Part shown: one piece after another, positions 1 to 45,885 of the stretch
How positions within the stretch are numbered: the stretch's first letter is position 1
Layout: each line of letters starts with the position of its first letter
Program-made: the position numbers and the translations under genes
The notes under the pieces: generated by a model
What the model was told of the DNA's origin: nothing
The model's input: only the letters and a program-made list of their open reading frames with translations
Database searches by the model: none
Origin: a phage
Length of the DNA: 45,885 bases
Assembly: GCA_021146325.1 (NCBI GenBank)
Contig: GCA_021146325.1_4321.1
Reading direction: 5' to 3' (one strand)

Positions 1-64
1 CGTTGTAGAGTTCGATAACCAAAGAGACGCTTTAATATTTACCAACTCAAGGATGGCGCTTCAA

Positions 65-97
65 TAAAAAAAGCCCCGAAAGGGGCTTTATCTTTTA
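65..97 (-). terminator. rho-independent terminator downstream of ssb (hairpin AGCCCC-GAAA-GGGGCT with flanking A/T runs; may work on both strands)
   Basis: GC hairpin 72..87 followed on the minus strand by TTTTTTTATT. Confidence 0.6.
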
Positions 98-517
<420 letters not shown>

Positions 518-537
518 TTTATTTCTCTCTTAATGCT

Positions 538-557
538 GTGGCCGAAGCCCCGTTAAA
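538..557 (-). other. conserved 16-mer GCCGAAGCCCCGTTAA with weak UUCG-loop hairpin upstream of the ssb start
   Basis: identical 16-mer also at 10881..10896. Confidence 0.4.
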
Positions 558-1250
558 TTAGAATGTATCGATTTCTTGAGATTGTACTTCAACTTTTTCT
601 TCTTGAGCGGGCTTTTGTGCAACCTGCTTAGGTTTTGCTGGGTTAAAGCCGCTAGTTGCATTGGCCTGAATCTCTGCCTTGCGCTCGATAATGTGAGGCT
701 CAAGCACTAACCAGCCGGCTGAATCAAGTGACTGCTTCGCCTCTTTGTAAACATCACGGAGGTCATCAAGAGTACTGCACTTAGCCAAGTCTTTCTTGAA
801 TGAGTTGATGCCTTTAACTGCTAACTGACCATCATCATCTGCCTGGCTTAAACCTAACGCCGCTGTGATTGCGTAACGGCGAGCGTATGTAAGTGATGAC
901 CCATAACCTTGAGCATCTTGCTTACTGATTGGGACTATGGTCAGGAAACTAACCCACTCTCCAGATTCTGCATGGTAAACTGTTGTTTCAACCTTAATAC
1001 GAGTGCTTACATCATCATCAATCATCGACTGAAACATCACCAGTCCGCTATCAGCCAAGCCTGGCTCTACAGCTGCTAAAACATCATCTAAAGTAGCGTA
1101 CTTGTTCTTGAGGTGCGAGTTCTGCTTTGACTTTTCAGCCTTTGCAAACTTTGATTTAGCCTCGAATAACGCCTTCAATACTTGCTTGTTTTGCTCAGAA
1201 GTTTTCATTCCCCATCTCTCTTTCGTTTCGATGGGGTAATGATACCCCAC
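558..1250 (-). CDS. ERF-family single-strand annealing protein (recombinase)
   Basis: motif GYGSSLTYARRYAITAALGL resembles the P22 Erf core; true start is probably ATG at 1208 (MKTSEQ) because the -10 element of the upstream promoter cassette lies inside 1209..1250. Confidence 0.7.
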   Translation of the reverse strand: MGYHYPIETKERWGMKTSEQNKQVLKALFEAKSKFAKAEKSKQNSHLKNKYATLDDVLAAVEPGLADSGLVMFQSMIDDDVSTRIKVETTVYHAESGEWVSFLTIVPISKQDAQGYGSSLTYARRYAITAALGLSQADDDGQLAVKGINSFKKDLAKCSTLDDLRDVYKEAKQSLDSAGWLVLEPHIIERKAEIQANATSGFNPAKPKQVAQKPAQEEKVEVQSQEIDTF

Positions 1251-1284
1251 CTGTTAATTTTGTCTTTAGCAATTAGTGCTATTT
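1239..1284 (-). promoter_or_regulatory. promoter cassette copy (IR TAGCACTAATTGCTA, 22 bp, TATCAT, CATCGAAACGAAAGAGAG leader) driving the ERF gene
   Basis: IR core 1267..1281; TAG of the motif is the stop codon of the exonuclease gene. Confidence 0.6.
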
Positions 1285-2250
1285 TAGAAGTTCTTGATAC
1301 TGCTTACTTACCCACTCAGGAATCATCAAATCTTGCTCTGTAATTCCATTACTGTATCCAGGCCACTCATCAAGTTCCTTGCACTGCTTGTAAACAGCCA
1401 GAGCCTCTAAATATTGTAAGCGCCCAATGCGAAGCTGCTCATCTGTAAGTGTGTAGCACATAGGTAAGTAGGGCTCTGTTTTCTCCTGAGCCAGAAGTCG
1501 AACCACAACCTTACGCTTTTCGTTGAATGCTTTAACAAACAAATCGCGCTGAAGTGCCATCTTACACAGGTAACCATGGTCATAAGCTGACTTACCAAAT
1601 CCTCTAGGGCTTGCGTCTGCTGTTGTTTTATAGTCAGTAATGTAAACCACTCCATTAACAACATCCACGTGGTCAAGCCGAACCTTAACGCCGCAGCCGA
1701 GAATCTCACCAAAGATTGACAGCTCTTTCTGTGCTATTGGTGAATTAATTACCGCATCGTAAGCCGGAATATTGGTCAGAACTTCTCGCATTGCGATTAC
1801 CTTGTCGTAATCTTTAGCACTAACCAGCTCCTTGCCACTAATTAACGCCTCAGCGCTCTCCTGCTGCTCAATTAACCATTTAACCGGCCAATCCTCGCCA
1901 GACTTATACATCATCTCCACAAGCTCGTTATAACCCTTCCCTGACGTGCCGGAAACGCCAACTTTTTTAAGCGCTGCCGATAAAGCTGTTTGGCTAGTAA
2001 TCAATCCTTCCACTTCGTCAAAGTCAGTAGCTCGCATGTAAGTGGAATCGAACACTTCACGTTCTAGCATCATCGTATGTCCCAAAGTGCCAAACTTTAG
2101 TGCTGCACTTGAGTTGCTGCGCTGCTTAAATTTCCATTTTGCTGGAGAAGTAGCAAGAATCTCAGCCAGCGAAGAGCCAGAGATATGGTCTTTCTCTTCG
2201 TGATAGGATTCATTTGTTAGCTCGTCGTTCGTATAAACTTTAAATGTCAT
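1279..2250 (-). CDS. PD-(D/E)XK family exonuclease (RecB/Cas4-like), recombination partner of ERF
   Basis: 323-aa ORF with VYITDYKTT D-x-K nuclease motif; sits in the exo-SSAP-SSB module. Confidence 0.65.
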   Translation of the reverse strand: MTFKVYTNDELTNESYHEEKDHISGSSLAEILATSPAKWKFKQRSNSSAALKFGTLGHTMMLEREVFDSTYMRATDFDEVEGLITSQTALSAALKKVGVSGTSGKGYNELVEMMYKSGEDWPVKWLIEQQESAEALISGKELVSAKDYDKVIAMREVLTNIPAYDAVINSPIAQKELSIFGEILGCGVKVRLDHVDVVNGVVYITDYKTTADASPRGFGKSAYDHGYLCKMALQRDLFVKAFNEKRKVVVRLLAQEKTEPYLPMCYTLTDEQLRIGRLQYLEALAVYKQCKELDEWPGYSNGITEQDLMIPEWVSKQYQELLK

Positions 2251-2253
2251 GGC

Positions 2254-2448
2254 TCAATCCTTAATTTTAACAATCTTAACAGCTTTCAAATCTTCCTCAG
2301 TGAAATATCCGGTCAGAATAGATTTTGCCTCTTTCTTGCTATCGAATCGGTCCGCTTCAGATTTGTGAACTGTATATCCAGCGGGGCCACCAAAGTAGCA
2401 ATCGCCGAACAGTGCGTTGTTTTTCTCTTTAATAATGAAGTATGGCAT
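2254..2448 (-). CDS. hypothetical protein
   Basis: 64-aa ORF; GAGAGA-rich leader upstream. Confidence 0.45.
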   Translation of the reverse strand: MPYFIIKEKNNALFGDCYFGGPAGYTVHKSEADRFDSKKEAKSILTGYFTEEDLKAVKIVKIKD

Positions 2449-2584
2449 TTCTCTATCTCTCTATTGTTGCGTGCTTTCGATTAGTTAATGATGCCGTACG
2501 CACAACGCATAGTCCAATTGGTATCACCTATTAATTAATCAAGTATACGCGTATAATTTTGTAACTACGTGTAGACATTGGCAT

Positions 2585-2880
2585 GAGTTACGTTTTTAGC
2601 CACTTAAGCCAAGCTATAGCTCAATGTAAATAGTGAGTATACCGTGTATACCGATTTTAGCGGAGGGTGCATAGGTATAGGTGCTGCGCAATACTGTATA
2701 AAATCACATGGTATAAAAATTATAAGCGGAACACTCAAGAACAGTAGTTACATGATATACAAGATATACATATATAATAATAATAATAAGAGTAAAAGGT
2801 TGATATATATAGATATTATAATGTAACTATGGCGTAAACTGGCGTAACTGGGCGTATACGATTTCCAGCGGATGCATATG
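2585..2880. repeat. AT-rich non-coding element A, homologous to element B at 28650..28935
   Basis: palindrome AGCTATAGCT at 2612..2621, (ATA)n core, near-identical 62-bp block 2766..2827 matching 28815..28879. Confidence 0.8.
2831..2860. repeat. three tandem 10-bp iteron-like repeats GGCGTAAACT / GGCGTAACTG / GGCGTATACG
   Basis: perfectly phased direct repeats read from sequence. Confidence 0.7.
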
Positions 2881-2912
2881 GTATACATGGAGTTACATTG
2901 GTTACGCGTAAA

Positions 2913-2958
2913 CAATAGCACGAATAGCTAAAACTAATACGCAAAACCCTGTATAGTT
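2913..2958 (+). promoter_or_regulatory. promoter cassette copy (IR TAGCACGAATAGCTA, 22 bp, ATAGTT) upstream of the methyltransferase gene
   Basis: IR core 2916..2930. Confidence 0.5.
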
Positions 2959-2989
2959 GGTCACACAAAAAACGAGAGAGGATTTCAAA

Positions 2990-3679
2990 ATGGTTATTTG
3001 GTCTTTATTTGATGGTTCAGGGCTGGCTGTGAAAGATTGGGCTGAGGCTTGTCACGAGTGCTACTGTTTCAACTTTGATGAGTCTGACCACGGTAGTTAC
3101 GGGGATTTAAATGCAAAATTTGAACATGAGAACATCACCTACGTTAATGCCTGGATAGATGGCAACTTCGACTTTGATGTGAAGCCTGATATCATTTTAG
3201 CGTTCCCGCCGTGTACGGATTTAGCCGTGAGCGGGTCAAGGCACTTTGAGCGAAAGCGACTGGTTAACCATAACTTCCAGATTGAAGCTGCGGAAACATG
3301 TAAAGTTGCTTTTAACTTGGCTAATAAGTACGAAGTCACATACATGATTGAGAATCCAATCAGCGTACTGTCATCACTCTGGAGAAAGCCTAATAAGACT
3401 TTCCACCCATATGAATACGGAGGCTATTTGCCGGAAGATGATTTACACCCGTTTTTTAGCGACCTAATAAAGCCAAAAGACGCATATCCCAAGAAGACAT
3501 GCATTTGGTATGGCAATGGGTTTAAATGGCCAGAGGCGATTCCTGTGGACGTTAACGATGGATTCTCTGACCAATACAAGAAGCTTGGTGGGAAGAGTAA
3601 GAAGACAAAGGTAATTCGCAGTCTAACTCCTCGCGGTTTTGCAAAAGCAGTCTTCATAGCAAATAGCACGAATAGATAA
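2990..3679 (+). CDS. DNA (cytosine-5) methyltransferase, short orphan type
   Basis: motif I LFDGSG, motif IV FPPCTDLAVSG, motif VI-like ENP, C-terminal LTPRGFAKA; ATG at 2990 has RBS GAGAGG (the ORF track began at TTG 2957). Confidence 0.7.
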   Translation: MVIWSLFDGSGLAVKDWAEACHECYCFNFDESDHGSYGDLNAKFEHENITYVNAWIDGNFDFDVKPDIILAFPPCTDLAVSGSRHFERKRLVNHNFQIEAAETCKVAFNLANKYEVTYMIENPISVLSSLWRKPNKTFHPYEYGGYLPEDDLHPFFSDLIKPKDAYPKKTCIWYGNGFKWPEAIPVDVNDGFSDQYKKLGGKSKKTKVIRSLTPRGFAKAVFIANSTNR

Positions 3680-3706
3680 AGACAAATCCCAAGGATGAGA
3701 TATCAT
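3661..3706 (+). promoter_or_regulatory. promoter cassette copy (IR TAGCACGAATAGATA, 22 bp, TATCAT, CATTGAAACGAAA) overlapping the methyltransferase 3' end
   Basis: IR core 3664..3678; motif supplies codons NSTNR and the stop. Confidence 0.6.
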
Positions 3707-3717
3707 TACTCCATTGA

Positions 3718-3977
<260 letters not shown>

Positions 3978-3978
<1 letters not shown>

Positions 3979-4913
3979 TGGCTCAGGGTATCTATATAGA
4001 CCTTAATGACGGAAGGAATCCAATGACAATTACCTCAGGGATGAGGGCGTTAAGCTTCGCTGGAAACTTTAACGTTAATAGTGGTGGCTTTAGTAAGACA
4101 TTCTCAATTAAGGGAAATGAAGGTGCATCACGTTTTTTAATTCCTAATAATGGTGCCTTCAGCTTCGAGCTTGACAGGGGTGTTGAGCTTTATTATATAA
4201 GTGGATTTTCATCAACACCTACATCTGGGACAATCTCAATAGGTTCAGTGAATGGATATTCTGACAGGGTCACGTCATTTTCAGGGACTGTTGTTGAGGT
4301 CTTGAGGGCATCAAGCGGCCATGGCATATACGTTGCTGATAGTAGTGATTTTGCATCAATAACAACTGCTGACAGGTTGCTAGTATGCAAGTACTCTAAA
4401 AGGGTAACTTTTACAGGTTCATTCAATCTCCCTATTTATGGAATACCGTTCGGTAAGTGGGATAATGGTGGAGTTTCAGTTGAGTACAACGGAAGCAACC
4501 AGCTTATTTGCACAAACATAAACACAGTAAATACTGGGAACACTCCTGGAACTGTTACACTTGACTTGCTAATATTTCAGTTGGTTACACCAACGCCTGG
4601 GCCTGGCATAAACATTTTCAACTCTAACAATGTTTGCACATTCTCAACATTGACAAGACCATTGGTTGTGTCTGGATTTATAAGTCTGTCAGGAAGCAAT
4701 CAATACATAGGTAGTTCATACTTCCCAATACTTAGATGTGGGTTTAACACAAGGGCGATACGTGCTTACAAGGAGTTGCGAAATAAGGGAATTGTTATGT
4801 CCGGTGGATACGTTAGATCTGGTACTGGATCAAGGATTTTGAGATACGTTATTGGTAATAGACCAGATGTAACCATATCAACTCCATTGCCATACTTGCC
4901 TGATATGTATTAA
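3978..4913 (+). CDS. hypothetical Gly/Ser/Thr-rich protein of unknown function
   Basis: 312-aa ORF from ATG 3978 (RBS AAGGAG); opposite strand to the tail module. Confidence 0.55.
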
Positions 4914-4915
4914 AG

Positions 4916-4941
4916 ATAAAGCCCCTTTCGGGGCTTTTATG
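4916..4941. terminator. bidirectional rho-independent terminator (GCCCC-TTTC-GGGGC)
   Basis: hairpin 4921..4934 with T-run on plus and A-run upstream; between convergent genes. Confidence 0.7.
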
Positions 4942-7900
4942 TTAGAACGTTCCTACAATTACTTTTCCTCCATTAGGTAGGTTAACTGTGATTCCGTTTC
5001 CGTTAATCTGAACCGTATTGTTAGTTCCGTTAAATGCAAAGTTACCACTATCTGCGTAAAGCCTTCCATGAATTTCTGCATTACCAGACTTCTCAATCCT
5101 CCACCCAGCACTTCCTTGAACAAAGTTGTTTGATTGAATCGAGTTACCAATCTTCGCGTTAGTGATTGAACCATCCTGAATCACTGCGCTTTGAATGAAT
5201 ACCTGATTACCTTCAACTACGAAAGGCAATGACCACTGACCGGATCCAGAGCTAATGCCGTTACTGATTGCTAACCTGTTAGCATCAAAGATGACCTGAC
5301 TACGAACATTGCCATCAGAACCAGTTAGCTCCATACTCATGCCAGAACTGTACTCAACGCCATTGTATTTGAGGCCAAGTTTAATCCCGTACTGAGCACC
5401 AATTGAATCGGCAGTAACGTAAGTGTCCAACTTCTCATTTAACGCAGCCTCATTATCACCTAGCCTTGCAGATAAAGCAGTGTCCGCAGTGGTCCTTGCT
5501 TGCGTCTCTTCCGCTAGCGCCGTATCAATCCTTGTCAATGAAGCTACAATCTCGTCATCAATCTGCGCCTTAAGCTGCGTCAGAGCCTCTACGCGAGCCC
5601 TTTCTTCATCGGCGATAAGATTCACAGCCTGAACAAATTCGGCCCTCCTCTTGCCGTTTTCCTTCGTCATTCTACGCACGTCACCATCATTAGCCAGGGC
5701 GTTCTCAATTATTGATTCCGCTTGCGCCTGAATAGCTCCGTTTGACTCAATGGCATTCTGTTGGAGATACTTGAACCCATCTGAGTTTTCTATATCAACC
5801 TTAATATCACCAATGATTGACGACACATCATCGCTTGCCATACCCCTTACAAAATCAGTCCATGGTGAGACGTTACCAATCTTGTCAATCAGTCGCGCCC
5901 TGTACCAGATGACCTTTCCAGCAGGAAGTGTAGTATGCCAGTACTCGTAACTCGGGTAAGGCACCAGAGTCAGAAGGCTAGCATTCTCTGGTGTATAAGT
6001 ACCATCACCATTGTCGGCTACTTGCTGCAATTCAGTGTATGACGTATCGGCTGAGTTTTCAGGAAATCCCCACTTAACCCTAATGCCGAATATTTCATCA
6101 TCTGAAGCGGTGATTACTGTAGGTGAAGAGGGGGTCCCAATCTTGCCTGTGAGGCTTACTGAAACAATGTCAGACCATGCGGATACGTTTTCAGTATCAG
6201 AAACGGCCCTTACGCGAACCTGGTAAATTCCGGCATAGATACCTTCAATATCAACCTCTGTGCTTGCTGTGCGCGGCACGTTAATCCAGTTTCCGTTCTC
6301 CTTGCGCCACTGGACCGTGTAGGTTTTCGCGTACTGAACCTTGTCCCACGTGATTACCATTGTCTCAACTGATAAACCCTGAACAACCTTACTGTAACTG
6401 CTAACCTGAACATTCTCGGGTGCCAGTAATGTATCTGGCTCCACGATTGAAGTTGGCCTGTCCTGAATGTTTACGCCGTAATCAATCTCGTCGTATTTGT
6501 TCGGGTCGTACTCAACTGCGGTAATCGTGTAACCAAACGCATCATCTCCATCGCTGTCTGCTTTTTGAATACCGGTCACAACATATTGCTGAAGAGCAAG
6601 ATTTTCCTTATCAATCGCAAATACTGTGTCAGGCTGAGGAGTAAAGCTAAACGCTGTATTAAGTTGCAGCGTCATACCATCTTCAGATACAGATGCAATG
6701 GTCCTGTACTCTGGCATTCCATCAGGCTTGTTTATTAGAATCCTGTCGCCAGCAGTAGCATCAATCTTAAATGGCACAAAAACTTGCAACCCACTTACTG
6801 ACTCGATACGACCAGAAAGGTTAAGGGTGTAGTTGCTAGACCATGCCTGGTCATTAACTGCAATAACCTCACCAATCATTGGAATCATACCTTCCAGACC
6901 AGTAGTGAAACTAATAGTCTCGCTGCGAATGTTCGTCTTTAATAACCAGCGCCCGCGGCGGTTTGCCTCACTCCTGCGAGTACATCCAATAGCTGTAAGG
7001 TCGACCGGGTTGTAACCAAAACGCCTTGTTGCCTCTAACTCGAATACTTGCTCAACATCCTGTTGGTATGAGTTTTCAGCGTCATCAAACTGAACGTTGG
7101 CAACCGTGTAAAGTGACTTATCGCTACCAAATGTACGGTTGAACAATCCATCAACAACGTTGTCATTGGTGAATACGTACGATGGTTGACGCGGCTTATC
7201 GACAACAATCCCTATCTGCTCGCCGTCATAGAATGTCAGCCCACGGAAGATAGAGCAAATATCACGGATTAACTGATATGCTTCAACTTTCTGCTGAATG
7301 ACAACATCACACAGGTAGCGCGGCTCAACTCCACCCTTACCATCTGGAACCATCTGGTCACAGAATTGCGCCGCCTCATACAGACCCCACTTATCAATAG
7401 TAATGCCAAGCTCTCGCTGGTCAAGTCCGTAACGCTTATTCGTCACCAAGTCGTAAAGAACCCACGCCGGGTTATTGGAATACGCCATCTTAAAGGTGCC
7501 GTTCCAGGTTCCGCTGTAAGTCCTTGTCTCTGGGTTGTAGTTAGTTGGAACGCGAATCAACTTCCACTTCTTCTTGATTGAAATCGTCGGGATTCCGTTA
7601 GGGAAGAGGTCAGAACTGAACTCAACGTAAACCAGCGCTGTAAGTGGGTAGCGGAATTTAGCATCAATTACTTCCTGATAGGTCGTAATTTGCATGTCGT
7701 TAACCAGCGTCGAACTTTCTGAATCTGCCGTGATCTTACGAACCCTCACCAACGCACTCGAGAACTCAGCAGGAAGGTTAACCCTGATACTTCTGTCGTA
7801 CCCGCTAGTTGTCTTGCCATTAACTACTCCGCGCGTGTACTCAGTGTATGTAGCGCCATCAACGGACAGGTCAATCGCATACTCGCAAGTGGTACCGTTA

Positions 7901-8352
7901 AGATCTCCGTTACTTTCCTGATTAATCAGACGAGGCCAAAACAGCTTAACCCTAATCGCTGATAGCTGGGTGTTATTAACAGCAATGATGTAAGGAGTTG
8001 AGTTTTTAATCTCCCTGTTCACTTGCACTTCCGAGTTAGCACCCTCTAGCCCGGCAATGTAATCCTGACTCTGTGTGCCAGGGCGAAACTCTGCCGTTAC
8101 ACCCTCGTAGTTGTATGTGCCATTCTGGTTCTGTACAGGAACGTCAGCAAGGTAAAGGTCCTTTAGGGAGAATGAGCTATCAACCTCACCATCAGAAACA
8201 GCTAGCAAAACCTTAACCTTGTTTACTGATATCAGGTTATCAGGCTGCTCTACAGGTTGGTGCGGCTTTGGCTGTCCGCCCTTACTTCCATAAATCTTAA
8301 TTTCTTCCGCCATATCACATAGCTCCGCATTTGTTTTGACCATTTGTGCCAT
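4942..8352 (-). CDS. host specificity protein J-like central tail fiber
   Basis: 1136-aa ORF at the lambda J position after I/K/L/M; size and fibronectin-like C-terminal region. Confidence 0.85.
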   Translation of the reverse strand: MAQMVKTNAELCDMAEEIKIYGSKGGQPKPHQPVEQPDNLISVNKVKVLLAVSDGEVDSSFSLKDLYLADVPVQNQNGTYNYEGVTAEFRPGTQSQDYIAGLEGANSEVQVNREIKNSTPYIIAVNNTQLSAIRVKLFWPRLINQESNGDLNGTTCEYAIDLSVDGATYTEYTRGVVNGKTTSGYDRSIRVNLPAEFSSALVRVRKITADSESSTLVNDMQITTYQEVIDAKFRYPLTALVYVEFSSDLFPNGIPTISIKKKWKLIRVPTNYNPETRTYSGTWNGTFKMAYSNNPAWVLYDLVTNKRYGLDQRELGITIDKWGLYEAAQFCDQMVPDGKGGVEPRYLCDVVIQQKVEAYQLIRDICSIFRGLTFYDGEQIGIVVDKPRQPSYVFTNDNVVDGLFNRTFGSDKSLYTVANVQFDDAENSYQQDVEQVFELEATRRFGYNPVDLTAIGCTRRSEANRRGRWLLKTNIRSETISFTTGLEGMIPMIGEVIAVNDQAWSSNYTLNLSGRIESVSGLQVFVPFKIDATAGDRILINKPDGMPEYRTIASVSEDGMTLQLNTAFSFTPQPDTVFAIDKENLALQQYVVTGIQKADSDGDDAFGYTITAVEYDPNKYDEIDYGVNIQDRPTSIVEPDTLLAPENVQVSSYSKVVQGLSVETMVITWDKVQYAKTYTVQWRKENGNWINVPRTASTEVDIEGIYAGIYQVRVRAVSDTENVSAWSDIVSVSLTGKIGTPSSPTVITASDDEIFGIRVKWGFPENSADTSYTELQQVADNGDGTYTPENASLLTLVPYPSYEYWHTTLPAGKVIWYRARLIDKIGNVSPWTDFVRGMASDDVSSIIGDIKVDIENSDGFKYLQQNAIESNGAIQAQAESIIENALANDGDVRRMTKENGKRRAEFVQAVNLIADEERARVEALTQLKAQIDDEIVASLTRIDTALAEETQARTTADTALSARLGDNEAALNEKLDTYVTADSIGAQYGIKLGLKYNGVEYSSGMSMELTGSDGNVRSQVIFDANRLAISNGISSGSGQWSLPFVVEGNQVFIQSAVIQDGSITNAKIGNSIQSNNFVQGSAGWRIEKSGNAEIHGRLYADSGNFAFNGTNNTVQINGNGITVNLPNGGKVIVGTF

Positions 8353-8360
8353 TCTACACT

Positions 8361-8386
8361 AAATAAAAAACCCGCACTAGGCGGGT
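8361..8386 (-). terminator. rho-independent terminator (CCCGC-N5-GCGGG then T-run on minus)
   Basis: hairpin 8371..8385. Confidence 0.5.
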
Positions 8387-8392
8387 CTTAAT

Positions 8393-8968
8393 TTAAGCGA
8401 TATCTTCTGAGTAACTCCCAGCACTAAATACAGAGCCGCCAACACTTCGATAACCGTATGGCAAACATATTGGGTATCCAGCAGCTACAGTGTTAACAGC
8501 CGACCCGAATGCGTATGAAGCCCTGTTTTGCGCAGACTCCTGCGTCTTTAATCCAGTTGCTTGTGGGGAAAGTAACTGAGCTACACCGCCAGCAGCTAGT
8601 GAGATACCAGCACCAAGAACAGCGGTTGCAATACCACCAGTAAGGAAGAAGCTAGCACCAATGAGCGCCGCACCTAGTACTGTCTGGAATAACCCTCCGC
8701 TTTTTCTTCCTTGAGGTATTGGCATAATACGAATCTCACCAACTGCCTTAAAATCCTTGATACGATGTTCATTAAGGTTCTTCCCGTCAGCAAATATTGC
8801 GAACCTAGTCCTTTGTCCAGCATGGCTTTGCATGAACTCTTTAAATGCTGGAATGTTTACCGATAATGCTCGAAGTGCTTCCGGTACAGACTCCACGCAC
8901 AACTCATGGACTTTCCCGTACCTTCTGCCAAGTGACAAGCCCAGCTTAACCTTAATCAGTCTCTGCAT
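8393..8968 (-). CDS. tail assembly protein I-like
   Basis: position after K; Gly/Ala-rich hydrophobic C-terminal half; likely start MQRLIKV at 8968. Confidence 0.65.
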   Translation of the reverse strand: MQRLIKVKLGLSLGRRYGKVHELCVESVPEALRALSVNIPAFKEFMQSHAGQRTRFAIFADGKNLNEHRIKDFKAVGEIRIMPIPQGRKSGGLFQTVLGAALIGASFFLTGGIATAVLGAGISLAAGGVAQLLSPQATGLKTQESAQNRASYAFGSAVNTVAAGYPICLPYGYRSVGGSVFSAGSYSEDIA

Positions 8969-9710
8969 TGTAATTTGCTCCTTCTGGTAAATCTTTGTGG
9001 CGAACGATTCGAACGGTACGCTCACGCCAGTAATCACTATAGGTATCCACTTTACTCATCTTGCCGTAAAGATGGTGCAAGAACTTATTGTCTCCAATGT
9101 AGATTCCTGCGTGGTTTGTGGCCTCACTTTGAATCTGCATCATAATCATGGAGCCAACTGGAATATCATCAGTTTCGACTAGCTCAAATCCTTCCTTAAT
9201 CCAGTTGTCATCATAGATATTTTCTCCATACTCCTTGTTCCACCATGGGTAATTAACGCGGTAGTCAGCCAGTTTGACGCCGTGCTTTGCGTGGAATGAC
9301 ATTATCAATCCCCAGCAATCGAAGCTACCCAAACCCCACGGTCTTCCTGCTAGCGGCATATCAACTGGTTCAAGGATTCGCAGATCTCCTTCCGGGTAAC
9401 TAACGATGACATATGGAATCTCGCACTCATTGCAACTGCATATGTCTGCCGGGCTAGGCCTTGTAGTTGCACCATCTCCAGTGTGTGAGTGAACTACGTA
9501 AACAATTGACTCGCTGTAGCCAAGATTAAAGACAATATTCATGTACTCACTGGCGTCAAGAATGAACTCATTTTCAGGGTCTTTCGATGCGTTGGTGATT
9601 CTATGGTATTTTTGTGCCATGCCTTTTTGGGTGACTACGCCGCAGCACTCGTTTGGGTAATCCTCTTTTGCGTGGCGCATGATTTCTAGTTTAACTTTTG
9701 GTGTAAGCAT
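8952..9710 (-). CDS. tail tip protein K-like (JAB/MPN plus NlpC/P60 domains)
   Basis: H-x-H metal motif VVHSHTGDG and downstream Cys/His; likely start MLTPKV at 9710. Confidence 0.75.
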   Translation of the reverse strand: MLTPKVKLEIMRHAKEDYPNECCGVVTQKGMAQKYHRITNASKDPENEFILDASEYMNIVFNLGYSESIVYVVHSHTGDGATTRPSPADICSCNECEIPYVIVSYPEGDLRILEPVDMPLAGRPWGLGSFDCWGLIMSFHAKHGVKLADYRVNYPWWNKEYGENIYDDNWIKEGFELVETDDIPVGSMIMMQIQSEATNHAGIYIGDNKFLHHLYGKMSKVDTYSDYWRERTVRIVRHKDLPEGANYNAETD

Positions 9711-9720
9711 TTTAGACTCC

Positions 9721-10476
9721 TTAGTTCTGGTTATTCTTGGCTTGCAAGCTAGCAGAGGCACAACCTCCAAATGATAGCTGGTTGTTTTCACCAAACCTTA
9801 ACTTACATGCATCAACAGTTCCGGCGCAGAAATCCAGGCCAGGGTCATCAACCGGATTATTGTCTTTATCAAAGTATCGATTCCCGGCATAATCACAACC
9901 GTTACCACTACGATACCAGCCACGGGAAGCGAAGTAGCATACTGACTGGACTAACCTCGCTGGAATATAAATGCCATCCATATCAATTGGGCTAGATAAC
10001 TCAAAAGAGGCAGTTTTGTAGTCAACCTGCTTTGGACGCTCAATAAAGTAAACCATCTTACGATAATCACCATCTGCAATGCTGCCGTCCTCATTGATAT
10101 TATCCCTGATAGTAACCCAAATTGTCACCTTAGCCTGAACCATGCCATTATACTGACGTATTAGCGCGGAAACAGCCTGGTCTACGTTTGATAAAATTAG
10201 CGTGAGCTTGTTTGCTTTGCCGTCAGAAGTAAGATTAATGCCGCTAATACCGAAAGGCCTGGCTCCATACTCTTCTCCACGGAAAGTGATTGTCTTGGAT
10301 GGTAGTGGCTGGCCGGACGCTTGGGCTTGCATGATTTCTTCAGGCGTGTATGAGATGCTCTCCCCATGAAACCTGTAAACACTTGCCCCGAATTTACTTC
10401 CGTCAACCTCAATAAGCGTAACCACTTCACCAGGAAAAAGTGATTGAAGCTGGTTTTCAAACTTTAAACTTGCCAT
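9721..10476 (-). CDS. minor tail protein L-like
   Basis: 251-aa ORF with C-terminal Cys cluster, between M and K. Confidence 0.75.
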   Translation of the reverse strand: MASLKFENQLQSLFPGEVVTLIEVDGSKFGASVYRFHGESISYTPEEIMQAQASGQPLPSKTITFRGEEYGARPFGISGINLTSDGKANKLTLILSNVDQAVSALIRQYNGMVQAKVTIWVTIRDNINEDGSIADGDYRKMVYFIERPKQVDYKTASFELSSPIDMDGIYIPARLVQSVCYFASRGWYRSGNGCDYAGNRYFDKDNNPVDDPGLDFCAGTVDACKLRFGENNQLSFGGCASASLQAKNNQN

Positions 10477-10514
10477 ATTCTCTCCAATAAAAAAGGCCCT
10501 CTATGGGCCTTAGT

Positions 10515-10865
10515 TTAACTCATTGAAGTAAAAACTTCAGTAAATTGCATGCTAACAGTCTGGACTTCTTTTGTGCTAGGAGTGACGCTGATACTATCCT
10601 GCTGAATAACAAACAGCTTTAATTCACCCTGTGGCGTAGTCCATGCGAAAGGTTTTACAATGTGATCAAAGCAGAAGTTCATTACTGCCTCCCACTCACG
10701 ACCAACGTAGCTAACCGTATACGTCCTTTTGTTTGTCCTGTATCCTCCAGTACCCCTTTGTTCAAAGCCGTTGCCAAAGGATACAATTCTAACGTTGTTC
10801 TTGTTACTAAATAATGATCCACCGTTGAGAACGTTCAAGCACCAGTTAAATGTTTGCAATGCCAT
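10515..10865 (-). CDS. minor tail protein M-like
   Basis: 116-aa ORF directly after the tape measure gene. Confidence 0.7.
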   Translation of the reverse strand: MALQTFNWCLNVLNGGSLFSNKNNVRIVSFGNGFEQRGTGGYRTNKRTYTVSYVGREWEAVMNFCFDHIVKPFAWTTPQGELKLFVIQQDSISVTPSTKEVQTVSMQFTEVFTSMS

Positions 10866-10876
10866 TTAAAATCCTT

Positions 10877-10891
10877 AGGGGCCGAAGCCCC
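10877..10891 (-). other. RNA hairpin GGGGC-UUCG-GCCCC (on the minus transcript) between tape measure and M genes
   Basis: perfect 5-bp stem with UUCG tetraloop; embedded in the shared 16-mer GCCGAAGCCCCGTTAA. Confidence 0.5.
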
Positions 10892-10896
10892 GTTAA

Positions 10897-13878
10897 TTAG
10901 TTGTAACCCCTCAGATAAGCAAAGGCTCTTCCGCCCTGCTGGAATGACTTGCTGATTTCCTCAGCAACGATAACCTTAACTCCAGATTCTATCGCCTTGG
11001 CATCATTTCCGCCACCAATTCCAGAGTTTACGTTAACCGTCACGCCGCCAACACTGACATTCGTGCCACCAACAACTCCACCATTAGCATAGCCAGAGGG
11101 CCCACCAACAGCGCCGCCATTTGCATAACCTCGCATTAGCTTGTACAGGTTCTTAACGCCAATCCTGCTTGTAGCTTCTTTTGTGAATACAAACTCACCG
11201 CGGTGCACAGTTCCAGCAGGTTGATACTTCCCGCCGTCTCCAGTGTAGCCGCCACCAGCAAAGCCAATTGCTGACTTTATTGACTCAAAGGCACTACCTG
11301 CTCCAGTGTCACCACCAAAGCTCTTAATTGTAGATTCAATAGCCTTTACCAAAAGTAGCTGAGTTGCAATTTTCGCAATCATTTTCAGTATGTTTGCCGT
11401 GAACTCCCTGAAATTAGTCTCTCCAGTGGTTACAAGGTTTGTAATCTGGTAGGTAATTCCATCAAAAGCTGCGACAGTCAAATCCTTAGCAATTTGGTTG
11501 AAGTCAGTATACTTCTCAGTTAAGTCAGCAAGCGTTGAAGTTACACCAGCTTGCCAGTCTGACCTTAGGTTATCTTCCTGCCTGTAGTATTCTTTTCTTG
11601 CTTCCAGCAGATTTTGGAAATCAACATCATCTACAGAGCCACCCTTGTTTACCTGATTGGACTCTAGCGCCTGAAGTTCTCCTGCCCTTTGCCGCTCCCT
11701 TTCGGATAGACCCGCAGCAAGTGAAACATTCTTCGCCTCATTGGTAATCTGTATTGTCTTCTTAAGGTTGTCATCAAGTAACTTGTTTGACTTCTCCTGA
11801 AGCACAATCTGGTCACCAAGTTCAGCCTTCTGTTTAGCCTGTTCAAGAATGATATTCTTCTGCGCAAGTAGCTTAGCCTGTGATTTTGTAAGCGTACCAT
11901 CCGCTTGTCTTTGTTCAAGTATTGCAAACTTCGCTTCTTCCTGGAATAACTGCTTTCTTTCATTGCTTATTACATCATTTATCGTTCTGTGCTCTTGTAA
12001 GACCTTTAACTGAGCCTGAAGTGCAAGAACGCCAGATTCATAAGATAAAGTTAAATCCCTTTCTTCTTTTACAGCCTTTTTCCTCTCACTCCTTGCTTTC
12101 TTTATCGTATCATACTCATCGGCAAGAGCCTTCTTCCTTGCTGCAAACTCCTTATCGGTTGATGCATTATTGCCGCTAAGGTTGGTGTTATTGTTGTTCT
12201 CGACATAACCAAGCTCACCCTTCCTGATTCTCGCATCTCGCTCAGCTATGCTTTTTGCTAACTCCTCATTTTGCTTCTTAGCTGCATCAACAATCTTTTG
12301 CTGCTCAGCGATTGCTTCATTGCCTAAATCGCCAAGTCCAGGTATTGACTGAAGTGTCTTGGTTGCTGCTATTGCAAACTCGCCCAATAGGATATCACCG
12401 GAGTTTATTAACGACCTTATCTGCTCAATAGTCCCAGCAACAACGTCAGTTATTAAGTTAAGCGCCCCAAGCGTCCTTTTGCTTATACCATCCCAAATCT
12501 CACTTACAAACTTCCTGAAGCTATTCCATGCGCTCTCAAGAGGGTTAAGGCTTAGTGCTACGTCTGCTAGCCTGTTTTCCATAACGTTAGCGAATAGCTC
12601 AGTAGCTGCGGTTACAGCCTCTGTTTCTCCAGCCGTCTTCCTGATATTCTCAATGTATTTCAATTGCCCAGACTGAAGGAAGTTGAACTGCTTATCGAGT
12701 GCAATCAGACCTTGAATTGGGTCCTTTGTAATCTGATCAAAGTATCCAAGAATAGTTTTCGAGTCTGTTGATGTTACAGTTGCCCATTGTGCTGTCGCCT
12801 TGGTTATCTTATCTATCTGCGTAAGAGTCAGATTACCGTTTGCTACCAGGCTGTTAGCTATCTCCTGGATAAGTCCGCGCGTGGCTAGTGTTGAACTCTC
12901 AATGCTATCAACAACCTGGTTTATTTGCCCTGTTGATGTGATTGTTGAGTTTCCAACCAGCGTTATTGTTGCTGCTAGCTCTCGTGCGTTCCTATCAGCC
13001 TGATAAGCAGCAATACCCAAGGCCCCAAGAGCCAGACCCAGAGTCCCAACAACCGCCGTTAATGGGTTAATGGCTGCCAGTGCAAACCTTGCTGTATTGC
13101 CGATACCACCAAAACTATCCTTAATCTGACCGCCCTGCTGGACTGCTACAAGCCAGATTGGCATGCCGCTAGCAAGAGATGTAACGATATCTGTAATCTG
13201 CGCTGGAAGCTGTCGAATTGCTTGCTTGTATTGACCGGCACTAAGCCCAGACTTAACAAAAGCGGAGCTTTGCTTCTGCAATTGTACCGCAGATGCCTCG
13301 GCAGCCTTTCCAATCCTGTCGATAATCGGTGCAGCCTGGTCACTAACTCCTAGCTGAGCAGCCTTAAGCTGAAGAAGTTCAGTCCTTGTCAGGCTTGCTG
13401 CATTCGCCTCGTTCTCAAGAGATTGAATGAACTTTTGCGCTGCTGTTGTTGCTTTCTCTTTATCTATTGATGCCTGTAGTGCAGCCCTGCCTTCTTCGCT
13501 AAGAGCGGCTTTAGACCTGTTTAGCTTATTGATTTGAGTTTCAATAACAGAGCCAAGCCTGAAGAATTCATCATCAGGAACTATCCCGGATTCAAATGCT
13601 TTGTCCAAATCTGTTGCTGCTTTCTGCAACTTCAGGAATTTAGCAGCGGTTGGGTCTATGGCTTGCTGAAGTGATGCGAAAGATTTGCGCTGCTCCTCAA
13701 GATGCCTTGCAGTGTCCCTTGCTTGAGTCTTGGCTACAAGTTCGGCGTTGACGAAGCTATTAATGCCTGTTGCAGCTTGCTCGTTTGCTTGCCTGAATTT
13801 CTGTAAGGATTGCGTACCCTTATCGACCTGAGCTACGTCGACGGCTAGCGTGATACCAGCAATTTCGTTAGTTGCCAT
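10897..13878 (-). CDS. tail tape measure protein
   Basis: 993-aa ORF, coiled-coil rich, Gly-rich C-terminus, downstream of the G/GT chaperone. Confidence 0.9.
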   Translation of the reverse strand: MATNEIAGITLAVDVAQVDKGTQSLQKFRQANEQAATGINSFVNAELVAKTQARDTARHLEEQRKSFASLQQAIDPTAAKFLKLQKAATDLDKAFESGIVPDDEFFRLGSVIETQINKLNRSKAALSEEGRAALQASIDKEKATTAAQKFIQSLENEANAASLTRTELLQLKAAQLGVSDQAAPIIDRIGKAAEASAVQLQKQSSAFVKSGLSAGQYKQAIRQLPAQITDIVTSLASGMPIWLVAVQQGGQIKDSFGGIGNTARFALAAINPLTAVVGTLGLALGALGIAAYQADRNARELAATITLVGNSTITSTGQINQVVDSIESSTLATRGLIQEIANSLVANGNLTLTQIDKITKATAQWATVTSTDSKTILGYFDQITKDPIQGLIALDKQFNFLQSGQLKYIENIRKTAGETEAVTAATELFANVMENRLADVALSLNPLESAWNSFRKFVSEIWDGISKRTLGALNLITDVVAGTIEQIRSLINSGDILLGEFAIAATKTLQSIPGLGDLGNEAIAEQQKIVDAAKKQNEELAKSIAERDARIRKGELGYVENNNNTNLSGNNASTDKEFAARKKALADEYDTIKKARSERKKAVKEERDLTLSYESGVLALQAQLKVLQEHRTINDVISNERKQLFQEEAKFAILEQRQADGTLTKSQAKLLAQKNIILEQAKQKAELGDQIVLQEKSNKLLDDNLKKTIQITNEAKNVSLAAGLSERERQRAGELQALESNQVNKGGSVDDVDFQNLLEARKEYYRQEDNLRSDWQAGVTSTLADLTEKYTDFNQIAKDLTVAAFDGITYQITNLVTTGETNFREFTANILKMIAKIATQLLLVKAIESTIKSFGGDTGAGSAFESIKSAIGFAGGGYTGDGGKYQPAGTVHRGEFVFTKEATSRIGVKNLYKLMRGYANGGAVGGPSGYANGGVVGGTNVSVGGVTVNVNSGIGGGNDAKAIESGVKVIVAEEISKSFQQGGRAFAYLRGYN

Positions 13879-13915
13879 GTTGTCTCCATAATAAAAAAGC
13901 CACCCCGAAGGATGG

Positions 13916-14544
13916 CTATTTCTTGGCGTTCATCATATCTAAGGCTTTAGCCTCAAGTATTCTGATGTCGTTAAGTACCATTTCGTCATCATCTATTTTA
14001 TAGACTTTGAACAAGAATGGAAGGCAATTATAATCAAGGCCTGTGGCACCGCAAGCCCCTACTCGCCATTGAGTTGACATGGCACAGTACACATCCCAGC
14101 TTTGCATCATTGTTTCATCGAAGTATAACTCTTCAGGCTCATCACCTTCATAATCGGAACGTTTCATTCCGATAGCTTCGAGTTCAGCATCCGTTGGCGG
14201 TGACTGGTATTGTAAGTATACTGCGCGTTTTAGTTTTTTACTCGCTGACCCGCAAGTGCTTTCATGTAGCTATCCATCAACGATGGCACGGCTCCCGGGA
14301 AAAGGTTGGCAAACTCATCTACGTTATCATCGTTAAATGGCTCTTCTAAATCCCAGTCAGAGCAGATTTCGTTAATCAATTCTTTAGTGCTGAAGTTTTC
14401 ACGGTTAAGAATCTCCTGAAGTTCAGATGATTTCTTGTGCTTAACTGTTAGTACCACCTCTGCATCTTCACCATTCGCTAACTGAAACTTAACCGGAAGT
14501 TTAAAGTCAGGCAGCGCCTTAAGTGAAAGTTTAAATTTTGCCAT
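13916..14544 (-). CDS. tail assembly chaperone GT fusion made by programmed -1 frameshift
   Basis: slippery A AAA AAC at the end of the G frame; the -1 frame stays open into ORF 13916..14167. Confidence 0.6.
14230..14544 (-). CDS. tail assembly chaperone G-like
   Basis: 104-aa acidic ORF between major tail and tape measure genes. Confidence 0.7.
   Translation of the reverse strand: MAKFKLSLKALPDFKLPVKFQLANGEDAEVVLTVKHKKSSELQEILNRENFSTKELINEICSDWDLEEPFNDDNVDEFANLFPGAVPSLMDSYMKALAGQRVKN
14233..14239 (-). other. -1 frameshift slippery heptamer A_AAA_AAC
   Basis: minus-strand AAAAAAC just before the G stop codon. Confidence 0.6.
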
Positions 14545-14579
14545 CTCGTTATCTCCTTTGTTTGTGTTGAATGATTATA

Positions 14580-14828
14580 TTACTTTGATTCGTTTTTTAC
14601 AATGTTGTGAGCAACTTCGGTGCACACCTCGCGACCATAATGCAGAATCTGATTTGTCTTATCGCCAGCTACTTTTTCACAATGAGAATATGCACTATTA
14701 AATTCATGTTCATACTTTATTGCATCAGAGTTAGCGGTTGCGCCACCAGTTGGGTTGACAATCTGAATTGCCAGGTAGAAAGCACCAAGAGCAGCAGCAA
14801 GTTTGATGATATTTTTAACGTTGTTCAT
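14580..14828 (-). CDS. small secreted or membrane protein, moron-like insert in the tail module
   Basis: 82-aa ORF with hydrophobic N-terminus; own promoter cassette and upstream terminator. Confidence 0.5.
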   Translation of the reverse strand: MNNVKNIIKLAAALGAFYLAIQIVNPTGGATANSDAIKYEHEFNSAYSHCEKVAGDKTNQILHYGREVCTEVAHNIVKNESK

Positions 14829-14861
14829 TTCATTAATCTCTCATTTCTTTTCGATGAATGA

Positions 14862-14907
14862 ACTATACAGCAATCCGCGACTTAGCCTTTAACAAAAAGT
14901 GCTATCA
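14862..14907 (-). promoter_or_regulatory. promoter cassette copy (IR TAGCACTTTTTGTTA, 22 bp, TATAGT, CATCGAAAAGAAA)
   Basis: IR core 14890..14904. Confidence 0.55.
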
Positions 14908-14933
14908 ATAAAAAACCCTCCGAAGAGGGTTAA
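14906..14933 (-). terminator. rho-independent terminator after the major tail gene
   Basis: hairpin CCCTC-CGAA-GAGGG then TTTTTATTG on minus. Confidence 0.6.
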
Positions 14934-14945
14934 TTTTTATGCCAG

Positions 14946-15596
14946 TTAAGAAGCTACAGAACTCATCCTGCCGCGAATAGATACCGCAATGGATACCGTT
15001 TCGATTTCGTTAACACCAATGCTCGGCGTGTCGTTGAAAGAGATACTGCCAGACTGGAGACGCATCTCGCTAGCTCGAGGCACGAACAGACGGATAGCAA
15101 CAACAGTACCAGCTTCGTCATAGTTACGCAGAATCGGATATATCGGGTTGGTGTATTCGTGCGCGAAAGTGTAGGTATTAGTTACCGCAGATTTATAAGT
15201 TGGAATCTGTTTCTCACGCTCATCGGATAAACACTGGAAGTTAACGAACTGCTGTTCGCCGCCGTCAGTTGATACGTCCTGAACGCAAGGAACCTCAAGC
15301 CAGCTAAGAATCTTAACCACTTCACCAGTTAAACCGGCCGGGAACTTGGTGGTGTTGGAGGTATCAATACCTTCAACAGTTACCCTTGAACCAGATACAT
15401 TGGTAACGCGAACTTGCTTATCAGCCAGCAGGGTCGAAGTTGAGCTGGTAAATAGCAGGTAATCACCTCTTGCAATATTATCAGCGCTGGACAAAGTTAA
15501 AACAGGAGTAACAGCATTGGAAATTGCAGTTACGTCAATAGTATTTCCCCTGGAGCCTTCTACGAAGACCTGAGTGCCATTACTAAGATGGGCCAT
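14946..15596 (-). CDS. major tail protein
   Basis: 216-aa ORF at the V position just upstream of G/GT. Confidence 0.7.
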   Translation of the reverse strand: MAHLSNGTQVFVEGSRGNTIDVTAISNAVTPVLTLSSADNIARGDYLLFTSSTSTLLADKQVRVTNVSGSRVTVEGIDTSNTTKFPAGLTGEVVKILSWLEVPCVQDVSTDGGEQQFVNFQCLSDEREKQIPTYKSAVTNTYTFAHEYTNPIYPILRNYDEAGTVVAIRLFVPRASEMRLQSGSISFNDTPSIGVNEIETVSIAVSIRGRMSSVAS

Positions 15597-15607
15597 ATAT
15601 TTTCCTT

Positions 15608-16006
15608 TTAGTCAAGACGAACATAGAAACGAACTGGAATAAACCAGCCAGATTTTGACTTCACTACTGGGTGAACCACGCCGCCCTCATAAATGTAGCC
15701 TGTGTCAAGCATTGTACCATCAGTCATGGATTCTGCCAATTGATTAGCAACCCTCCTTGCACTGTCGACACCATCACCTGGTGAGAAAAAGACGGATACC
15801 TGAACCATGCCAACATAGTACTTACACTTGCGACTCAGGCTGTAGGTTACGGTATCTGCCTCTGTGTAATCGTATTTCAGCCACATACCACCATTATTGG
15901 GAGGAGAGAAGGCTACGTTTTCATAGGAAATTGGATACCTGACTGGAAACGTTTTAACCAAATCAGTCACAAACCTCCTTGCTGCTAAGGATAGCTCATA
16001 CTGCAT
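15608..16006 (-). CDS. tail terminator or completion protein (putative)
   Basis: gene order only. Confidence 0.45.
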   Translation of the reverse strand: MQYELSLAARRFVTDLVKTFPVRYPISYENVAFSPPNNGGMWLKYDYTEADTVTYSLSRKCKYYVGMVQVSVFFSPGDGVDSARRVANQLAESMTDGTMLDTGYIYEGGVVHPVVKSKSGWFIPVRFYVRLD

Positions 16007-16452
16007 TATCTTTTACTCCTTGCTTCGGCAACTGCCTCTTCGAAGTATCTTCCTAACCTGATATTCACAACGCCAAGGACACCTGCTGGAGCTTGTCGTG
16101 ACGCTCCATACTCAAGGTCATAGGCGTAATCAAGCCTGTTAGTTATGTAGATAACCTTTGTCGCTGGTGAATTAGCCACAGCTCGAGCTTGCCTTGCCAG
16201 ATACCTTTTTGTATCTCCACCTGTTTTGTCGTAATCATTCAGAGACTGGGCGGCTGGGGAGTTCGCTGTAATCTGCCAGTTAGCCTTAAACCTACCAGTA
16301 TCAACAGGCGATAAATCAACGATGGCGTTAGCAGCCTTAATTACAGTGCCAGAAACAATATCAGAGAAGTTATCATCAGCTCTATCAATCCAATCAGCAA
16401 TACTATTCGTAAATGTAGCCAACCCACCAATATTTCTAGCCATAGGTAGCAA
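16006..16452 (-). CDS. head-tail joining protein (putative)
   Basis: gene order only. Confidence 0.45.
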   Translation of the reverse strand: MLPMARNIGGLATFTNSIADWIDRADDNFSDIVSGTVIKAANAIVDLSPVDTGRFKANWQITANSPAAQSLNDYDKTGGDTKRYLARQARAVANSPATKVIYITNRLDYAYDLEYGASRQAPAGVLGVVNIRLGRYFEEAVAEARSKR

Positions 16453-16819
16453 CCCTCCTTAGAATTGGTCTGTAAGCCACTATAGTTCCTGTTGGTTTGA
16501 CTGGCCTCGGGTCGACTACAGTGTAAGTTTCATCGTCAACTATAATCCTGTAGCCCTGCAAGATTGGGACTTCAGAAGTGAAAATTCCACGCTTGTCACC
16601 AAACTGGATATATTCGCCATCAATATCTCTGGTTTTAATCTCCCTCACCAGCCCCTTGATTAATGCAGTGCCGCCAGCTACAGGAACCTCAACGCCGTCA
16701 ACAATTTCGACACCACCTTTACCAGTATTCATCGTGAATGTACCATCGCCATCACTAAAGATATTGATGCCCGTGCGCATTAATGATTCTACTTGGGAGT
16801 AATTCATTGGCAACCGCAC
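16436..16819 (-). CDS. head-tail adaptor or head closure protein (putative)
   Basis: gene order only. Confidence 0.45.
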   Translation of the reverse strand: MRLPMNYSQVESLMRTGINIFSDGDGTFTMNTGKGGVEIVDGVEVPVAGGTALIKGLVREIKTRDIDGEYIQFGDKRGIFTSEVPILQGYRIIVDDETYTVVDPRPVKPTGTIVAYRPILRRVATYG

Positions 16820-17214
16820 TCACGCCCAGCGGACGTAATCAAGCCAAATCCGCCGCCTTTCTTGCGCAGGAGATTCCAGTAAAGTCTGCCCCACGGCGTA
16901 GCTGTCAATGATGATTGAGTTTGCGAGGTGGATTCATAGCTGATAGAAAATTCACCGCTCAGGGAGTAACTTGCCACCTTCTTGCCATAATCATCCAGCG
17001 ACTCATTCTGCTTAAGCGCGCCATCAAGAAAGGCAATGTGCAGAGTGTATAGCGACAGCGCTTTATAAGCATCATCACCAAACTTACTGGTGCAGATGTA
17101 TAGCTTAGCTAACTCAAGCCATACGTCCAGCGTTTCATCTGGAATATTCTTAAGAGCAGGAACCAGCGACTTCATAAAGGCTAATGCTTGTTCGTTCATA
17201 AAACCTCCATACAA
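16804..17214 (-). CDS. head-tail connector protein (putative)
   Basis: gene order only. Confidence 0.45.
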   Translation of the reverse strand: MYGGFMNEQALAFMKSLVPALKNIPDETLDVWLELAKLYICTSKFGDDAYKALSLYTLHIAFLDGALKQNESLDDYGKKVASYSLSGEFSISYESTSQTQSSLTATPWGRLYWNLLRKKGGGFGLITSAGRECGCQ

Positions 17215-17240
17215 AAACGGACGCCTAAGCGCCCATTTGG

Positions 17241-17486
17241 TTATTTATATTCCTGACCAGTCTGAGCTTCGTCAATGGTCTTCGGTTCTTTGCGTTTTTT
17301 CTTACTGTTGATTTCCTGCGCCACTTCTTTAGTTGCCTCGTAGTCACCTTCAATAGCGAGCTTGTTTTCAGCAATCAGGCGCTTAAGTCCATCACAAAGT
17401 TCATTTGCTTCAATTGTGTCGCCTGGTAAGTATTTGGCACCATTATAAACAATCATGCATGCGCCAGTGTGTTCTAACTTAATCAT
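17241..17486 (-). CDS. hypothetical protein
   Basis: 81-aa ORF between capsid and connector genes. Confidence 0.4.
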   Translation of the reverse strand: MIKLEHTGACMIVYNGAKYLPGDTIEANELCDGLKRLIAENKLAIEGDYEATKEVAQEINSKKKRKEPKTIDEAQTGQEYK

Positions 17487-17550
17487 TACTTGCTCCTTTG
17501 TTTATCTGATTTAGTGATTATAACCCAACAGTTCCATTTGGTACAGACGT

Positions 17551-17574
17551 AAAAAAAGCCCTCCTAAGAGGGCG
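17551..17574 (-). terminator. rho-independent terminator after the major capsid gene
   Basis: hairpin GCCCTC-CTAA-GAGGGC then T7 on minus. Confidence 0.65.
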
Positions 17575-17579
17575 ATTCA

Positions 17580-18527
17580 TTACGCAGTAAAGGTAATGCC
17601 TTTGATTACTGCGAAAGTTAGAGGCCTATAAATAACCAAGCCTGTGGACTTGGAAGTTACAGGGAATCGGAAGTGCAAGTCGCGCGGCTGAGCAGGTAAC
17701 ACGTTAGTCGCTTCTGGAATCTCAATACTAGCATTTAATGCGTTCTTCTCAAATGCCAGTGCAGCTTTTCCATTTGCGCCATCGTAGTTATCCAGGAACT
17801 GCATGTAGCGCAAGGTGATACCTGGGTTATTGCGAGTAAATAACTCACCATAGCTTAAGGTTGTATTATCAACCAGTCGCTGCATGTAGCGGCGAGCAGA
17901 TGCTGGCAACAGAATGTCAGTTACATGGTGGAATCCTTTAGTACTGCTCTCAACCGCGTCAATCATTGCGGCAATGTCGTTAACTGCGTTTTGCGGAACG
18001 CTCCAATTAGGGGTTGCAACTACGTTGTTAATATTCGGATGCTTAAAAACACTTACGATTCCGTGCGGAGAAGAGCCGGACCATACCAGTTTATCGAGCA
18101 GGTTGTCGTGAGCCTCGAAAGCCAGAGCCTGTTTACGAGCAGACAATGACTGACCAGTAGCTGCGCCAACTTTAATCTCATCAACTGAGATCATAAACGC
18201 GTTACCAAAGCGGAATACTTTACCCTGCTTCTCTGTCATGAGCGCATCAACCAACGGCAGGTCGTCAGAGTAATCAGAGATAATCTGAGCAATACCAACA
18301 CCATCAAACTCTGGATACTCGAAGTACTTCGCGTGACCAGGGATTTCATTGGTTACAGGAAAGATATTAACAACTGAGTTATCTGAGTATTCTTGTTCGT
18401 AAGCGCGATTCAGTGATGCGGTTAACTGCTTAACGGTCCAGATACCAGCAGCATCAGCCTTATCTACACCCATTTGCTCAAGGTGAGCGGTGATTTTTGC
18501 TTGTTCTGCATCAAATTTAATGGCCAT
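17580..18527 (-). CDS. major capsid protein
   Basis: 315-aa ORF, position and size; strong terminator downstream. Confidence 0.8.
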   Translation of the reverse strand: MAIKFDAEQAKITAHLEQMGVDKADAAGIWTVKQLTASLNRAYEQEYSDNSVVNIFPVTNEIPGHAKYFEYPEFDGVGIAQIISDYSDDLPLVDALMTEKQGKVFRFGNAFMISVDEIKVGAATGQSLSARKQALAFEAHDNLLDKLVWSGSSPHGIVSVFKHPNINNVVATPNWSVPQNAVNDIAAMIDAVESSTKGFHHVTDILLPASARRYMQRLVDNTTLSYGELFTRNNPGITLRYMQFLDNYDGANGKAALAFEKNALNASIEIPEATNVLPAQPRDLHFRFPVTSKSTGLVIYRPLTFAVIKGITFTA

Positions 18528-18621
18528 TCTTGCTTATTCCTTTTCAGTTAGGTATGTACGAGTCAATTATACACTAGTTTGAGGCCCGCGCAATGATTCT
18601 ATCATGACCAAGCCGAAGGCA

Positions 18622-18650
18622 ATAAAAAACCTCCAGAAGGAGGCTTGTTT
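18622..18650 (-). terminator. rho-independent terminator
   Basis: hairpin CCTCC-AGAA-GGAGG then TTTTTTATTG on minus. Confidence 0.6.
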
Positions 18651-18664
18651 AATTAATGATAATC

Positions 18665-19165
18665 TTACTTCTGCTTAACCTGAACTTCTACCAGAGGACC
18701 ATCAACGCTATCACCTTGAGTTGGTGGCATTGCGTCAGCTGCGGTTTTTGCGGGAATGAATCCGCCAGCGAATGTCCAGCCAGTTGCCACGCCGTCATCT
18801 GCTGTGCTTGCAACAACTACGCCATCTGAATTCACCAAAACGGCAGTACCTAAGCTTGGCGCTACTTTAAGGTTAGTGCGCATCCAGATTCGGCCAGCGG
18901 TCATTACGTTAACAGCCTCTTTCGCTTTAGCGGTGCCATCTTGAGTCTCGTAATGAGAACGAACAACTACGCCATAAGCCGAGTTTGCAGTAATACCAGT
19001 TGCAGTAACGGATTTGTGACCATCAGCTAACGGTTGTAGCGTAGATACTTTAACAGCTACACCAACAGGAATTGCAGTGTCACCGCCAACTACACAAGCG
19101 CCATCGATATTGTACAGGGAAGTATCAGCCACCATACCTGCCAGTGCTACAGAACGAATTGCCAT
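18665..19165 (-). CDS. putative head decoration or stabilisation protein
   Basis: 166-aa Ala/Gly/Val-rich ORF just upstream of the capsid gene. Confidence 0.45.
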   Translation of the reverse strand: MAIRSVALAGMVADTSLYNIDGACVVGGDTAIPVGVAVKVSTLQPLADGHKSVTATGITANSAYGVVVRSHYETQDGTAKAKEAVNVMTAGRIWMRTNLKVAPSLGTAVLVNSDGVVVASTADDGVATGWTFAGGFIPAKTAADAMPPTQGDSVDGPLVEVQVKQK

Positions 19166-19176
19166 TATCTATCTCC

Positions 19177-20301
19177 TTACTTTTTAATTTTTGCTAAACG
19201 AGCGCGCGGGTCTAATTTCTTAGGTGCGTCGGCAGCATCAGATTTGTCGGAAGCTGCGATTGCCTTGCGAACTTCAGCCATTTTATCAGAATCTTTGGCA
19301 ATGTCGAACGCTGCATCGATGTATGCGTCGGACTTCTCGGAAACATCAAGGCCGGAAACTTCTTTAACGTATAATACCTTAATGCCTTTAGCATCCAGGC
19401 CATCAGTCTTAACACCAGCTTCATTGGCTACAGTAACCAGAGCGGCAAGTGCTTCAGCGTCAGCTTTGGCAGCTTTGACTGCTTTCTCGATTTCAGCGGG
19501 CATTGCGTCTACTTTGGCTTTCAGTGCGTCACGCTCAGCTTCAATGGTATCAGCTTTAGCTTTGGCGTCATCTGCGTCTTTCTTGATAGTTGTAATGTGT
19601 GCGGCAACTTCTGGAGCGATTTCGAACTCTTGAGCGCCATCCAGTTTAATCTTAACCATTTCTTTAACATCCTCTTTAATAGAATCAACGTTGTCAGTAT
19701 ACGGGTTTTCTTGCTGCCCGTCCATATTTAGCTTAGCAATTCCAGCCCTACCCCTGAACACCATGGCTAAGTGGTTTACCTTAATGTCTCGCTGGATTGC
19801 GTCGAACTCTTGCCAGTCAGGAGGTATGTCGAGCCCCTGCGTGTTGTCAGTCCTAAGAATGTACTTACCAGTTGCCGGGTCACCCCAACCTGGAGTTTCA
19901 TCAAGAACTGCCGAGTAACCTACAGATAATTCCTTAGCGTTACCTGAGCGAGCCTCGTCAATAGCTTCTTGAGAGTATACGACAATTGGCGCAATTACCG
20001 TACTTCCTAGAGCCTCAGCTTTACCAGTTACCGAGCCGACCACTACGTCTTTAGCGTTATCGGAGTTTACAAAGACGTGGTCAAGAGTCATTGGCTTACC
20101 CTGGTAACTGGCTAGCGACTCCTCTTTGAAGACTTCTTCTGCTGGCCTGAACTCTCGAACAGTCGAACCGTCCTCTGTGAAATAAACCTGCACACCAACC
20201 CTTGCTACTACTGGCGTATCGACGAGAAAACCATTCTCGTCAATGGTGGCTTTGAATGTTGCTGTATCAAAGCGATTCTTATACATCCCAATTCTCCTCA
20301 C
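19177..20301 (-). CDS. putative scaffolding or prohead protease-like protein
   Basis: 374-aa ORF with Ala/Lys-rich coiled-coil C-terminal third. Confidence 0.55.
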   Translation of the reverse strand: MRRIGMYKNRFDTATFKATIDENGFLVDTPVVARVGVQVYFTEDGSTVREFRPAEEVFKEESLASYQGKPMTLDHVFVNSDNAKDVVVGSVTGKAEALGSTVIAPIVVYSQEAIDEARSGNAKELSVGYSAVLDETPGWGDPATGKYILRTDNTQGLDIPPDWQEFDAIQRDIKVNHLAMVFRGRAGIAKLNMDGQQENPYTDNVDSIKEDVKEMVKIKLDGAQEFEIAPEVAAHITTIKKDADDAKAKADTIEAERDALKAKVDAMPAEIEKAVKAAKADAEALAALVTVANEAGVKTDGLDAKGIKVLYVKEVSGLDVSEKSDAYIDAAFDIAKDSDKMAEVRKAIAASDKSDAADAPKKLDPRARLAKIKK

Positions 20302-20334
20302 TAAAATCCATCGAATTCATCTTTCATCCTCATG

Positions 20335-21063
20335 TTATGACTCCCAATCCGGCACAGCCCAACAACGACAGCCGTATTCCTGACCAGGGAAGAGATCGTT
20401 ACCGCTCAACCTGAAGCTTAGGCCCTCTTTCTTGAAATGGGTCATTCGCTCCCTTTCATCAAGCATGCCGTGCCAAATGTAATGGGTAACACCAGCATCC
20501 TCTAGCCTCCTGCGCATGAACGTAGAGTTAATACTGGACGTGATGCCTGAGGCTATATTAGCAGTTCTCTTGCGGTAAATCTTGTACCTTTCGTTAATCT
20601 TAAGGTAGTCACCACTCTGTATGATTGATGCAGACTGAATAAAGTCGTCCTTGATATTGTTGAGTAACTTTTCAACGGACTTATTTGATGTGTAAAGCCA
20701 CTGGTTTAAATCCGGCTGATACCAATCTTCATCTCCATTTATACCGTTAAGTCTCAAGTCCATAACTGACTGAACCGAGCCGCCACCGGTCTTGATTGCC
20801 AGCACAAGAAACTGCGATGAATTATACCTGTATATTGACGCTCCAATTGCCGGAAGTGTAGCTACAACAGAAGCTATAAGCGCTGCTATGATTGCGTCGA
20901 GATAATTATCTTCCTGCTCTAGCTCCTCGGCAGTGTCAATCTTAAGCCGCGTAGCTGATTCTTTCATTGCAGATATTAGCTCAGTTACCGCAACGCTAAG
21001 GTTGCGGTTTACCTGATTCTCAATTGTCTGCGGGTACTTCCAGCGGGTCTTCACTGGTTTCAT
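20335..21063 (-). CDS. minor head morphogenesis protein
   Basis: 242-aa ORF directly after the portal gene. Confidence 0.6.
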   Translation of the reverse strand: MKPVKTRWKYPQTIENQVNRNLSVAVTELISAMKESATRLKIDTAEELEQEDNYLDAIIAALIASVVATLPAIGASIYRYNSSQFLVLAIKTGGGSVQSVMDLRLNGINGDEDWYQPDLNQWLYTSNKSVEKLLNNIKDDFIQSASIIQSGDYLKINERYKIYRKRTANIASGITSSINSTFMRRRLEDAGVTHYIWHGMLDERERMTHFKKEGLSFRLSGNDLFPGQEYGCRCWAVPDWES

Positions 21064-22324
21064 TGATTGTTACCTCTGTCTCAATTGAACCTTCACCAAT
21101 CTTAACCTCAGGGGCTAATGCGCGCAAGGTATCTCGTGCTTCGTCTGCATCCATCACGCCGTTAGTGATAAGAGCAGTAATTGAATCAACGTTATTCTTC
21201 AGTATTTCAGCGCGGTCTTTCTTCGATTCCTGAGCTAGAGGGTTAAACTCAACTGACCATTCTTGCTCGGTTGTGATGAACGGGATTAAGAACCCAAGAA
21301 CTGGAAGTAGCTCTTCGTTACGCTTGCGGTCAATCAACTTGTGGAATGTCTCTAGCGCTGTGTTTTGGCTAGATGATAACCCGCCAACGTTACGACCTTT
21401 GAGAATGATTTCATGGATACCGCTCAGAGCAACAATTCTGTCGAACTTCTTATCGAGGAATCCATCAATCCCACCAATATCCGAGTTAAGAACGCTGTAC
21501 TCTTCAGCTTCAGCGTCGATACCAATCGCGCGACCAACGCCAGAGTTATCATCAACCTGGGCAAGCCTCAACCTGGCCGCACCAAAACCTTCCGCGTCGT
21601 CACACAGTTCAGCAAGGCCTTTAGCCTTCCACACCGCCTGCTGCTTGCGGCGCAATAACTGAGTTGCCAGTTTCTCACACGTCTGATAATCCTTGATTGA
21701 TTCAAGCAGGTCAGGAACCAGAACGCTAGCACCCCACCCGTCATTACCGCGACGCAATGAACTAGGAATCTTCTCGCCATCCATAATGTGAACTCGCGAG
21801 TAGTGCACATCATAAAACATGGCGCCACCTTCTGGCGTGATGCGGTACGTTAATGGCTTACCGAATCGCACATTGCGAGGGTTTTCCTCCTTAGTCTGAA
21901 CTCTTACCTGGCTACGCTCATAAACGCGAAGTGATTCAAGTTCAGCGCCTTCACGTACCGGGCTAGTTAGCGCACGATTGTCCTTAACGATAGCCACAAT
22001 TGCAGAGCCGCCAAATAACCTCGCCCATGACCATGCGTCAGAGATTGACTCGTTAACCCTCAGGTAATCCCACCTGGACCAGAATTCACCTTCGTCATCA
22101 ATACCATCGATATGGAAACCTGCGGCGATTGCTGTCTCCGGTATGGTGTCGACGATGCGGCGTACAATTGAGTTTGATGCGTACAGTGAATCAGCGAAAG
22201 GAGGTGTAAGATACGTGTTGCCAAAGTGCCCGTAAATCTCGCTACCATCACTGGGGCCACCAAGAAATTGCGTGGCGTATGAATCTGCTTTTACCATTTT
22301 ATTTGCTCCAATAAAAAGCCCCAT
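21020..22324 (-). CDS. portal protein
   Basis: 434-aa ORF after TerL; probable start is ATG 22297 (MVKADSY, RBS GGAG) because 22317..22332 forms a terminator hairpin. Confidence 0.8.
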   Translation of the reverse strand: MGLFIGANKMVKADSYATQFLGGPSDGSEIYGHFGNTYLTPPFADSLYASNSIVRRIVDTIPETAIAAGFHIDGIDDEGEFWSRWDYLRVNESISDAWSWARLFGGSAIVAIVKDNRALTSPVREGAELESLRVYERSQVRVQTKEENPRNVRFGKPLTYRITPEGGAMFYDVHYSRVHIMDGEKIPSSLRRGNDGWGASVLVPDLLESIKDYQTCEKLATQLLRRKQQAVWKAKGLAELCDDAEGFGAARLRLAQVDDNSGVGRAIGIDAEAEEYSVLNSDIGGIDGFLDKKFDRIVALSGIHEIILKGRNVGGLSSSQNTALETFHKLIDRKRNEELLPVLGFLIPFITTEQEWSVEFNPLAQESKKDRAEILKNNVDSITALITNGVMDADEARDTLRALAPEVKIGEGSIETEVTINETSEDPLEVPADN

Positions 22325-22333
22325 TTAGGGGCT
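22311..22333 (-). terminator. rho-independent terminator closing the small gene 22356..22709
   Basis: hairpin AGCCCC-ATTTA-GGGGCT then TTTTAT on minus. Confidence 0.55.
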
Positions 22334-22355
22334 TAGTTTAGCATAGCTTTTATGG

Positions 22356-22709
22356 TTACTCGAATTTTACTTCGAACTCGATTGATGATGTTTTCACTCC
22401 ATTAAGTGTTAACTGGCGAACCTCCCTTCTGACTTCATAAAATGCCTCTTTAGTTACTATGTCTTTGTTGATGAAGTATTTAATCCCAGCCTTTTCAACT
22501 TTAAAATTATCACCTTTAACGACAAAATCGGTAGGCTCTATAACTTCGAAATCATAAACACTAAGATTAATTACGCCCAAATAGCCTTTATCATCCTTAA
22601 CTTTGACGTATTCATTATTACTTCCAGGCGTTCTTGATAAGTCATAAATCTTACCAACGGTAAAATCAAAATAACCAGCTTTTTTATACCCTTTAAATAC
22701 TGCTTTCAT
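22356..22709 (-). CDS. hypothetical protein, moron-like unit between TerL and portal
   Basis: 117-aa ORF flanked by its own promoter cassette and terminator. Confidence 0.55.
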   Translation of the reverse strand: MKAVFKGYKKAGYFDFTVGKIYDLSRTPGSNNEYVKVKDDKGYLGVINLSVYDFEVIEPTDFVVKGDNFKVEKAGIKYFINKDIVTKEAFYEVRREVRQLTLNGVKTSSIEFEVKFE

Positions 22710-22738
22710 TTTTTACTCCTCTCGTTTGCGTGAAGTAA

Positions 22739-22784
22739 CTATAAGCCATCCTTGGCGGCGCGTCTTTAGCAAAACGTGCTATTT
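22739..22784 (-). promoter_or_regulatory. promoter cassette copy (IR TAGCACGTTTTGCTA, 22 bp, TTATAG)
   Basis: IR core 22767..22781; its TAG is the TerL stop codon. Confidence 0.55.
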
Positions 22785-24398
22785 GATGCCAGCGAGGCGC
22801 ATCATCCTCGATTTAGGGTCTTCTGCAATGTTCAGTACCAGGTTGACAGCCATTGTCAAACAGTCTATCTGGTCATCGTGAACATGTGAATCATCTGCCG
22901 TGAATGCCGCAATCTCCGTTAGCAAGCCATTAAGCCAAGTAGCAGACTCCGGAAGGATTACGTTACCAGCTTTAATCTGCGGCAATGCACTCATTACGCG
23001 AGTCAGCTTATCGTTATCCGGAACGTACGGCTCGATAGGCGTTCGCATAACCCTTCCGGCTGATTGAATCAGGCCAATACCAGAGGCTTTCTTCTCGATG
23101 ATGATTTTACGAAGGATGCCATCTATCTGATTGGATGCCCTAGCCATCTTCTCGAAATCCAATAACTCAGCCTCGAGCTCAGGAGCTTCAAATTTACCGC
23201 GCCGCTGGTCAAGAAGATAAATCTTCCCATCCTTATAACCCCATAGCTGCATGACGCTAAAGTCGCTGTAACTTTTGGTTGTCATCGCAGTATCAAGGAC
23301 CATAAACCTGTAATCGTACTTAGCTGGCGGTCGCAGAGTGTCGCTAATGCGTTGAAGCCAGTCTACGTTAATCAGGTTGCCGCCAAGTGCTACTGGTTCT
23401 TGCTGATACTGGCTAAGGAATGTATAGCTATCAGAATCCCACATTGCAACTAGGTCGTGAACAGATTCCTTGCCAGGGAAATAGCTATAGTACCTAACAC
23501 CATCACGCTCAATATATTCGCTTGATAGAACGTCATCAATGAATTGCTGCTTAATCCAGTCAGGAAGCGTGTCGACGTAATCCTCAGTTACGAGCGCCGG
23601 TATCTTAATCAAGTCGAAGCTAATACCCATACCGCCATTCATCATGAACCACGTACTATCGTTCACATGAAGGCGCTGTTGGATAGAGATAATCGGCGTC
23701 GCCTTTCCTTTTACGGAGCTCGCCCTACGAGAGCGTATTGTATTCTTTAGCATCACGTGATTGTTAGCGCGAAAAACAGCAGAAAGCATGTCGGCTGGTT
23801 TGTCAAAATCATCTAACAGTACCGCACCACTATACGAATCGGTTATATATCCACCCCTCGCGCCTGTAATTTGGCCGCCAGTGGCTTTAGAGATTGACTC
23901 AAACCTGACCTTGCCATAGTCATCCAGGACCTGTAGCTCATCATCCTTACACGTACCAAACTTACATGGGAACAACTCCTGGAACTCAACAGACTTAATT
24001 AAGTCGCGCACACGCTTGGAGTTACGCTTAACCAGTGAGTCAGCATACGATATATTCAGGTTCCTTACCTTTCTCAACTTAACCATTGAGTAGGCTGGGA
24101 AGTGAATTGAGGCAATCTCTGTTTTTCCGCTACCAGGTGCTATGTTGATGATGGTATCTTTACGCTCACCCGCAATAATCTCATCAATGATTCTGCAAAG
24201 GTATTTATGATGCCAGTTTGGGATGTACCGCTCTCCCTGAGTTACCTGGAACCACACTCGCAAGAATCCCTCGAAGCTATGAGTGGATATCGCCTTAACC
24301 GCCATCTTTTCTGCTGGCGTCATTTCCTCCCAAACTAAATTAGCCATAATTTCACCAATCCAACCATCACGCCAATTAAGAATCCAGTTGTGAAGCAT
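22779..24398 (-). CDS. terminase large subunit
   Basis: 539-aa ORF with ATPase-like N-terminal region, at the head of the morphogenesis block. Confidence 0.85.
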   Translation of the reverse strand: MLHNWILNWRDGWIGEIMANLVWEEMTPAEKMAVKAISTHSFEGFLRVWFQVTQGERYIPNWHHKYLCRIIDEIIAGERKDTIINIAPGSGKTEIASIHFPAYSMVKLRKVRNLNISYADSLVKRNSKRVRDLIKSVEFQELFPCKFGTCKDDELQVLDDYGKVRFESISKATGGQITGARGGYITDSYSGAVLLDDFDKPADMLSAVFRANNHVMLKNTIRSRRASSVKGKATPIISIQQRLHVNDSTWFMMNGGMGISFDLIKIPALVTEDYVDTLPDWIKQQFIDDVLSSEYIERDGVRYYSYFPGKESVHDLVAMWDSDSYTFLSQYQQEPVALGGNLINVDWLQRISDTLRPPAKYDYRFMVLDTAMTTKSYSDFSVMQLWGYKDGKIYLLDQRRGKFEAPELEAELLDFEKMARASNQIDGILRKIIIEKKASGIGLIQSAGRVMRTPIEPYVPDNDKLTRVMSALPQIKAGNVILPESATWLNGLLTEIAAFTADDSHVHDDQIDCLTMAVNLVLNIAEDPKSRMMRLAGIK

Positions 24399-24465
24399 GT
24401 AGCTGCTATCATGTAATACGCCAATAATGCCTTAATCAATTATATCATACCAACCCGCCATGTTC

Positions 24466-24990
24466 TTACAGTTTGCTAATCACAGACTCCAGAGCTTCCT
24501 TCATCGTTTCGACGTCGTTAGCAGAAGAGTTATTGCTTATAGTGATCTCCTGCGGTTTGTCGATTCCAAGCTCCTTGGAAATCATGCCAGGGTTAACAAT
24601 GCCAGATGCTGCAAGCTGGTATTTCTGCTCGCGAATCACGGAATCAATGAATGCAATCACCTCATCATAACCAGCCGACTTCCTCCATTTCTCGATGGCG
24701 CTATGGGTGACACCGCAGTAAAGGCAGAATCCGGTTAGCGTGAAGACTCTTGGTTTGTGCACCAGGCTCTCTTTTACCACACCCTGGAAGCTGGCTGTCT
24801 CGATTGCCTTGATTGCCTGGTCCTCAGCCCATGAGAAGTATTTCACGGCGAATTCAAATAGCTGTTCGGGTGTCATGCTTCTGTTTTTGGCTAGCGTTGT
24901 AATGTCTGAGTACTTTTTATTGTACATGGCTTTAAAGTTGCCAGAGCGGACCTTTTCTTGCGCCTGACTGGTGAAGTTTTCGTCTTTCAT
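24466..24990 (-). CDS. terminase small subunit
   Basis: 174-aa ORF immediately upstream of TerL; strong RBS AAAGGAGG. Confidence 0.7.
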   Translation of the reverse strand: MKDENFTSQAQEKVRSGNFKAMYNKKYSDITTLAKNRSMTPEQLFEFAVKYFSWAEDQAIKAIETASFQGVVKESLVHKPRVFTLTGFCLYCGVTHSAIEKWRKSAGYDEVIAFIDSVIREQKYQLAASGIVNPGMISKELGIDKPQEITISNNSSANDVETMKEALESVISKL

Positions 24991-25017
24991 TTTGTTACCT
25001 CCTTTGTTTAGAGATGC

Positions 25018-25026
25018 ATTATATCA
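25018..25026 (-). promoter_or_regulatory. extended -10 promoter (TGATATAAT) for the packaging/structural operon
   Basis: TGnTATAAT match on the minus strand between terminator and TerS. Confidence 0.4.
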
Positions 25027-25035
25027 TATAGCAAA

Positions 25036-25062
25036 CGAAAAAAAGCCCTCAAGAATAGGGCG
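25036..25062 (-). terminator. rho-independent terminator ending the accessory operon
   Basis: hairpin CGCCCT-N7-AGGGC then T7 on minus. Confidence 0.6.
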
Positions 25063-25114
25063 AAGTATCGAACAACAACGAGAGATATGAAACAAACAGA
25101 GAGTAGAACTTCTT

Positions 25115-25303
25115 TTACTTTCGCTCACGAACGTAAGCTACTAGGAATTTGTGGTAATCCGGGTCGGCACCAGACATTACCTTAACTTTCGCTACTGCTT
25201 CCTCTGAGGACTTAGCAGTAACCGACGCGATAAATTCTTGAGTGCAACTTTTGCAACTACGACCCATTAATCGGATTGAAAGCTTAACATCCCAGAGCTG
25301 CAT
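25115..25303 (-). CDS. hypothetical protein
   Basis: 62-aa ORF. Confidence 0.4.
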   Translation of the reverse strand: MQLWDVKLSIRLMGRSCKSCTQEFIASVTAKSSEEAVAKVKVMSGADPDYHKFLVAYVRERK

Positions 25304-25496
25304 TTTTTATCTTCCCGCTCTGATTGCTATAGTTTTGAGTTTCTCTTTCAAGCTCGAGATAACCTTTAATATCCGCGCTAACTGAAACCCCGCCAATCAC
25401 ACCCTTTAAGCATTTATGTTCACGGTCAAGTGTTGCGTTGAATTTTTGGGAAGTGCCGCTTTCAATATCTTTTACGATGATTGTTACTTTTTTCAT
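25284..25496 (-). CDS. hypothetical protein
   Basis: 70-aa ORF; overlaps the next ORF by 20 nt. Confidence 0.4.
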   Translation of the reverse strand: MKKVTIIVKDIESGTSQKFNATLDREHKCLKGVIGGVSVSADIKGYLELERETQNYSNQSGKIKNAALGC

Positions 25497-25527
25497 TTAA
25501 TCCCCCAGGATTATTGGTTTCTTAATT

Positions 25528-25603
25528 TGGTGTTCCGCACTGGACTCGAACCAGTAACTAAGACTTAGGAGGTCTTTGCGTTATCCTGTTACGCCAGCAG
25601 AAC
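25528..25603 (-). tRNA. tRNA-Arg (anticodon CCU)
   Basis: 76-nt cloverleaf folded by hand: 7-bp acceptor stem, D-arm GCGT/ACGC, anticodon loop CUCCUAA, T-arm ACTGG-TTCGAGT-CCAGT, 3' ACCA. Confidence 0.8.
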
Positions 25604-25772
25604 AAATCCTTGAGTAGCGATTGCGCTATTGAAGGATTGCTGGTTACGCTTCCAGCGTCGAGTTTCTCGACCGATTTCGCCATATACGCTGCTTAGTGAG
25701 TTATGGACTTTGTTGCCACTTGGTGGCCTCGTCTGTCTACAGTTGTTAATGTACCAGTCAGGGTTAGATGTG

Positions 25773-25970
25773 TCAACTTACTCTTTCGAATTTCCCATAA
25801 TTCTGGTCATACGGGTAGTCAATGCTCACCAATTCGCCATTATCGCTGTAGCAGAATGCGTGGCCAGTCTTCGATACCTTTTCGACCTGGTAATCGCATC
25901 CATCCATGAAGTCATCCGATGCCGCCTTTGTGCACTTGATAGCATCGCCTTTCTTAATAATCTTACTCAT
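25773..25970 (-). CDS. hypothetical protein
   Basis: 65-aa ORF. Confidence 0.4.
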   Translation of the reverse strand: MSKIIKKGDAIKCTKAASDDFMDGCDYQVEKVSKTGHAFCYSDNGELVSIDYPYDQNYGKFERVS

Positions 25971-26185
25971 TAAAACTCCTCAGTGATAAGCATCTTGCCA
26001 CAATATTTGCACTCGTAAAATGAGCAACTCTCACCGATTGATAGACCCTGTTTTGTTGACTCATAATACCCAGCATTTAGCGCTTTAATGTCAAAATCGT
26101 TAATGATTGACGTGAACGCGTAAACGTATCGATGTTTTTGGTTATTCTCATTCCCATTCATACATGGAGCTCCCGCTCTTATCAC
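25970..26185 (-). CDS. hypothetical Cys-containing protein
   Basis: 71-aa ORF with C-terminal CxxC. Confidence 0.4.
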   Translation of the reverse strand: MIRAGAPCMNGNENNQKHRYVYAFTSIINDFDIKALNAGYYESTKQGLSIGESCSFYECKYCGKMLITEEF

Positions 26186-26272
26186 CAGCTCATTACAAGC
26201 AAAAGCATACCTACACCCGTTGCAATAGCAAGACCAACAGCAATAAAAGTTAACACTAAATCAATGATAATG

Positions 26273-26509
26273 TCATTCATAAAGGCTATTCCCATTCTCA
26301 TCATGACCCACACGCCCTCGACGATAGCCCGCTATCCACACAAACTTATCACGTGCGATTATCGTGGATACCGGCCCCCATATCTGAGTGATAAGCGCCG
26401 CAACAACCTTATCATCTTTCTTTTTTGCGCCCAATTTGCCGTATTCGTCATTCAGCTTGTCAGCCTGTCGCTTAACTGCGTTAAAGTATGCGTCGTCTAA
26501 CCCGAACAT
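26273..26509 (-). CDS. hypothetical protein
   Basis: 78-aa ORF downstream of a promoter cassette. Confidence 0.45.
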   Translation of the reverse strand: MFGLDDAYFNAVKRQADKLNDEYGKLGAKKKDDKVVAALITQIWGPVSTIIARDKFVWIAGYRRGRVGHDENGNSLYE

Positions 26510-26538
26510 TTTCTACCCTCTAGCTGTTTGATATATAA

Positions 26539-26584
26539 ATTATATGGCATCCATGCCTTTGGTGTTTAGCTATTCGTGCTGTTT
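26539..26584 (-). promoter_or_regulatory. promoter cassette copy (degenerate IR CAGCACGAATAGCTA, 22 bp, TATAAT)
   Basis: IR core 26567..26581. Confidence 0.45.
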
Positions 26585-26706
26585 ATTTTATCTTCACGCT
26601 CCTTCCATAGATTCATCAGCTCGAAGTACATCATGGCAACCTCGCCAGTCTTAGCCTCATCCATCATCCGTTTAGCCCACTGGCTTGGTGTTTCGTAGTT
26701 ATCCAT
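26566..26706 (-). CDS. small hypothetical protein ending INSTNS
   Basis: 46-aa ORF not in the ORF track; last codons are supplied by the promoter motif. Confidence 0.35.
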   Translation of the reverse strand: MDNYETPSQWAKRMMDEAKTGEVAMMYFELMNLWKEREDKINSTNS

Positions 26707-26867
26707 TAGTAAACAAGAGCCTCGTGGTTTGCTATGTAAATCTCCTCATCGTGCTTGTTTTTAATGAAGTACCCATTGCCATCTTCGCTAGGCTCTGCAT
26801 AGAATACGTCGCCATGCTTTAAGCGCGCCATATAATCATCCTCACCAATATATACGATCTTAATCAT
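26706..26867 (-). CDS. small hypothetical protein
   Basis: 53-aa ORF with RBS GAGGTG; not in the ORF track. Confidence 0.35.
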   Translation of the reverse strand: MIKIVYIGEDDYMARLKHGDVFYAEPSEDGNGYFIKNKHDEEIYIANHEALVY

Positions 26868-26885
26868 GCAATCACCTCACTTAAA

Positions 26886-27020
26886 TTATAGTTCGTTAGA
26901 ATCGCTTTTAGCGTCATCTACGGCTGCTGAAATCATGTAAATAATCATGAAGCCCAATAACCAGAGTAACCATGGCAATGCTTCAACCAGAACTTCATCC
27001 ATCATTAACCCAGTATTCAT
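26886..27020 (-). CDS. small single-pass membrane protein
   Basis: 44 aa from Met MNTG, TM segment LPWLLWLLGFMIIYMISAAV (ORF track extended it to 27074 across the HNH end). Confidence 0.4.
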   Translation of the reverse strand: MNTGLMMDEVLVEALPWLLWLLGFMIIYMISAAVDDAKSDSNEL

Positions 27021-27030
27021 TTCTCTATCC

Positions 27031-27453
27031 TCAGATTTTGTTAATTTGCTCAAACTTCTCAAACCAGAAAACAACTGGATCCTCCACTATGGAGATGAGG
27101 CCGAACCGCTCTGCCGTGCGAAAATTCATGCTGCTCTTACGCCCGCGAGCTACTTGAAGAGACACCTGTTCCCTGAACATTTCAAGGGAATAGCAATTTT
27201 TCATGAGGTTGCATGGAGCACATGCAGGGTAAAGGTTTTCCATTCGATCAGCTTGTGGTCGATTAAACTCACCTGTCGCCTTCAGCTTGAAAGTTCCTTT
27301 CTCCGCTGCCTTCATGCATACCTCAGATTTACGTAGCACCGGTTCAACATGGTCAGCATGCCAGCCTTTCTCAGGTAGTTCACACCCACAATAAGCGCAG
27401 CGACCACCGAACTTGCCCTTCAACTCTTCCCTTTGAGATTTGCTTAATTTCAT
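27031..27453 (-). CDS. HNH homing endonuclease
   Basis: CAYCG...HADHV...CAPCN zinc-finger HNH signature, 140 aa, intact. Confidence 0.8.
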   Translation of the reverse strand: MKLSKSQREELKGKFGGRCAYCGCELPEKGWHADHVEPVLRKSEVCMKAAEKGTFKLKATGEFNRPQADRMENLYPACAPCNLMKNCYSLEMFREQVSLQVARGRKSSMNFRTAERFGLISIVEDPVVFWFEKFEQINKI

Positions 27454-27463
27454 TTTATAAACC

Positions 27464-27643
27464 TTAAATTTTATTCAATTGATCAAGAATCTCGAAAGCC
27501 AGTTCTCGAGCTTGCTCTTCATTTAAGTGGATAGTATGAACCTTAGGTTCATCATGCAAACCGAAAGCCTGGGCGATGATAAATGTTGTGTAACCATCGA
27601 AGTTGTTAGCCTGGAGCTTAGGGTTACTTTGCTGGAATTTCAT
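27464..27643 (-). CDS. small hypothetical protein
   Basis: 59-aa ORF; start overlaps the upstream stop (ATGA). Confidence 0.35.
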   Translation of the reverse strand: MKFQQSNPKLQANNFDGYTTFIIAQAFGLHDEPKVHTIHLNEEQARELAFEILDQLNKI

Positions 27644-27852
27644 TCTTCGACCACCTTGTACTCGCCTTCTTCAAAACTAACCATCTGTCCTATTGATACA
27701 AACTCAGTATCACGAATCGCTAGAGCTGATAAGCTACCGCACCTGTACCGACCGGTTACTTCTAATACGTCACCAACCTTAAACCCGCATTCTTCAAGTG
27801 TCAGAACGCCTTCTTCTGGTATGTAGTTCACGTCGATAATTTTAATTTTCAT
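27640..27852 (-). CDS. hypothetical protein
   Basis: 70-aa ORF directly downstream of a promoter cassette. Confidence 0.5.
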   Translation of the reverse strand: MKIKIIDVNYIPEEGVLTLEECGFKVGDVLEVTGRYRCGSLSALAIRDTEFVSIGQMVSFEEGEYKVVEE

Positions 27853-27883
27853 CTCTATACTCCATCTCGTTGTTGGTGTGGTA

Positions 27884-27929
27884 ATTATGCCATCCTTGGC
27901 GTCATATCGTTAGGCAAAAAGTGCTATTT
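27884..27929 (-). promoter_or_regulatory. promoter cassette copy (IR TAGCACTTTTTGCCT, 22 bp, CATAAT)
   Basis: IR core 27912..27926. Confidence 0.5.
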
Positions 27930-28001
27930 CCCACTCAGTAGTAATTTAGCTTTCCGATATAAATCCATAGCCACCTCAACCTCATCCTCACCGTACCGAA
28001 A

Positions 28002-28029
28002 GTGGTATGGTAGTAGACTACCATACCAC
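28002..28029. repeat. perfect 13-bp inverted repeat GTGGTATGGTAGT-AG-ACTACCATACCAC at the 3' end of gene 28029..28550
   Basis: read from sequence; on the minus strand the poly-U tail after it is short (UUUCGG). Confidence 0.7.
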
Positions 28030-28550
28030 TATTTAGTCTCCTTAATCATTTCTTGGTATGCGTTAATCATTGATACTGCACCCTTAAGTTCATCACCTTC
28101 AAGACCAGCGACGCTTGGTGATAGTTTCAACAATCGAGCCTTGAACCTTTCAATGGTAGCCGCCTCCTTCTCTTGCTCTGCCTTGCTTCTTGAGCCGGAT
28201 TTTACAGCGCCAGGAACCAGGCTAAGTGATGCGCAGTATGTCTCACTCTCGCCCTCAAAGTCGGTAAAACTAAGTGAGAACCTTGAGCGCACGTCAGCCG
28301 CCTTAATCTCAGGCATTCGGCTTACGGTGTTTGAAACGTATGACGCTTTTAGTTTTGGCATGTGGTATTCACCACCAGGTAGAACCTCCTCACCACTTAG
28401 CGATACGAACGTCTCACGACTCATGCCGAAGTATTGACGAGCAATCATGGTCACAGGGACTGTGCACACTTTGTCTTCTGACTTGAGCGCCTGACTCGCC
28501 ATGTATCGAATGATTTCACCCAAACTTACTGCTTCTTTATGTTCTGACAT
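28029..28550 (-). CDS. hypothetical early protein, first gene of the leftward accessory operon
   Basis: 173-aa ORF. Confidence 0.5.
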   Translation of the reverse strand: MSEHKEAVSLGEIIRYMASQALKSEDKVCTVPVTMIARQYFGMSRETFVSLSGEEVLPGGEYHMPKLKASYVSNTVSRMPEIKAADVRSRFSLSFTDFEGESETYCASLSLVPGAVKSGSRSKAEQEKEAATIERFKARLLKLSPSVAGLEGDELKGAVSMINAYQEMIKETK

Positions 28551-28649
28551 ATTCGTTACTCCTGATTGGTTGCTCTTCGTTAAGATGAAACCATGGTATC
28601 ATGAATATACGCGTTATCAAGTGTTATGTTGTGTTTATATCTGCATTGG

Positions 28650-28935
28650 TTACGCTTTTTGACCTCTCAGCCCAGCTATAGCTGGTGTAATTACCCTGTG
28701 TAAGATTTTACGCGGATTCGCCGGGGGTATGCATATGTATCTATATAGATAAAATTAGTAGTTTTCATAGAAAAACTATCGACCCATCCATACGACCAAT
28801 CTACACCATATACATACATATATATAATAATAATAATAATATAGTAAAAGGTTGATATATATAGATATTATTATGTAACCATTGCGTAATCTAGCGTGGT
28901 AGGCGTGTATGATTCTTCGGAAGCGCACCTCATAT
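28650..28935. repeat. AT-rich non-coding element B, homologous to element A at 2585..2880
   Basis: palindrome CCAGCTATAGCTGG at 28672..28685, (ATA)n, 65-bp block 28815..28879 nearly identical to 2766..2827. Confidence 0.8.
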
Positions 28936-29036
28936 ACACACCATAACTTCGATAACGTGTATATCCAAATTGGCTCAGCAAGAATCAAAATCAACTTGTA
29001 TGGTAGTTCATCCACCATTTATTCACCCTCACATCA

Positions 29037-29136
29037 ATCATTGCAAATCCCGCAACAATCAAAAACATCATTGCATTCGATGCAATATTGTTATATGTGC
29101 AATAGTAAGATTAATCATTGCAATATCTGCAATAAC
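29037..29136. repeat. iteron-like array: three ATCATTGCA and four TGCAATA copies, with perfect palindrome ATTGCAT-TCG-ATGCAAT at 29070..29086
   Basis: read from sequence; directly upstream of the first rightward promoter cassette. Confidence 0.65.
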
Positions 29137-29149
29137 ATATAAATCCAAC

Positions 29150-29195
29150 GAATAGCACTTTTTGCTAAAGACATTTAGGTATTGCGGAGTTATGG
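29150..29195 (+). promoter_or_regulatory. promoter cassette copy (IR TAGCACTTTTTGCTA, 22 bp, TTATGG)
   Basis: IR core 29153..29167. Confidence 0.5.
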
Positions 29196-29222
29196 TTCAC
29201 TCATCAACAACGAGGAGAGAGA

Positions 29223-29409
29223 TATGAAACTTAAAGACGAAGCATTTGAGCAATTAAAGCAGGAATGTGCGCTGATTGGATTGAACAATGACTATACTGA
29301 TATGGTTTTACGCGGACGCATCGATATCGACCTTGCTAAGCAATTCCAGTCAGATGATGAATATATGTGCTGCGATGGCCTCGGCTGCGACGAATGTTTA
29401 CCATGGTAA
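29223..29409 (+). CDS. hypothetical protein with C-terminal Cys cluster
   Basis: 62 aa from ATG 29223 (RBS AGGAGAGAG); ends CCDGLGCDEC. Confidence 0.5.
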
Positions 29410-29420
29410 GGAGCCGAATA

Positions 29421-29612
29421 ATGAAAGTTAAGTGCTTAAATAATCTTAATGATGGAACCTGGGAATTCAGTAGTTGAAAGCATTACAGTTATGATGAAAT
29501 TTATGGTTACGTAGTTGGTGATAACTTCAAGCCAGTTTACTGCTACATTGAAAATGGCCTTGTTATTGCCGCTGTTAAGCGTCGATTGATTTTTGAAATT
29601 TTAGAGGATTAA
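29421..29612 (+). pseudogene. small ORF with one in-frame TGA at codon 19 (29475..29477)
   Basis: the frame is open for 18 codons before and 44 codons after the TGA; no start codon after it. Confidence 0.4.
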
Positions 29613-29613
29613 C

Positions 29614-29817
29614 ATGAAACTTCTTTGCACTAACATAATTGAAGACTTTAACGACGCCTTCAATAAGGGCTCTGAATACAACGCTACCGAGTTTAAAAAT
29701 GATATGTGCCTTGTTACCGGCGAACGTCCACACAAGCATCACGACACGTTCCAGGCGCTTAAATGCCTTGATTACGTAATCATCCACGGCATCGCAACTT
29801 TTAAGGTGATTGAATAA
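29614..29817 (+). CDS. hypothetical protein
   Basis: 67-aa ORF with RBS GAGGA. Confidence 0.5.
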   Translation: MKLLCTNIIEDFNDAFNKGSEYNATEFKNDMCLVTGERPHKHHDTFQALKCLDYVIIHGIATFKVIE

Positions 29818-29981
29818 TGCTTTTACCATCTGAGATAAACTATTTCGATCTGGAAATGATTAGTGCTTACAGCGGAAAGGGTTGGCCTTGCGGGGACTGG
29901 TTTAACGAGGACCTGCTTGAGTCTCACGAGATTATGTTGAAGGCAATTGAGAAGGCCAGAAGAAATAGCACTAATTGCTAA
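29817..29981 (+). CDS. small hypothetical protein ending RRNSTNC
   Basis: 54-aa ORF; 3' end lies in the promoter motif. Confidence 0.4.
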   Translation: MLLPSEINYFDLEMISAYSGKGWPCGDWFNEDLLESHEIMLKAIEKARRNSTNC

Positions 29982-30008
29982 AACTCACCGCCACGGATGG
30001 CGTATATT
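29963..30008 (+). promoter_or_regulatory. promoter cassette copy (perfect IR TAGCACTAATTGCTA, 22 bp, TATATT, CATCGAAACGAAAGAGAG)
   Basis: IR core 29966..29980. Confidence 0.6.
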
Positions 30009-30040
30009 TACTCCATCGAAACGAAAGAGAGCAAGAGATC

Positions 30041-30202
30041 ATGTTCGACAACTTTTATGACGCGATGGAAGAGGCGGTTTTCAGGGCGTCGATAGATGGT
30101 AAGATTTACGGTTTAGTTCAGAAGTTTGATAAGATTGTTGTGCGTATTGTGCGCAAATCAGTACCAAACAAATTCATGTGGACAACTAAGAGATTAAAAT
30201 AA
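30041..30202 (+). CDS. small hypothetical protein
   Basis: 53 aa from ATG 30041, downstream of the cassette leader. Confidence 0.45.
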   Translation: MFDNFYDAMEEAVFRASIDGKIYGLVQKFDKIVVRIVRKSVPNKFMWTTKRLK

Positions 30203-30591
30203 TGACTACTACGATAACCAAAAATTTCATTAGCAACGACAACAAGCTATTTAAAGCTCGCGTTAAAAAGATTCACCAGTGGGTTAACGGTGTCGCTGAG
30301 GAAGTTGAATTTGAGCAAATCAAAAAAGACGGCAAATGGATCAACCTGGAAGAACGTGGAAAATACATTAAAACCAAAACTCTTTACTGCACAAAGGTTA
30401 ACCATAAGTCTGGCGTTAAGAAAGACTTCAAAGAAGGTAAGCGATACCAGGTCAACATGCATAGCTTACTTGGTCAGTCAGCTGGATACATTTACGATGA
30501 AGATGGCAACGCCTGGCAGCTATATCGCAGCGAAGATGTTGGCTTTTATACGTTGTGTGAAACTTACCACTTTGAGGCTCAATACAAATGA
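30202..30591 (+). CDS. hypothetical protein
   Basis: 129-aa ORF. Confidence 0.5.
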   Translation: MTTTITKNFISNDNKLFKARVKKIHQWVNGVAEEVEFEQIKKDGKWINLEERGKYIKTKTLYCTKVNHKSGVKKDFKEGKRYQVNMHSLLGQSAGYIYDEDGNAWQLYRSEDVGFYTLCETYHFEAQYK

Positions 30592-30758
30592 AATTATACA
30601 TTGTAAGTGGTTGCACACACTATGATGGAAGCGAAGTGATTGCCGCTTTCGATGAAGAATTCAAAGCACAGGAGTTTAAATATAACAAAGAAATATCTTC
30701 AGAAAATCACTTTGACTACTACAAGATAGATTGCATCTTACTAAATAGCACTAATTGA
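30588..30758 (+). CDS. small hypothetical protein ending LLNSTN
   Basis: 56-aa ORF; 3' end lies in the promoter motif. Confidence 0.4.
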   Translation: MKLYIVSGCTHYDGSEVIAAFDEEFKAQEFKYNKEISSENHFDYYKIDCILLNSTN

Positions 30759-30788
30759 TAATGCATTATAAGCGGCTATTGATATAAT
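30743..30788 (+). promoter_or_regulatory. promoter cassette copy (IR TAGCACTAATTGATA, 22 bp, TATAAT)
   Basis: IR core 30746..30760. Confidence 0.55.
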
Positions 30789-30817
30789 GGCCGCTCATAA
30801 CAACACGGAGAGAAGTA

Positions 30818-32401
30818 ATGTTTGATTTCAACGAAGATAAACTATCTGTTGAGCAGATTATGGCAATCGCTGCCAATGACAACCTACCACCGCTTCGCGT
30901 GGCTATTAATGCCAATGGCTATCGACAGTCTCAATCGTTCTGGAAAGCACCTGTCGAGATTGATACAGGTAATGATAAGTATCCAGTAATCTCACTCGGT
31001 AATGATATTGATGTTGTTGGTAAGCTATCGGCTAATATCGCTCGCTCGGTTCAGTTCCCTGAGTCGTCAGCTTACATGCACTTTCTTGGTTGTGTTTCTG
31101 CTGCAATGCTTGGGCGTTTTACTGTCGAGTATCATGGAACCCAACAGCCAACATCTTTGTACGTGGTAACAAGTCAGCCGCCTTCAACTGGTAAATCAGC
31201 CATTAACTCGCTATCAATTGCGCCGATGATTGCTGAGACTGAGCGGTTGAATGAAGTACGTAAACGTGATCGAAAAAAGATTATGGCTAAACTGTCCGCT
31301 CTGGCTAAAGAGATGAAGCAGGAAAAATCACCTTCTGAAATGGCTTCACTTTTTGAGGAGAAGGAGGATTTAGAGGAGAAGCTCGAGAAGCTATGCGATA
31401 TAGTATTCCCTGTCTCCGATACTACTCCGGAAGGTCTTGCGCGAATCAACAATCGCCAGGGTAGTTTTGCGGTAATCTCTGATGAGGCTACTAGCGTCAA
31501 CTCACTGTTAGGCATGACTTACGGTGATGGCTCGAAGAAAACGAACAGCGAGCTCGTGCTGAAAGCATGGGATGCAGGTAATGTGTCAATTGCCCGTGCG
31601 AACGCAGAAAATAACATGAGCTTTGTGGCTATGGGATGCATCTCCGTAATTGCTCAGGATGAAACAATCAATGCCATTATGAATGCTGGTGCGCGTGGTA
31701 TTGGTGTATCTGAGCGTTTCCTTCTGGTGCGTGAAAAATCATTTCTTGGCGACCGTGTATTTGTTGATGAAAATGGTGATTCAACCTATGAGGCTATTGA
31801 TGGCGGCCTGAAAGCAGACTATTTCCGTCTTGTTCATGAGATTATGAATGAAGTTGAAGTGAAACTTACTGTAAGCGCGTCATCAATGCGTTACCTTAAC
31901 CGCGCTCGTCAAGAGATGGAGCCTCATCTTGGTGATGGTGGCAAGTATTCTCACACAATGTTGCGCGGTGCTCTTGGTAAGTTTGATAAGCAAGCAATCC
32001 GCATCGCTTCTGTTCTGCACGTAATTCGTAACTGGTTCTCACCAGCCGGATCCAGCCCTCAAAAGTCAAGAGAGATTGAACTGGATACAATGCAGGAAGC
32101 GGTTATGATTTTCAACGAACTAAGCAAGACTTATTTATCATCCGCTAGTGCTGCTGGTCATGCTGGTGACAATGCCGAGATGAACAAGCTGGTTGATATC
32201 CTGATTAAGCAGGGCAAGAATGGTAAAGGTGTTGTTGGTGTTCGCTCGTTGTATGAGGCTGCACGCAAGGTTAAACCTTTTGAAGGTCAGGCTGGAATTA
32301 TGACTCGCATTAAGGACCACTTGATTCCTATGCTTGATGAGAAAAACTACACATGCCTGATTGGTGATAAAATTTACATTAATCCACGATTGCTGGGGTA
32401 A
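30818..32401 (+). CDS. P-loop NTPase-like protein of unknown function, possibly replication-associated
   Basis: 527-aa ORF with Walker A-like SQPPSTGKSA. Confidence 0.5.
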   Translation: MFDFNEDKLSVEQIMAIAANDNLPPLRVAINANGYRQSQSFWKAPVEIDTGNDKYPVISLGNDIDVVGKLSANIARSVQFPESSAYMHFLGCVSAAMLGRFTVEYHGTQQPTSLYVVTSQPPSTGKSAINSLSIAPMIAETERLNEVRKRDRKKIMAKLSALAKEMKQEKSPSEMASLFEEKEDLEEKLEKLCDIVFPVSDTTPEGLARINNRQGSFAVISDEATSVNSLLGMTYGDGSKKTNSELVLKAWDAGNVSIARANAENNMSFVAMGCISVIAQDETINAIMNAGARGIGVSERFLLVREKSFLGDRVFVDENGDSTYEAIDGGLKADYFRLVHEIMNEVEVKLTVSASSMRYLNRARQEMEPHLGDGGKYSHTMLRGALGKFDKQAIRIASVLHVIRNWFSPAGSSPQKSREIELDTMQEAVMIFNELSKTYLSSASAAGHAGDNAEMNKLVDILIKQGKNGKGVVGVRSLYEAARKVKPFEGQAGIMTRIKDHLIPMLDEKNYTCLIGDKIYINPRLLG

Positions 32402-32404
32402 TTT

Positions 32405-32746
32405 ATGTACCTGCTCGACCTGTATAATTTCTGCGAAGGATACAAGAACTTCAACCGCCAGCACCTGGCAAGATTCATCTATAAGCACAAGGATTGCGCA
32501 AGGATGGCCAAGGCTGCCGGGGTTGATGAAAGGTATTTTGCCTCAAGTTGCTCGAAGGAGTTTATGGCGAGAATGCTTACGGCTGGGTATCTTGATGGAG
32601 TTAATGGAGTGTACTGGTGTAAGGGTTCAATTAAGCGACCATTTCAGTTTGAATTCATGAGCCTTGAAGGTAGGTCCAGTGATTACGTCAGTGAGATGAT
32701 GAACATAGCCAACATGAGTGATGACGAATTGTTTGCACAAAAATAG
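32405..32746 (+). CDS. hypothetical protein
   Basis: 113-aa ORF, last gene before a plus-strand terminator. Confidence 0.45.
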   Translation: MYLLDLYNFCEGYKNFNRQHLARFIYKHKDCARMAKAAGVDERYFASSCSKEFMARMLTAGYLDGVNGVYWCKGSIKRPFQFEFMSLEGRSSDYVSEMMNIANMSDDELFAQK

Positions 32747-32772
32747 CCCCATTACGGGGCTTTTTTGTTTTT
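32744..32772 (+). terminator. rho-independent terminator
   Basis: hairpin GCCCC-ATTAC-GGGGC then TTTTTTGTTTTT. Confidence 0.7.
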
Positions 32773-33138
32773 CCTGAATATCATTAAGAGCAGAATGATG
32801 ATGACGCAAAACATGATTCCACTCCCAATCCACGGGATTGCAGACGAATCATTGTTGGTGATTTCAATCTTCTCAGCCGTGATTGTTGATGCCTTGATTG
32901 AGTTATCAGAAGTCTTTTTACCGCTTGAACTATCAAGAGTGTCAACCTTAGAGTTCTTCACTTCAGCCTTTGCGCTGGAACTTGAATCAACCTTATTAGT
33001 TAGCCCTACTCCAACCTTGTTATTCTCCGCACCTGCTTGAGCGCTAATCTCTGGCTTACTACCAATCAACCCGGTCAGCGCAGATGTTGCCGAGCAACCA
33101 GAAAGCAGAATTACCGCAGCAATTAATACAGCCTTCAT
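32752..33138 (-). CDS. unimolecular spanin (outer-membrane lipoprotein with C-terminal transmembrane helix)
   Basis: lipobox LLSGC, C-terminal TM IMFCVIIILLLMIF; follows the endolysin gene as in phage T1. Confidence 0.7.
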   Translation of the reverse strand: MKAVLIAAVILLSGCSATSALTGLIGSKPEISAQAGAENNKVGVGLTNKVDSSSSAKAEVKNSKVDTLDSSSGKKTSDNSIKASTITAEKIEITNNDSSAIPWIGSGIMFCVIIILLLMIFRKNKKAP

Positions 33139-33620
33139 TTACCCACCCCACTTAAGCATAATTTAATCTCCTCGTTGCGCCTGTTAACGAGGCCTTTAAC
33201 AACTTTTAGCTTGCCATTTACTCGAGCTTTATTCCAGGAGGCGAGAGCATTACAACCCTCTTCAATCTTGCCCTGATTAATCAGCTTAACAGCTGTTGAC
33301 TTCCTCATTGCAGAACCGCCAACGTTGTAGCTAAAGCTGATTAACGCAGCCCTTGTTTCTGCAGCAATTGGATATGTAACTGCATCCTGCACATACTTGC
33401 CATGAATCTGAATGTGCTTCTCCAGTAAGTTCCTGCACTCCCTTGCACTGTACTTTTTACCCCACACTACATCAGGACCAGTGATACCTGAACAAACCGT
33501 AGGAATGCCTGCAATGTCCATGTAAGGCTTGTATTCCACACCTTCTACTAGCTCAATAATCGGCGCTGCGATGTATATTGCCGCAGCCGTCGCTGCACTA
33601 ATTAACAGCTTCTGCTTCAT
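33135..33620 (-). CDS. endolysin, lysozyme-like with N-terminal signal-anchor-release-like segment
   Basis: catalytic spacing E-x8-D-x5-T (EGVEYKPYMDIAGIPT) and hydrophobic N-terminus. Confidence 0.75.
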   Translation of the reverse strand: MKQKLLISAATAAAIYIAAPIIELVEGVEYKPYMDIAGIPTVCSGITGPDVVWGKKYSARECRNLLEKHIQIHGKYVQDAVTYPIAAETRAALISFSYNVGGSAMRKSTAVKLINQGKIEEGCNALASWNKARVNGKLKVVKGLVNRRNEEIKLCLSGVGK

Positions 33621-33835
33621 TACTTACTCCTGATATTGATAGCTGTCTTTAAATCACCCGACTCTAGAGCCTTCCTGATTGCCTGACTGTCCTTAAACCT
33701 CCAACATGCTCCCCACAGCCCGAAAACAACAAAAGCCACAGTGCTGATTATTGCTATAGTCATTTGACCAGTTGCGGCACTAGTTACAGCGGCCCCGCCG
33801 GTTGATGCCGTGGCGGCGTTAATTACTTCCCTCAT
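33620..33835 (-). CDS. holin
   Basis: 71 aa from Met MREV (RBS AAAGGTGA) with hydrophobic TM segment and charged C-terminus; first gene of the lysis cassette. Confidence 0.6.
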   Translation of the reverse strand: MREVINAATASTGGAAVTSAATGQMTIAIISTVAFVVFGLWGACWRFKDSQAIRKALESGDLKTAINIRSK

Positions 33836-33878
33836 GTGATCACCTTTAAATCCTAATTTGTCAATACATAGTGCAAAT

Positions 33879-33907
33879 ATCATACATTAGCACTTTCTGA
33901 ATTGTAA
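33879..33907 (-). promoter_or_regulatory. sigma70-like promoter (TTACAA, 17 bp, TATGAT) upstream of the lysis cassette
   Basis: hexamers and spacing read on the minus strand. Confidence 0.35.
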
Positions 33908-33963
33908 GCACAAAAAAAAGGGAGCCAAAGGCCCCCTGCTTGCAAATCTATGTTTTGTATATT

Positions 33964-34137
33964 CTATTCTGCGATAATAAATTCCACCAAAGAGCCATCA
34001 ATTGGCGCCAGGATGTGAGTCATATCGTCTCCGTAAATCTTGTAGTAACCATCTCCAAGCGACTCTCCGCTATAAGGTTGGCTCTCGGTAAAAGGCAGTG
34101 TCTTGGAGTTGTTTTTAACGCAGTATAATTTAGTCAT
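33964..34137 (-). CDS. small hypothetical protein
   Basis: 57-aa ORF downstream of a promoter cassette; not in the ORF track. Confidence 0.4.
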   Translation of the reverse strand: MTKLYCVKNNSKTLPFTESQPYSGESLGDGYYKIYGDDMTHILAPIDGSLVEFIIAE

Positions 34138-34168
34138 TTTTGAACCCTCTGTTGTTTTCGATGTTGTG

Positions 34169-34214
34169 ATTATGCCGCATCTCTACGGCGATTGTTTAGC
34201 AATTCGTGCTATTG
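34169..34214 (-). promoter_or_regulatory. promoter cassette copy (perfect IR TAGCACGAATTGCTA, 22 bp, CATAAT, CATCGAAAAC)
   Basis: IR core 34197..34211; motif supplies the kinase C-terminus INSTNC and stop. Confidence 0.6.
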
Positions 34215-34750
34215 ATCACATCAATTACTATTTCTGTGGTTCTTTTAATATCACCTTCAATAACATCAATATCAATCTCCCTGGCGCAGACACCACTAAG
34301 ATACGACCTACTATCTCCTTCGAAAGTGTATCCATGTCGATGAAGTCTAATTAATGTAACTTCAACACCTTCATCAATTAGTGGCTTAATCTCACTCGCG
34401 AACCCACCATCAGAACAAATGTAGCATCCATCACCAAGTGATTGCGCGAGCCTTTTACCAAAAACATCATCGCCAAAAACTGGCTTCATCACTGATTCGC
34501 TAATCCAAATCATAAATTCACGAACAGTCATTCCACCAAGAAATTCGTGTGGTGATTCTTTGTACCCTCGGTCATCGTAATTATTAATAAATCCATCAAA
34601 CTCATCGCTTGATAGTATTCCTTTTGCAACATTAAACATTGGTGACTTGAATGAAACCTTATCCTTGCAAATTCCAAGATTAACAATGATATCTGCAACT
34701 GTATCTTTTCCAGCACCAGGGGGTGCATTAATGATGATTAACTTTTTCAT
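34196..34750 (-). CDS. P-loop nucleotide or polynucleotide kinase (dNMP kinase-like)
   Basis: N-terminus MKKLIIINAPPGAGKDT resembles T4 dNMP kinase; start taken at Met 17 of the ORF-track ORF. Confidence 0.6.
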   Translation of the reverse strand: MKKLIIINAPPGAGKDTVADIIVNLGICKDKVSFKSPMFNVAKGILSSDEFDGFINNYDDRGYKESPHEFLGGMTVREFMIWISESVMKPVFGDDVFGKRLAQSLGDGCYICSDGGFASEIKPLIDEGVEVTLIRLHRHGYTFEGDSRSYLSGVCAREIDIDVIEGDIKRTTEIVIDVINSTNC

Positions 34751-34751
34751 T

Positions 34752-35225
34752 TTATTCTCCGTGAGATTCGCAGTCTTTTGGTAATTCTTTATATTCACAA
34801 ACTGACATTACAGTATATCCGCAATTCCTTAGGTGACTGATAACATTAGGATTATCCTCAAAGATTATCACACTTGCTTTGTCACCATTACACAAATCAT
34901 TTAGCCACATCTCTTTAATGATATAGTCATTTCTGTTATCCAATCTACTCCTCATATATATTCCATCATAATTAATATTATTATACTGAAGCCATTCAAG
35001 CGTCATACATTCGACTTCGTCACTTCTTGAAGTCATGATGTAAACTGGCGATAACTCAGCTAACGCATTCATCATGTTTATCATTGGAATTATAGGTGAA
35101 TCTCCAGAACAGGCTCTATTGTAATCACCCCAACTTGAAGTCAAGTGAAGGTCACTAGATGGTAAGAGGTAGCTTCTATGTTCATTGTTAGCAATAGTTC
35201 CATCAATATCAAACACGTAAATCAT
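34752..35225 (-). CDS. HAD-superfamily phosphatase
   Basis: motif I VFDIDGTI at the N-terminus; paired with the kinase gene. Confidence 0.6.
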   Translation of the reverse strand: MIYVFDIDGTIANNEHRSYLLPSSDLHLTSSWGDYNRACSGDSPIIPMINMMNALAELSPVYIMTSRSDEVECMTLEWLQYNNINYDGIYMRSRLDNRNDYIIKEMWLNDLCNGDKASVIIFEDNPNVISHLRNCGYTVMSVCEYKELPKDCESHGE

Positions 35226-35255
35226 TACAACTCCTCATCTCGTTATCGTTTATTC

Positions 35256-35301
35256 ATTTTGCCTCAATCCTTTGAGGCTTTATTAACAAAAAGTGCTACT
35301 T
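35256..35301 (-). promoter_or_regulatory. promoter cassette copy (IR TAGCACTTTTTGTTA, 22 bp, CAAAAT)
   Basis: IR core 35284..35298. Confidence 0.45.
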
Positions 35302-36433
35302 AGAACATCTCAGGGCGACAAATAAATCGACCAACCTCACCAAAACGCTTATGGTAAACGATTACCGCTGCTTGACGCATTGAGCGCCATCCTCCATTAG
35401 CTGAGTAGGCATCTGGCGCGCCAAGCTGACCATGAACTTCATCGATACCCAGGTTTGTTTCTGTAATTTTCTGACTATGCCAGTGGCCCGAGTGTGTATA
35501 GACATATTCGCTGTTACCGAATAGTTTACGAAAGTCTGTAGCCATTACTGTAAGTCGAGTTTCAGCTTTTCGCATCTGGTGACCATGAGTATAACCAATC
35601 AATGTTGAGCCGAAGCTTGTCATCAGCATTGCTGCTGGGCTTACGTCGACAGTAATTCGCTCCTCGTCTTCATAGAATGCCGCCAATGCTGCACGCAACC
35701 AAACCATCCCAGCTTCGTCGTGATTTCCACTTATTACTTTAATATCAATGATTTGGTGCTTCTCAAGCATCCTTGAAACCGCACGACGCACTGAGCGGAT
35801 TGCTACGTAAACCAATTTAGCATAGCGACTGTCGCTGTCTAAGATATGTCCTGATGCTGGTGTTTTAGCCTCTAGAGAGTCGTAATGCAGAAAATCACCC
35901 CCCAAAACTAATGTCGCATTTCTTGATTTAGGAGCCTTATCTACAGCATAATCAAAGAAGCTATTCATTACCTTCTCTGCTGTTGCAGTGTCGTAGTTTT
36001 CACCGCACTCATGCTTATGAGCCATTGCGCCAATGTGAAGGTCGAAAACAGGATACATAGCCATAGTGTCATCGTCAAAATCAATGTCTGGGCACTCGCT
36101 GGCAATTGCCTTTGGTAAATCAGAACAGAAGGCTTCACGCGCTTGCTCAAGCAGAATCTCAAGGCGTTCATTATCAACGCTTGTCTTAACCCACCGGATT
36201 TTCTCATTCCCTTCCGCATCAATCATGGTAGAAGTGCCTTTTACCATGTATCCATCTGGCACTAGCTTCTTGATACCTTCATTACCATGCCCAACACCAC
36301 TCTTGGCTAACTTGCTGCGACGAAGCTCAACGTTGCGAATGTTCATGCCGTACTTCTCTGCAATTGCCTTGTTAGTCAGGCCATTCTTCAATTCTTCAGT
36401 TAACTGTTCATTTGTAATCTTTGCTACTGCCAT
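35300..36433 (-). CDS. calcineurin-like metallophosphoesterase with N-terminal HTH-like segment
   Basis: motifs DLH, GGDFLHYD, GNHDE, GHQ, GHWH; N-terminal LTNKAIAEKYGMNIRNVELRR. Confidence 0.65.
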   Translation of the reverse strand: MAVAKITNEQLTEELKNGLTNKAIAEKYGMNIRNVELRRSKLAKSGVGHGNEGIKKLVPDGYMVKGTSTMIDAEGNEKIRWVKTSVDNERLEILLEQAREAFCSDLPKAIASECPDIDFDDDTMAMYPVFDLHIGAMAHKHECGENYDTATAEKVMNSFFDYAVDKAPKSRNATLVLGGDFLHYDSLEAKTPASGHILDSDSRYAKLVYVAIRSVRRAVSRMLEKHQIIDIKVISGNHDEAGMVWLRAALAAFYEDEERITVDVSPAAMLMTSFGSTLIGYTHGHQMRKAETRLTVMATDFRKLFGNSEYVYTHSGHWHSQKITETNLGIDEVHGQLGAPDAYSANGGWRSMRQAAVIVYHKRFGEVGRFICRPEMF

Positions 36434-36456
36434 TTTTAAGTCCTTAGTTCATCACG

Positions 36457-36502
36457 ATAAAATATAAGATAGTAAAGCTAAACAGTGGCACTAATGCTAC
36501 TG
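36457..36502 (-). promoter_or_regulatory. degenerate promoter cassette copy (TAGCATTAGTGCCAC, 22 bp, TTTTAT)
   Basis: weak match, spacing conserved. Confidence 0.3.
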
Positions 36503-36514
36503 GGGCGGCGTACT

Positions 36515-36766
36515 TCATACAACCTCTTTCAGCCAGTAATCAATTAAATCAGCACTAATTGCTAATTTTTGGTCCAGGTCTGTCATGCACAGATTACCGC
36601 ACGCTGGAGAGTAGTAAATCTGTACCCATTTACCGTCCTTCGTCTTCGCGTTAACATCCACATAGTCAGGTGGAAACCAGTCATCAATAGGTATCGCTCT
36701 AAACTTCTTCCCACTATCACTATGCACTAAATTATAATGCTCAGGCTGAAAATCTAATCCCAACAT
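36515..36766 (-). CDS. hypothetical protein
   Basis: 83-aa ORF. Confidence 0.45.
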   Translation of the reverse strand: MLGLDFQPEHYNLVHSDSGKKFRAIPIDDWFPPDYVDVNAKTKDGKWVQIYYSPACGNLCMTDLDQKLAISADLIDYWLKEVV

Positions 36767-36768
36767 AA

Positions 36769-37011
36769 CTAAACCTTCGTTATCTTAAATTTGAATCCCT
36801 TCTCTTTCAGGAACTCATTCGTGTTTATCGTGACGCCAGGTTTAACCCTGACATACTTGCGCGGCCTTTCATCCATGTACGTAAACTTACCGTTGAAGAT
36901 GACACTGATATCTTTTATATCGAAGTACTTAGATATCATCTTAATGTCGTCCTGAATGCCAGCATCTGCGCAGTGGGCCCAGACTGCGGCCCGTCCTGTT
37001 TCAACTATCAT
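36769..37011 (-). CDS. hypothetical protein
   Basis: 80-aa ORF. Confidence 0.45.
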   Translation of the reverse strand: MIVETGRAAVWAHCADAGIQDDIKMISKYFDIKDISVIFNGKFTYMDERPRKYVRVKPGVTINTNEFLKEKGFKFKITKV

Positions 37012-37299
37012 AAGCCGTATGCCATTTTCAGGTATTCTTTAGCACACATCCATGACCATTCTGATTTATTCTTAACAGCATCAATAGCGTAAACCTGTGC
37101 AATATCGAGCATCTCTTTATCTACAATTTTCATCAGTTCAATACCTCACATTCAAAACTAAAAACAATCATATCGTCATAATCAGTTAAGTAGAAAGCTG
37201 TGCCATCAAAGTTCTTCTCAGCCTCAAGCACGGTTTTACCGCCATTGCTTTTAATCCAGTTCGATAATGCCATCGTTGGGTTTGTTATTACGATTTTCA

Positions 37300-37521
37300 T
37301 TATTCAAAATCCCCCTTGCAATCTTTCTTCATCTCTGCAATATCTGCAACCATGCGGTCGCGCCACGTCTCGATATCAGTTCGCAAGTAATCTTCTTCAA
37401 AACTGTAATCAAGGCACCGGGCCAAATCCCAAACATCACCTTTATATCCAGCCTTGTGTAATTCCTGGGCCGCCATCGCCTGAAAGAGTTCCCATTGCTT
37501 GTCAAAAGTTAAAATTGCCAT
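37300..37521 (-). CDS. hypothetical protein
   Basis: 73-aa ORF. Confidence 0.45.
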   Translation of the reverse strand: MAILTFDKQWELFQAMAAQELHKAGYKGDVWDLARCLDYSFEEDYLRTDIETWRDRMVADIAEMKKDCKGDFE

Positions 37522-37526
37522 TACTC

Positions 37527-37721
37527 TTATACCTCATCAAATTTTTCGCCGAATTCGTTTTTAACAGTTTCCAGATCATATTTGTAAGTTGGGCTAACTT
37601 CGAATGCATATGTGCAGTCTTCAATGTCAACCAAAACATAACCATCTTCAGTTACTTGCATCTCGTAGATGTAGCCAGTCTTGCGTGATTCGTAGAATTT
37701 ACCAGTATAGATAGTAGCCAT
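37527..37721 (-). CDS. hypothetical protein
   Basis: 64-aa ORF directly downstream of the cassette leader CATCGAAACGAAACACAC. Confidence 0.5.
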   Translation of the reverse strand: MATIYTGKFYESRKTGYIYEMQVTEDGYVLVDIEDCTYAFEVSPTYKYDLETVKNEFGEKFDEV

Positions 37722-37759
37722 TTTCTTTCTCTCTTTGTGTGTTTCGTTTCGATGAGTTG

Positions 37760-37805
37760 ATAATACACCAACTCACCAATTCGTCTTTGGAAATTCGTGC
37801 TATTT
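37760..37805 (-). promoter_or_regulatory. promoter cassette copy (IR TAGCACGAATTTCCA, 22 bp, TATTAT, CATCGAAACGAAA)
   Basis: IR core 37788..37802; its TAG is the VRR-NUC stop codon. Confidence 0.55.
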
Positions 37806-38219
37806 TCTTATCATCTCTGCGAATGCCGCAAGAAAACCCTCTCTTCCATAAGCCACCGCTGCGAAACCGCCTGATTCACTTACGCTTTTTAGGAATGACT
37901 TTTGCTCATTGCTAACTGGGCTTGCTTGCGTTTTACCAGCCCTCTTTAACTCTATGGCGCCAAATGGATAACCGCCACGCAATGACTCAGGTATCAGAAA
38001 TAAGCAGTCTGACACACCTTTGAGAAGCCCCTTGGCTTGGTCTTTTCTTGCTTGACCAATGCTCTTTTTATTTTCGTTAATCGTGTGCCAGTAAACAATC
38101 TGCGGATAGTTGTATTTCACCCAATCAGAGCAGAAGATTTGTTCATCGTCTTCCTTTGGGCATGACTTCACCGGTCCGCCATAGAACTCGAGGTAATCAC
38201 CTTTGTCTGTGATTTTCAT
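37800..38219 (-). CDS. VRR-NUC domain nuclease
   Basis: SDCLFL...AIELK PD-(D/E)xK pattern; immediately after the helicase gene. Confidence 0.55.
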   Translation of the reverse strand: MKITDKGDYLEFYGGPVKSCPKEDDEQIFCSDWVKYNYPQIVYWHTINENKKSIGQARKDQAKGLLKGVSDCLFLIPESLRGGYPFGAIELKRAGKTQASPVSNEQKSFLKSVSESGGFAAVAYGREGFLAAFAEMIRK

Positions 38220-38220
38220 A

Positions 38221-39930
38221 TCAATCCTCCATCGTAAATGATTTGTTGGCGATAATATCTTGAGACTTCTGGTTTTTACGGTGTGTGATTCTCAATGGGG
38301 CACGGAATAGATGTGCATTTGTCATAATCATTCTAGCATTACGCAATCTGCCAATTCTGAATGCCTCAGTCCTGTTATCGATGTGTGTTGAGCAGAAAGC
38401 CTTCCATTTAACAGAGCAAACGCGATGGTCTGATTCAGGGAAGAATGTTTCATAAGCTCGGAATCTGTCACCACTGTGAGCCATAACCTCATATGAAGCA
38501 ATAATCCCTGACTGGTTCTTTGTTAACCCAATCTTGAAGTCATAAACTCGCAACCAGTCCCCCTTACGATACATTTTTCCTGATAACTTAGCATTCGGGT
38601 CTATGAGCATCTCACCACAGCATCTGCAATTCTTAGCTGCAATATCATTCTTCTCACCGCATCCTTTCTTGATGATAGCTTTGGTCTGTGGGTCCGCTAT
38701 ATCTTCACACAGTCTAAACTGAAAGAAGTGCTCGCAACGCTTACCGTCAATTACATTATTACAACGCCGTGCGAACGGAGAGTTCTCATAAGAACATGCC
38801 GGGCATACCCTAGGTTCATCACCTCCTTTCCTTGATGACTTAAACTTCTGGTCCTGAACTTCTTCTATAATTGGGTCAAAGTAAAGCTCTGCCATATCGT
38901 CAAGCGTTCCGGCGAAATCGAGAACAACATGGTCTTCTTTTACCATCCCTGAATCCTTGTGTTTTTTCTTAAGAATTCGCATACCACGACCAAGCAACTG
39001 AATGAGTAGAGTAATGCTACCAACCTTCCTCAGGATAATGCTTGTATCCCACGGGGGGCAGTTTACGCCAGTTGTGAGGCAACCAATCTGAAATATGAAC
39101 TTATATTCTCCGTTAGCTGCCTTCTCAAGTATCTCTCTACGCTTCTTCTCACCAGTGGAGTTGGTAACTATCGCCCAAGTAACACCTTCTGGAAGTGCGG
39201 CTGCCGCCTCCTCGCAATGCTGTTTGCCAGCGCAAGTTACCAATGCAGCATTCCTTGTTTCCATAAACTTAGCAGCAAATCCCATTATCTTTTGTGTCAT
39301 CGTTTGGTTTTCGTGAATCTTTGCAGCCATCGCATCCATTTCTTTCTTGCTGAAGTCCTTAACCCCATCACTTCCATCAGGAGTGAACTCACTAAGGTCG
39401 TAGCCCAAATCACCAACTTCACCGTAGACAGTAGGAACAACGAACCCCAAGTCAACAAGGTAGCTGGTTGGCACTTGCATTACAGTTTTGCGCCAGAATC
39501 CACGGACATTTGGGTTACTAACTACAATGTGGTCGTTGTTACGGTACGGGCTACCAGTTAACCCAAAGATACGAAGTTCGCGACCGTACTTCTCCTTGCA
39601 TCGACGCTTCATTTCGGTAATGATTAACGTGTATTGCGCGCGACCAGTGCCAAGAAGCCCGGTATTCACACCATCCTTAAAGACCATCTCACCCTTCTTC
39701 GTGCTCATCTGCTCGAATGTTTCCTCATTCTCTTCAGCTTCTACGATATCCATATGGTCCACCATGTGGCAATTATGTGCCACGACCCCGTCAGCAATGA
39801 AATTATGGTGCTCAGGCATCTCTATATCCCAAACAAGTTCCTTGCCAATGGGTGAGATGTCTTTAATTTTGCTTGATTTTGTATTCCACGCCATTTTCCA
39901 TGTGCTTACTAATTCTCTTAAAAAACTCAT
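38221..39930 (-). CDS. SF2 helicase C-terminal gene: C-intein (53 aa) plus C-extein
   Basis: own ATG 39930 with RBS GAGGT; intein block G HNFIADGVVAHN then Cys; C-extein has helicase-like motifs GLTGSP and QLLGRGMR and zinc-finger-like Cys clusters. Confidence 0.75.
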   Translation of the reverse strand: MSFLRELVSTWKMAWNTKSSKIKDISPIGKELVWDIEMPEHHNFIADGVVAHNCHMVDHMDIVEAEENEETFEQMSTKKGEMVFKDGVNTGLLGTGRAQYTLIITEMKRRCKEKYGRELRIFGLTGSPYRNNDHIVVSNPNVRGFWRKTVMQVPTSYLVDLGFVVPTVYGEVGDLGYDLSEFTPDGSDGVKDFSKKEMDAMAAKIHENQTMTQKIMGFAAKFMETRNAALVTCAGKQHCEEAAAALPEGVTWAIVTNSTGEKKRREILEKAANGEYKFIFQIGCLTTGVNCPPWDTSIILRKVGSITLLIQLLGRGMRILKKKHKDSGMVKEDHVVLDFAGTLDDMAELYFDPIIEEVQDQKFKSSRKGGDEPRVCPACSYENSPFARRCNNVIDGKRCEHFFQFRLCEDIADPQTKAIIKKGCGEKNDIAAKNCRCCGEMLIDPNAKLSGKMYRKGDWLRVYDFKIGLTKNQSGIIASYEVMAHSGDRFRAYETFFPESDHRVCSVKWKAFCSTHIDNRTEAFRIGRLRNARMIMTNAHLFRAPLRITHRKNQKSQDIIANKSFTMED

Positions 39931-40910
39931 CTTGTGCCGACCTCGTTGTTATTGATACTGAGTAAAGCTCTCTCTTTTTCTTGCCGCCAATATAGCTTCT
40001 AACCTTAACTCCGTCATTAGCAATAAATGCTATTAGCGCATCAGCTACTGATTGAACTTCACGCCTGCTAAATGATTCGGTGTGGATTTCTACAACCCTC
40101 TTCCCTGAGCTTACAGTGCAATGACCATCATCACCAAAGTAAGCAGCCCAACCAACTGGATCAAGCTCTCTGCATATCTTTCCAATATCGTAACCATCCT
40201 TAGAATTTCCGTACTTATCAGCATATGAATCCAGAACTTTCGTACATGATGTTGATACGCAAAACCAGTTGTCGCCAAATCCAGGGTTTTTCTTCTCCCT
40301 GTATCTAGGGTTTAGTTTTGCAAACCTTTCAACCTTGCTTAGTGCGTGCTCCTTATTTCCAATATTCCAAGATGGCCTATGCGTTCCTTTTCTGTATTTT
40401 TAATCAAGCAACCATCACCAGCCATTGCCGCAAGAATGTTTTGATGTAAAAAGTCATCAACCTCCATTGATGGGTTGACGGTTGAATTATGATGCCCCGT
40501 TCTGTAATCCAAATAGAAATCGAAAGGGTTCTTAAGAAGTACGCCTAACCCCTTGCTTGAATGCGGCATAACTTTTTCACCACAGCCACACTTGCACGCA
40601 GGAGCTTTTTCGTAAATTTGTCCTGCGAGCCGTCTAGCGACAGATTCATCCCAATACAAAGTTTTCCCGCTCCGACCCAGCAGCCGTTCGAATAAAGTTT
40701 GTGTGTACTCGTGCATTTTATTTCCTCTCCGCTTTCTAATTTAATTGATGATACATGTCTTACACCATTAGTAAAAACTCTTTTTGGCTTATGATAGAAG
40801 TAATCACCAGTGCTTTCGTTTATGCATTTTATTTTATGATTGATAAGGTCTTCGCTATCAATCCTCATCATCCCTGAATCGGTGGTTATCATCGTGTCTC
40901 CAGTTAAGCA
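39772..40910 (-). mobile_element. split intein in helicase motif II: N-intein 40548..40910, endonuclease-like remnants, C-intein 39772..39930
   Basis: blocks A (CLTGDTMI), B (IKCTSTHKLY) and G (HNFIADGVVAHN-C); N-intein ends in a stop after 121 residues; intein DNA is 1139 bp, not a multiple of 3. Confidence 0.7.
39863..40740 (-). pseudogene. homing-endonuclease-like remnant split over two reading frames between the intein halves
   Basis: frame 1 ORF 40339..40716 (Cys cluster CKCGCG; ...AMAGDG...), frame 2 open 39863..40399 without a start codon (...IAFIANDG...); family not assignable by eye. Confidence 0.4.
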
Positions 40911-41354
40911 CTCATCTATCGCGATAACAGCAGGAGCATAGTCACCAAGCCCCTTAAACAAGCCGTTAGCAGCCGTTCCCTCACTAGCCACTATGGTTGG
41001 ATAGTAAACTGATTTAACGTTAAGGCCAGCGCAATAGACGCTATTACGGATGCCGAAATTACGAAGTTCCTCTGCGTTCTGGCTGATAATCTCTGACTGG
41101 CGAGATAGGACCATGTAAGGAAGGCCAAGCTGTTCCATTCGTTTCCCAATCATGGCGAGAATAATCGTCTTGCCAGCCGAAACCGATAGGTCTGCTATGA
41201 ATGGCGCTTCGTACTTGCCAATAGCCTTTCCGATTGCGTCAAATGTCACGCACTGGAATGGGTATGGTGTGATTTCTCCGAACTGATAATCATTTTGAAT
41301 CTGCTTGATTTTATCTTGGTCAAAGTTTGCTACTAAGCGTTCTACTGGAAGCAT
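40545..41354 (-). CDS. SF2 helicase N-terminal gene: N-extein (Walker A SVSAGKT ... IAIDE) plus N-intein
   Basis: 269-aa ORF; the extein junction would rebuild IAIDE-CHMV, a DECH box. Confidence 0.75.
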   Translation of the reverse strand: MLPVERLVANFDQDKIKQIQNDYQFGEITPYPFQCVTFDAIGKAIGKYEAPFIADLSVSAGKTIILAMIGKRMEQLGLPYMVLSRQSEIISQNAEELRNFGIRNSVYCAGLNVKSVYYPTIVASEGTAANGLFKGLGDYAPAVIAIDECLTGDTMITTDSGMMRIDSEDLINHKIKCINESTGDYFYHKPKRVFTNGVRHVSSIKLESGEEIKCTSTHKLYSNGCWVGAGKLCIGMNLSLDGSQDKFTKKLLRASVAVVKKLCRIQARG

Positions 41355-41394
41355 TTTAAATATCCTGATAGTTCTTTAGTTCGTTGCATTGATG

Positions 41395-41440
41395 TATAAT
41401 AACAGCCATAGAACCCATTGTTTAACAAAAAGTGCTATTG
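41395..41440 (-). promoter_or_regulatory. promoter cassette copy (IR TAGCACTTTTTGTTA, 22 bp, ATTATA) driving the helicase gene
   Basis: IR core 41423..41437, only 14 bp from the divergent HTH gene start. Confidence 0.5.
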
Positions 41441-41450
41441 AGGTAATGAG

Positions 41451-41924
41451 ATGTGTGAAATTGACAAGCGAACTATTAACGGCAATAACGGGACCGTCCG
41501 CACGCAAGACAAGAAGCAACGCAAGCGACCTTCAGGCTACTACGTATTGAAAGATGAAGTAAAGGCTGGTCTACGCGCGCGTCTGGAAATGATTCTTGAT
41601 TTCTACGGCACGAAAGCCAATATCGCCAAGCAGTTAAATGTATCTCACCAGACTGTAGAACAATGGTTTAATCGCGGGATGATTTCGGCTCGAGGGGCTC
41701 AGAGAGCGCATAATGCGTACAAGCGAAATAAGGAAGGGTTCCGAGCTACATTCTGCCGACCAGACCTGCAATTCGACGGTAACGGAAAGCCGCTAACACT
41801 TCGATGCAAGAAACGCCATATGCTTCGCGTAGTTACCGAGGCAGAACTAGCAATAAAACCACCCTGTCGACCGTGGCGCAAGAATAAGATTGCTAACGAA
41901 GCAGCACGAAAAGCTAAAGGGTAA
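41451..41924 (+). CDS. Cro/YdaS-like HTH DNA-binding protein, putative transcription regulator
   Basis: HTH GTKANIAKQLNVSHQTVEQWFNRG; basic C-terminal half. Confidence 0.55.
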   Translation: MCEIDKRTINGNNGTVRTQDKKQRKRPSGYYVLKDEVKAGLRARLEMILDFYGTKANIAKQLNVSHQTVEQWFNRGMISARGAQRAHNAYKRNKEGFRATFCRPDLQFDGNGKPLTLRCKKRHMLRVVTEAELAIKPPCRPWRKNKIANEAARKAKG

Positions 41925-41930
41925 GTGATT

Positions 41931-41963
41931 GGATGTGCCATAATAGGCACATCCTTTTTTATT
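41931..41963 (+). terminator. rho-independent terminator after the HTH gene
   Basis: hairpin GGATGTGCC-ATAATA-GGCACATCC then TTTTTTATT. Confidence 0.7.
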
Positions 41964-41975
41964 GGAGAGAAGAAA

Positions 41976-42455
41976 ATGAACTGGCATGATTATTTTTACT
42001 ATGTAGATGGCAAATTGCATTGGAAGATTAGCACTGCAAGACGTGTTAAGGTTGGCGATGAGTGCAACTCACTATCTACATCTGGCTATTACAAAGTGTC
42101 TGTTAATGGCTTTAGGACTTATGTACATAGAGTTGTGTGGGAGATGTTTAATGGATAACTTCAAAATGGCGACTACATTGATCATATAAACCATAACAAA
42201 TTAGATAACAGAATAGAAAACCTAAGAGTAACAACAAATCAAGGTAACTCAAGAAATTGCAAGCTTAGCGTTTTATCAACAACTGGTTATTGTGGAGTGG
42301 CAAAGCTAAATCACGGAAAATTTAAGGCTCACATCACGGTTGACGGCAAGCAGCTACACCTTGGTAACTTCGATACTCCAGAACGGGCGTATAAAGTAAG
42401 AATTGAAGCAGAGAGAAAATACAACTTTCACGAAAATAACGGGTTAAGCAAATGA
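41976..42455 (+). pseudogene. HNH homing endonuclease with AP2-like DNA-binding domain, interrupted by in-frame TAA at 42156..42158
   Basis: ...VHRVVWEMFNG [TAA] LQNGDYIDHINHNKLDNRIENLRVTTNQ...GYCGVAKLNHGKFKAHITVDGKQLHLGNFDTPERAY; same frame before and after the stop. Confidence 0.6.
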
Positions 42456-43375
42456 ATTACGATAAGAATGAAGTTATACCTAAGATGGCCGGATTGTGGA
42501 AATCATTTTATGTAAAGGAACTTGGTTGGAATGATAGACACATAAGTAAGAAGCACGGACCATGCCCATGCTGCTTTGGCACTGACAGATTCAGATTTAC
42601 CGACGAAATAGGCAGTGAAAAAGGAAATGGCGCGGCAGTTTGTTCGAAATGCGGAAGTGACTCCGGTATAGGATGGGTCATGAAGTGCACCGGATTGTCC
42701 TTCGCCGATTCAGTAAATTTGCTTGGTGACTGGCTGAACTTAACACCAATTGAGGTTATAGTTAAAGCAAACAAGCAAGCCTCGAGAACTAAGCGTTACA
42801 AAATGGGCGCTCAAGTCGACCATGAGAAAGTCCTGGAGGTTATGGAGAGAACTAAGAGAGTGGAATCGAGTCCACTCACGACATACGAGGGTATTTATGA
42901 CGCGTTTGGTTTTGATGTTGGTATAGCTAAAAATGGTTCAATGATTCACGCAATCCCTTGTTCGATGGTTTATGAAGATGGGCTTAGTGATGAGTTCTGT
43001 AACGTAATGTTTATTGATGAGGATTCAAATGTTAAGTTCCTTGCTGGTGATTACACTCGTGATTCTGTTTCCGTTATTGGTTCTAAGCAGGATGATAGTT
43101 ATACTTATGTTGTTGACAATTATATTGATGGCATACGTGTTCACCTTGCTACTGGTGGGCGCGAAGTGTTTGTTGCTTTCTCCTGTTACAATATGGAGAT
43201 GGTTATCCACCGCGACAAGTCAAGGAAGTTCAGAATTGCTTGCCGTGATTCTGATAGCGATATACTCGCTGTTGCTGACGATAGGGGTGTTGATGTTGTA
43301 GTTCCTAATGACGGTGAGTCATTTAAAACAGGCATACGAAAGAAAGTGTACAAAGCAAACGACTTGCTAAACTAA
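42452..43375 (+). CDS. DNA primase (zinc-binding plus catalytic domains)
   Basis: N-terminal Cys4 zinc-finger-like CPCCFG...CSKCG, 307 aa; upstream of the helicase in the replication region. Confidence 0.7.
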   Translation: MNYDKNEVIPKMAGLWKSFYVKELGWNDRHISKKHGPCPCCFGTDRFRFTDEIGSEKGNGAAVCSKCGSDSGIGWVMKCTGLSFADSVNLLGDWLNLTPIEVIVKANKQASRTKRYKMGAQVDHEKVLEVMERTKRVESSPLTTYEGIYDAFGFDVGIAKNGSMIHAIPCSMVYEDGLSDEFCNVMFIDEDSNVKFLAGDYTRDSVSVIGSKQDDSYTYVVDNYIDGIRVHLATGGREVFVAFSCYNMEMVIHRDKSRKFRIACRDSDSDILAVADDRGVDVVVPNDGESFKTGIRKKVYKANDLLN

Positions 43376-43398
43376 CCTCCTTCGGGAGGTTTTTTATT
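43374..43398 (+). terminator. rho-independent terminator after the primase gene
   Basis: hairpin CCTCC-TTCG-GGAGG then TTTTTTATTG. Confidence 0.7.
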
Positions 43399-43423
43399 GC
43401 CTGAAAGATGGTAGAATGAATTT

Positions 43424-43438
43424 TGGCAATTAGTGCTA
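43424..43438. promoter_or_regulatory. orphan copy of the IR motif (TGGCAATTAGTGCTA) just upstream of the tail fiber gene
   Basis: IR present but no correctly spaced -10 in either direction. Confidence 0.3.
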
Positions 43439-43460
43439 CTTTACAAATGGAGACTTTACA

Positions 43461-45885
43461 ATGGCAATTTATGACTTAGGAACAGCATCACTAGCCTCAA
43501 ATGGCGAGGTTACTGGCGTAGGTACTACATGGAAAGCACCTCTTACACTGATTCGTGTAGGTGCTACTATCATTTTCAAAACCAGCCCTCTGAAAATTTA
43601 CACCATCTCTGAAATCATCAGCGATACTCAGGTTAATGTTTATAATCCAAGTTCTGAAACTGTTCCCGCTGGTACTGGTTACGCAATTCTTGCTCATGAT
43701 GGAATTACTGTTCAGGGGTTGGCGCAGGATGTTGCGGAAACATTGCGTTACTACCAGTCAAAAGAGACTTCTATTGAAAGTCTACTGCAATTTATTGGTC
43801 AAGATACTTTTGATTGGCCTCGTTTTGAACAACTGGCAACTCAGTCAACTACCGGAGCTGCCGAGGCGCTTGCTAGTCAGATCTCTGCCGCTGAGAGTGC
43901 CTCTACAGCGGTAGGTGCTAGCAATAACGCACAAAATTCATATAACAGGACGGTTGCAGCAATAAATGCGGCTGGAAATACAGCGGCTGTTGCTTACTTT
44001 GCTAATCACGGAATAGGTAGCACGACAACGCCATTACTTACCTCTTTAGATTGGCAAACAATGCAATTTTATTCCGGAGGTCGTTATCAGTGCACACTTA
44101 GGAATATGTTAAACACCCCAAAAGAAATTAGTTCAATGTTTCCGGTTTCAACAACTCCTATTTGTATTGATGTTATTGCAACTAGGGGTGTTAATTCGAC
44201 TAGTGTATTAAGGTTATCTCCGTCTACTGGGTCAAACTCAAATTTTAGGATTGCAGATGTCACAATTTCTGGTGCGACTGGATCTAGGGTTTTTTATGTA
44301 AGGGAAGCACTAAGCTTGCCTGGCGGTGATGCTGCAACTGGTGGAGCAAGCGCGTCAAGGGTTAGGGGGTTGCTTGATGTTTACTCAAAATCCGAGACGT
44401 TTCAAAAATCATTGAATCTTTCAGACATTGCAGATAAGTCCGTGGCAAGAACCAACCTTGATGTTTACTCAAAGGGTGAGGTGTTATCAATTTTAAATAC
44501 AGATTCAAAAAGCACATCAAGCTATAGCGACTCAATATCTTCAGCAATAGAAGCCGCTGGCGATGGCGGGTCGGTAGTTATAAGCCCGGGAACTTATGAG
44601 AGTAATAACTACTCCTTTGCTGGCAGGAACATATCAGGCTCTGGATATAATACCGTAATAAGTGTTAAACCTTTTGAAGCCGGACTCACATCAACGCTAT
44701 CGGTTCCGCACTGGAGGCAAAAGCATTTATCGGATTTGCAGTTTACAGGTACTGCAATACAAGGTAATAACGGCTTTCAATTCCCGGATGACCCTTATGC
44801 TGGAAGGGTTGTATTGGATAGGCTTTACTTCAATGACCTGGATGTTGGTATAAGGAAAAATGCTGGCAACATTGGAAATACCTACAGAAACGTAAGTGTT
44901 AGAAATGCGAATTACGGGTATAGAGCAAAAGCTCATGACGAAATGCATATAGGAGCGGACACTTTATACGGATACCACTCAGATACAATCTCTCAATATT
45001 CAGTAATGCTAGATGCGACAAGCACAAGTAGCGCAACGAACCATGGCGCTGGAGGAATTGGTGGGTGGTGGATTAGGGATTCAATAATGGAGGACTCTGC
45101 TGGCGGCGGTATAAGGTTAAAGAATAAACCTGGAGATTGCCCAACATCACCTTGCGGATTGTCTAACGTATGGTTTGAAGCGATAGCAACTGGGGGAGCA
45201 ATTAACGTAGGTGAGGGAGCTGAACTCCCAAGGGTTTTGAAGCTCATCGATACGTCCGTTTTCTTTGCTGAGCATTCTTATATTAATAACATTGAGTTAT
45301 CAAATTCAAACCTTGTAACTTATGGGTGCAGGTTTGATAACGCTGATGGGCACCAAAGTTTCTCTCTTGATTCGAACAGTATTATTTTTGCTAAGGATGC
45401 ATACCTGAATGGATCTTCAACATCAAACGTTATAGTTGAGTCGCTGGTATCACAGACAGCCAAGATAACGGGTACATCTGACTTATCTGTTAGAGGATAT
45501 GTTACTAAAGGTCGAGTTTTTAATCCCGATTCCGGAACTGTTTTAGTCAGGAGGCCTTTTGGTACTGGTGGGAACAACTTTAATGGAACAGCGTCGTCAA
45601 GTGAAGGTTCTGATACAAGGGGTATACACTCGCTATCATCTGGATACTACGAATTGCCTGGTGCGGCTCAGTACGAATTGATAAATGGTGCCTTTAATAT
45701 AACCGCTGGCAAATGGTATGTTTGGGGTATCTCTGCAAACAGAATTCAAGGTGGTGCTGATGGTGTTATCCGTATTTTTGGTAGTGCATCTTTAGGGAAG
45801 GTATTCACTGAGGGCGGTAAGTGGGTTCACACATTTGGAGTTGCTCAGGCTTCAGTCTCTGGCACTGCAAACCTGCATATCAACC
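43461..45885 (+). CDS. tail fiber or tailspike-like protein, 3' end cut by the window
   Basis: open frame of over 800 codons from ATG 43461 with no stop before the window end; Gly/Ser/Thr/Asn-rich repeats typical of fibre proteins; absent from the ORF track. Confidence 0.65.
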   Translation, partial: MAIYDLGTASLASNGEVTGVGTTWKAPLTLIRVGATIIFKTSPLKIYTISEIISDTQVNVYNPSSETVPAGTGYAILAHDGITVQGLAQDVAETLRYYQSKETSIESLLQFIGQDTFDWPRFEQLATQSTTGAAEALASQISAAESASTAVGASNNAQNSYNRTVAAINAAGNTAAVAYFANHGIGSTTTPLLTSLDWQTMQFYSGGRYQCTLRNMLNTPKEISSMFPVSTTPICIDVIATRGVNSTSVLRLSPSTGSNSNFRIADVTISGATGSRVFYVREALSLPGGDAATGGASASRVRGLLDVYSKSETFQKSLNLSDIADKSVARTNLDVYSKGEVLSILNTDSKSTSSYSDSISSAIEAAGDGGSVVISPGTYESNNYSFAGRNISGSGYNTVISVKPFEAGLTSTLSVPHWRQKHLSDLQFTGTAIQGNNGFQFPDDPYAGRVVLDRLYFNDLDVGIRKNAGNIGNTYRNVSVRNANYGYRAKAHDEMHIGADTLYGYHSDTISQYSVMLDATSTSSATNHGAGGIGGWWIRDSIMEDSAGGGIRLKNKPGDCPTSPCGLSNVWFEAIATGGAINVGEGAELPRVLKLIDTSVFFAEHSYINNIELSNSNLVTYGCRFDNADGHQSFSLDSNSIIFAKDAYLNGSSTSNVIVESLVSQTAKITGTSDLSVRGYVTKGRVFNPDSGTVLVRRPFGTGGNNFNGTASSSEGSDTRGIHSLSSGYYELPGAAQYELINGAFNITAGKWYVWGISANRIQGGADGVIRIFGSASLGKVFTEGGKWVHTFGVAQASVSGTANLHIN

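What the first reader, a model, noticed from the sequence alone, without database searches (positions are those of the whole stretch)
22311..22784. Self-contained promoter-gene-terminator unit inserted between TerL and portal
Seen in sequence: gene 22356..22709 (117 aa, no recognisable motif) has its own promoter cassette (22739..22784, overlapping the TerL stop) and its own terminator (22311..22333, next to the portal start). Established knowledge: such autonomous units inside late operons are typical morons, often encoding host-interaction or exclusion functions. Inference: this gene is expressed independently of the packaging operon.
Basis: partly seen in the sequence, partly recalled or inferred. 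Interest (0 to 1): 0.55.

Follow-up and report, generated by a model that had tools for sequence, protein, structure and literature searches.

The report
Accessory gene module between terminase and portal
A small, non-essential gene of unknown function sits between the DNA-packaging and portal genes of a T1-like coliphage, led by one of the phage's many repeated promoter-like cassettes; it is a fairly ordinary mobile "extra" gene, not a special device.

Summary
There is a real 117-aa gene (22709..22356, minus strand), a promoter-like cassette overlapping the TerL stop, and a hairpin plus T-run just before the portal gene. Three points change the interpretation.

1. The cassette is not private to this gene. 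It is one of 17 copies in the window of the Drexlerviridae repeat aaATAGCACnnnTTGnTAAA. All 14 aligned cassettes carry a -10-like hexamer at a fixed offset, and 15 copies are followed by an SD and start codon. The -35 is weak, and promoter activity is untested.

2. The terminator belongs to the backbone. T1, TR2, DTL, JeanPiccard and 12397I lack the gene but keep a terminator at the same place.

3. The gene is an accessory. It occurs in about 40 of 839 related phage records, has 33% GC against 44% for the window, and has a hypervariable coding body between conserved ends. Homologues sit in replication regions of rV5-like myoviruses, there followed by the same cassette.

Homology breakpoints between this phage and phage ES cluster in these cassettes, as with the PeSL cassettes of T4-type phages.

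The protein has an SH3-like domain and a small beta-beta-alpha-beta domain, and no informative homologue. I found no experimental basis for its "virion structural protein" label.

Verdict: a moron-like, cassette-borne accessory gene. This is a new member of a known kind, of moderate to low interest.

The parts
22779..24398 (-). Large terminase subunit (TerL) gene. Its stop codon TAG (22781..22779) lies inside the repeat element.
   Evidence: ORF list. 96% nt identity to the annotated terL of phage ES.
22765..22784 (-). Drexlerviridae direct repeat aaATAGCACGTTTTGCTAAA. It contains the 5-bp inverted repeat TAGCA-N5-TGCTA and marks the left boundary of the insertion.
   Evidence: 17 copies in the window against 0.47 expected. 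Matches the TLS 21-nt repeat consensus (PMC11447400). Empty sites share only AAATAGC.
22738..22766 (-). Core promoter-like part of the cassette: a weak -35-like AAGACG (22766..22761), a 17-nt spacer holding the short hairpin GCCAAGGATGGC (22756..22745), and a -10-like TATAGT (22743..22738). The inferred transcription start is near 22731.
   Evidence: Alignment of 14 cassettes shows the A and T of TAnnnT at least 90% conserved at a fixed offset. Not called by the generic sigma-70 scan. The start site is inferred only.
22710..22731 (-). Inferred 5' leader of about 22 nt, with the Shine-Dalgarno GAGGAG at 22721..22716.
   Evidence: Sequence. The leader is conserved among relatives and among paralogous cassettes.
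22356..22709 (-). ORF117: an accessory gene for a 117-aa two-domain protein. It has an N-terminal SH3-like barrel (aa 1-58), a variable linker (aa 60-73), and a C-terminal beta-beta-alpha-beta domain (aa 75-117). It belongs to PHROG 14592.
   Evidence: GC is 33.1%.
22336..22351 (-). Right junction of the insertion, AAAAGCTATGCTAAAC. It resembles a degenerate copy of the repeat and of the empty-site sequence AATAGCCGTGATAAAC.
Evidence: Comparison of occupied junctions, empty junctions and myovirus loci, where a full repeat follows the gene after TAACCATAAAA.
22308..22334 (-). Intrinsic terminator or attenuator of the TerL/portal junction: stem 22334..22316, then a T-run. This is a backbone feature, not part of the insert.
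   Evidence: Scan. RNA fold, -16.5 kcal/mol for the 65-nt stretch 22296-22360 that contains the hairpin. The same hairpin is present in gene-less relatives, and a different hairpin, annotated as a terminator, occupies the same place in T1.
21020..22297 (-). Portal gene (DUF1073 / Phage_portal_3 family). The likely start is the ATG at 22297, preceded by GGAG (22309..22306) inside the terminator tail.
   Evidence: Alignment with annotated starts of relatives. ORF list. Portal-family tblastn.

Best explanation
The window comes from a T1-like siphovirus (Drexlerviridae, Braunvirinae). ORF117 is a dispensable accessory gene carried as the cargo of one of the family's repeated intergenic cassettes. 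Each cassette has four parts: the repeat ATAGCACnnnTTGnTAAA, a short hairpin, a -10-like hexamer, and a leader with an SD sequence.

The module sits between the TerL stop codon and a terminator that was already present in front of the portal gene.

Origin (inferred). The module was gained, and in some lineages exchanged or lost, by recombination at the repeat. The left junction is exactly the AAATAGC shared by the TerL end and the repeat. The right junction looks like a decayed repeat. This parallels the way PeSL promoter/stem-loop cassettes shuffle ORFans in T4-type phages.

Expression (inferred). Transcription starts about 7 nt after TATAGT, near 22731, from a promoter with a good -10 and a poor -35. 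That promoter depends on, or is boosted by, the upstream repeat, which could act as an activator site or an UP-like element. Part of the transcripts stop at the hairpin at 22334..22316, giving a short monocistronic mRNA. The rest, together with read-through from TerS/TerL, continue into the portal gene.

Product. The protein is soluble, with an SH3-like domain and a beta-beta-alpha-beta domain. My best guess is that it acts inside the infected cell as a non-structural, probably early, binding or modulating factor involved in host or defence interplay. I do not think it is a virion component. Its target is unknown.
For: Shown by tool results:
- Identity of the phage and gene order.
- Empty and occupied junctions share the same terminator.
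- Patchy distribution. About 40 phage records hold the gene, and 32-33 hold its conserved 3' end. This compares with 839 records of the portal family, 134 of them at 60% identity or more.
- The coding body is hypervariable while the flanks stay at backbone level. Mean pairwise identity is 76% for TerL, 75% for the leader, 48% for the middle of the gene and 78% for its last 45 nt.
- Low GC.
- The repeat family has 17 copies. Fifteen are co-oriented with an SD and ORF 54-85 nt downstream, and the -10 position is conserved.
- Cassette-led genes are mostly early or accessory ones: ERF, PNKP phosphatase, DUF3987, Cor-like lipoprotein and DUF7244.
- Nine of 40 homology-block ends between the window and phage ES fall inside cassettes, against 1.3 expected. 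These include a clean repeat-gene-repeat indel at window 2933-3661 and a repeat-bounded extra module in ES.
- Homologues occur in myovirus replication regions. One lies next to DNA ligase in the Vequintavirinae phage W70, and others lie 2 kb downstream of DNA polymerase in contigs assigned to rV5-like phages by size and gene content (L014 is 140.6 kb; L020 is a 35.8-kb contig).
- In those contigs the homologue is driven by a consensus TTGACA-17-TATAAT promoter. It is followed by a full Drexlerviridae-type cassette that is about 80% identical in DNA to the ORF117 leader.
- The same cassette is also found in 140-180 kb viral contigs.

Literature:
- The repeat is reported for TLS, T1, Rtp and Rogue1, with unknown function (PMC11447400).
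- PeSL properties: PMC2839356.
Against: - No transcription data exist for any of these cassettes. The TTGCTA/-10 spacing of 21-23 nt is non-canonical and the -35 is weak (2-4 of 6 matches), so promoter activity may need a phage factor or may be absent.
- The breakpoint enrichment uses a uniform null. Breakpoints favour intergenic DNA anyway, so the true significance is lower.
- The right-junction 'decayed repeat' reading and the recombination route are inferences from short similarities.
- The gene sits in the head-morphogenesis arm, on the same strand as the late genes, and is labelled 'virion structural protein' in PHROGs and RefSeq.
- The published virion proteomics are shallow (3 to 7 proteins) and cannot exclude a minor component.
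Confidence: 0.6

Rival explanations
1. ORF117 is a minor virion, decoration or head-assembly protein. It would be made late together with terminase and portal, and the variable body would reflect surface exposure.
For: - The gene lies between TerL and portal on the late strand.
- PHROG 14592 is labelled 'virion structural protein, head and packaging'.
- RefSeq and AN_ECEAS carry labels such as 'putative minor outer capsid protein'.
- Fast evolution is typical of exposed virion proteins.
Against: - The gene is absent from T1 and from most relatives with the same head genes.
- Homologues in large myoviruses lie in replication or early clusters, in two of three cases behind a consensus sigma-70 promoter.
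- It is not among the virion proteins identified in Rogue1 or AHP24-type phages, although those surveys were shallow.
- It is split by a frameshift in ACG-M12 and phiEB49.
- I found no experimental source for the label.
Confidence: 0.15
2. The repeat cassette is not a promoter. It would instead be an operator or 'stoperator', an RNA-processing signal, or purely a recombination signal. In that case ORF117 is transcribed only as part of the TerS-TerL-portal late transcript, and the unit is not autonomous.
For: - The generic sigma-70 scan does not call the element.
- The -35 is weak and the TTGCTA spacing is non-canonical.
- The authors of the TLS paper list stoperator or enhancer roles as open possibilities.
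- Gene-less relatives express the portal gene without any cassette at this position.
Against: - A -10-like hexamer scoring at least 4 of 6 occurs at a fixed offset in 14 of 14 cassettes. The two key -10 bases are at least 90% conserved, and the distance to the SD and ATG is constant.
- In other phages the same -10 and leader are paired with canonical -35 boxes.
- Functionally proven PeSL cassettes have the same layout.
Confidence: 0.2
3. ORF117 is a classical moron: a gene of bacterial or prophage origin that benefits a lysogen or excludes other phages.
For: - Presence/absence polymorphism, deviant GC, and a flanking promoter-like element and terminator.
- The known exclusion gene cor (Cor-like lipoprotein, PF24052) is led by the same kind of cassette in this window.
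Against: - T1-like phages are described as virulent.
- Every homologue whose context was inspected lies in phage or phage-like contigs.
- The protein has no signal peptide or membrane segment of the kind that known exclusion proteins such as Cor have.
- There is no hit in PADLOC.
- The terminator is not part of the insert.
Confidence: 0.07
4. The gene is cargo or a partner of the homing HNH endonucleases that frequent the terminase region.
For: In AugustePiccard and RobRod40 an HNH gene lies directly upstream of the homologue. HNH genes also sit between TerS and TerL in ES, Rtp and phiEB49.
Against: - Most occurrences, including this window, have no adjacent HNH gene.
- Where an HNH gene is present, it lies outside the cassette-gene unit, and the cassette follows the HNH stop.
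- The myovirus homologues have no HNH neighbour.
Confidence: 0.03

Closest known systems
PeSL (promoter-early stem-loop) mobile regulatory cassettes of T4-type phages (Arbiol et al. 2010, PMC2839356; Comeau et al. 2014, PMC4122927)
   Same: - It is a repeated intergenic cassette that begins at the upstream gene's stop codon and ends at the SD and ATG of the next gene.
- It contains a promoter-like element and often a short stem-loop.
- It sits mostly in front of small genes of unknown function, with a few copies inside virion modules.
- Indel and replacement breakpoints between close relatives fall in the cassettes.
   Different: - It occurs in a different phage family.
- The conserved upstream block is a specific 18-21-nt repeat rather than a generic AT-rich tract plus a consensus -35.
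- The -35 is weak.
- The hairpins are short (4-6 bp) and unlikely to be strong terminators.
- Promoter, terminator and mini-circle activities are untested here.
21-nt direct repeat of T1-like phages (aaATAGCACnnnTTGnTAAAA; TLS re-annotation, PMC11447400) and the 'transcripton' view of the T1 late region
   Same: The element at 22784..22765 matches the consensus exactly. It is co-oriented with transcription and starts 73 nt before the start codon, against about 76 nt reported for TLS.
   Different: The paper leaves the function open. This work adds four things: the fixed -10-like hexamer, the association with homology breakpoints, the role as the boundary of this insertion, and the occurrence of the cassette in rV5-like and RB43-sized myovirus contigs.
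Morons of lambdoid and other temperate phages (Juhala/Hendrix concept; from general knowledge)
   Same: An extra gene present in some relatives and absent in others at the same junction of a late operon. It has deviant base composition and is flanked by a promoter-like element and a terminator.
   Different: - The phage family is described as virulent.
- The promoter-like element is the phage's own repeated cassette.
- The terminator predates the insertion.
- No lysogen-benefit context exists.
PHROG 14592 ('virion structural protein'); examples are Rtp rtp22, JK06 JK_35, phiEB49 gp57 and ACG-M12 gp63
   Same: Clear sequence membership (E = 2.7e-28, full length). Same position between TerL and portal.
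   Different: Identity is only 31-49% to members other than ES and AN_ECEAS. I found no experimental basis for the family's functional label, and myovirus members lie in replication regions.
Small stand-alone SH3-like phage proteins (DUF7244; Gp54 of phage Bas11, PDB 9axb)
   Different: No significant sequence relationship was found (hhalign probability below 3%). ORF117 has an extra C-terminal domain. The similarity is at fold level only.

Membership tests
Moron (autonomous extra transcription unit in a late operon) | Present in some and absent in other closely related genomes at the same junction | tested here: met
   Empty junctions occur in T1, TR2, DTL, JeanPiccard and 12397I. Occupied junctions occur in ES, IMM-001, Rtp, ACG-M12, phiEB49, Jk06, AugustePiccard and RobRod40.
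Moron (autonomous extra transcription unit in a late operon) | Base composition differs from the surrounding genome | tested here: met
   GC is 33.1% against 43.7% for the window (sd 3.5%), in the lowest 0.5% of equal-sized windows. TerL is 46% and portal 49%.
Moron (autonomous extra transcription unit in a late operon) | Carries its own promoter | tested here: inconclusive
   A promoter-like cassette with a conserved -10 came in with the gene. It is the phage's generic cassette, is not called by the sigma-70 scan, and has no activity data.
Moron (autonomous extra transcription unit in a late operon) | Carries its own terminator as part of the inserted unit | tested here: not met
   The hairpin and T-run are present at the TerL/portal junction of relatives that lack the gene.
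Moron (autonomous extra transcription unit in a late operon) | Expressed from a repressed prophage, or benefits the lysogen | not testable with these tools
   T1-like phages are described as virulent in the literature. No expression data are available.
PeSL-type mobile regulatory cassette module | Repeated intergenic motif spanning from the upstream stop codon to the downstream SD/ATG | tested here: met
   There are 17 copies. Fifteen have an SD and ORF 54-85 nt after the repeat. Stop codons of upstream genes lie in or just before the repeat.
PeSL-type mobile regulatory cassette module | Contains a strong sigma-70-like promoter (-35 and -10) | tested here: inconclusive
   The -10 scores 4-6 of 6 in 14 of 14 cassettes. 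The -35 at canonical spacing scores only 2-4 of 6.
PeSL-type mobile regulatory cassette module | Contains a stable stem-loop acting as a terminator or attenuator | tested here: inconclusive
   Short hairpins of variable sequence (for example GCCAaGGATGGC and GCCTCAaaGGATTGAGGC) lie between the repeat and the -10 in many copies. They were not folded or tested, and they lack T-runs.
PeSL-type mobile regulatory cassette module | Indel and replacement breakpoints between close relatives coincide with cassettes | tested here: met
   Nine of 40 block ends between the window and ES fall in cassettes, against 1.3 expected under a uniform null. Repeat-gene-repeat in one genome corresponds to a single repeat in the other at window 2933-3661, and ES 44074-45234 is repeat-bounded.
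PeSL-type mobile regulatory cassette module | Forms excised mini-circles | not testable with these tools
   This needs PCR or sequencing across circle junctions. The only hint is the permuted order, gene then cassette, in myovirus loci.
Drexlerviridae 21-nt direct repeat (TLS-type) | Consensus aaATAGCACnnnTTGnTAAAA, co-oriented with transcription, about 76 nt upstream of a start codon | tested here: met
   AAATAGCACGTTTTGCTAAAG lies at 22784..22764. It starts 73 nt before the ATG and is on the same strand as the gene.
PHROG 14592 'virion structural protein' | Sequence match to the family profile | tested here: met
   E = 2.7e-28, residues 1-117 against profile positions 2-116 of 116.
PHROG 14592 'virion structural protein' | The protein is actually a component of virions | not testable with these tools
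   No proteomic report lists it. The origin of the label could not be traced. The genomic context in myoviruses argues against it.
Intrinsic (rho-independent) terminator | GC-rich hairpin followed by a T-run, conserved in position | tested here: met
   A 7-bp stem with 5 GC pairs, a 5-nt loop and a TTTTTATT tail. The same hairpin is found in relatives, and a different hairpin, annotated as a terminator, occupies the same place in T1. Termination efficiency was not tested.
SH3-like fold proteins | Five-stranded small barrel, with structural similarity above noise | tested here: inconclusive

The most novel reading that the evidence does not exclude
The long-noticed but unexplained T1-family repeat (ATAGCACnnnTTGnTAAA plus a -10 and a leader) may be a PeSL-like mobile promoter cassette. 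In this reading it drives gain, loss and allele swapping of small genes across Drexlerviridae. It would also ferry modules between unrelated coliphage families, namely T1-like siphoviruses, rV5-like myoviruses and RB43-like myoviruses. ORF117 would be one such travelling cargo, encoding an early-acting host- or defence-modulating protein.
Probability: 0.4. Interest if true: 0.55.

Novelty: new member of a known kind. Interest (0 to 1): 0.35.

Why it matters
The result is of modest importance. It shows that the TerL/portal junction of T1-like phages is a slot where accessory genes are dropped in front of a pre-existing terminator, and that the 'virion structural protein' label spread through databases for this family is probably guilt by association.

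The more useful by-product concerns the repeat, a 20-year-old unexplained feature of T1-like genomes. The data give it a testable role as a promoter cassette and a recombination boundary. They also suggest that such cassettes help small genes move between coliphage families. Those small genes are the pool from which anti-defence and host-takeover functions are usually drawn.

Tried and rejected
Searches on the protein that gave nothing:
- Pfam, NCBIfam and PADLOC scans.
- PDB sequence searches with the single sequence and with the profile, which gave only noise at E of 0.019 or higher.
- Foldseek against BFVD found only family members and weak small-barrel hits.
- The afdb50 library was not available.
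- hhalign of the family profile against three small cassette-led ORFs of the window, including the DUF7244 protein, was not significant. I therefore dropped the idea that ORF117's N-domain is a demonstrable paralogue of them.
- Two long proteins hit by the profile (P0036, a galectin repeat protein, and P0039) look spurious or uninformative.

Searches on the DNA:
- An Rfam scan of 22200-22900 gave one sub-threshold hit on the terminator hairpin only.
- The generic sigma-70 scan does not find the claimed promoter. I considered TTGCTA as a -35 and rejected it because the spacer is 21-23 nt.

Literature:
- Searches for proteomic or transcriptomic evidence on this gene or on the repeat found none.
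- The T1 (Roberts 2004) and Rtp (Wietzorrek 2006) genome papers are not held.

Ideas rejected:
- HNH-cargo idea. HNH genes are adjacent in only a few relatives and lie outside the unit.
- Classical bacterial-origin moron. No homologue was seen outside phage or phage-like contexts, although genome contigs was not scanned.
Full report
WHAT THE WINDOW IS

The region 21000-24500 is 96% identical in DNA to Escherichia phages ES and AN_ECEAS. It is 76-88% identical to other T1-like siphoviruses of the Drexlerviridae, subfamily Braunvirinae. On the minus strand the gene order is as follows:
- TerS: 24990..24466
- TerL: 24398..22779
- a 117-codon ORF: 22709..22356
- portal: ending at 21020

CHECK OF THE OBSERVATION

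The ORF is real.
- It has a GAGGAG Shine-Dalgarno sequence 6 nt before the ATG.
- It has homologues with 27 invariant positions across 13 sequences of 39-98% identity.
- It gives a confident AlphaFold model with mean pLDDT 82.

The terminator is real.
- The hairpin AAGCCCC-TAAAT-GGGGCTT (22334..22316), followed by TTTTTATT, is the best terminator-like site in the 9-kb scan.
- The scan as a whole is close to chance (11 sites found, 7.2 expected). The case therefore rests on conservation, described below.

The 'promoter cassette' needs qualification.
- The generic sigma-70 scan does not call 22784..22738. TTGCTA (22772..22767) and TATAGT (22743..22738) are 23 nt apart.
- The element is nevertheless highly non-random. 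ATAGCACnnnTTGnTAAA occurs 17 times in the window against 0.47 expected.

One correction concerns the portal start. The portal ORF can be extended to an ATG at 22324 inside the hairpin. Relatives start at ATGGTAAAAGC, which is 22297 here, preceded by GGAG.

THE CASSETTE

The repeat is the 21-nt direct repeat aaATAGCACnnnTTGnTAAAA. It was reported for phage TLS, with 21 copies co-oriented with transcription and about 76 nt upstream of start codons. It is also seen in T1, Rtp and Rogue1. Its function is unknown; stoperator, enhancer site and UP-like element have all been suggested (PMC11447400).

In this window:
- Fifteen of the 17 copies are followed by an SD and an ORF on the same strand, 54-85 nt (mostly 55-58 nt) after the repeat.
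- Aligning 14 of them gives a cassette of about 75 nt. It consists of the repeat, about 13-15 nt that often hold a short hairpin of variable sequence, a -10-like hexamer, and then a leader resembling TACTCCATCGAAACGAAAGAGAG followed by the ATG.
- The -10 scores 4-6 of 6 in all 14 cassettes. Its A at position 2 and T at position 6 are at least 90% conserved.
- The best -35 at canonical spacing is weak (AAGACn or TAAACA, 2-4 of 6). The -10 lies 27-41 nt before the ATG.
- The repeat contains a 5-bp inverted repeat, TAGCA-N5-TGCTA. If transcription starts about 7 nt after the -10, the centre of this inverted repeat would lie near -43. That position is an inference.

The genes led by cassettes are mostly early or accessory ones:
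- ERF recombinase (PF04404)
- PNKP-type phosphatase (PF25109)
- DUF3987
- a Cor-like lipoprotein (PF24052)
- DUF7244
- several ORFs of 53-82 aa

Only two cassettes lie in the structural arm: this one, and one at 14905 in front of an 82-aa ORF with a hydrophobic N-terminal segment.

Its layout is that of a promoter, but its activity has never been shown.

THE TERMINATOR IS A BACKBONE FEATURE

- T1 has no gene between TerL and portal, but its record annotates a rho-independent terminator there. That terminator uses a different hairpin sequence.
- TR2, DTL, JeanPiccard and 12397I also lack the gene. They carry the same hairpin as the window directly after the TerL stop.

The junction sequences compare as follows:
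- Empty junction: ...AAATAGCCGTGATAAACTAGCCCCTAcATGGGGCTTTTTTATTGGAG...ATG
- Occupied junction...AAATAGC|AC...repeat...gene...TAACCAcAAAAGCTA|TGATAAACTAGCCCC...

The insert of about 470 nt thus lies between the TerL stop and a terminator that was already there. Its left end is exactly the AAATAGC shared by the TerL end and the repeat.

DISTRIBUTION AND EVOLUTION OF THE GENE

- The protein matches PHROG 14592 (E = 2.7e-28).
- tblastn finds it in about 40 phage records. Apart from two Vequintavirinae records (W70 and A73), these are T1-like phages, and in the records whose context was inspected the gene lies between TerL and portal (Rtp rtp22, JK06 JK_35, phiEB49 gp57, ACG-M12 gp63 and others).
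- The portal family is present in 839 records, 134 of them at 60% identity or more.
- Only 32-33 records carry the gene's conserved 3' end. About ten more match only the terminator part, directly after TerL.
- In 1.84 billion representative proteins the family has just 31 clusters.

Among seven phages the mean pairwise DNA identity by segment is:
- last 300 nt of TerL: 76%
- leader: 75%
- first 45 nt of the gene: 52%
- middle of the gene: 48%
- last 45 nt of the gene: 78%

As an example, IMM-001 is 88% identical to the window in the flanks, but its protein is only 34% identical. The gene's GC is 33.1% against 43.7% for the window, which places it in the lowest 0.5% of equal-sized windows. In ACG-M12 and phiEB49 the two domains are in different frames, separated at a run of seven A residues.

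All this marks a dispensable, fast-changing or repeatedly swapped accessory gene.

HOMOLOGUES ELSEWHERE

- A homologue in the Vequintavirinae phage W70 lies in a cluster of small genes directly upstream of DNA ligase (hhalign probability 98%, E = 6e-14; PHROG 14592 E = 4e-9).
- In the 140.6-kb IMG/VR contig L014, and in the Logan contigs L020 and L021 (35.8 kb and 15.8 kb), the gene lies about 2 kb downstream of a DNA polymerase gene. I call these contigs rV5-like from their size or gene content; that assignment was not tested directly.
- In L014 and L020 the gene is preceded by a consensus promoter, TTGACA-17-TATAAT, wrapped in a stem-loop.
- It is followed immediately by a complete Drexlerviridae-type cassette. 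That cassette now leads an 85-aa gene whose relatives are rV5-type phage genes.
- At the DNA level the myovirus segment is about 77-80% identical to the C-terminal half of some Drexlerviridae alleles. It is about 80-82% identical to the ORF117 leader of ES, phiEB49 and IMM-001.
- The strict form of the repeat occurs in 75 IMG/VR stretches. Most are 42-53 kb contigs, but three are 140-144 kb and four are 176-180 kb. Two of the large contigs were inspected, one in each size class, and both carry the full cassette.

The gene and the cassette have therefore moved between phage families. Where the promoter is unambiguous, it is of the host sigma-70 type, which is typical of early genes.

CASSETTES AS RECOMBINATION BOUNDARIES

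A local blastn of the window against the whole ES genome gives 21 homology blocks.
- Nine of the 40 internal block ends fall inside cassettes, which cover 3.3% of the window. The expectation is 1.3, and the binomial P is 5e-6 under a uniform null. That null is generous, because breakpoints prefer intergenic DNA anyway.
- Window 2933-3661 is a repeat-gene-repeat unit holding a 229-aa ORF. ES has a single repeat at the corresponding place.
- ES 44074-45234 is an extra stretch bounded by repeats.
- The HNH gene that ES has between TerS and TerL begins at a repeat.

This is the behaviour described for the PeSL cassettes of T4-type phages. PeSLs start at the upstream stop codon and contain a sigma-70-like promoter and a stem-loop. 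They end at the SD and ATG, sit mostly before ORFans, occasionally lie inside virion modules, and mediate modular shuffling and mini-circles (PMC2839356 and PMC4122927).

The right junction of the ORF117 insert is AAAAGCTATGCTAAAC (22351..22336). It resembles both the empty-site sequence and a decayed repeat. In the myovirus loci a full repeat follows the same post-stop TAACCATAAAA. This fits an origin as a repeat-gene-repeat unit, or as a circle that integrated at AAATAGC. That reading is an inference from short similarities.

THE PROTEIN

The model has three parts:
- an N-terminal five-stranded barrel (aa 1-58)
- a low-confidence linker (aa 60-73), which is where family members carry indels
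- a C-terminal beta-beta-alpha-beta domain (aa 75-117; pLDDT 90 when modelled alone)

I could not trace the 'virion structural protein' label to an experiment. The virion proteomes of Rogue1 and of AHP24-type phages list three and seven proteins respectively, and this gene is not among them. Those surveys were shallow.

MOST LIKELY MECHANISM

Shown:
- The gene is an accessory insert with a generic cassette on its 5' side and a pre-existing terminator on its 3' side.
- It is patchy, divergent and AT-rich.
- It is shared with myoviruses, in non-structural contexts.

Inferred:
- The gene was acquired, and is exchanged, by recombination at the repeats.
- It is transcribed from the cassette, starting near 22731 and probably with early or middle timing like other cassette-led genes.
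- The old terminator limits spill-over into the portal and head genes, while read-through still serves them.
- The product is a cytoplasmic binding or modulating protein, not a virion part.

I give about 0.6 to this package. Most of the doubt lies in promoter activity and in the protein's role.

Rivals, with my confidence in each:
- a minor virion or assembly protein: 0.15
- a cassette that is not a promoter, so that the gene is only part of the late transcript: 0.2 (this overlaps with the main account in other respects)
- a classical moron or exclusion gene: 0.07
- HNH-associated cargo: 0.03

COMPARISON AND NOVELTY

The unit works like a moron and, more closely, like a PeSL-borne ORFan. It fails one moron criterion, because its terminator is not its own. 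A second criterion, an active promoter of its own, remains inconclusive.

It is a member of the known T1-family repeat system and of PHROG 14592. This makes it a new member of a known kind.

Two things may be new. One is the link between the T1-family repeat and modular shuffling. The other is the presence of the repeat, together with this gene, in rV5-like and RB43-sized myovirus contigs. I could not find either described, but the literature held here is incomplete.

Interest for the finding as given is 0.35.

Noticed in passing
window, 17 sites: 1265-, 2915+, 3663+, 14888-, 22765-, 26565-, 27910-, 29152+, 29965+, 30745+, 34195-, 35282-, 37786-, 40016-, 41408+, 41421-, 43422-: A genome-wide family of the repeat ATAGCACnnnTTGnTAAA (0.47 copies expected by chance). 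Most copies extend into a cassette of about 75 nt with a short hairpin, a conserved -10-like hexamer, a CATCGAAACGA-type leader, an SD and an ATG. The repeat holds the inverted repeat TAGCA-N5-TGCTA.
   Followed up: partly
window 2933-3661 (ORF 2990..3679, 229 aa, no Pfam hit): A repeat-gene-repeat unit that is absent from the 86-96%-identical phage ES, which keeps a single repeat at that place. Conversely, ES 44074-45234 is an extra stretch bounded by repeats.
   Followed up: partly
L009 (ACG-M12) 2501-2832 and L007 (phiEB49) 2501-2832: In these alleles the N- and C-terminal domains are in different reading frames, joined at a run of seven A residues (INKK|KQFKYYING). This could be a pseudogene, a sequencing artefact, or slippage-dependent expression of the full-length protein.
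   Followed up: no
L020 3940-4453 and L014 2940-3458 (contigs assigned to rV5-like myoviruses; L014 is 140.6 kb, L020 is 35.8 kb): The homologue is driven by a consensus TTGACA-17-TATAAT promoter embedded in a stem-loop. It is followed by a complete Drexlerviridae-type cassette that leads a native rV5-type 85-aa gene. The allele is a mosaic: the N-terminus is like the window's allele, while the C-terminal half matches Rtp-type alleles at about 80% DNA identity.
   Followed up: partly
L080 3990-4090 (180-kb contig), L057 2470-2560 and 2920-2990 (144-kb contig); strict-repeat hits also in L047, L048, L097, L075: Full T1-type cassettes occur in contigs the size of RB43/Lw1 T4-type phages and in rV5-like contigs. 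In L057 the same CATCGAAACGAAAC leader also follows an ordinary TTGACC-17-TATATT promoter.
   Followed up: partly
window 22297 vs 22324: The longest portal ORF starts at an ATG inside the terminator hairpin (22324). Relatives and the GGAG at 22309..22306 point to 22297 as the real start. JK06's annotation appears to make the same over-extension.
   Followed up: yes
window 24335-24473 vs ES 801-1335: ES, Rtp, phiEB49 and TR2 carry an HNH endonuclease gene between TerS and TerL that this window lacks. AugustePiccard and RobRod40 carry an HNH gene between TerL and the ORF117 homologue. The terminase region is a hotspot for such inserts.
   Followed up: partly
window 14580-14828 (minus strand), cassette at 14888-14905: This is the only other cassette-led gene inside the structural arm. 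It is an 82-aa ORF with a hydrophobic N-terminal segment and may be a second moron-like insert.
   Followed up: no
window 3748-3978 (+) and 33964-34137 (-): A cassette-led Cor-like phage lipoprotein (PF24052, E = 1e-36) and a cassette-led DUF7244 protein (PF23896, E = 1e-26).
   Followed up: partly
phage database records MG065688 (Campylobacter phage A110b), PP134917 (Pseudomonas phage PsgS01F) and several 128-135-kb 'Campylobacter phage' records: Records named for non-enteric hosts are close relatives of, and in one case the same length as, T1-like or rV5-like coliphage genomes. This suggests mislabelled or contaminant phages.
   Followed up: no

Follow-up and report, generated by a model that had tools for sequence, protein, structure and literature searches.

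A tRNA-Arg(CCU) gene upstream of the terminase genes of a T1-like coliphage and its relation to AGG usage in late genes

The tRNA sets of phages T4 and T5 correspond to codons used more by the phage than by its host. Cowe and Sharp in 1991 and Kunisawa in 1992 reportedly tied the codon bias of T4 to its late genes. Codon compensation is named, in passages of PMC10264068, as the most widely accepted hypothesis for phage tRNAs. Among closer systems, passages of Kropinski et al. 2012 on the homologue in Rogue1 describe "an arginyl-tRNA ... recognizing the rare codon AGG" (PMC3496638), and passages of Niu et al. 2014 give "1 arginyl-tRNA" for each of four relatives (PMC4070988). Because of these two reports, both the gene and its AGG reading are already in print for close homologues. 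A counterpart with anticodon UCU appears in passages of the EC3a and SU57 papers (PMC5727068, PMC7718038), and the SU57 passages suggest that it helps with the rare arginine codon AGA (PMC7718038). The passages of this literature that deal with Rogue1-type and UCU tRNAs give no figures for AGG usage or late-gene bias.

Here we describe a tRNA-Arg(CCU) gene in a 45,885-base stretch of phage DNA, the whole of which we call the window. As in T4 and T5, the tRNA matches a codon that the phage over-uses relative to its host; however, T4 and T5 have clusters of 8-25 tRNAs, whereas this 46-kb genome has a single tRNA for a single codon. The tRNA as such is ordinary, already known from close homologues, and a textbook case of phage codon compensation. 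Our additions are quantitative, namely the restriction of AGG to late genes and the family-wide agreement of anticodon with codon usage, and they leave that category unchanged. The comparison of relatives works as a natural experiment on codon compensation, small but clean, and opens no new question. Of the elements treated here, only the leader RNA beside the tRNA may be new to the literature.

The tRNA gene and its transcription unit

The window is from a T1-like coliphage (Drexlerviridae, Braunvirinae). We found T1 orthologues for 31 window ORFs, at 38-85% identity and in the same order as in T1. Roughly 1,100 phage records had a match to the TerL of the window. The tRNA region was 93% identical over 2.2 kb to that of Escherichia phage AN_ECEAS, and was also related to ES, CY1, TR1-3, IMM-001 and IME253, all of them Drexlerviridae (T1-like) coliphages. 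The phage family is virulent. We found no integrase in the window, where every ORF of at least 250 aa was either a T1 structural or replication orthologue or a member of a PHROG membrane-protein family.

ARAGORN called a single tRNA in the whole window, a tRNA-Arg with anticodon CCT on the minus strand, at exactly the coordinates where the first-pass annotation, which left the strand unstated, had folded a cloverleaf with anticodon CCU (Table 1). The Rfam tRNA model RF00005 also called it, matching 25531-25603 on the minus strand over the full model (positions 1-71) with 58.9 bits (E=2.6e-10), against a gathering score of 29. In RNAfold, the canonical cloverleaf was both the MFE and the centroid structure, with stems of 7, 4, 5 and 5 bp (acceptor, D, anticodon and T) and a 7-nt anticodon loop, CUCCUAA. 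The folding energy by itself was unexceptional (z=-1.6), and the case for the tRNA is therefore made by the covariance model and by conservation.

We then read the tertiary nucleotides directly from the sequence and observed U8, A14, G18G19, U33, G53-U54-U55-C56, A58 and C61; they are legible in GUUCUGCUGGCGUAACAGGAUAACGC...GGUUCGAGUCC, with T loop GUUCGA. The discriminator is A73, and the 3' CCA is encoded. Arginyl-tRNA synthetase (ArgRS) recognizes E. coli tRNA-Arg through A20, C35, and U36 or G36. All of these identity elements are there in the phage tRNA, with A20 after G18G19 and an anticodon of C34-C35-U36.

Across nine distinct CCU homologue copies, all 189 pair cells (21 pairs in each copy; 100%) were standard, compared with just 25-47% in partner-slid controls. 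Compensatory changes occurred at three pairs, 11-25, 27-43 and 49-65, and the covariation score was reached by 0 of 500 shuffles. Between the window and TR3, for example, A49-U65 is replaced by G49-C65, and against the Rogue1/JK06-type tRNA the window has point differences only, several of them compensatory (A27-U43 versus G27-C43; A49-U65 versus G49-C65). A chance cloverleaf is ruled out by the covariance-model score and the covariation: the tRNA-Arg(CCU) gene is real and under structural selection. At permissive thresholds, Rfam gave nothing besides the tRNA in 25480-25800.

Table 1. Features of the tRNA unit and AGG-rich genes in the window (minus strand marked -)
Feature	Coordinates	Strand	Evidence and remarks
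J-like tail tip protein	4942..8352	-	AGG in 23/52 Arg codons; tandem AGG-AGG at codons 902-903
Tape measure protein	10897..13878	-	T1 orthologue mapping, codon counts; heaviest AGG user, 27/41 Arg codons
Tail terminator	15608..16006	-	phrog_179; AGG in 5/8 Arg codons; tandem pairs at codons 10-11 and 84-85
TerS (terminase small subunit)	24466..24990	-	phrog_606, E=1.6e-57; 56% identical to T1 TerS
Intrinsic-terminator-like hairpin, GCCCT..AGGGC then T7	25045..25061	-	Scan; end of the short tRNA unit, before TerS
Small ORF, 62 aa	25115..25303	-	phrog_2919 (uncharacterised family); TR3 homologue annotated DUF3667
Small ORF, 70 aa	25284..25496	-	phrog_16862 (uncharacterised family); starts 31 nt downstream of the tRNA
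tRNA-Arg(CCU) gene, 76 nt, 3' CCA encoded	25528..25603	-	ARAGORN, Rfam RF00005, cloverleaf MFE, covariation in 9 homologues
Structured 5' leader, several hairpins, ~145 nt between promoter and tRNA	25604..25747	-	
Leader double hairpin, GUCGA-GAAAC-UCGAC adjoining GCUGG-AAGCGUAA-CCAGC	25634..25676	-	Covariance model R1
Sigma-70-type promoter-like site, TTGACA-17 nt-TACATT with TG extension	25748..25776	-	Consensus scan, 10/12 matches; putative
Holin and endolysin	33135..33883	-	Holin phrog_2877; AGG in 4/4 (holin) and 5/7 (endolysin) Arg codons

A 131-nt query around the tRNA matched 139 phage records, most of which have a homologous tRNA-Arg. The match was 100% in AN_ECEAS and ES, 95-97% in TR1-3, Rogue1, JK06, phiKP26, AKS96 and C119, and 92-94% in AHP24, AHS24, AHP42, Sd1 and phiEB49. 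In Rogue1, JK06, AHP24/AHS24/AHP42/AKS96, phiEB49 and TR1-3 (92-97% identity), the anticodon and the slot upstream of TerS are the same as in the window. A tRNA-Arg is already annotated in many of the matching records. The GenBank records of the nearest relatives, AN_ECEAS, ES, CY1 and Rao1, leave the gene unannotated, and the IMM-001 record has a hypothetical protein across it; supplying the missing gene is the annotation value of this analysis.

The slot is co-oriented with the terminase genes and lies about 0.5-1.7 kb upstream of them, and the order was the same in TR3 and in the IMG/VR loci L005-L010 and L034. Most carriers, the window included, have the tRNA-Arg alone; Sd1 and L034 have additional tRNAs at the same slot. 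L034, a lineage with a TerL identity of 56%, has six, among them a tRNA-Arg(CCU) of different sequence. A general tRNA pattern scan of IMG/VR returned at least 120 stretches, mostly on unrelated contigs, and was too unspecific; through it, the tRNAs of AHS24 and e4/1c were confirmed on contigs L098 and L108, outside the TerL-centred loci.

On the minus strand, the unit runs from the promoter through the leader, the tRNA, the 70-aa ORF and the 62-aa ORF to the terminator. Next comes TerS, with which the packaging and morphogenesis block opens, and after it TerL and the remaining late genes. What the first-pass annotation had called an accessory operon is more exactly a short transcription unit directly upstream of the terminase genes. 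The promoter-like site is about 145 nt upstream of the tRNA +1. Using a regex scan, we found TTGAC-N17-TAnnAT followed by GTAGAC in 12 of the 15 loci scanned (window, TR3, EC3a, Rtp, Sf12, phiKP26, phiEB49, L012, L013, T1, L018 and L021), and the promoter stretches of L018 and L021 were identical to that of T1. A first MAFFT alignment of the upstream regions had made the promoter appear unique to the window, which the regex scan exposed as an alignment artefact. Downstream of the tRNA, a GGGGGA ribosome-binding site was read upstream of the 70-aa ORF, which is co-oriented with the tRNA and probably co-transcribed with it. In T1, too, a terminator is annotated at the corresponding position ahead of TerS.

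AGG usage in the window and its relatives

No E. coli codon is rarer than AGG, for which the host has just one minor tRNA, argW. We counted codons in the window with a uniform greedy ORF caller and compared them with 31 annotated E. coli K-12 chromosomal genes. AGG was the commonest arginine codon in the window, at 12.0-12.6 per 1000 codons, against 1.04 in the 31 K-12 genes, bearing out the elevated usage that the first-pass annotation had expected. Its share of arginine codons was about 25-26.4% in the window, 2.4% in the K-12 genes and 10.4% in T1. Of all synonymous codons it was also the most fold-enriched, by 10.9-fold over K-12 and 2.5-fold over the tRNA-less T1.

In genes with a T1 orthologue, AGG made up 119 of 431 arginine codons in the window versus 40 of 476 in the T1 counterparts. 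Packaging, head, tail and lysis genes wrote 105 of 262 arginines as AGG (40.1%; 9.6% in T1), and replication and recombination genes 14 of 169 (8.3%; 6.6% in T1). The split was highly significant in the window (Fisher p=4e-14) but not significant in T1. That the AGG excess is restricted to late genes is an addition to the reading in the first-pass annotation. The helicase gp9 homologue (0/27 arginine codons), the gp23-like regulator (0/18) and exonuclease VIII (0/11) had no AGG at all. The tail terminator gene had two tandem AGG-AGG pairs, and the head-closure and tail-tip genes had one each. Such tandems stall or frameshift E. coli ribosomes when tRNA-Arg(CCU) is limiting.

The abundant virion proteins shunned AGG: we counted 1/11 arginine codons in the major head gene, 0/4 in the gp49 homologue and 0/3 in the gp45 homologue. 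Because the most abundant virion proteins avoid it, the AGG codon-count excess overstates the translational flux through AGG. From general phage biology, tape measure, tail tip and lysis proteins are expected to be low-copy, and it is mainly in these that the excess lies.

Next, we compared 33 TerL-centred IMG/VR loci by scoring the same 14 orthologue families (packaging, head and proximal tail) in each; a locus had 5-13 of them. Seven loci with tRNA-Arg(CCU), counting AHS24 and e4/1c, whose tRNA lies outside the locus, used AGG for 18-33% of arginines and AGA for 6-11%. In three loci with tRNA-Arg(UCU), the figures were 6-11% for AGG and 17-19% for AGA, and in 20 tRNA-less loci they were 4-12% and 3-17%. 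AGG was higher in CCU carriers than in non-carriers (Mann-Whitney p=6e-5), a comparison in which carriers are phylogenetically clustered. The panel statistics are not phylogenetically independent, since the carriers are related phages that represent about two or three independent lineages. L034, the distant lineage with its own CCU sequence, reached 33% AGG, and therefore lends the panel some independence. One locus was an exception, L014, with 18% AGG and no tRNA within its 13-kb locus.

Whole genomes gave a similar picture. In phiJLA23 (CCU), AGG made up 31.6% of arginine codons in late versus 9.7% in early genes; in 12397V (UCU), late and early genes had 25.0% versus 17.1% AGA and 18.2% versus 9.4% AGG; and in T1, which has no tRNA, AGG was at 10.4% versus 6.2%. 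The carried anticodon thus co-varies with codon usage among the relatives, CCU with AGG and UCU with AGA. T1 and many other tRNA-less relatives grow on E. coli at 5-12% AGG, and the tRNA is therefore not a requirement of the family.

We favor the view, with a probability of roughly three in four, that the gene encodes a functional phage-lineage tRNA-Arg(CCU) that adds AGG decoding capacity for late genes. Host RNA polymerase would transcribe the tRNA from the conserved sigma-70-type promoter, through the structured leader, and the precursor, whose CCA is already encoded, would be matured by RNase P and 3' trimming enzymes of the host. Host arginyl-tRNA synthetase would then charge the phage tRNA via A20, C35 and U36, and the charged tRNA would raise AGG decoding in late mRNAs, tandem AGG-AGG included, to the benefit of late-protein synthesis. 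The observation made in the first-pass annotation is confirmed, and its proposal that the tRNA aids translation of AGG-rich phage genes is supported, computationally, by the codon statistics and the comparison of relatives. As to the direction of cause, the presence of the tRNA alone may have allowed drift toward AGG. Such added decoding capacity would account for the use, by a virulent phage of 46 kb, of the rarest codon of its host for 40% of late-gene arginines. Heterologous expression of these genes, tail fibres and lysins for phage therapy among them, would accordingly need strains supplemented with argW or argU.

The leader RNA and other possible roles of the tRNA

The leader between promoter and tRNA was predicted to be more stable than expected from its composition, with an MFE of -39.2 kcal/mol (z=-3.0; 1 of 200 shuffles as good). 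RNAalifold found compensatory changes at 9 of 15 pairs over 10 Braunvirinae leaders, and the leader matched no Rfam family. Its double hairpin consists of a 5-bp stem and then a second 5-bp stem with a conserved loop end, CGUAA. The covariance model R1, built on this element, was run on 38 sources; in 28 of them, tRNA-less T1 included (7685-7737, in a 164-nt intergenic gap), it found one syntenic copy upstream of TerS. The sole other match was an off-syntenic one in L028. Outside Braunvirinae, the R1 matches were weak (E=0.016 in a family-wide search) and came from T1 and its near-identical, mutually non-independent relatives. Given a leader that stands without a tRNA in T1 and is followed by tRNAs elsewhere, the slot just after the leader appears to be the one that the tRNA genes of the family, from one to six, occupy.

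Candidate functions of the leader are RNA processing, RNA stability and a put-like cis-acting antiterminator, an element reviewed in PMC9378689. We counted 28 terminator-like sites in the late operon, where 17.3 +/- 4.3 would be expected. The late-gene strand of T1 has 11 annotated terminators, which extend from a point immediately ahead of TerS to where the tail genes end. The double hairpin might act as a put-type or other cis-acting processive antiterminator. A boxA-like string, UGCUCAUUAA, which we had seen by eye in the leaders of some relatives, lay inside a hairpin and was conserved neither in the window nor in T1; we therefore rejected it.

Among the alternatives to added decoding capacity, the one that survives best is a translational timer, in which AGG-written late genes await the build-up of the phage tRNA, so that late and lysis proteins are delayed or scaled; we consider it unlikely. 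The sharp AGG split between late and early genes in the window and in phiJLA23 (40% versus 8% and 32% versus 10%), which is weak and not significant in T1, would fit such a timer, as would the AGG-rich holin and endolysin, the tandem pairs in the tail terminator and head-closure genes, and the position of the tRNA directly upstream of the late block. However, plain codon compensation followed by relaxed selection after the arrival of the tRNA gives the same pattern, and AGG is avoided in those late proteins that are expressed most strongly.

A wider proposal, which ranks next and which we likewise hold to be rather unlikely, makes the tRNA a component of a late-expression module partly conserved in Drexlerviridae, with promoter, leader and tRNA acting as a joint transcriptional and translational timer. 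Here, a sigma-70 promoter and a leader RNA would stand before a late operon studded with intrinsic terminators, and a tRNA inserted after the leader in Rogunavirus/Braunvirinae would have allowed the late genes to be recoded with AGG (or AGA). If this were true, late translation would be gated by the phage's own tRNA.

The tRNA could also be a spare part against host defence, replacing or outlasting host tRNA-Arg that an anticodon nuclease or some other immune system directed at tRNAs cleaves or depletes in infected cells, with codon supply secondary. Passages of two papers report that phage (T5) tRNAs neutralise tRNA-cleaving defences in E. coli, the PARIS and retron effectors (PMC11464382, PMC11555353), and the broad-specificity P2 Old cleaves many tRNAs, those for arginine included (PMC12445682). 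All stems of the phage tRNA differ from those of argW, which could alter recognition by a nuclease; however, the anticodon loop is the same as that of argW, and the evasion model in passages of PMC10264068 needs changes in the anticodon loop. Furthermore, the tracking of AGG and AGA usage by CCU and UCU anticodons is not predicted by a pure defence role, the window and most carriers have just this one tRNA, and the tRNA-targeting defence literature that we examined names no defence aimed specifically at tRNA-Arg(CCU). We therefore regard a mainly anti-defence function as improbable.

Finally, a relic or by-product with no role in translation (a pseudogene in decay, a cloverleaf formed by chance, or what was once an attachment or recombination site) is scarcely credible, for although the folding energy is unremarkable and four close relatives have records without the annotation, the gene scores 58.9 bits with its invariant tertiary nucleotides and CCA intact, keeps all 21 pairs in nine distinct sequences with compensatory changes, has homologues in most of the 139 matching records, and lies in a window without an integrase.

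Relation to host argW and to the UCU tRNAs of relatives

We compared the phage gene with E. coli argW, the host tRNA-Arg(CCU). The anticodon and the 7-nt loop CUCCUAA are identical in the two tRNAs, and argW also has A20, a discriminator A and an encoded CCA. Overall, however, the identity is 63%, with differences in all four stems. A megablast search found no near match to the phage tRNA in 5,426 complete E. coli genomes, and its D-arm/anticodon-arm signature had no exact match among 185,579 species-representative genomes. The 63% identity and the two empty searches rule out a recent capture of host argW, and the gene is therefore one of the phage lineage. Moreover, argW is a chromosomal prophage attachment site (CPS-53 adjoins it), whereas the phage gene is found in a virulent phage without an integrase. 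An attachment-site or integration role was ruled out, as the family is virulent and the window has no integrase-sized ORF lacking a T1 structural or replication orthologue.

Phages with a tRNA-Arg(UCU) are Rtp-like phages, Guelphvirus and Veterinaerplatzvirus (Rtp, ACG-M12 relatives, EC3a, SU57, IME253 and BASEL Bas01-03). In these carriers, the genomic slot, the leader and the downstream flank are the same as for the CCU tRNA of the window. The anticodon UCU reads AGA and probably, by wobble, AGG; its carriers are AGA-rich, not AGG-rich. The 3' third of the UCU tRNA (variable loop, T arm, 3' acceptor strand and CCA) is identical to the window tRNA at 29 of 33 positions, whereas its D arm and anticodon arm are identical at 36 of 37 positions to E. 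coli argU and not to the CCU tRNA. The UCU tRNAs at the slot are thus mosaics, with argU-like D and anticodon arms joined to a 3' third like that of the CCU tRNA, which suggests that they arose by exchange of the anticodon domain rather than by point mutation.

An apparent tRNA landing pad ahead of TerS

The position that tRNA-Arg(CCU) occupies in the window, after the leader RNA and ahead of TerS, holds several tRNAs in other phages. We observed two in Shigella phage Sd1 (Trp-CCA and Arg-CCU) and six in a distant metagenomic relative (Arg-CCU, Ser-UGA, Ser-GCU, Asn, Trp and Met); thus, the slot before TerS behaves as a tRNA landing pad.

We also observed that tRNA-Arg(UCU) takes the same slot in Rtp-like, Veterinaerplatzvirus and BASEL Piccard phages. 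By sequence identity, this tRNA is a mosaic: its D arm and anticodon arm matched E. coli argU at 36/37 positions, whereas its variable loop, T arm, 3' acceptor strand and CCA matched the CCU tRNA of the window at 29/33. This mosaic identity suggests that tRNA-Arg(UCU) acquired its anticodon domain by exchange with an argU resembling that of the host.

Coordinates of features in the window and in related phage loci (L-numbers)
Feature	Source	Position	Strand
Promoter and leader	window	25604-25776	-
Promoter/leader element	L004 (T1)	7587-7737	
Leader element	L014	781-826	
Two tRNAs	L010 (Sd1)	8633-8787	
Six tRNAs	L034 (distant relative)	8322-8969	
tRNA-Arg(UCU)	L007 (Rtp)	4893-4969	
tRNA-Arg(UCU)	L005, L006, L159-L164		
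HNH homing endonuclease gene	L001	2392-2898	
HNH homing endonuclease gene	L002	2423-2899	
TerS-TerL spacer	window	24399-24465	
Major head protein, AGG/Arg 1/11	window	17580-18527	-
Head or virion protein, AGG/Arg 0/4	window	18665-19165	-
Head or virion protein, AGG/Arg 0/3	window	16804-17214	-
41-aa ORF	window	25558-25683	-
50-aa ORF	window	25416-25568	+

The promoter, the leader and the TerS-TerL gap

A sigma-70-like promoter (TTGAC-N17-TAnnAT, and after it GTAGAC) leads into a structured leader whose hairpins show covariation. Part of this leader is a double hairpin with CGUAA at the end of its second loop. We searched 38 Drexlerviridae sources for it and found it in 28, each time as a single copy upstream of TerS. 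T1 has no tRNA, yet is among the phages with the double hairpin. Matches beyond Braunvirinae were weak (E about 0.016), and Rfam holds no family for the element. Its possible functions are RNA processing, RNA stability, or put-like antitermination before the terminator-rich late operon. Phages AN_ECEAS, TR3, IME253 and EC3a carry a 19-nt segment, ACGGCGCACGGAGCGCAAC, that the window leader lacks (at ~25710, minus strand); in these relatives, the segment folds as a GCGC-ACGGA-GCGC hairpin.

Further downstream, a gene for an HNH homing endonuclease separates TerS from TerL in TR3 and AN_ECEAS. This gene is absent from the window, where TerS and TerL are therefore only 67 nt apart.

Exceptions in AGG usage

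In locus L014 (IMGVR_UViG_3300048919_000084, 1-13450), AGG made up 18% of arginine codons in the shared orthologue set. This locus carries the leader element, and no tRNA was found within the 13 kb examined of the 51.8-kb contig; either L014 is an exception to the association between the tRNA and AGG, or its tRNA lies elsewhere on the contig. Within the window, AGG is avoided almost wholly in the genes of the major head protein and of two further head or virion proteins, while 40-65% of arginines are AGG in the adjoining late genes.

Database records of the tRNA region

Coliphage-like identity to the tRNA region was also seen in records labelled Campylobacter phage A110b (MG065688) and Pseudomonas phage PsgS01F (PP134917). 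PsgS01F matched at 84.1%, equal to coliphages EC3a and UALMA_PCEc3, and shares with the latter a length of 44,679 bp. Both host labels may come from contamination or propagation artefacts.

The tRNA is unannotated in GenBank records of the closest relatives, though 95-100% identical: PP944860 (AN_ECEAS), OR466728 (ES), OQ357823 (CY1), PQ221054 (Rao1) and MF630922 (IMM-001), the last with a hypothetical protein annotated across it. Two mechanical ORFs overlapping the tRNA gene and leader in the window can almost certainly be dismissed as genes; they might misdirect automatic annotation.

Follow-up and report, generated by a model that had tools for sequence, protein, structure and literature searches.

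Genomic setting of the repeat array

The window, by which we mean the entire 45,885-bp stretch of DNA analysed here, originates from an Rtp/T1-like coliphage, a siphophage of the Drexlerviridae (Braunvirinae), and represents a nearly complete genome. Between positions 28500 and 29300 it shares 95% identity with ES and AN_ECEAS, two Escherichia phages, and 70-80% with Rtp, IME542 and others. The array considered below is situated in a 674-bp divergent non-coding region, hereafter hub B, which is bordered on the left by a leftward DUF7174 gene and on the right by several small rightward genes in a row, after which the operon starting at this hub continues with a DUF3987 helicase gene (Table 1). 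Two other divergent non-coding hubs, A and C, are present in the window. Small and large terminase subunits of the headful type are both encoded, as is to be expected of a phage possessing a pac site, and the DNA of T1-like phages has been described as terminally redundant and partly permuted. Elsewhere in the genome, the leftward ORFs 38221-39930 and 40545-41354 correspond to the N- and C-terminal parts of the DNA helicase phrog_16, and both show a match below threshold to Pfam Intein_splicing, which suggests that a helicase gene was split by an intein or by the insertion of a homing endonuclease.

Table 1. Positions of the features of the window that are discussed in the text
Feature	Position	Strand or direction	Remarks
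Hub A	2449-2989		divergent non-coding hub
Three GGCGTA units, 10-bp phase	2831..2860		hub A; backbone common to both hubs; no counterpart of the TGCAAT array
Large terminase subunit	22779..24398	-	phrog_38 4e-107; Pfam Terminase_6C
Small terminase subunit, P22 gp3 type	24466..24990	-	Pfam PF16677 1.4e-12; phrog_606 1.6e-57
tRNA gene	25531-25603	-	Rfam match, 58.9 bits
DUF7174 gene	28029-28550	leftward	left flank of hub B
Hub B	28551-29223		divergent non-coding hub
GCGT repeats of hub B, aligned with those of hub A	28883..28912		TGCGTAATCT AGCGTGGTA GGCGTGTATG
Conserved left block	28975..29036		GCTCAGCAAGAATCAAAATCAACTTGTATGGTAGTTCATCCACC...CACATCA; AATCA at 28983 and 28989; -10-like TATGGT at 28999-29004
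Putative pac cleavage zone (first headful cut)	28985..29011	-	read-based termini of relatives aligned to the window
TGCAAT/ATTGCA array	29037..29136	no strand	proposed small-terminase recognition part of pac
CGCAACAATCAA	29051-29062		element inside the array
21-nt Drexlerviridae intergenic repeat aaATAGCACnnnTTGnTAAAA, one copy	29151..29171	+	followed by -10-like TATGGT at 29191-29196 and the first rightward gene at 29224
Small rightward genes in a string	first at 29224	+	right flank of hub B
DUF3987 helicase	30818-32401	rightward	after the small early genes
Hub C	41355-41450		divergent non-coding hub
HTH regulator, conserved	41451-41924
21-nt repeat sites	1283, 2914, 3662, 14906, 22783, 26583, 27928, 29151	-, +, +, -, -, -, -, +
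21-nt repeat sites, continued	29964, 30744, 34213, 35300, 37804, 40034, 41439, 43440	+, +, -, -, -, -, -, -

The 21-nt intergenic repeat described for TLS, T1, Rtp and Rogue1 (PMC11447400) is present in the window in about 16 copies as AATAGCACnnnTTGCTAAAGAC, each of which is followed some 23 nt later by a TATAAT-like hexamer and often also by CATCGAAA. The spacing of 22-23 nt between TTGCTA and the -10 hexamer is too long for a normal -35 element; AAGACA, at 17 nt, fits better, and ATAGCAC..TTGCTA was therefore left as an upstream element. The copy in hub B (AATAGCACTTTTTGCTAAAGA) was recognised as a member of this repeat and precedes the ATG at 29224 by 73 nt, as compared with the typical distance of about 76 nt. 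The array ends 14 bp before it, in agreement with the first-pass annotation, which had placed it just upstream of a promoter cassette. The array itself is a separate, single-copy element of different sequence. Immediately to the left of it, a degenerate cassette-like promoter (TTGGCT, 23 nt, TATGGT) was seen at 28970-29004, and transcription is predicted to start from it at about 29011, where the packaging termini of relatives were mapped as well.

Hubs A and B had been described as having a common backbone, and the alignment bears this out over approximately 450 bp. The backbone (2540-2970 and 28600-29025) consists of the AT-rich sequence ATATATAATAATAATAATAA, then of GTAAAAGGTTGATATATATAGATATTAT and finally of three GCGT units phased at about 10 bp; its core in hub B, 28829-28878, shows a conservation of 0.86 among 15 phages. 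In hub A, GGCGTA was indeed found at 2831, 2841 and 2851 in exact 10-bp phase. The further proposal, that these units occupy the position matching the array and that the two hubs consequently carry different site sets, turned out to be wrong: the GGCGTA units of hub A align with 28883-28912 of hub B, and the GCGT repeats are therefore present in both hubs. Those of hub B are kept in relatives, T1 having two copies of GGCGTAATTT. By count alone the hub A cluster (four GCGTAA) does not exceed the maximum of the shuffled sequences, and its weight lies in the exact phasing and the conservation. The backbone may represent an origin, or else an architectural or regulatory element. What distinguishes hub B in the alignment is an extra segment, comprising the TGCAAT array and a second promoter cassette, and the layout of T1 is alike, with two hubs and an extra segment only in the hub with the genome end.

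Composition and conservation of the array

The first-pass annotation had listed three copies of ATCATTGCA, four copies of TGCAATA and a perfect palindrome in this stretch of 100 bp, and all of these were recovered. The 9-mer has its three copies at 29037, 29067 and 29114, with no further copy in the window on either strand; TGCAATA is found at 29081, 29098, 29119 and 29128 (4 of the 12 plus-strand copies of the window); and the palindrome ATTGCAT-TCG-ATGCAAT (ATTGCATTCGATGCAAT), with its 7-3-7 arrangement, extends from 29070 to 29086. In a hexamer-cluster test, kept unbiased by considering all hexamers with the two strands merged, ATTGCA/TGCAAT reached 7 copies per 100 bp, whereas the best cluster of any hexamer held 3-5 copies when the window was shuffled 200 times with its dinucleotides preserved. 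This is the second strongest hexamer cluster of the window, the strongest being a coding tandem repeat at about 100-230. The latter comprises eight copies of CAGCAA/ACAGCA and is located at the C-terminal end of the ORF 98-517 on the minus strand. An exact, non-overlapping 9-mer triple within 100 bp was seen in one of the 200 shuffles, and the core GCAA/TTGC has a density of 9 per 100 bp in the array versus 1.3 per 100 bp genome-wide. The window contains no second ATTGCA/TGCAAT cluster comparable with this one. Helical phasing of the GCAA/TTGC sites was also considered, and the best period of 9.5 bp (0.82) was dismissed as not meaningful with nine sites and 11 periods tried.

A scan of 28400-29400 for sigma-70 promoters and terminators returned none inside the array and a total below the shuffle expectation. 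Inspection of 28975-29140 by eye gave no acceptable match to the IHF (WATCAANNNNTTR) or DnaA-box consensus. ATTGCAT may resemble the CytR octamer GTTGCATT. In the literature searched, the sequences of the array matched unrelated primers only and were not printed in any phage paper.

Clustered short repeats in such a setting call to mind a replication origin, with the repeats as iterons for a phage initiator and the AT-rich tract at about 28810-28880 as the unwinding element. The array is located around 150 bp from this very AT-rich and highly conserved segment, and replication genes, among them the DUF3987 helicase, belong to the operon starting at hub B. Classical iterons, however, are direct repeats of about 17-22 bp, and the units found here measure 9 bp, occur in either orientation and follow one another at irregular distances of 30 and 47 bp, so that the array is unlike origin iterons. 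It should also be noted that hub A possesses the same AT-rich backbone without the array, that GC skew merely follows the direction of transcription and that no initiator-type gene overlaps or adjoins the array. In favour of this reading, T1-like phages are not known to have a mapped origin elsewhere, and the TLS study found none (PMC11447400). Altogether we consider an origin function of the array very unlikely.

The position of the array next to a cassette raises another explanation, that of an upstream operator or enhancer, in which a phage or host protein bound to the TGCAAT dyads and direct repeats would repress or activate the 29151-29196 promoter, and with it the small early genes and the DUF3987 helicase. 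At -55 to -165 relative to the -10-like TATGGT, the array is well placed for the control of an early promoter; it includes dyad-symmetric elements, T1 carries another repeat set (TATTCCA/GGAATA, four copies) at the equivalent place upstream of its cassette, and a conserved HTH regulator is encoded in the genome. Against this, the array does not overlap the -35 or -10 hexamers and ends 55 bp upstream of the -10-like element, and its motif is lacking at all of the other approximately 15 cassette promoters and in both hub A and hub C. Operator sites would overlap or immediately adjoin the promoter hexamers and be repeated wherever promoters are co-regulated, an arrangement that was not observed: being unique and absent from the other divergent hubs, the motif does not mark a general operator, and being missing at the other cassettes, it would control one promoter only. 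The array is furthermore more conserved than the spacer of the promoter itself and the genes that it drives. On these grounds we regard a purely regulatory function as unlikely, and a regulatory role toward the early promoter may coexist with the packaging role proposed below.

Conservation was assessed in alignments of hub B from 10 Drexlerviridae and subsequently of the hub together with its flanking genes from 15 phages (Braunvirinae, Rogunavirinae and Nouzillyvirus). In the latter, no part of the locus is as conserved as 28979-29178, where the majority fraction per column is 0.82-0.93; the peak of 0.89-0.93 extends across 29054-29153, the left block 28975-29036 has 0.82-0.86, and both flanking genes have 0.5-0.7. 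A search with the 136-bp core matched 129 phage records, 125 of which were about 80-95% identical. The adjacent DUF7174 protein is merely 30-60% identical in phages whose arrays are about 80-90% identical.

Within the array, the 9-mer copies at 29067 and 29114, the TGCAATA copies at 29098 and 29119 and CGCAACAATCAAAAAC are near-invariant in relatives; the 9-mer copy at 29037 is lineage-specific. The palindrome at 29070-29086 is perfect in this lineage only: relatives have ATTGCATCTGAAGCAAT, with the outer ATTGC...GCAAT arms kept. Conversely, GCAATATTGC is a palindrome in most relatives and is degraded in this phage. In T1, whose small terminase is 54% identical, the layout is kept and the motif set is partly different or diverged; most of the top 6- and 7-mer clusters of T1 itself fall in the hub with the array. 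About 40-90 bp to the array side of its position 1, T1 has TATTCCA/TGGAATA (four copies) together with two GATC sites where this phage has the right-hand TGCAAT repeats, and TLS has three GATC sites at that place.

Conserved non-coding DNA behind a promoter might also be transcribed and act as RNA, i.e. as a leader or small RNA initiated from the cassette-like promoter at about 28970-29004. This stretch of hub B aligns with the functional cassette of hub A, and T1 has a complete cassette before its array. The substitutions among relatives, nevertheless, break the palindrome and are not compensatory; folding of 29008-29150 on both strands was no better than that of shuffled sequences (z = -1.68), and no Rfam family matched the array, the tRNA gene being the only Rfam match in the window. 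An RNA function therefore appears highly improbable.

Genome ends of relatives and the proposed pac region

Physical genome ends determined in related phages fall next to the array. In the MSK paper, PhageTerm placed a terminus at 36,862 (forward, p=1.6e-9), and the alignment converts this coordinate, which matches the numbering of the record MW057918, into 29003 of the window. The packaging site reported by PhageTerm in the TR1 paper, 3,615, converts into 29011; in addition, the interval 3595-3744 is labelled 'the initial packaging site of the headful packaging mechanism' in the GenBank record of TR1 and overlaps the array, which occupies 3644-3779 there. The start of the SU57 record had been set from PhageTerm and an abrupt change in read frequency, and its position 1 aligns with 28985. 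The three read-based ends, obtained in different laboratories and with different phages, span 27 bp within the conserved block GAATCAAAATCAACTTGTATGGTAGTCCATCC, and the first ATCATTGCA follows 26-52 bp to their right. The forward direction of the MSK terminus in its own record is leftward in the window, which agrees with the orientation of T1 and Rtp, where the end is followed by the DUF7174 homologue and then by the terminase genes.

The terminal redundancy of T1 amounts to about 2.8 kb. In the T1 record, a repeat_region is annotated at 1-2800, with the first gene at 539, and we read it as the terminal repeat. Position 1 of T1 is inside the homologous motif array (...AATCATTGCATTCTAAGCAACAATCA...CCATGCAAC|AATCACATC); in the orientation of the window the junction reads ...CACAATCATTGCATTCTAAGCAACAATCACATCAACAGTTGCACACCATGCAAC|AATCACATC..., with motif types ATCATTGCA, GCAACAATCA and AATCA as in this phage. 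Through its relatives, therefore, a DNA end can be placed at or next to the element by the read-based termini as well as by the start of the T1 terminal repeat. The records of Rtp, Rogue1 and TLS likewise start inside the homologous motif array, position 1 of Rtp corresponding to about 29092, and restriction mapping had located the pac site of TLS at this spot (PMC11447400). For these older record starts (T1, Rtp, Rogue1 and TLS), the basis is restriction mapping, whose resolution is limited, and later records may simply have adopted their orientation. In 13 of 60 among the records listed, the array is found within 500 bp of a record end, which is supporting evidence only, because authors orient genomes to Rtp or T1. 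The ESCO41 record is linearised at the array and has no terminal repeat.

Not all reports are concordant. According to the TR2 paper, PhageTerm puts a 'packaging initiation site' at 18,637, which in OP251154.1 (18605-18644 of the record) is between the SSB and recombinase genes and disagrees with MSK, TR1, SU57 and T1; a different coordinate system or a spurious peak may account for it. For 7WV and KanT1, PhageTerm found no terminus.

The termini of relatives at a distance of 26-52 bp, together with record starts inside the array, point to a pac site, and hence to the small terminase as the binding partner. The uniqueness of the motif in the genome and its absence from hubs A and C are as expected for a single pac site. 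An operator or enhancer would leave the mapping of physical DNA ends unexplained. We accordingly favour the reading, with a probability of roughly 0.55, that the array at 29037-29136 and the left block at 28975-29036 together constitute the pac region of a headful-packaging phage. We infer both that the small terminase binds the repeats and that the DNA of this phage is cut at the same place as that of the relatives. Since the read-based cuts are beside the array and not inside it, recognition could also reside in the left block alone.

The sequence of events would be as follows. The P22-gp3-type small terminase would recognise the cluster of GCAA/TTGC and AATCA motifs at 28975-29136 on concatemeric DNA and position the large terminase for a first cut at about 28985-29011, some 26-52 bp to the left of the array. 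Packaging would then proceed leftward across the DUF7174, terminase and structural genes, with the array mostly on the side not encapsidated in the first headful, and later cuts would be headful and sequence-independent.

The first-pass annotation had seen in the array the binding sites of a phage DNA-binding protein. That general idea is well supported by the clustering of the motifs and by their very strong conservation across phages, although its assignment of the sites to an operator or origin is not the best fit. It had also put forward the HTH protein for binding assays; the packaging ends indicate the small terminase instead. There are 129 records with the array, 136 with a small terminase at 60% identity or more and 624 with an equally similar HTH regulator. 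The agreement of the first two numbers, both far below the third, is consistent with a terminase partner, and the far wider distribution of the HTH regulator also weakens the regulatory explanation.

The location of the array between two rightward early promoters invites a speculative extension of the pac reading, which in our opinion is quite unlikely, namely a dual switch. Terminase binding to pac late in infection would also shut off or insulate early transcription and, conversely, early transcription through the site could keep pac closed until late. If this were true, packaging initiation and the early-to-late transition would be coupled in T1-like phages.

That pac of T1-like phages is situated in this non-coding hub had been known or annotated before (T1 record, TLS paper, TR1 record), and the present work adds to this a well delimited candidate for a multi-repeat pac site and not a new mechanism. 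A definition of the T1-like pac recognition sequence was not found in the literature searched; the authors of SU57 stated that pac was 'not identified', and published assignments consist of restriction mapping, of a 6-bp resemblance to P22 pac or of a PhageTerm coordinate alone. In comparison, a sharply conserved array of about 160-200 bp beside a mapped cut is a concrete and directly testable candidate. T1-like phages are frequent contaminants of laboratories and fermentations, generalised transducers and candidates for therapy. If confirmed, the site would make it possible to orient Drexlerviridae genomes consistently and to design packaging-competent vectors or packaging-defective phages, and it would allow one to compare how the small terminase of the gp3 family acts on a multi-repeat site and on a single 22-bp site.

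Comparison with known pac sites

The pac regions of T1 and T1-like phages occupy the same position as the candidate, i.e. a divergent hub between a DUF7174-type gene and small rightward early genes, and they have the motifs CTCAC..CAATCATTGCA and GCAACAATCA in common with it, although the sequences of the T1 and TLS arrays differ from that of this phage. The pac site of TLS was assigned by its 6-bp resemblance to P22 pac (PMC11447400). P22 and Sf6 are comparable in headful packaging and in a small terminase of the same Pfam family, PF16677; P22 pac, on the other hand, consists of one asymmetric sequence of 22 bp within gene 3, whereas the candidate is an intergenic multi-repeat array. A P22-pac-like sequence (AAGATTAATC) at 29107 was considered and rejected, as it is not conserved in relatives, even in the 95%-identical phage ES.

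The pac sites of P1 and SPP1 (pacL/pacC/pacR in the latter) extend over 100-200 bp and contain a number of short repeats, to which the small terminase (or PacA) binds beside the point of cleavage, with binding elements on the non-encapsidated side, such as pacL in SPP1. They are found in or adjoining a terminase gene, while the candidate is about 4 kb away from the small terminase gene. Their motif sequences are unrelated to those of the array, and the hexamers of P1 include GATC and are controlled by Dam methylation, whereas the array has no GATC sites. In its general architecture, with short motifs in multiple copies flanking the cut, the candidate pac region may nonetheless be regarded as analogous to those of P1 and SPP1.

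Follow-up and report, generated by a model that had tools for sequence, protein, structure and literature searches.

In a phage genome, a small reading frame opens behind a Shine-Dalgarno sequence and is broken after 18 codons by an in-frame UGA, beyond which the same frame stays open to its end. Is this a gene recently lost to a nonsense mutation, a gene whose full-length product is made by reading through its stop, a recoded codon, or an error in the sequence? The original prediction had left the first two of these readings side by side. We examined the question in the window, by which we mean the whole 45,885-nucleotide stretch of DNA that was analysed, through comparison with related phages and metagenome contigs.

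The window is a T1-like coliphage of the Drexlerviridae, subfamily Braunvirinae. Its nearest GenBank genomes, AN_ECEAS and ES, share ~93% identity with it across most of the right half. The locus lies just to the right of an intergenic region of ~670 bp (28551-29223), and in phage TR1 a small CDS within the equivalent region is annotated as the initial headful packaging site. The interrupted gene is the second cistron in a rightward run of small ORFs, which leads into a DUF3987 protein (30818-32401) that is a replication protein; the layout of the genes makes it plausible that this operon is early. To the left of the intergenic region, at about 26188-26509 on the minus strand, the homologue of a 110-aa gene of the metagenome-derived contig L005 (see below) aligns in two pieces, with a break near 26275. 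The homologue in the window has a 78-aa form like that of AN_ECEAS, representing either a frameshift or a length polymorphism of a small ORF.

The coordinates and frame layout originally described for the locus are exactly those found in the sequence (Table 1). The gene starts at ATG 29421-29423, 7 nt downstream of its Shine-Dalgarno sequence, which overlaps the TAA (29407-29409) of the upstream, 61-aa gene. Eighteen sense codons, reading MKVKCLNNLNDGTWEFSS, are closed by the TGA, and the base that follows it is A. Past the TGA, 44 in-frame sense codons (KHYSYDEIYGYVVGDNFKPVYCYIENGLVIAAVKRRLIFEILED, beginning KHYSY and ending EILED) continue to a TAA at 29610-29612, and the next gene encodes a 67-aa product that matches phrog_4448. 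The prediction that no start codon follows the TGA holds in effect, but not to the letter. An in-frame TTG is present at 29586-29588, the only ATG, GTG or TTG in this frame past the TGA, but it would yield only 8 residues and is not a useful restart. Three ATGs lie near the stop (29491, 29494 and 29503), each of them in the +1 frame.

Table 1. Features of the interrupted gene, its downstream neighbour and the second interrupted gene of the window.
Feature	Position	Strand	Remarks
Shine-Dalgarno AAGGAG of the interrupted gene	29408..29413	+	Read from the sequence; same arrangement in the orthologue alignment
Truncated frame (ATG, 17 more codons, premature TGA)	29421..29477	+	Predicted 18-aa peptide MKVKCLNNLNDGTWEFSS
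Premature stop TGA	29475..29477	+	Gly codon (GGA or GGG) apparently altered by G>T at 29475
Gene remnant, predicted to be untranslated	29478..29612	+	44 sense codons and the original TAA, with no frameshift or second stop
GAGGA (29604-29608) and ATG 29614 of the next gene	29604..29616	+	Read from the sequence
HNH homing endonuclease gene, interrupted	41976-42455	+	TAA 42156-42158 where the RobRod40 and TR1 orthologues have GAA (Glu)

Two open segments in one frame are not in themselves a sign of a broken gene. The six frames of the window contain over 300 pairs of similarly sized open segments that share a frame, and because the bare pattern is so common, it is homology, rather than the statistics of ORFs, that carries the case for an interrupted gene. 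Both halves of the gene align end to end with intact ORFs of 63-66 aa in other phages. These intact orthologues are present in seven GenBank phages (TR1, TR2, TR3, Rao1, CY1, phiA2-1 and SU57), in the same place and between the same neighbours as in the window, the most distant being that of SU57 (48% identity). Two metagenome-derived contigs also contain an intact orthologue: ERZ27230487 (locus L005, protein P0001) and SRR10168433 (locus L010, protein P0002). The N-termini of both proteins are identical to the 18-aa peptide of the window.

Eight orthologues were aligned, from six of the GenBank phages (all but TR3) and the two metagenome contigs. It had been proposed that the prediction would fail if orthologues ended at the equivalent of codon 18; none of the eight does, and all are intact. 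The column occupied by the TGA in the window is Gly in 8/8, including SU57, and the codon opposite the TGA is GGA in TR1, TR2 and L005 and GGG in phiA2-1. The closest orthologue, that of L005, differs from the window gene at only 2 of 192 nt. One is a G/T difference at 29475, which makes the stop, and the other is a G/T difference at 29574, where the encoded residue is Val in the window, Phe in L005 and Ile in the others. The comparison gives no means of showing that selection was relaxed after the stop, because this closest intact relative shows no synonymous differences from the window gene. The TGA appears to be derived and very recent, the product of a G>T transversion at 29475 that would have changed the Gly19 codon from GGA to TGA. 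Exact-pattern scans of IMG/VR and JGI metagenome contigs for either allele returned no match.

The intact orthologues also allowed selection on the two halves of the frame to be assessed separately. By the Nei-Gojobori method, pairwise dN/dS among them was 0.16-0.25 for the whole gene, 0.10-0.35 for the N-terminal 18 codons and 0.16-0.31 for the C-terminal 44 codons. dN/dS is low in both halves, and the full-length ORF is therefore a real gene encoding one protein. A downstream frame devoid of conservation, the other outcome that was to count against the prediction, is contradicted by these values, which place that frame under purifying selection.

The normal product is a 63-aa hypothetical protein of a very small, phage-only family. 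Searches of Pfam and PHROGs with the repaired protein found no family, and an exhaustive phmmer search with P0001 against 1.8 billion representative proteins found one other cluster of small proteins, P0005 (SU57-like). The remaining phmmer hits were giant proteins with bacterial cadherin-like/Big_9 repeats, each with 3-13 matched stretches. The resemblance lies in residues 10-42 of P0001, DGTWEFSSGKHYSYDEIYGYVVGDN (window 29448-29546), and is to the repeated strand motif DGTWTYTP...G.DSFxYTVxD of the cadherin-like/Big_9 domains in these giant surface proteins, the matched pattern being DGTWxY...G.D.FxYxVxD. Homology to these repeats was considered and set aside, the hits being regarded as likeness to a short beta-strand motif inflated by the number of repeats. 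The motif may be a hint of a small beta-rich fold, or a coincidence. An AlphaFold2 model built on a three-sequence alignment was unusable (pLDDT 46, pTM 0.22).

ES and AN_ECEAS, the closest relatives of the window overall, are cleanly devoid of the interrupted gene. In ES, the TAA and Shine-Dalgarno sequence of the upstream gene are followed at once by the start codon (ATG) of what is, in the window, the downstream gene. Since the gene is cleanly absent from these two phages, it is dispensable. The interrupted gene and the next gene (29614-29817) have in common an N-terminal MKxxCxN..D...F..G..Y..E (BLASTP E = 0.001 over 26 residues). ES and AN_ECEAS are without the first of these genes exactly from start codon to start codon (locus L003, 1690-1740). 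The shared N-terminus tentatively suggests that the two genes may be tandem paralogues, gained and lost by recombination between their 5' ends.

The stop at 29475 had been described as the second in-frame stop inside an otherwise coherent gene of this window, and the other one is indeed present, within a gene for an HNH homing endonuclease. That gene has ~98% nucleotide identity to intact genes of RobRod40, DTL, TR1 and others among the ten best matches listed, and at the position of its TAA the RobRod40 and TR1 orthologues read GAA (Glu), a G>T difference on the plus strand. The number of such interruptions was determined by comparing the window with every gene annotated or called in AN_ECEAS and in contig L005, ~65 genes in all; this gene-by-gene comparison replaced an open-segment scan and an all-ORF tblastn search, both of which were too noisy. 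Only two internal stops were found among the compared genes, TGA 29475 and TAA 42156, and the large genes of the window contained neither frameshifts nor stops.

These results bear on the reading in which base 29475 is truly G, the gene is intact, and the stop is a sequencing or consensus error. Such an error would fit a single-base difference from the closest relative, and it would fit the shared nature of the two in-frame stops, each a G>T change on the same strand, a class of change associated with oxidative damage in library preparation. However, Logan contigs of run DRR314303, a run that contains this same phage, match the window with 100% identity over 27724-31317, a stretch of ~3.6 kb that includes the TGA at 29475 (DRR314303_319, 8282 bp), and over 39951-43424, which reproduces the TAA at 42156 (DRR314303_226, 12921 bp; loci L013, L014 and L015). 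This separate re-assembly of reads, perhaps those of the window's own source run, argues against an assembly or editing artefact. When substitutions specific to the window were polarised with L005 and AN_ECEAS, 19 of 237 were G>T, as compared to 19/345 and 30/368 in the two relatives. The spectrum is thus ordinary, and the idea of a genome-wide G>T signature, mutational or artefactual, that might link the two stops was rejected. The large essential genes are free of any frameshift or stop, and both stops lie in demonstrably dispensable genes, as expected of tolerated real mutations and not of random errors. We consider an error at 29475 very unlikely. Given the ordinary spectrum, the occurrence of G>T nonsense changes twice on the same strand is treated as coincidence, and each of the two stops arose on its own, by a single-base change in a non-essential gene.

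If the allele is real, the gene could still function through low-level readthrough, with Trp-tRNA(Trp) competing against RF2 at the UGA, a 63-aa Gly19Trp protein being made, and the stop serving as an attenuator. The 44 codons downstream of the stop are fully open and nearly identical to those of the intact orthologue, which would also fit a gene still in use. The base after the stop is A, and UGA-A is one of the leakier termination contexts in E. coli. Phage Q-beta makes its A1 protein through a leaky UGA. In E. coli, Trp-tRNA(Trp) is documented to compete with RF2 for UGA codons, with extended proteins as the result (PMC10570021). Some full-length protein is probably made by leak at the UGA-A of the window. 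Use of the gene by this route is nevertheless unlikely. The stop is conserved at codon 19 in 0/8 aligned orthologues, and the residue it replaces is an invariant Gly of the family. Five ordinary genes of the same phage end in TGA-A, and the mutation is young enough to account in full for the remnant still being open, the gene being only 2/192 nt from that of L005. A structure that might stimulate readthrough was also missing: the 71 nt from the UGA onward fold at -10.5 kcal/mol, no better than shuffled sequences (z = 0.13), and the fold of the whole gene is no better than shuffles either (z = 0.79). Folding revealed no SECIS-like hairpin or other stable structure downstream of the UGA. Readthrough as a programmed mechanism, the second of the two readings first put forward, is thus not borne out, given a stop that is not conserved, that has no stimulatory structure or SECIS, and that replaces an invariant Gly.

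The same results weigh on the idea that the UGA is recoded, as selenocysteine or under an alternative code in which UGA specifies Gly or Trp. UGA specifies Gly in genetic code 25, and the Gly of the orthologous codon is the sole point in favour of recoding. Against it, the window is an E. coli phage, with the standard code; TGA is the terminator of 14 of its 63 genes, with A as the next base in 5 of these, and occurs inside a gene only once among the ~65 compared. A single tRNA is encoded in the window, tRNA-Arg(CCU) (25528-25603, minus strand), and no UGA-decoding or suppressor tRNA is present. The CCU anticodon of this tRNA reads the rare AGG codon. A search of Rfam at a permissive threshold gave only noise (best E at least 0.65, unrelated families), the SECIS-like hairpin is missing, and the orthologues have Gly at the site, neither Cys nor Sec. 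Selenocysteine, code reassignment and a suppressor tRNA were ruled out by the data on structure, Rfam, tRNA, TGA usage and orthologues, and recoding of any kind is exceedingly improbable.

With eight of eight orthologues intact and carrying Gly, and with the downstream frame under purifying selection, the nonsense-pseudogene reading of the original prediction is upheld. We conclude, with a probability of roughly 0.8, that the locus carries a recent nonsense allele with loss of function, neutral or nearly so, in a small accessory gene that the phage does not need. The kind of event is already known, an ordinary newly made pseudogene. We infer that the allele is non-functional and neutral or nearly neutral in its effect on the phage.

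On this account, ribosomes would start at ATG 29421 and be released by RF2 at codon 19, giving an 18-residue peptide. The 135 nt past the stop (44 codons and the TAA) would be left untranslated, except for the low background misreading by Trp-tRNA(Trp) to which any UGA is subject in E. coli; this would produce a Gly19Trp protein in an amount far below the normal level. The next gene has its own ribosome-binding site, and should therefore be translatable without coupling to the interrupted gene. The untranslated remnant is poor in C (17 C versus 29 G), and for this reason would be a poor candidate for a Rho utilisation site. Because of this low C content and the Shine-Dalgarno sequence of the next gene, little polarity on the rest of the operon would be expected.

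The loss might also have been adaptive. The 63-aa early protein could be harmful in the propagation host, for example if sensed by a host defence, and the opal codon would then be an escape mutation. UGA leak would possibly preserve a trickle of the protein, and the stop in the HNH gene would be unrelated decay. The only facts that support selection are the very recent date of the mutation, its position at an invariant residue early in the gene, and the variable presence of the gene, none of which is specific to it. We consider an adaptive knockout quite improbable. Should the allele be shown to have been selected, the gene would become a candidate host-interaction factor.

The chief consequence of loss of function by a recent nonsense mutation lies in annotation. 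A pseudogene label, naming the locus as a disrupted orthologue of the hypothetical protein of TR1, phiA2-1 and SU57, is appropriate; labels of a readthrough gene or of two separate ORFs are not. The allele also provides evidence, in the form of a natural experiment, that phages of the Braunvirinae can do without this ORFan early gene, in agreement with its absence from ES and AN_ECEAS. The presence of two in-frame stops in the window should not be taken as a sign of recoding or of poor assembly.

Comparison with known systems places the locus in a familiar class. Selenocysteine recoding in bacteria likewise involves an in-frame UGA within a coding sequence, but the window has no SECIS-like hairpin, and the residue found at the site in the orthologues is Gly, neither Cys nor Sec; to our knowledge, no selenocysteine recoding system is known in the T1-like/Braunvirinae phage group. 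The readthrough from coat protein to A1 in Q-beta is similar in that an E. coli phage UGA is followed by an open extension, on which the same Trp-tRNA(Trp)/RF2 machinery would act. In Q-beta, however, the stop is conserved and essential and separates two functional products, whereas the stop of the window falls within one small domain, takes the place of an invariant Gly, and occurs in no relative. A parallel in kind is found in the same genome, in the HNH gene, likewise dispensable, where G>T has made a stop out of the sense codon GAA; there the stop is TAA and the gene belongs to a different class, that of selfish mobile endonucleases. With nonsense (opal) pseudogenes, the locus shares a single, apparently derived base change, an ORF that is intact and constrained in relatives, dispensability, and the absence of a restart codon. 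Nothing material sets it apart from them, the sole peculiarity being that the event is too recent for further decay to have accrued.

What the first reader, a model, noticed from the sequence alone, without database searches (positions are those of the whole stretch)
34196..36433. Kinase, HAD phosphatase and HTH-metallophosphatase cluster resembling a split polynucleotide kinase-phosphatase
Seen in sequence: three consecutive minus-strand genes encode a P-loop kinase (INAPPGAGKDT), a HAD phosphatase (VFDIDGTI) and a calcineurin-like metallophosphoesterase with an N-terminal HTH-like segment, each with its own promoter cassette. Established knowledge: T4 polynucleotide kinase joins a P-loop kinase and a HAD phosphatase in one protein and repairs host-cleaved tRNA; the same folds also serve nucleotide metabolism. 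Inference: either a nucleic-acid end-healing system or dNMP metabolism, split across two genes.
Basis: partly seen in the sequence, partly recalled or inferred. Interest (0 to 1): 0.45.

Follow-up and report, generated by a model that had tools for sequence, protein, structure and literature searches.

The report
Phage nucleotide-salvage trio, not split PNKP
Three neighbouring genes of a T1-like coliphage encode a metallophosphoesterase, a Pnkp-type phosphatase and a T4-gp1-type nucleotide kinase; the trio recurs in several phage families, most likely serves DNA-precursor supply rather than RNA repair, and is common and already annotated, though never tested biochemically.

The parts
35300..36433 (-). 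Gene for a 377-aa HTH-fused calcineurin-type metallophosphoesterase (phrog_704, usually labelled 'DNA repair exonuclease')
36302..36412 (-). N-terminal LuxR/FixJ-like helix-turn-helix segment of the MPE protein (about residues 8-44)
   Evidence: The profile of 27 homologues matches SsrB, EsrB and FixJ HTH domains weakly (E 0.08-1.1). NCBIfam gives weak hits to TtrR and FixJ over residues 9-42. The model has helices at 8-16, 21-27 and 32-44.
35318..36076 (-). Catalytic metallophosphoesterase domain (about residues 120-372)
35226..35299 (-). 74-nt MPE-HAD spacer. It holds the recurrent cassette (35256-35297), a 7-bp hairpin GCCTCAA/TTGAGGC (35261-35278) and the GAGGAG ribosome-binding site
   Evidence: Sequence. 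The spacer is about 97-100% identical in AN_ECEAS and SU57, although the MPE proteins are only 68-71% identical. Cassette pattern: 8 copies against 0.32 expected.
34752..35225 (-). Gene for a 157-aa stand-alone HAD phosphatase of the Pnkp 3'-phosphatase family (PF25109, phrog_415)
   Evidence: Pfam HAD_PNKP at 54.8 bits against a cut-off of 27.6. hhalign to T4 PseT residues 162-298 gives 93% probability. The best solved relative is Pnkp1 4XRP at 1.6e-7. D6, D8, T65, K104 and D124 match T4 D165, D167, S211, K258 and D278.
34196..34750 (-). Gene for a 184-aa P-loop kinase of the T4 gp1 dNMP-kinase / phosphomevalonate-kinase clade (phrog_139). The open frame extends to GTG 34798, but the start used is ATG 34750
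34169..34210 (-). Next copy of the recurrent cassette. It overlaps the last codons and stop of the kinase gene and serves the downstream 57-aa ORF (33964-34137)
   Evidence: SU57 carries a BPROM-predicted promoter at the equivalent place.

Best explanation
This is a conserved, mobile three-gene phage module for nucleic-acid breakdown and DNA-precursor supply. It is not a T4-like RNA-repair system.

Shown:
- The kinase is a small-molecule (d)NMP-kinase-type enzyme of the T4 gp1 clade.
- The HAD is a catalytically intact, stand-alone relative of the Pnkp 3'-phosphatase domain.
- The third protein is an intact binuclear metallophosphoesterase with a DNA-binding-type N-terminus.
- HAD and kinase are made from one bicistronic, translationally coupled unit and are fused in other phages.
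- The phosphoesterase gene stays next to them through rearrangements.

Inferred mechanism. T1-like phages degrade the host chromosome and re-use its nucleotides. On this reading the HTH-phosphoesterase acts as a phosphodiesterase or nuclease on DNA. The HAD removes 3'-phosphates from mononucleotides, bisphosphates or short oligonucleotides; T4 Pnkp's phosphatase also works on 3'-dTMP. The kinase converts the resulting 5'-dNMPs to dNDPs, and host NDP kinase completes the route to dNTPs. The fusion and coupling suggest that the phosphatase and kinase act in sequence on the same molecules.
For: Kinase.
- hhalign to gp1 covers 137 columns at 88% probability; to PseT it covers only the P-loop.
- The P-loop reads GKDT as in gp1 (SGKDT), not GKS as in PseT.
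- BFVD neighbours are annotated dNMP or phosphomevalonate kinases; one is fused to a nucleoside 2-deoxyribosyltransferase.

HAD.
- PF25109 scores above its cut-off.
- All T4 phosphatase catalytic residues are conserved and invariant.
- It is 42% identical to the stand-alone HAD of Krischvirus JEP8, which overlaps the end of nrdB in a td-nrdA-nrdB operon. JEP8 has a separate pseT next to rnlA.

Linkage.
- HAD lies within 6 kb of the kinase in 58 of 82 loci, directly upstream in 30, and in a collinear MPE-HAD-kinase arrangement in 27.
- The same order occurs in Braunvirinae, Guernseyvirinae (M01) and Autographiviridae (Era103), with overlapping HAD stop and kinase start.
- Fusion proteins P0248 (403 aa) and P0267 (461 aa) carry HAD_PNKP plus this kinase.
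- In a 60-kb phage contig the fusion gene is followed directly by an MPE homologue (40% identity, 6e-104).

No ligase.
- None is annotated in ACG-M12.
- tblastn with T4 RnlA, JEP8 RnlA and the Era103 DNA ligase finds nothing in the window.

Literature.
- T1 and TLS degrade host DNA and re-use the nucleotides, and the responsible genes are unidentified (PMC11447400).
- The KanT1 paper notes the exonuclease-'PNK'-dNMP kinase arrangement and suggests nucleotide supply (PMC13164509).
- A mycobacteriophage stand-alone MPE disrupts host genomic DNA (PMC12287305).
Against: - No substrate has been tested for any of the three proteins or for close relatives.
- Mre11/SbcD-type phosphoesterases leave 5'-phosphate and 3'-OH ends, so the source of 3'-phosphorylated substrates for the HAD is unexplained.
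- The HAD looks cap-less like Pnkp, a feature usually associated with macromolecular substrates. This is an inference from the alignment; no HAD model was made.
- A fusion of a 3'-phosphatase with a kinase follows the same logic as PNKP, so polynucleotide ends are not excluded.
- Kinase and HAD each also occur alone in many phages.
Confidence: 0.5

Rival explanations
1. A non-orthologous, two-piece polynucleotide end-healing enzyme. The gp1-like kinase would phosphorylate 5'-OH ends. The Pnkp-type HAD would remove 3'-phosphates (or 2',3'-cyclic phosphates) from DNA or RNA ends. The MPE would trim or open blocked ends. Sealing would be left to host LigA or, in Era103, to the adjacent phage DNA ligase. 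The role would be repair of phage DNA, or a counter to host nucleases that leave 3'-P and 5'-OH ends.
For: - The HAD's closest characterised relatives are all polynucleotide 3'-phosphatases (T4 Pnkp, Pnkp1 4XRP), and it keeps the full catalytic set.
- HAD-kinase fusion and coupling mirror PNKP logic.
- In Era103 the trio sits between endonuclease VII and an ATP-dependent DNA ligase.
Against: - The kinase has no detectable similarity to Pnk beyond the P-loop, and nothing aligns to the essential acceptor-site residues Asp35 and Arg38.
- Its structural and sequence neighbours are mononucleotide or small-molecule kinases.
- The same HAD clade lies in an nrdAB-td operon in a phage that already has a true Pnkp.
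- The window has no ligase.
Confidence: 0.17
2. A counter-defence module acting on nucleotide pools or signals. For example, it could restore dNDP/dNTP pools against dNTP-depleting systems, remove dNMP alarm molecules such as m6-dAMP released by host DNA breakdown, or degrade cyclic-nucleotide messengers.
For: - Bacterial immune systems built from a calcineurin-type phosphoesterase plus a HAD phosphatase exist. One depletes dNTPs after sensing m6-dAMP from phage-induced chromosome degradation (bioRxiv 10.64898/2026.01.15.699771; DS-9 in PMC13092281).
- The phage trio contains the same two enzyme classes plus a kinase that would run the reaction the other way.
- The module moves between phage families like an accessory cassette.
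Against: - No sequence link to known defence or anti-defence proteins; PADLOC gives no hit.
- No paper found links these genes to escape from a defence.
- The MPE gene is a persistent core gene in 508 of 522 Drexlerviridae (PMC13164509), which fits housekeeping better than an accessory counter-defence.
Confidence: 0.1
3. A T4-like tRNA repair pathway (Pnkp plus ligase) that reverses anticodon-nuclease damage, with Pnkp split into two genes.
For: HAD homology to the Pnkp phosphatase domain, and a P-loop kinase next door.
Against: - There is no RNA or DNA ligase in the window or in annotated relatives.
- Removing the 3'-phosphate would block the host RtcB route (established knowledge of RtcB chemistry, not tested here).
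- The kinase is not of the Pnk clade.
- Krischvirus carries this HAD in addition to pseT-rnlA.
Confidence: 0.03
4. Three independent enzymes that are neighbours only because phage DNA-metabolism genes cluster, with no joint function.
For: - In T1-type Tunavirinae the HAD and kinase are separated by 0.1-2 kb, and the MPE lies elsewhere beside the lysis cassette.
- Each gene also occurs alone.
Against: - Gene fusion of HAD and kinase.
- Conserved stop/start overlap in three families.
- MPE adjacency is retained after a change of gene order.
Confidence: 0.15

Closest known systems
T4 gp1 deoxynucleoside monophosphate kinase (PDB 1DEK) and the related phosphomevalonate-kinase fold
   Different: Identity is only 16-22%. 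The window protein lacks the roughly 50-residue insert of gp1. Its nucleotide specificity is unknown. It is coupled or fused to a HAD phosphatase, which gp1 is not.
T4 polynucleotide kinase-phosphatase (PseT) and bacterial Pnkp1 (PDB 4XRP)
   Same: The HAD aligns with the phosphatase domain (T4 residues 162-298) and keeps the nucleophile, the acid-base residue, Ser/Thr211, Lys258 and Asp278. A kinase and a phosphatase are functionally joined.
   Different: The kinase partner belongs to another P-loop clade. The order is phosphatase then kinase. There are two genes rather than one. No ligase partner exists. The HAD belongs to a stand-alone clade that coexists with true PseT in Krischvirus.
Stand-alone phage HAD 'polynucleotide kinase' proteins (phrog_415), e.g. 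JEP8_076, Era103 gp27 and the HAD-only 'polynucleotide kinase' of T1-like phages such as TLS Gp09
   Same: These are direct orthologues (42% identity to JEP8_076; E 1.5e-46 to phrog_415).
   Different: Nothing of substance. The common database name 'polynucleotide kinase' is a misnomer, because these proteins have no kinase domain.
Mre11 / SbcD / PolD-DP1 nucleases and MJ0936-type phosphodiesterases
   Same: Same calcineurin fold and the same five metal-binding motifs, including a GD-x-x-H.
   Different: No SbcC/Rad50 partner. There is an extra N-terminal HTH and a beta-rich segment. Sequence-level membership was not demonstrable (hhalign to SbcD 1.6%).
Mycobacteriophage A10ZJ24 Gp48 metallophosphoesterase (PMC12287305)
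   Same: It is a stand-alone early phage MPE with phosphodiesterase activity that damages host genomic DNA. This is a functional precedent for the proposed role.
   Different: Homology to the window protein was not tested and is probably distant. Gp48 is not reported to be linked to a HAD or a kinase.
T7 gp1.7 nucleotide kinase (recalled from memory, not tested here)
   Same: It is a phage-encoded dNMP kinase thought to speed re-use of host-derived dNMPs in a phage that degrades host DNA.
   Different: It is an unrelated protein without a P-loop.

Membership tests
T4-type bifunctional polynucleotide kinase-phosphatase (Pnkp) | Kinase domain with a GxxGxGK(S/T) P-loop plus acceptor-site residues Asp35 and Arg38, also Asp85 and Arg126 (PMC2831316) | tested here: not met
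T4-type bifunctional polynucleotide kinase-phosphatase (Pnkp) | DxDxT acylphosphatase domain with Asp165, Asp167, Ser211, Lys258 and Asp278 (PMC3592404) | tested here: met
   PF25109 at 54.8 bits against a cut-off of 27.6. hhalign gives 93% probability. D6, D8, T65, K104 and D124 are conserved and invariant among homologues.
T4-type bifunctional polynucleotide kinase-phosphatase (Pnkp) | Both activities in one polypeptide, kinase N-terminal and phosphatase C-terminal | tested here: not met
   There are two genes in the order HAD then kinase. Natural fusions also have HAD at the N-terminus.
T4-type bifunctional polynucleotide kinase-phosphatase (Pnkp) | An RNA ligase partner for sealing | tested here: not met
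   tblastn with T4 RnlA, JEP8 RnlA and the Era103 DNA ligase gives nothing better than E 0.9 in the window. No ligase is annotated in ACG-M12.
T4-type bifunctional polynucleotide kinase-phosphatase (Pnkp) | 5'-kinase and 3'-phosphatase activity on polynucleotide ends | not testable with these tools
   This needs enzyme assays.
T4 gp1-type dNMP kinase (phrog_139) | Sequence and profile membership across the whole kinase core | tested here: met
   phrog_139 at 8e-45 over residues 8-179. hhalign to T4 gp1 covers 137 columns at 88% probability.
T4 gp1-type dNMP kinase (phrog_139) | gp1 / phosphomevalonate-kinase fold with the GK-D-T P-loop variant | tested here: met
T4 gp1-type dNMP kinase (phrog_139) | Phosphorylation of dNMPs to dNDPs | not testable with these tools
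   No experimentally characterised close relative was found. T4 gp1 is only about 16-22% identical.
Mre11/SbcD 'DNA repair exonuclease' | Five calcineurin-type metal-binding motifs | tested here: met
   All five are invariant in 27 homologues at the positions given.
Mre11/SbcD 'DNA repair exonuclease' | Specific sequence or structure similarity to SbcD/Mre11 rather than to other metallophosphoesterases | tested here: inconclusive
Mre11/SbcD 'DNA repair exonuclease' | An SbcC/Rad50 ATPase partner | tested here: not met
   No such gene is annotated in the neighbourhood or in the related genomes.

The most novel reading that the evidence does not exclude
The Pnkp-type HAD and the gp1-type kinase form a previously unrecognised bifunctional 'phosphate-swapping' enzyme, fused in some phages and split in this one. 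With the HTH-phosphoesterase it would convert 3'-phosphorylated nucleic-acid breakdown products or ends into 5'-phosphorylated ones. That would make it a second, independently evolved solution to the PNKP problem, with the opposite domain order. It would be used by more than a thousand phages for salvage, for DNA-end repair or against host nucleases.
Probability: 0.2. Interest if true: 0.55.

Novelty: new member of a known kind. Interest (0 to 1): 0.3.

Why it matters
Homologues of each of the three genes occur in well over a thousand sequenced phages: the kinase in 1447 records, the HAD in 1359 and the MPE in 2046. None has been characterised. The HAD is routinely mislabelled 'polynucleotide kinase' and the MPE 'DNA repair exonuclease'. 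The genes by which T1-like phages destroy and recycle the host chromosome are still unidentified, and this linked trio is a concrete candidate for part of that pathway. The HAD-kinase fusion gives a clear, cheap biochemical hypothesis to test. For genome annotation, the immediate value is a correction of names.

Tried and rejected
- Single-sequence searches of the PDB with all three proteins gave only noise.
- The kinase profile against PDB sequences hit only P-loops, so structure prediction was needed.
- NCBIfam gave nothing above its cut-offs.
- PADLOC gave no hit.
- hhalign of the MPE profile to E. coli SbcD was essentially negative.
- The generic sigma-70 and terminator scan was uninformative for the spacers. 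A plain repeat search did not show the cassette. It appeared only after aligning spacers with those of ACG-M12.
- Literature searches for T1 gene 2.5 and host DNA degradation, for a stand-alone phage 3'-phosphatase, and for dNMP kinase as a counter-defence found nothing specific. The retron Eco2 paper mentioned polynucleotide kinase only as a reagent.
- I considered and rejected a simple read-through artefact for the fusion proteins. They carry 60-110-residue linkers, and one lies in three independent contigs.
I did not retrieve the T5 dNMP kinase for comparison.
Full report
**What the window is.** DNA of 33900-36600 matches Escherichia siphophages of Drexlerviridae, subfamily Braunvirinae (AN_ECEAS, ES, SU57, ACG-M12, Msk), at 74-93% identity. 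The finding lies at the end of a long minus-strand block. That block runs from an interrupted helicase gene and a VRR-NUC gene, through small ORFs, to the holin-endolysin-spanin cassette.

**Check of the observation.**
- The three ORFs are at 35300-36433, 34752-35225 and 34196-34798, all on the minus strand. The quoted motifs are in the sequence.
- Each protein has strong homologues in phages. tblastn finds the kinase in 1447 records, the HAD in 1359 and the phosphoesterase in 2046.
- The kinase ORF is over-extended. All homologues are 184 aa and begin MKK. ATG 34750 has a GGAG 8 nt upstream and lies 1 nt after the HAD stop codon. HAD and kinase are therefore translationally coupled.

**The 'promoter cassette' claim.**
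- A generic sigma-70 scan finds 12 sites against 9.9 expected, none of them in the spacers before the MPE or HAD genes.
- Aligning the spacers with those of ACG-M12 reveals a recurrent cassette. It consists of (A)TAGCAC-N3-TTGNNA (a TAGCA/TGCTA palindrome), 22 nt that often form a short hairpin of variable sequence, a -10-like YAWWAT box, CATCGAAA and the ribosome-binding site.
- A pattern for this cassette matches 8 times against 0.32 expected; 0 of 100 shuffles reach 8.
- One copy lies in the MPE-HAD spacer (35256-35297). The next (34169-34210) overlaps the kinase stop codon and serves the downstream 57-aa ORF.
- There is no copy before the kinase ATG, and only a degenerate look-alike before the MPE gene.
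- The 74-nt MPE-HAD spacer is about 97-100% identical in AN_ECEAS and SU57, although their MPE proteins are only 68-71% identical. The spacer is therefore functional.
- Whether the cassette is a promoter is untested. The 22-nt spacing is wrong for a plain sigma-70 promoter.
- Verdict on this claim: one cassette serves the HAD-kinase pair, not one per gene.

**The kinase.**
- Pfam has no family for it. PHROGs places it in phrog_139, 'deoxynucleoside monophosphate kinase', at 8e-45.
- A 30-sequence alignment shows an invariant P-loop P10/G14-K15-D16 (T17 in at least 90% of sequences) and further invariant positions (R77, S84-E85, K89, D114, G116-F117, E120, D146-S147-R148, Y150).
- The AlphaFold model is confident (pLDDT 91.1).
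- hhalign to T4 gp1 covers 137 columns (88% probability). To T4 PseT it covers only the 23-residue P-loop.
- The P-loop reads GKDT, as in gp1 (SGKDT) and unlike PseT (GKST).
- Nothing aligns to Asp35, Arg38, Asp85 or Arg126, four of the six residues essential for T4 Pnk kinase activity (PMC2831316); only the two P-loop residues align (Lys15 conserved, Ser16 replaced by Asp).
- Foldseek against predicted viral structures returns proteins named dNMP kinase or phosphomevalonate kinase, and no polynucleotide kinase, in the top 50.
- The family is large: 7565 representatives at E<=1e-3.
- Conclusion: the kinase belongs to the gp1-type small-molecule kinase clade. Its exact substrate is inferred, not shown.

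**The HAD.**
- Pfam PF25109 (HAD_PNKP) scores 54.8 bits against a cut-off of 27.6. phrog_415 scores 1.5e-46.
- The profile aligns with T4 PseT residues 162-298 at 93% probability. The best solved relative is Pnkp1 (4XRP) at 1.6e-7, followed weakly by the T4 phosphatase domain.
- The catalytic residues of T4 Pnkp are the nucleophile Asp165, the acid-base Asp167, the phosphate contacts Ser211 and Lys258, and the Mg ligand Asp278 (PMC3592404). They map to D6, D8, T65, K104 and D124.
- R176, R213 and D254 map to R17, R67 and D100. All these positions are invariant among homologues.
- The enzyme is therefore very probably active with Pnkp-like chemistry. T4 Pnkp's phosphatase also acts on 3'-dTMP, so homology does not decide between polymer ends and mononucleotides.
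- The window HAD is 42% identical (5e-34) to the stand-alone HAD of Krischvirus JEP8, but only 25% identical (6e-4) to the phosphatase half of JEP8's PseT.
- In JEP8 the stand-alone HAD overlaps the end of nrdB within td-nrdA-nrdB, while a genuine pseT sits by rnlA about 4 kb away.
- The stand-alone clade is thus a distinct paralogue that keeps company with deoxynucleotide-synthesis genes.

**The phosphoesterase.**
- phrog_704, 'DNA repair exonuclease', matches at 2e-150. Pfam Metallophos scores below its cut-off.
- All five metal-binding motifs are invariant.
- The model is of moderate quality (pLDDT 71).
- The N-terminus weakly resembles LuxR/FixJ HTH domains.
- The fold and an intact active site are shown. 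Nuclease activity is only an inference from the HTH, the GD-x-x-H motif and the precedent of mycobacteriophage Gp48, a stand-alone MPE that damages host DNA (PMC12287305).

**Are the three genes linked?**
- Among 82 loci carrying the kinase, the HAD lies within 6 kb in 58, directly upstream on the same strand in 30, and MPE-HAD-kinase are collinear in 27.
- The same order, with overlapping HAD stop and kinase start, occurs in Guernseyvirinae (M01) and in the SP6-like podophage Era103. In Era103 the trio lies between endonuclease VII and a DNA ligase.
- Two representatives of the kinase family are single polypeptides with an N-terminal HAD_PNKP domain and a C-terminal kinase of this family: P0248 (403 aa) and P0267 (461 aa). 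Their 60-110-residue linkers exclude simple read-through.
- P0248 lies in a 60-kb phage-like contig and is followed directly by a full-length MPE homologue (40% identity, 6e-104; phrog_704 at 2e-149).
- Fusion, conserved coupling and adjacency that survives a change of gene order together argue for a joint function.
- Each gene can also occur alone. In T1-type phages they are dispersed.

**What it most likely does.**
- T1 and TLS degrade the host chromosome and re-use its nucleotides. The genes responsible have not been identified (PMC11447400).
- A 2026 survey of 522 Drexlerviridae noted that 'polynucleotide kinase' and dNMP kinase genes often follow the 'DNA repair exonuclease' gene. It suggested that they extend the replication module and enhance nucleotide supply (PMC13164509).
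- My evidence fits that reading and sharpens it. The kinase is gp1-type. The 'polynucleotide kinase' is only a 3'-phosphatase-type HAD. No ligase homologue is detectable in the window, and none is annotated in ACG-M12.
- I therefore favour a salvage module: phosphodiesterase or nuclease, then 3'-phosphatase, then dNMP kinase (confidence about 0.5).
- Weak points: the origin of 3'-phosphorylated substrates is unexplained, and no activity has been measured.
- Main rival: a non-orthologous two-piece end-healing enzyme for DNA or RNA ends (about 0.17). The fusion logic and the HAD's relatives keep it alive, but the kinase's affinities argue against it.
- A counter-defence role on nucleotide pools is possible (about 0.1), given bacterial calcineurin-plus-HAD immune systems that deplete dNTPs. 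It has no direct support; PADLOC is negative.
- T4-like tRNA repair is unlikely (about 0.03).

**Novelty and verdict.**
- Near-identical clusters are deposited and annotated in many phage genomes, and the arrangement has been remarked on in print. Each protein belongs to a known family.
- This analysis adds three things: the demonstration that the kinase is not Pnk-like, the HAD-kinase fusion, and the persistence of the MPE neighbour.
- This makes the finding a new member of a known kind, with a modest, testable twist.
- Interest is 0.3. The most novel reading not excluded is an independently evolved phosphatase-kinase 'end-swapping' enzyme. I give it a probability of about 0.2.

Noticed in passing
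window 38221-41354 (minus strand): The helicase gene is interrupted by an intein-like insert. The N-part ORF (40545-41354) runs from '...AIDEC' into 'LTGDTMITTDSG'. A middle ORF in another frame (40339-40716) carries a LAGLIDADG-like 'ILAAMAGDGCLIKN'. The C-part ORF (38221-39930) begins with '...HNFIADGVVAHN|C'. The intein coding region appears split over three ORFs and frames. SU57 and ACG-M12 have an uninterrupted 1995-nt helicase gene. AN_ECEAS annotates separate CDSs.
   Followed up: partly
window 27884-27925(-), 29967-30008(+), 30747-30788(+), 34169-34210(-), 35256-35297(-), 37760-37801(-), 41396-41436(-): A recurrent intergenic regulatory cassette: a TAGCA-N5-TGCTA palindrome, 22 nt that are often a hairpin whose stem sequence varies between copies, a -10-like box, then CATCGAAA and the RBS. 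It matches 8 times against 0.32 expected. The palindrome looks like an operator for a dimeric HTH protein. Candidates are the 157-aa regulator at 41451-41924 or the HTH of the phosphoesterase. The -35-like to -10-like spacing of 22 nt is atypical for sigma-70.
   Followed up: partly
window 35226-35299; L086 39123-39193 and 39689-39764: The MPE-HAD junction is a hot spot. ACG-M12 carries an HNH endonuclease gene inserted exactly there, flanked on both sides by copies of the cassette. AN_ECEAS shows a mosaic boundary there, with the HAD 98% and the MPE 68% identical to the window.
   Followed up: partly
window 25528-25603 (-): A single tRNA-Arg (anticodon CCT). ACG-M12 also carries a tRNA-Arg.
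   Followed up: no
L088 (Escherichia phage M01) 1886-3019: The MPE homologue is annotated as two CDSs (855 nt plus a 279-nt 'transcriptional regulator'), although tblastn matches the full 377 aa in related contigs. This may be a frameshift or an annotation split.
   Followed up: no
BFVD A0A6J5RPH7; P0259, P0260, P0288: Other architectures of the kinase fold and family. There is a fusion to a nucleoside 2-deoxyribosyltransferase (a distant structural match), an N-terminal Cys-rich extension (P0259), and long low-complexity C-terminal tails (P0260, P0288).
   Followed up: no

Follow-up and report, generated by a model that had tools for sequence, protein, structure and literature searches.

Helicase genes and intein halves

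The window, i.e. the whole stretch of phage DNA that was analysed (45,885 nt; GenBank assembly GCA_021146325.1, contig GCA_021146325.1_4321.1), encodes an SF2 helicase as two genes on its minus strand. Gene 1 (40545..41354, minus strand) encodes a 269-aa protein composed of 148 helicase residues followed by a 121-residue N-intein, and gene 2 (38221..39930, minus strand) encodes a 569-aa protein composed of a 53-residue C-intein followed by 516 helicase residues. The N-extein (helicase residues 1-148; 40911..41354, minus strand) carries a Walker A motif (SVSAGKT) and ends within motif II at ..AVIAIDE; it was delimited from the ORF list, an alignment, free of gaps, between the predicted spliced product and the helicase of CY1 (664 aa), and a RadD-like match. 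The C-extein (residues 149-664 plus stop codon; 38221..39771, minus strand) begins CHMV.., its first codon being the +1 Cys (39769..39771, minus strand), and contains a Helicase_C domain and zinc ribbons, with profile-search E-values of 2.2e-9 to Helicase_C and 1e-44 to RadD-like proteins. The layout is that of a naturally split intein: a stop codon (40545..40547) follows the 121 N-intein residues, and a separate ATG (39930), with GAGG 11–14 nt upstream, precedes the C-intein. The DNA between the exteins (39772..40910) is 1139 bp in this genome. The ORFs, coordinates and motifs agreed with the initial annotation, which had placed two minus-strand helicase genes here, the first with Walker A, motif II ending IAIDE and then CLTGDTMI..IKCTSTHKLY within 121 intein residues, the second with its own RBS and ATG, 53 C-intein residues and a Cys. 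A promoter and terminator scan returned sites that were no commoner than in shuffled sequence.

The predicted spliced helicase is 664 aa, the same length as its intein-free homologues, to which it aligned without gaps (84% identity to CY1, 88% to ACG-M12), and its predicted junction peptide is ..AVIAIDECHMVDHM.. The earlier proposal that joining the exteins rebuilds a DECH box in a product of about 660 aa is thus consistent with the predicted protein. CY1 carries DEAH at this position, and all 13 intein-free 664-aa members of the 90% cluster carry DECH. The idea that the intein forced a +1 Ala-to-Cys change was ruled out, as the intein-free members of that cluster are already DECH.

The N-intein (121 codons; 40548..40910, minus strand) scored 33.2 bits against TIGR01445 (intein_Nterm; cut-off 24.5) and the C-intein (53 codons; 39772..39930, minus strand) 26.9 bits against TIGR01443 (intein_Cterm; cut-off 15.6), so that the search against Hint and intein models proposed with the initial annotation was positive for both halves. 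The N-intein comprises a core of ~96 aa (40623..40910, minus strand) with Cys1, block B (CTSTH) and ..LSLDGS, and a 25-aa tail (40548..40622, minus strand), which is the 5' region of the endonuclease gene described below, read in another frame. Within 39772..39930 (minus strand) the C-intein comprises a 20-aa head, MSFLRELVSTWKMAWNTKSS, that overlaps the endonuclease 3' end, and a core with blocks F and G (..VWDIEMPEHHNFIADGVVAHN); its last residues are ..HNFIADGVVAHN, after which the C-extein begins with CHMV. The tail and head are unusual extensions for intein halves. A profile of the joined halves (positions 2–139) matched the Spl DnaX mini-intein (7cfv, residues 3–137) at E 1.9e-25 and also matched the DnaB mini-inteins 1mi8 and 4o1r. 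The intein matches are far beyond chance, and by profile the joined halves make up a complete HINT domain. Cys1 directly follows the N-extein (IAIDE|CLTGD), and blocks B, F and G and the +1 residue were all located (CTSTH, VWDIEMPEHHNF and AHN|C, respectively). These motifs indicate a class-1 intein placed between the Glu and Cys of the DE|CH box (motif II, Walker B), and with both terminal models above their cut-offs and the joined halves matching mini-inteins, the split intein at motif II previously proposed was upheld.

Across nine lineages, with identity over the joined intein halves falling to 58%, residues C1, T67, H70, D121, H138, N139 and C+1 (C140) were invariant. Codon-position diversity indicated purifying selection on the exteins, on both intein cores and on the body of the endonuclease. 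In the N-intein, selection followed the intein frame in the core and the endonuclease frame in the 25-aa tail; in the 3' overlap of endonuclease and C-intein all three codon positions were constrained (.19/.26/.25), the pattern of a dual constraint. From the invariant catalytic residues and this purifying selection, we infer that the helicase is trans-spliced.

The nested endonuclease gene

Between the intein cores lies an I-SceI-like LAGLIDADG homing-endonuclease gene (39863..40716, minus strand). Its frame is -1 (+2) with respect to that of the helicase, and in this genome it carries a frameshift. Motif 1 (ILAAMAGDGCL) lies at ~40405..40440 and motif 2 (GWAAYFGDDGH) at ~40121..40153, both on the minus strand. 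The profile search of the middle frames suggested earlier gave a match to Pfam LAGLIDADG_2 (29.2 against a cut-off of 25), and the top PDB matches of the endonuclease family profile were I-WcaI and I-SceI (E 3.8e-5). An AF2 model of the homologue P0007 (pLDDT 82 overall, above 84 across the core) matched I-WcaI/I-SceI in Foldseek at E 4e-10 with TM 0.72–0.73, and the acidic motif residues were invariant (G100-D101-G102 and G195-D196-D197-G198). The invariant residues and the model place the protein in the I-SceI subfamily, with two LAGLIDADG motifs and the alpha-beta-beta-alpha-beta-beta-alpha fold; it has in addition an N-terminal region of ~90 aa that contains a conserved CxCGCG motif.

The endonuclease ORF probably starts at a conserved ATG (40716), which sits inside intein block B. 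A Shine-Dalgarno-like GGAGAGG (40724..40730, minus strand), which also encodes N-intein codons S-G-E-E, lies 7 nt upstream of it; this sequence or a close variant (GGGGAGG, GGTGAGG) was present at the same spacing in 10 of the 11 listed sequences, the exception, L010, having only GGAGAT at 8 nt. The codon preceding the ATG-forming Cys codon always ended in A (AAA, ACA or AGA). The first ~30 endonuclease codons showed the selection pattern of the N-intein and not one of their own. An internal Met (MPHSS), used in the ES annotation and by gene callers, is an unlikely start, as the CxCGCG motif and selection in the endonuclease frame are found upstream of it; it was absent in L007, L010, L011, L016 and L017. 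From the block B ATG, the gene overlaps gene 1 by 172 nt (only 25 nt if the internal Met is taken) and gene 2 by 68 nt; in relatives the corresponding overlaps were 166–184 nt and 68–95 nt. What splits the intein is the endonuclease gene, since the N gene runs into its 5' region and stops there and the C gene starts inside its 3' end. Its position, on the same strand and in the -1 frame, corresponds to the loop at which inteins usually carry an endonuclease.

The ORF is broken in this genome by a 1-nt deletion in an A4 run (40392..40395, minus strand; A5 in relatives), which leaves a 125-aa ORF (40339..40716) and the remainder in the next frame, so that the product is cut off after the first LAGLIDADG motif. 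The deletion was the sole indel in 3134 nt relative to ES/AN_ECEAS, where the endonuclease ORF is intact (284 aa). Just downstream, L115P (40374) and M119I (40361) are derived changes at positions that are otherwise conserved. The initial annotation had reported two overlapping partial frames with endonuclease-like features; the endonuclease assignment stood, and the two frames proved to be one gene carrying a 1-nt deletion. Its proposal that the intervening endonuclease had decayed applies to this genome in that the gene is damaged, but the damage is not extensive (one frameshift, L115P and M119I) and the gene is intact in the 14 related lineages inspected. The comparison indicates very recent inactivation of the endonuclease in this genome, with the split intein and helicase left intact.

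Conservation, mobility and rival explanations

The same three-gene arrangement and frame relations were found in 14 further lineages inspected, drawn from E. coli and Pectobacterium phages and metagenomic contigs (ES/AN_ECEAS; the Pectobacterium phage Ymer group; contigs L006, L007, L009–L014, L016 and L017), among which identity fell to 41% for the N-intein and ~42% for the endonuclease. Cultured phages carry the intact cassette, and a full-sensitivity search returned ~24 clusters (50% identity) of N genes of 236–313 aa ending in this intein. In relatives the cassette is 1140–1155 bp, always a multiple of 3, with both helicase genes in one frame; the 1139 bp found here is not a multiple of 3 because of the 1-nt deletion. 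The earlier argument that 1139 bp prevents the halves from sharing a reading frame therefore holds in this genome but not in relatives, where the halves share a frame and are separated by stop codons. With A5 as in ES, 10 stops lie in the helicase frame across the cassette, and 7–14 were counted across lineages; the intein is split because these stops close that frame. The comparative data indicate a fractured gene that is real and conserved.

The window and ES were 99–100% identical in nucleotide sequence from ~41000 to 38960, inside flanks of 85–89% identity. Similarity between L012 and L014 was 0.85 in the cassette and 0.50–0.57 in the exteins, and between the window and L012 it was 0.78 in the cassette and 0.87 in the N-extein; the relation of cassette to extein similarity thus conflicts between lineages, and cassette mobility is therefore indicated.

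The locus is, with high probability, a mobile fractured gene, in which a RadD-like SF2 helicase is interrupted by a trans-spliced split class-1 intein with the endonuclease gene nested in it. The three genes would be co-transcribed and translated separately, and the 269-aa and 569-aa products would associate via their intein halves and then trans-splice, freeing a 664-aa helicase with its DECH box restored. The endonuclease, where intact, would cut cassette-free helicase alleles of co-infecting phages, and repair would copy the entire cassette together with flanking extein sequence. Its target could be an intein-less helicase allele or an endonuclease-less mini-intein; candidate cleavage sites in cassette-free alleles are ATCGCTATAGACGAG|TGCCACATGGTGGAT in ACG-M12 and ..GATGAG|GCACACATGG.. 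in CY1.

Two departures from this reading concern the reading frames. A sequencing or assembly artefact, or a conventional intein with an in-frame LAGLIDADG domain that was recently broken, would account for a cassette length here that is not a multiple of 3 and for a single indel in a homopolymer. Restoring the A nevertheless leaves 10 stops in the helicase frame of ES and 7–14 in the others, endonuclease and helicase are read in different frames in each of the 14 independently sampled lineages, and a contiguous relative was not found at E ≤ 1e-8 nor among the top 24 clusters. The frameshift itself also appears to be real, because the derived L115P and M119I adjoin the deletion. Given the frames conserved in 14 lineages and the helicase-frame stops, sequencing error and a conventional intein were ruled out, and we give this explanation next to no weight. 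Only slightly less improbable is a contiguous precursor made by recoding (a -1 shift, then +1 back) or by excision of a group I intron that carries the endonuclease gene. In its favour, the N and C genes are read in one frame and the endonuclease in the -1 frame relative to it, and I-SceI-type genes typically reside in introns. The sole candidate heptamer in the overlap, G_GGA_AAA, was present in 6 of 11 lineages and missing in the other 5, and programmed frameshifting was rejected. An intron of group I or II as the carrier of the I-SceI-type gene was likewise rejected: Rfam matches were absent in 39500..41200 at E ≤ 1, and an intron core has no room because the endonuclease ORF takes up nearly all of the DNA between the intein cores. 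Against both variants, the C gene is equipped with a conserved ATG and SD-like sequence of its own; where it starts is uncertain in L016 at least, whose open stretch lacks an ATG.

The mobile fractured gene must also be weighed against a two-chain enzyme, in which the halves assemble non-covalently and the intein halves serve as a dimerisation module only. A fragmented ribonucleotide reductase of this kind, Aeh1 NrdA split by mobE and joined via interaction domains derived from the mobile element, is documented (PMC3045599), and the peptide bond between the halves is a prediction here. However, all splicing residues (C1, the block B T..H, the block F D, the penultimate H, the terminal N and C+1) are those found invariant in nine lineages, and variation in both intein cores is wobble-dominated, which argues for selection on the protein. 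Docking would not need Cys1, Asn or Cys+1, so a docking-only role is disfavoured, and we regard the two-chain enzyme as improbable, if less so than the frame-based explanations.

Relation to known systems and significance

The closest precedent for the arrangement is the set of fractured genes described from GOS metagenomes (gp41-1, NrdJ-1 and IMPDH-1), in which split inteins flank a free-standing homing-endonuclease gene (Dassa et al. 2009, PMC2677866). The initial annotation had invoked this arrangement and a free-standing endonuclease gene between the intein halves; the order on one strand (enzyme-N with IntN, endonuclease gene, IntC with enzyme-C) and the intact 284-aa ORF of ES/AN_ECEAS bear out both. 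As in the Dassa loci, three coding regions lie on the same strand in the same order, the host is a phage-type DNA-metabolism enzyme, the break lies at the endonuclease-insertion site of the intein, and the endonuclease 3' end overlaps the IntC start (by 6–69 bp there and 68–95 nt here; PMC2677866). The endonucleases of those loci are GIY-YIG or Vsr-like and are preceded by a non-coding spacer of 27–51 nt (PMC2677866), whereas the gene here is I-SceI-like LAGLIDADG and overlaps the N gene by 166–184 nt; the term LAGLIDADG is not mentioned in Dassa 2009 (PMC2677866). The locus departs from the 2009 fractured genes because its endonuclease is a LAGLIDADG enzyme and overlaps both flanks. It also differs in source, being found in cultured enterobacterial phages as well as in metagenomes, in contrast to the metagenome reads of the Dassa loci.

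Among contiguous inteins and those of solved structure, the ones closest to the splicing domain are cyanobacterial DnaX (Pol III tau/gamma) inteins (BLASTP to P0088, E 8e-31; identity to DnaX inteins only ~32–39%). Both are inserted in an identical context, immediately following the Walker B Asp-Glu (..IDE|CHM..). The DnaX inteins, which are contiguous, reside in an AAA+ clamp-loader subunit, compared with an SF2 helicase here, and no Pfam LAGLIDADG domain was found in the three DnaX inteins checked. For the endonuclease, the best match by profile and fold was to the monomeric double-motif enzymes I-SceI and I-WcaI (PDB 1r7m and 6x1j), which share the two LAGLIDADG motifs with acidic residues; the genes of those two lie in mitochondrial group I introns, in contrast to a gene inside an intein gene with ~90 aa of extra N-terminal sequence. 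Actinobacteriophage inteins with out-of-frame or antisense endonuclease genes have been attributed to a free-standing endonuclease gene invading an intein (Gosselin, Arsenault & Gogarten 2025, bioRxiv 10.1101/2025.01.02.630785). As there, the endonuclease frame here differs from that of the splicing domain, horizontal transfer appears to continue, and annotation pipelines miss the elements. The 2025 inteins, however, stay contiguous with read-through open, whereas 7–14 stops close the helicase frame here; their out-of-frame gene on the sense strand encodes an endonuclease VII-like enzyme, and their LAGLIDADG genes run antisense, compared with a sense LAGLIDADG gene in the -1 frame. Like Npu and Ssp DnaE, the helicase intein is a naturally split class-1 intein with Cys1 and Cys+1, and DnaE inteins were matched weakly by the joined-halves profile. 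The sizes of its fragments are comparable to those of the DnaE split intein. The DnaE halves lie in separate loci without an endonuclease gene between them (PMC2677866), in contrast to the single locus here.

A prior description of a split intein with a LAGLIDADG endonuclease, in a phage helicase, in Drexlerviridae or in Ymer, was not found in the literature searched, which falls short of proving its absence. Tentatively, and with slightly less than even confidence, we suggest that the locus represents a previously undescribed module that is widespread and still mobile among enterobacterial phages, in which an I-SceI-type LAGLIDADG gene overprints both split-intein halves, starting in block B, where its SD also lies, and stopping in the C-intein gene. 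On the same tentative footing, it would be the first fractured gene of LAGLIDADG type and the first split intein in culturable coliphages, its splicing domain having come from the DnaX-intein lineage via a jump between two P-loop NTPases that share the Walker B context IDE|CHM. Natural split inteins are rare, and the fastest trans-splicing tools in use (gp41-1, NrdJ-1) derive from fractured genes known only from metagenome reads. If correct, this reading would offer a new source of trans-splicing parts and a tractable genetic system for the model in which invasion by an endonuclease gene creates split inteins. The locus is a concrete and conserved case of an intein split by a free-standing endonuclease gene, with dual-coding overlaps at both junctions. 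The phages grow on E. coli and Pectobacterium, and therefore trans-splicing, the endonuclease target, homing and co-conversion, and the cost of splitting an essential-type gene could be tested directly by crosses and mutagenesis. The DnaX link at an identical IDE|CHM site suggests a way in which inteins pass from one host gene to another. The arrangement is missed in the public annotations of these phages, where the products are labelled 'minor tail protein', 'hypothetical protein' or 'ssDNA-binding protein'.

Split helicase and intein halves

The RadD-like SF2 helicase is encoded by two minus-strand genes, and all motifs listed in the initial annotation were present when the ORFs were read. 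Gene 1 (40545..41354; product HBM2054248.1, locus tag LUK65_003757) encodes 148 helicase residues to ..AVIAIDE, then a 121-residue N-intein (CLTGDTMI.., IKCTSTHKLY, ..GMNLSLDG) and a stop. Gene 2 (38221..39930; HBM2054247.1, LUK65_003756) starts at an ATG with GAGG 11-14 nt upstream; its product opens with a C-intein of 53 residues (ending ..HNFIADGVVAHN) and continues with Cys and 515 more helicase residues. The proposed intein identity was borne out by two NCBIfam models, each scoring above its cut-off: intein_Nterm at 33.2 bits against 24.5, and intein_Cterm at 26.9 bits against 15.6. A nine-lineage profile of both halves joined aligned end to end with three engineered mini-inteins, Spl DnaX (7cfv, E 1.9e-25), Ssp DnaB (1mi8, E 1.2e-17) and 4o1r (E 1.4e-16). 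Removal of the intein leaves 664 aa that align without gaps to the 664-aa intein-free helicases of phages CY1 (84%) and ACG-M12 (88%), and the junction AIDE|CHMV rebuilds the DECH box, as anticipated. DECH was found in 13/13 members read from the 90% cluster of intein-free relatives (DEAH in CY1); the intein was therefore placed before a pre-existing Cys. The split-helicase feature is real and conserved, and on sequence grounds the locus probably functions as a trans-splicing helicase.

The three-gene arrangement, with an endonuclease gene between the halves, was also found in the five Ymer-group Pectobacterium phages (identity 42% in the endonuclease, 56% in the N-intein) and in metagenomic phage contigs L006, L007, L009-L014, L016 and L017. 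Wherever measured, the cassette (intein DNA including the endonuclease gene) is a multiple of 3 in length (1140-1155 bp). The N and C genes are in frame with each other in every lineage, with the endonuclease in +2 (-1). Explanation by a sequencing artefact or a conventional intein is less likely: 7-14 stops interrupt the helicase frame across the cassette in the ten intact lineages counted, and all matches to the joined-intein profile were proteins of the N-gene type. Each of the 20 endonuclease homologues recovered (167-294 aa) is free-standing. When the N-intein was used in an exhaustive HMMER search, ~24 clusters (at 50% identity) were returned, made up of 236-313-aa proteins; in every cluster the match runs to the C-terminus, tail included, and contiguous inteins ranked only below them. 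Intron splicing could also join the halves, but is less likely given the lack of any Rfam match, and programmed frameshifting is likewise disfavoured by a slippery site that is not conserved. Non-covalent assembly of the helicase halves is less likely than trans-splicing since the catalytic intein residues are invariant (C1, T67, H70, D121, H138, N139 and C+1 in the nine lineages). In the distant lineage L016 (~4100..4230) the open stretch before the C-intein (..RTWRLGWNTK.. vs. ..TWKMAWNTK..) has no ATG, which would mean that its C gene must use a non-ATG start or another expression route.

Endonuclease gene, overlaps and inactivation

The initial annotation described two overlapping, partial endonuclease-like frames between the halves. 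The endonuclease features stand, in a single gene (39863..40716, minus strand): in Escherichia phages ES and AN_ECEAS one 284-aa ORF spans the interval and matches Pfam LAGLIDADG_2 (29.2 bits, cut-off 25). The sole indel in 3134 nt between the window and these phages is an A5 run shortened to A4 at ~40392, and this 1-nt deletion accounts for both the two partial frames and a cassette (39772..40910) of 1139 rather than 1140 bp. The reported length was thus correct, but the frame shift between the halves is due to the deletion. Just downstream, L115P and M119I are derived changes at family-conserved positions, which suggest that the gene was truly and very recently inactivated and that the deletion is not a base-calling error. 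The endonuclease is freshly inactivated in the window genome only; the arrangement is conserved, and the decay proposed earlier reduces to this frameshift and the two substitutions. The deletion site (40391..40397, minus strand) reads GAA AAG G; it is conceivable, as speculation, that tRNA-Lys could slip by -1 here, from AAG to AAA, and so restore the frame and yield trace full-length enzyme.

At its 5' end the endonuclease ORF shares 166-184 nt with the N gene, and at its 3' end 68-95 nt with the C gene. Its ATG lies within intein block B (xxA TGC ACx), where the codon ahead is one of AAA, ACA and AGA, the last base always A. Of the 11 sequences listed, 10 have GGAGAGG or a near variant 7 nt upstream, the exception being L010 (only GGAGAT, 8 nt upstream). 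Selection was measured as pairwise nucleotide diversity per codon position (1/2/3) in eight lineages. Normal coding patterns were obtained for the extein in the helicase frame (.39/.28/.63), the N-intein before the overlap in the N frame (.27/.25/.48), the C-intein core in the C frame (.27/.17/.60) and the endonuclease body in its own frame (.39/.33/.60). The N frame dominates in the N-intein core under the overlap (.23/.28/.41). The N-gene tail (N frame.25/.40/.33; endonuclease frame.33/.25/.40) is selected in the endonuclease frame and is therefore endonuclease sequence in another frame, while in the 3' overlap all positions are constrained (C frame.19/.26/.25), indicating true dual coding. 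By this measure the endonuclease gene is overprinted on the intein over its first ~30 codons.

Origin, mobility and published systems

In profile comparisons with solved proteins, the endonuclease comes closest to I-WcaI and I-SceI. The structure predicted by AlphaFold for homologue P0007 (pLDDT 82) matched these two at E 4e-10 (TM 0.72-0.73) and intein-borne LAGLIDADG domains (PI-SceI, TliVMA, PI-PfuI) at only ~1e-5. It is therefore more likely that a gene of free-standing or intron type invaded a mini-intein than that an in-frame intein endonuclease broke up; we infer this direction of evolution. A CxCGCG motif (CKCGCG, CLCGCG, CDCGCG; residues 41-46, ~40579..40596, endonuclease frame) is conserved within a ~90-aa region ahead of the first LAGLIDADG helix, where the model has low to moderate confidence, with block means of 46-74; the motif has no match in I-SceI or I-WcaI.

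Window-ES identity rises from 85-87% in the outer helicase to 99-100% from ~41000 to 38960 (the cassette and ~800 bp of 3' extein). Against CY1, identity over this stretch drops to 82-91%, so the sequence there is not intrinsically invariant. Cassette and extein similarities also disagree across lineages, in both directions. Homing with co-conversion would produce both patterns. The first contiguous relatives of the N-intein are cyanobacterial DnaX inteins (HMMER; BLASTP E 8e-31), whose insertion point, ..IIDE|CHML.., has the Walker-B context of the phage helicase site (..AIDE|CHMV..); this common IDE|CHM context suggests that the intein may have switched host genes via the shared nucleotide-binding motif. 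Cyanobacterial-type DnaX proteins with a contiguous intein were P0088, P0094, P0096, P0110 and P0122; of these, P0088, P0094 and P0110 were checked against Pfam, and none showed a LAGLIDADG domain.

The proposed match to the fractured-gene arrangement holds for a split intein flanking a free-standing endonuclease, but not for endonuclease type or upstream spacing. The fractured genes of Dassa et al. 2009 (PMC2677866) carry GIY-YIG or Vsr-like endonucleases, LAGLIDADG being unmentioned, with a 27-51 nt spacer upstream of the endonuclease gene, where an overlap occurs here, and a 6-69 bp overlap downstream; their model likewise has a free-standing endonuclease gene invading a mini-intein. Gosselin et al. 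2025 (bioRxiv 10.1101/2025.01.02.630785) dealt with actinophage inteins that are contiguous and whose endonuclease genes lie out of frame or antisense. The arrangement goes unmentioned in the Ymer genus paper, and no prior description of such a locus was found in the literature searched. Given these differences, the locus is, within that literature, a new variant among fractured genes.

Phage genome and annotation

The genome is that of a T1-like siphophage (Drexlerviridae, Braunvirinae) of lytic type, present as a complete contig of 45,885 bp in a third-party-annotation (TPA) assembly of an E. coli isolate and assembled alongside the bacterium. Its sole tRNA gene is tRNA-Arg (CCT; 25528..25603, minus strand). 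N genes ≥90% identical to that of the window occur in at least 10 other assemblies. Across 38000..41500 the window is 95% identical to ES and AN_ECEAS; 45 other records match the helicase flanks only, with ~1.14 kb missing among the matches listed. A second homing endonuclease gene, HNH_3 (41976..42455, plus strand; 159 codons, 63.7 bits when read through), lies between a Cro-like regulator and primase and is broken by a single in-frame TAA (42156..42158) within the HNH motif, so both endonuclease genes of the window are broken; ES and AN_ECEAS have only ~58 bp at this locus. Public annotations mislabel parts of the split helicase locus. In the ES record (L001) the N gene (4047..4856) is a 'minor tail protein', the endonuclease (3364..4071) a 'hypothetical protein' and the C gene (1722..3254) a 'putative single-stranded DNA binding protein' with its start placed late; in the AN_ECEAS record (L002; C-gene entry 1722..3395) the endonuclease carries no annotation.
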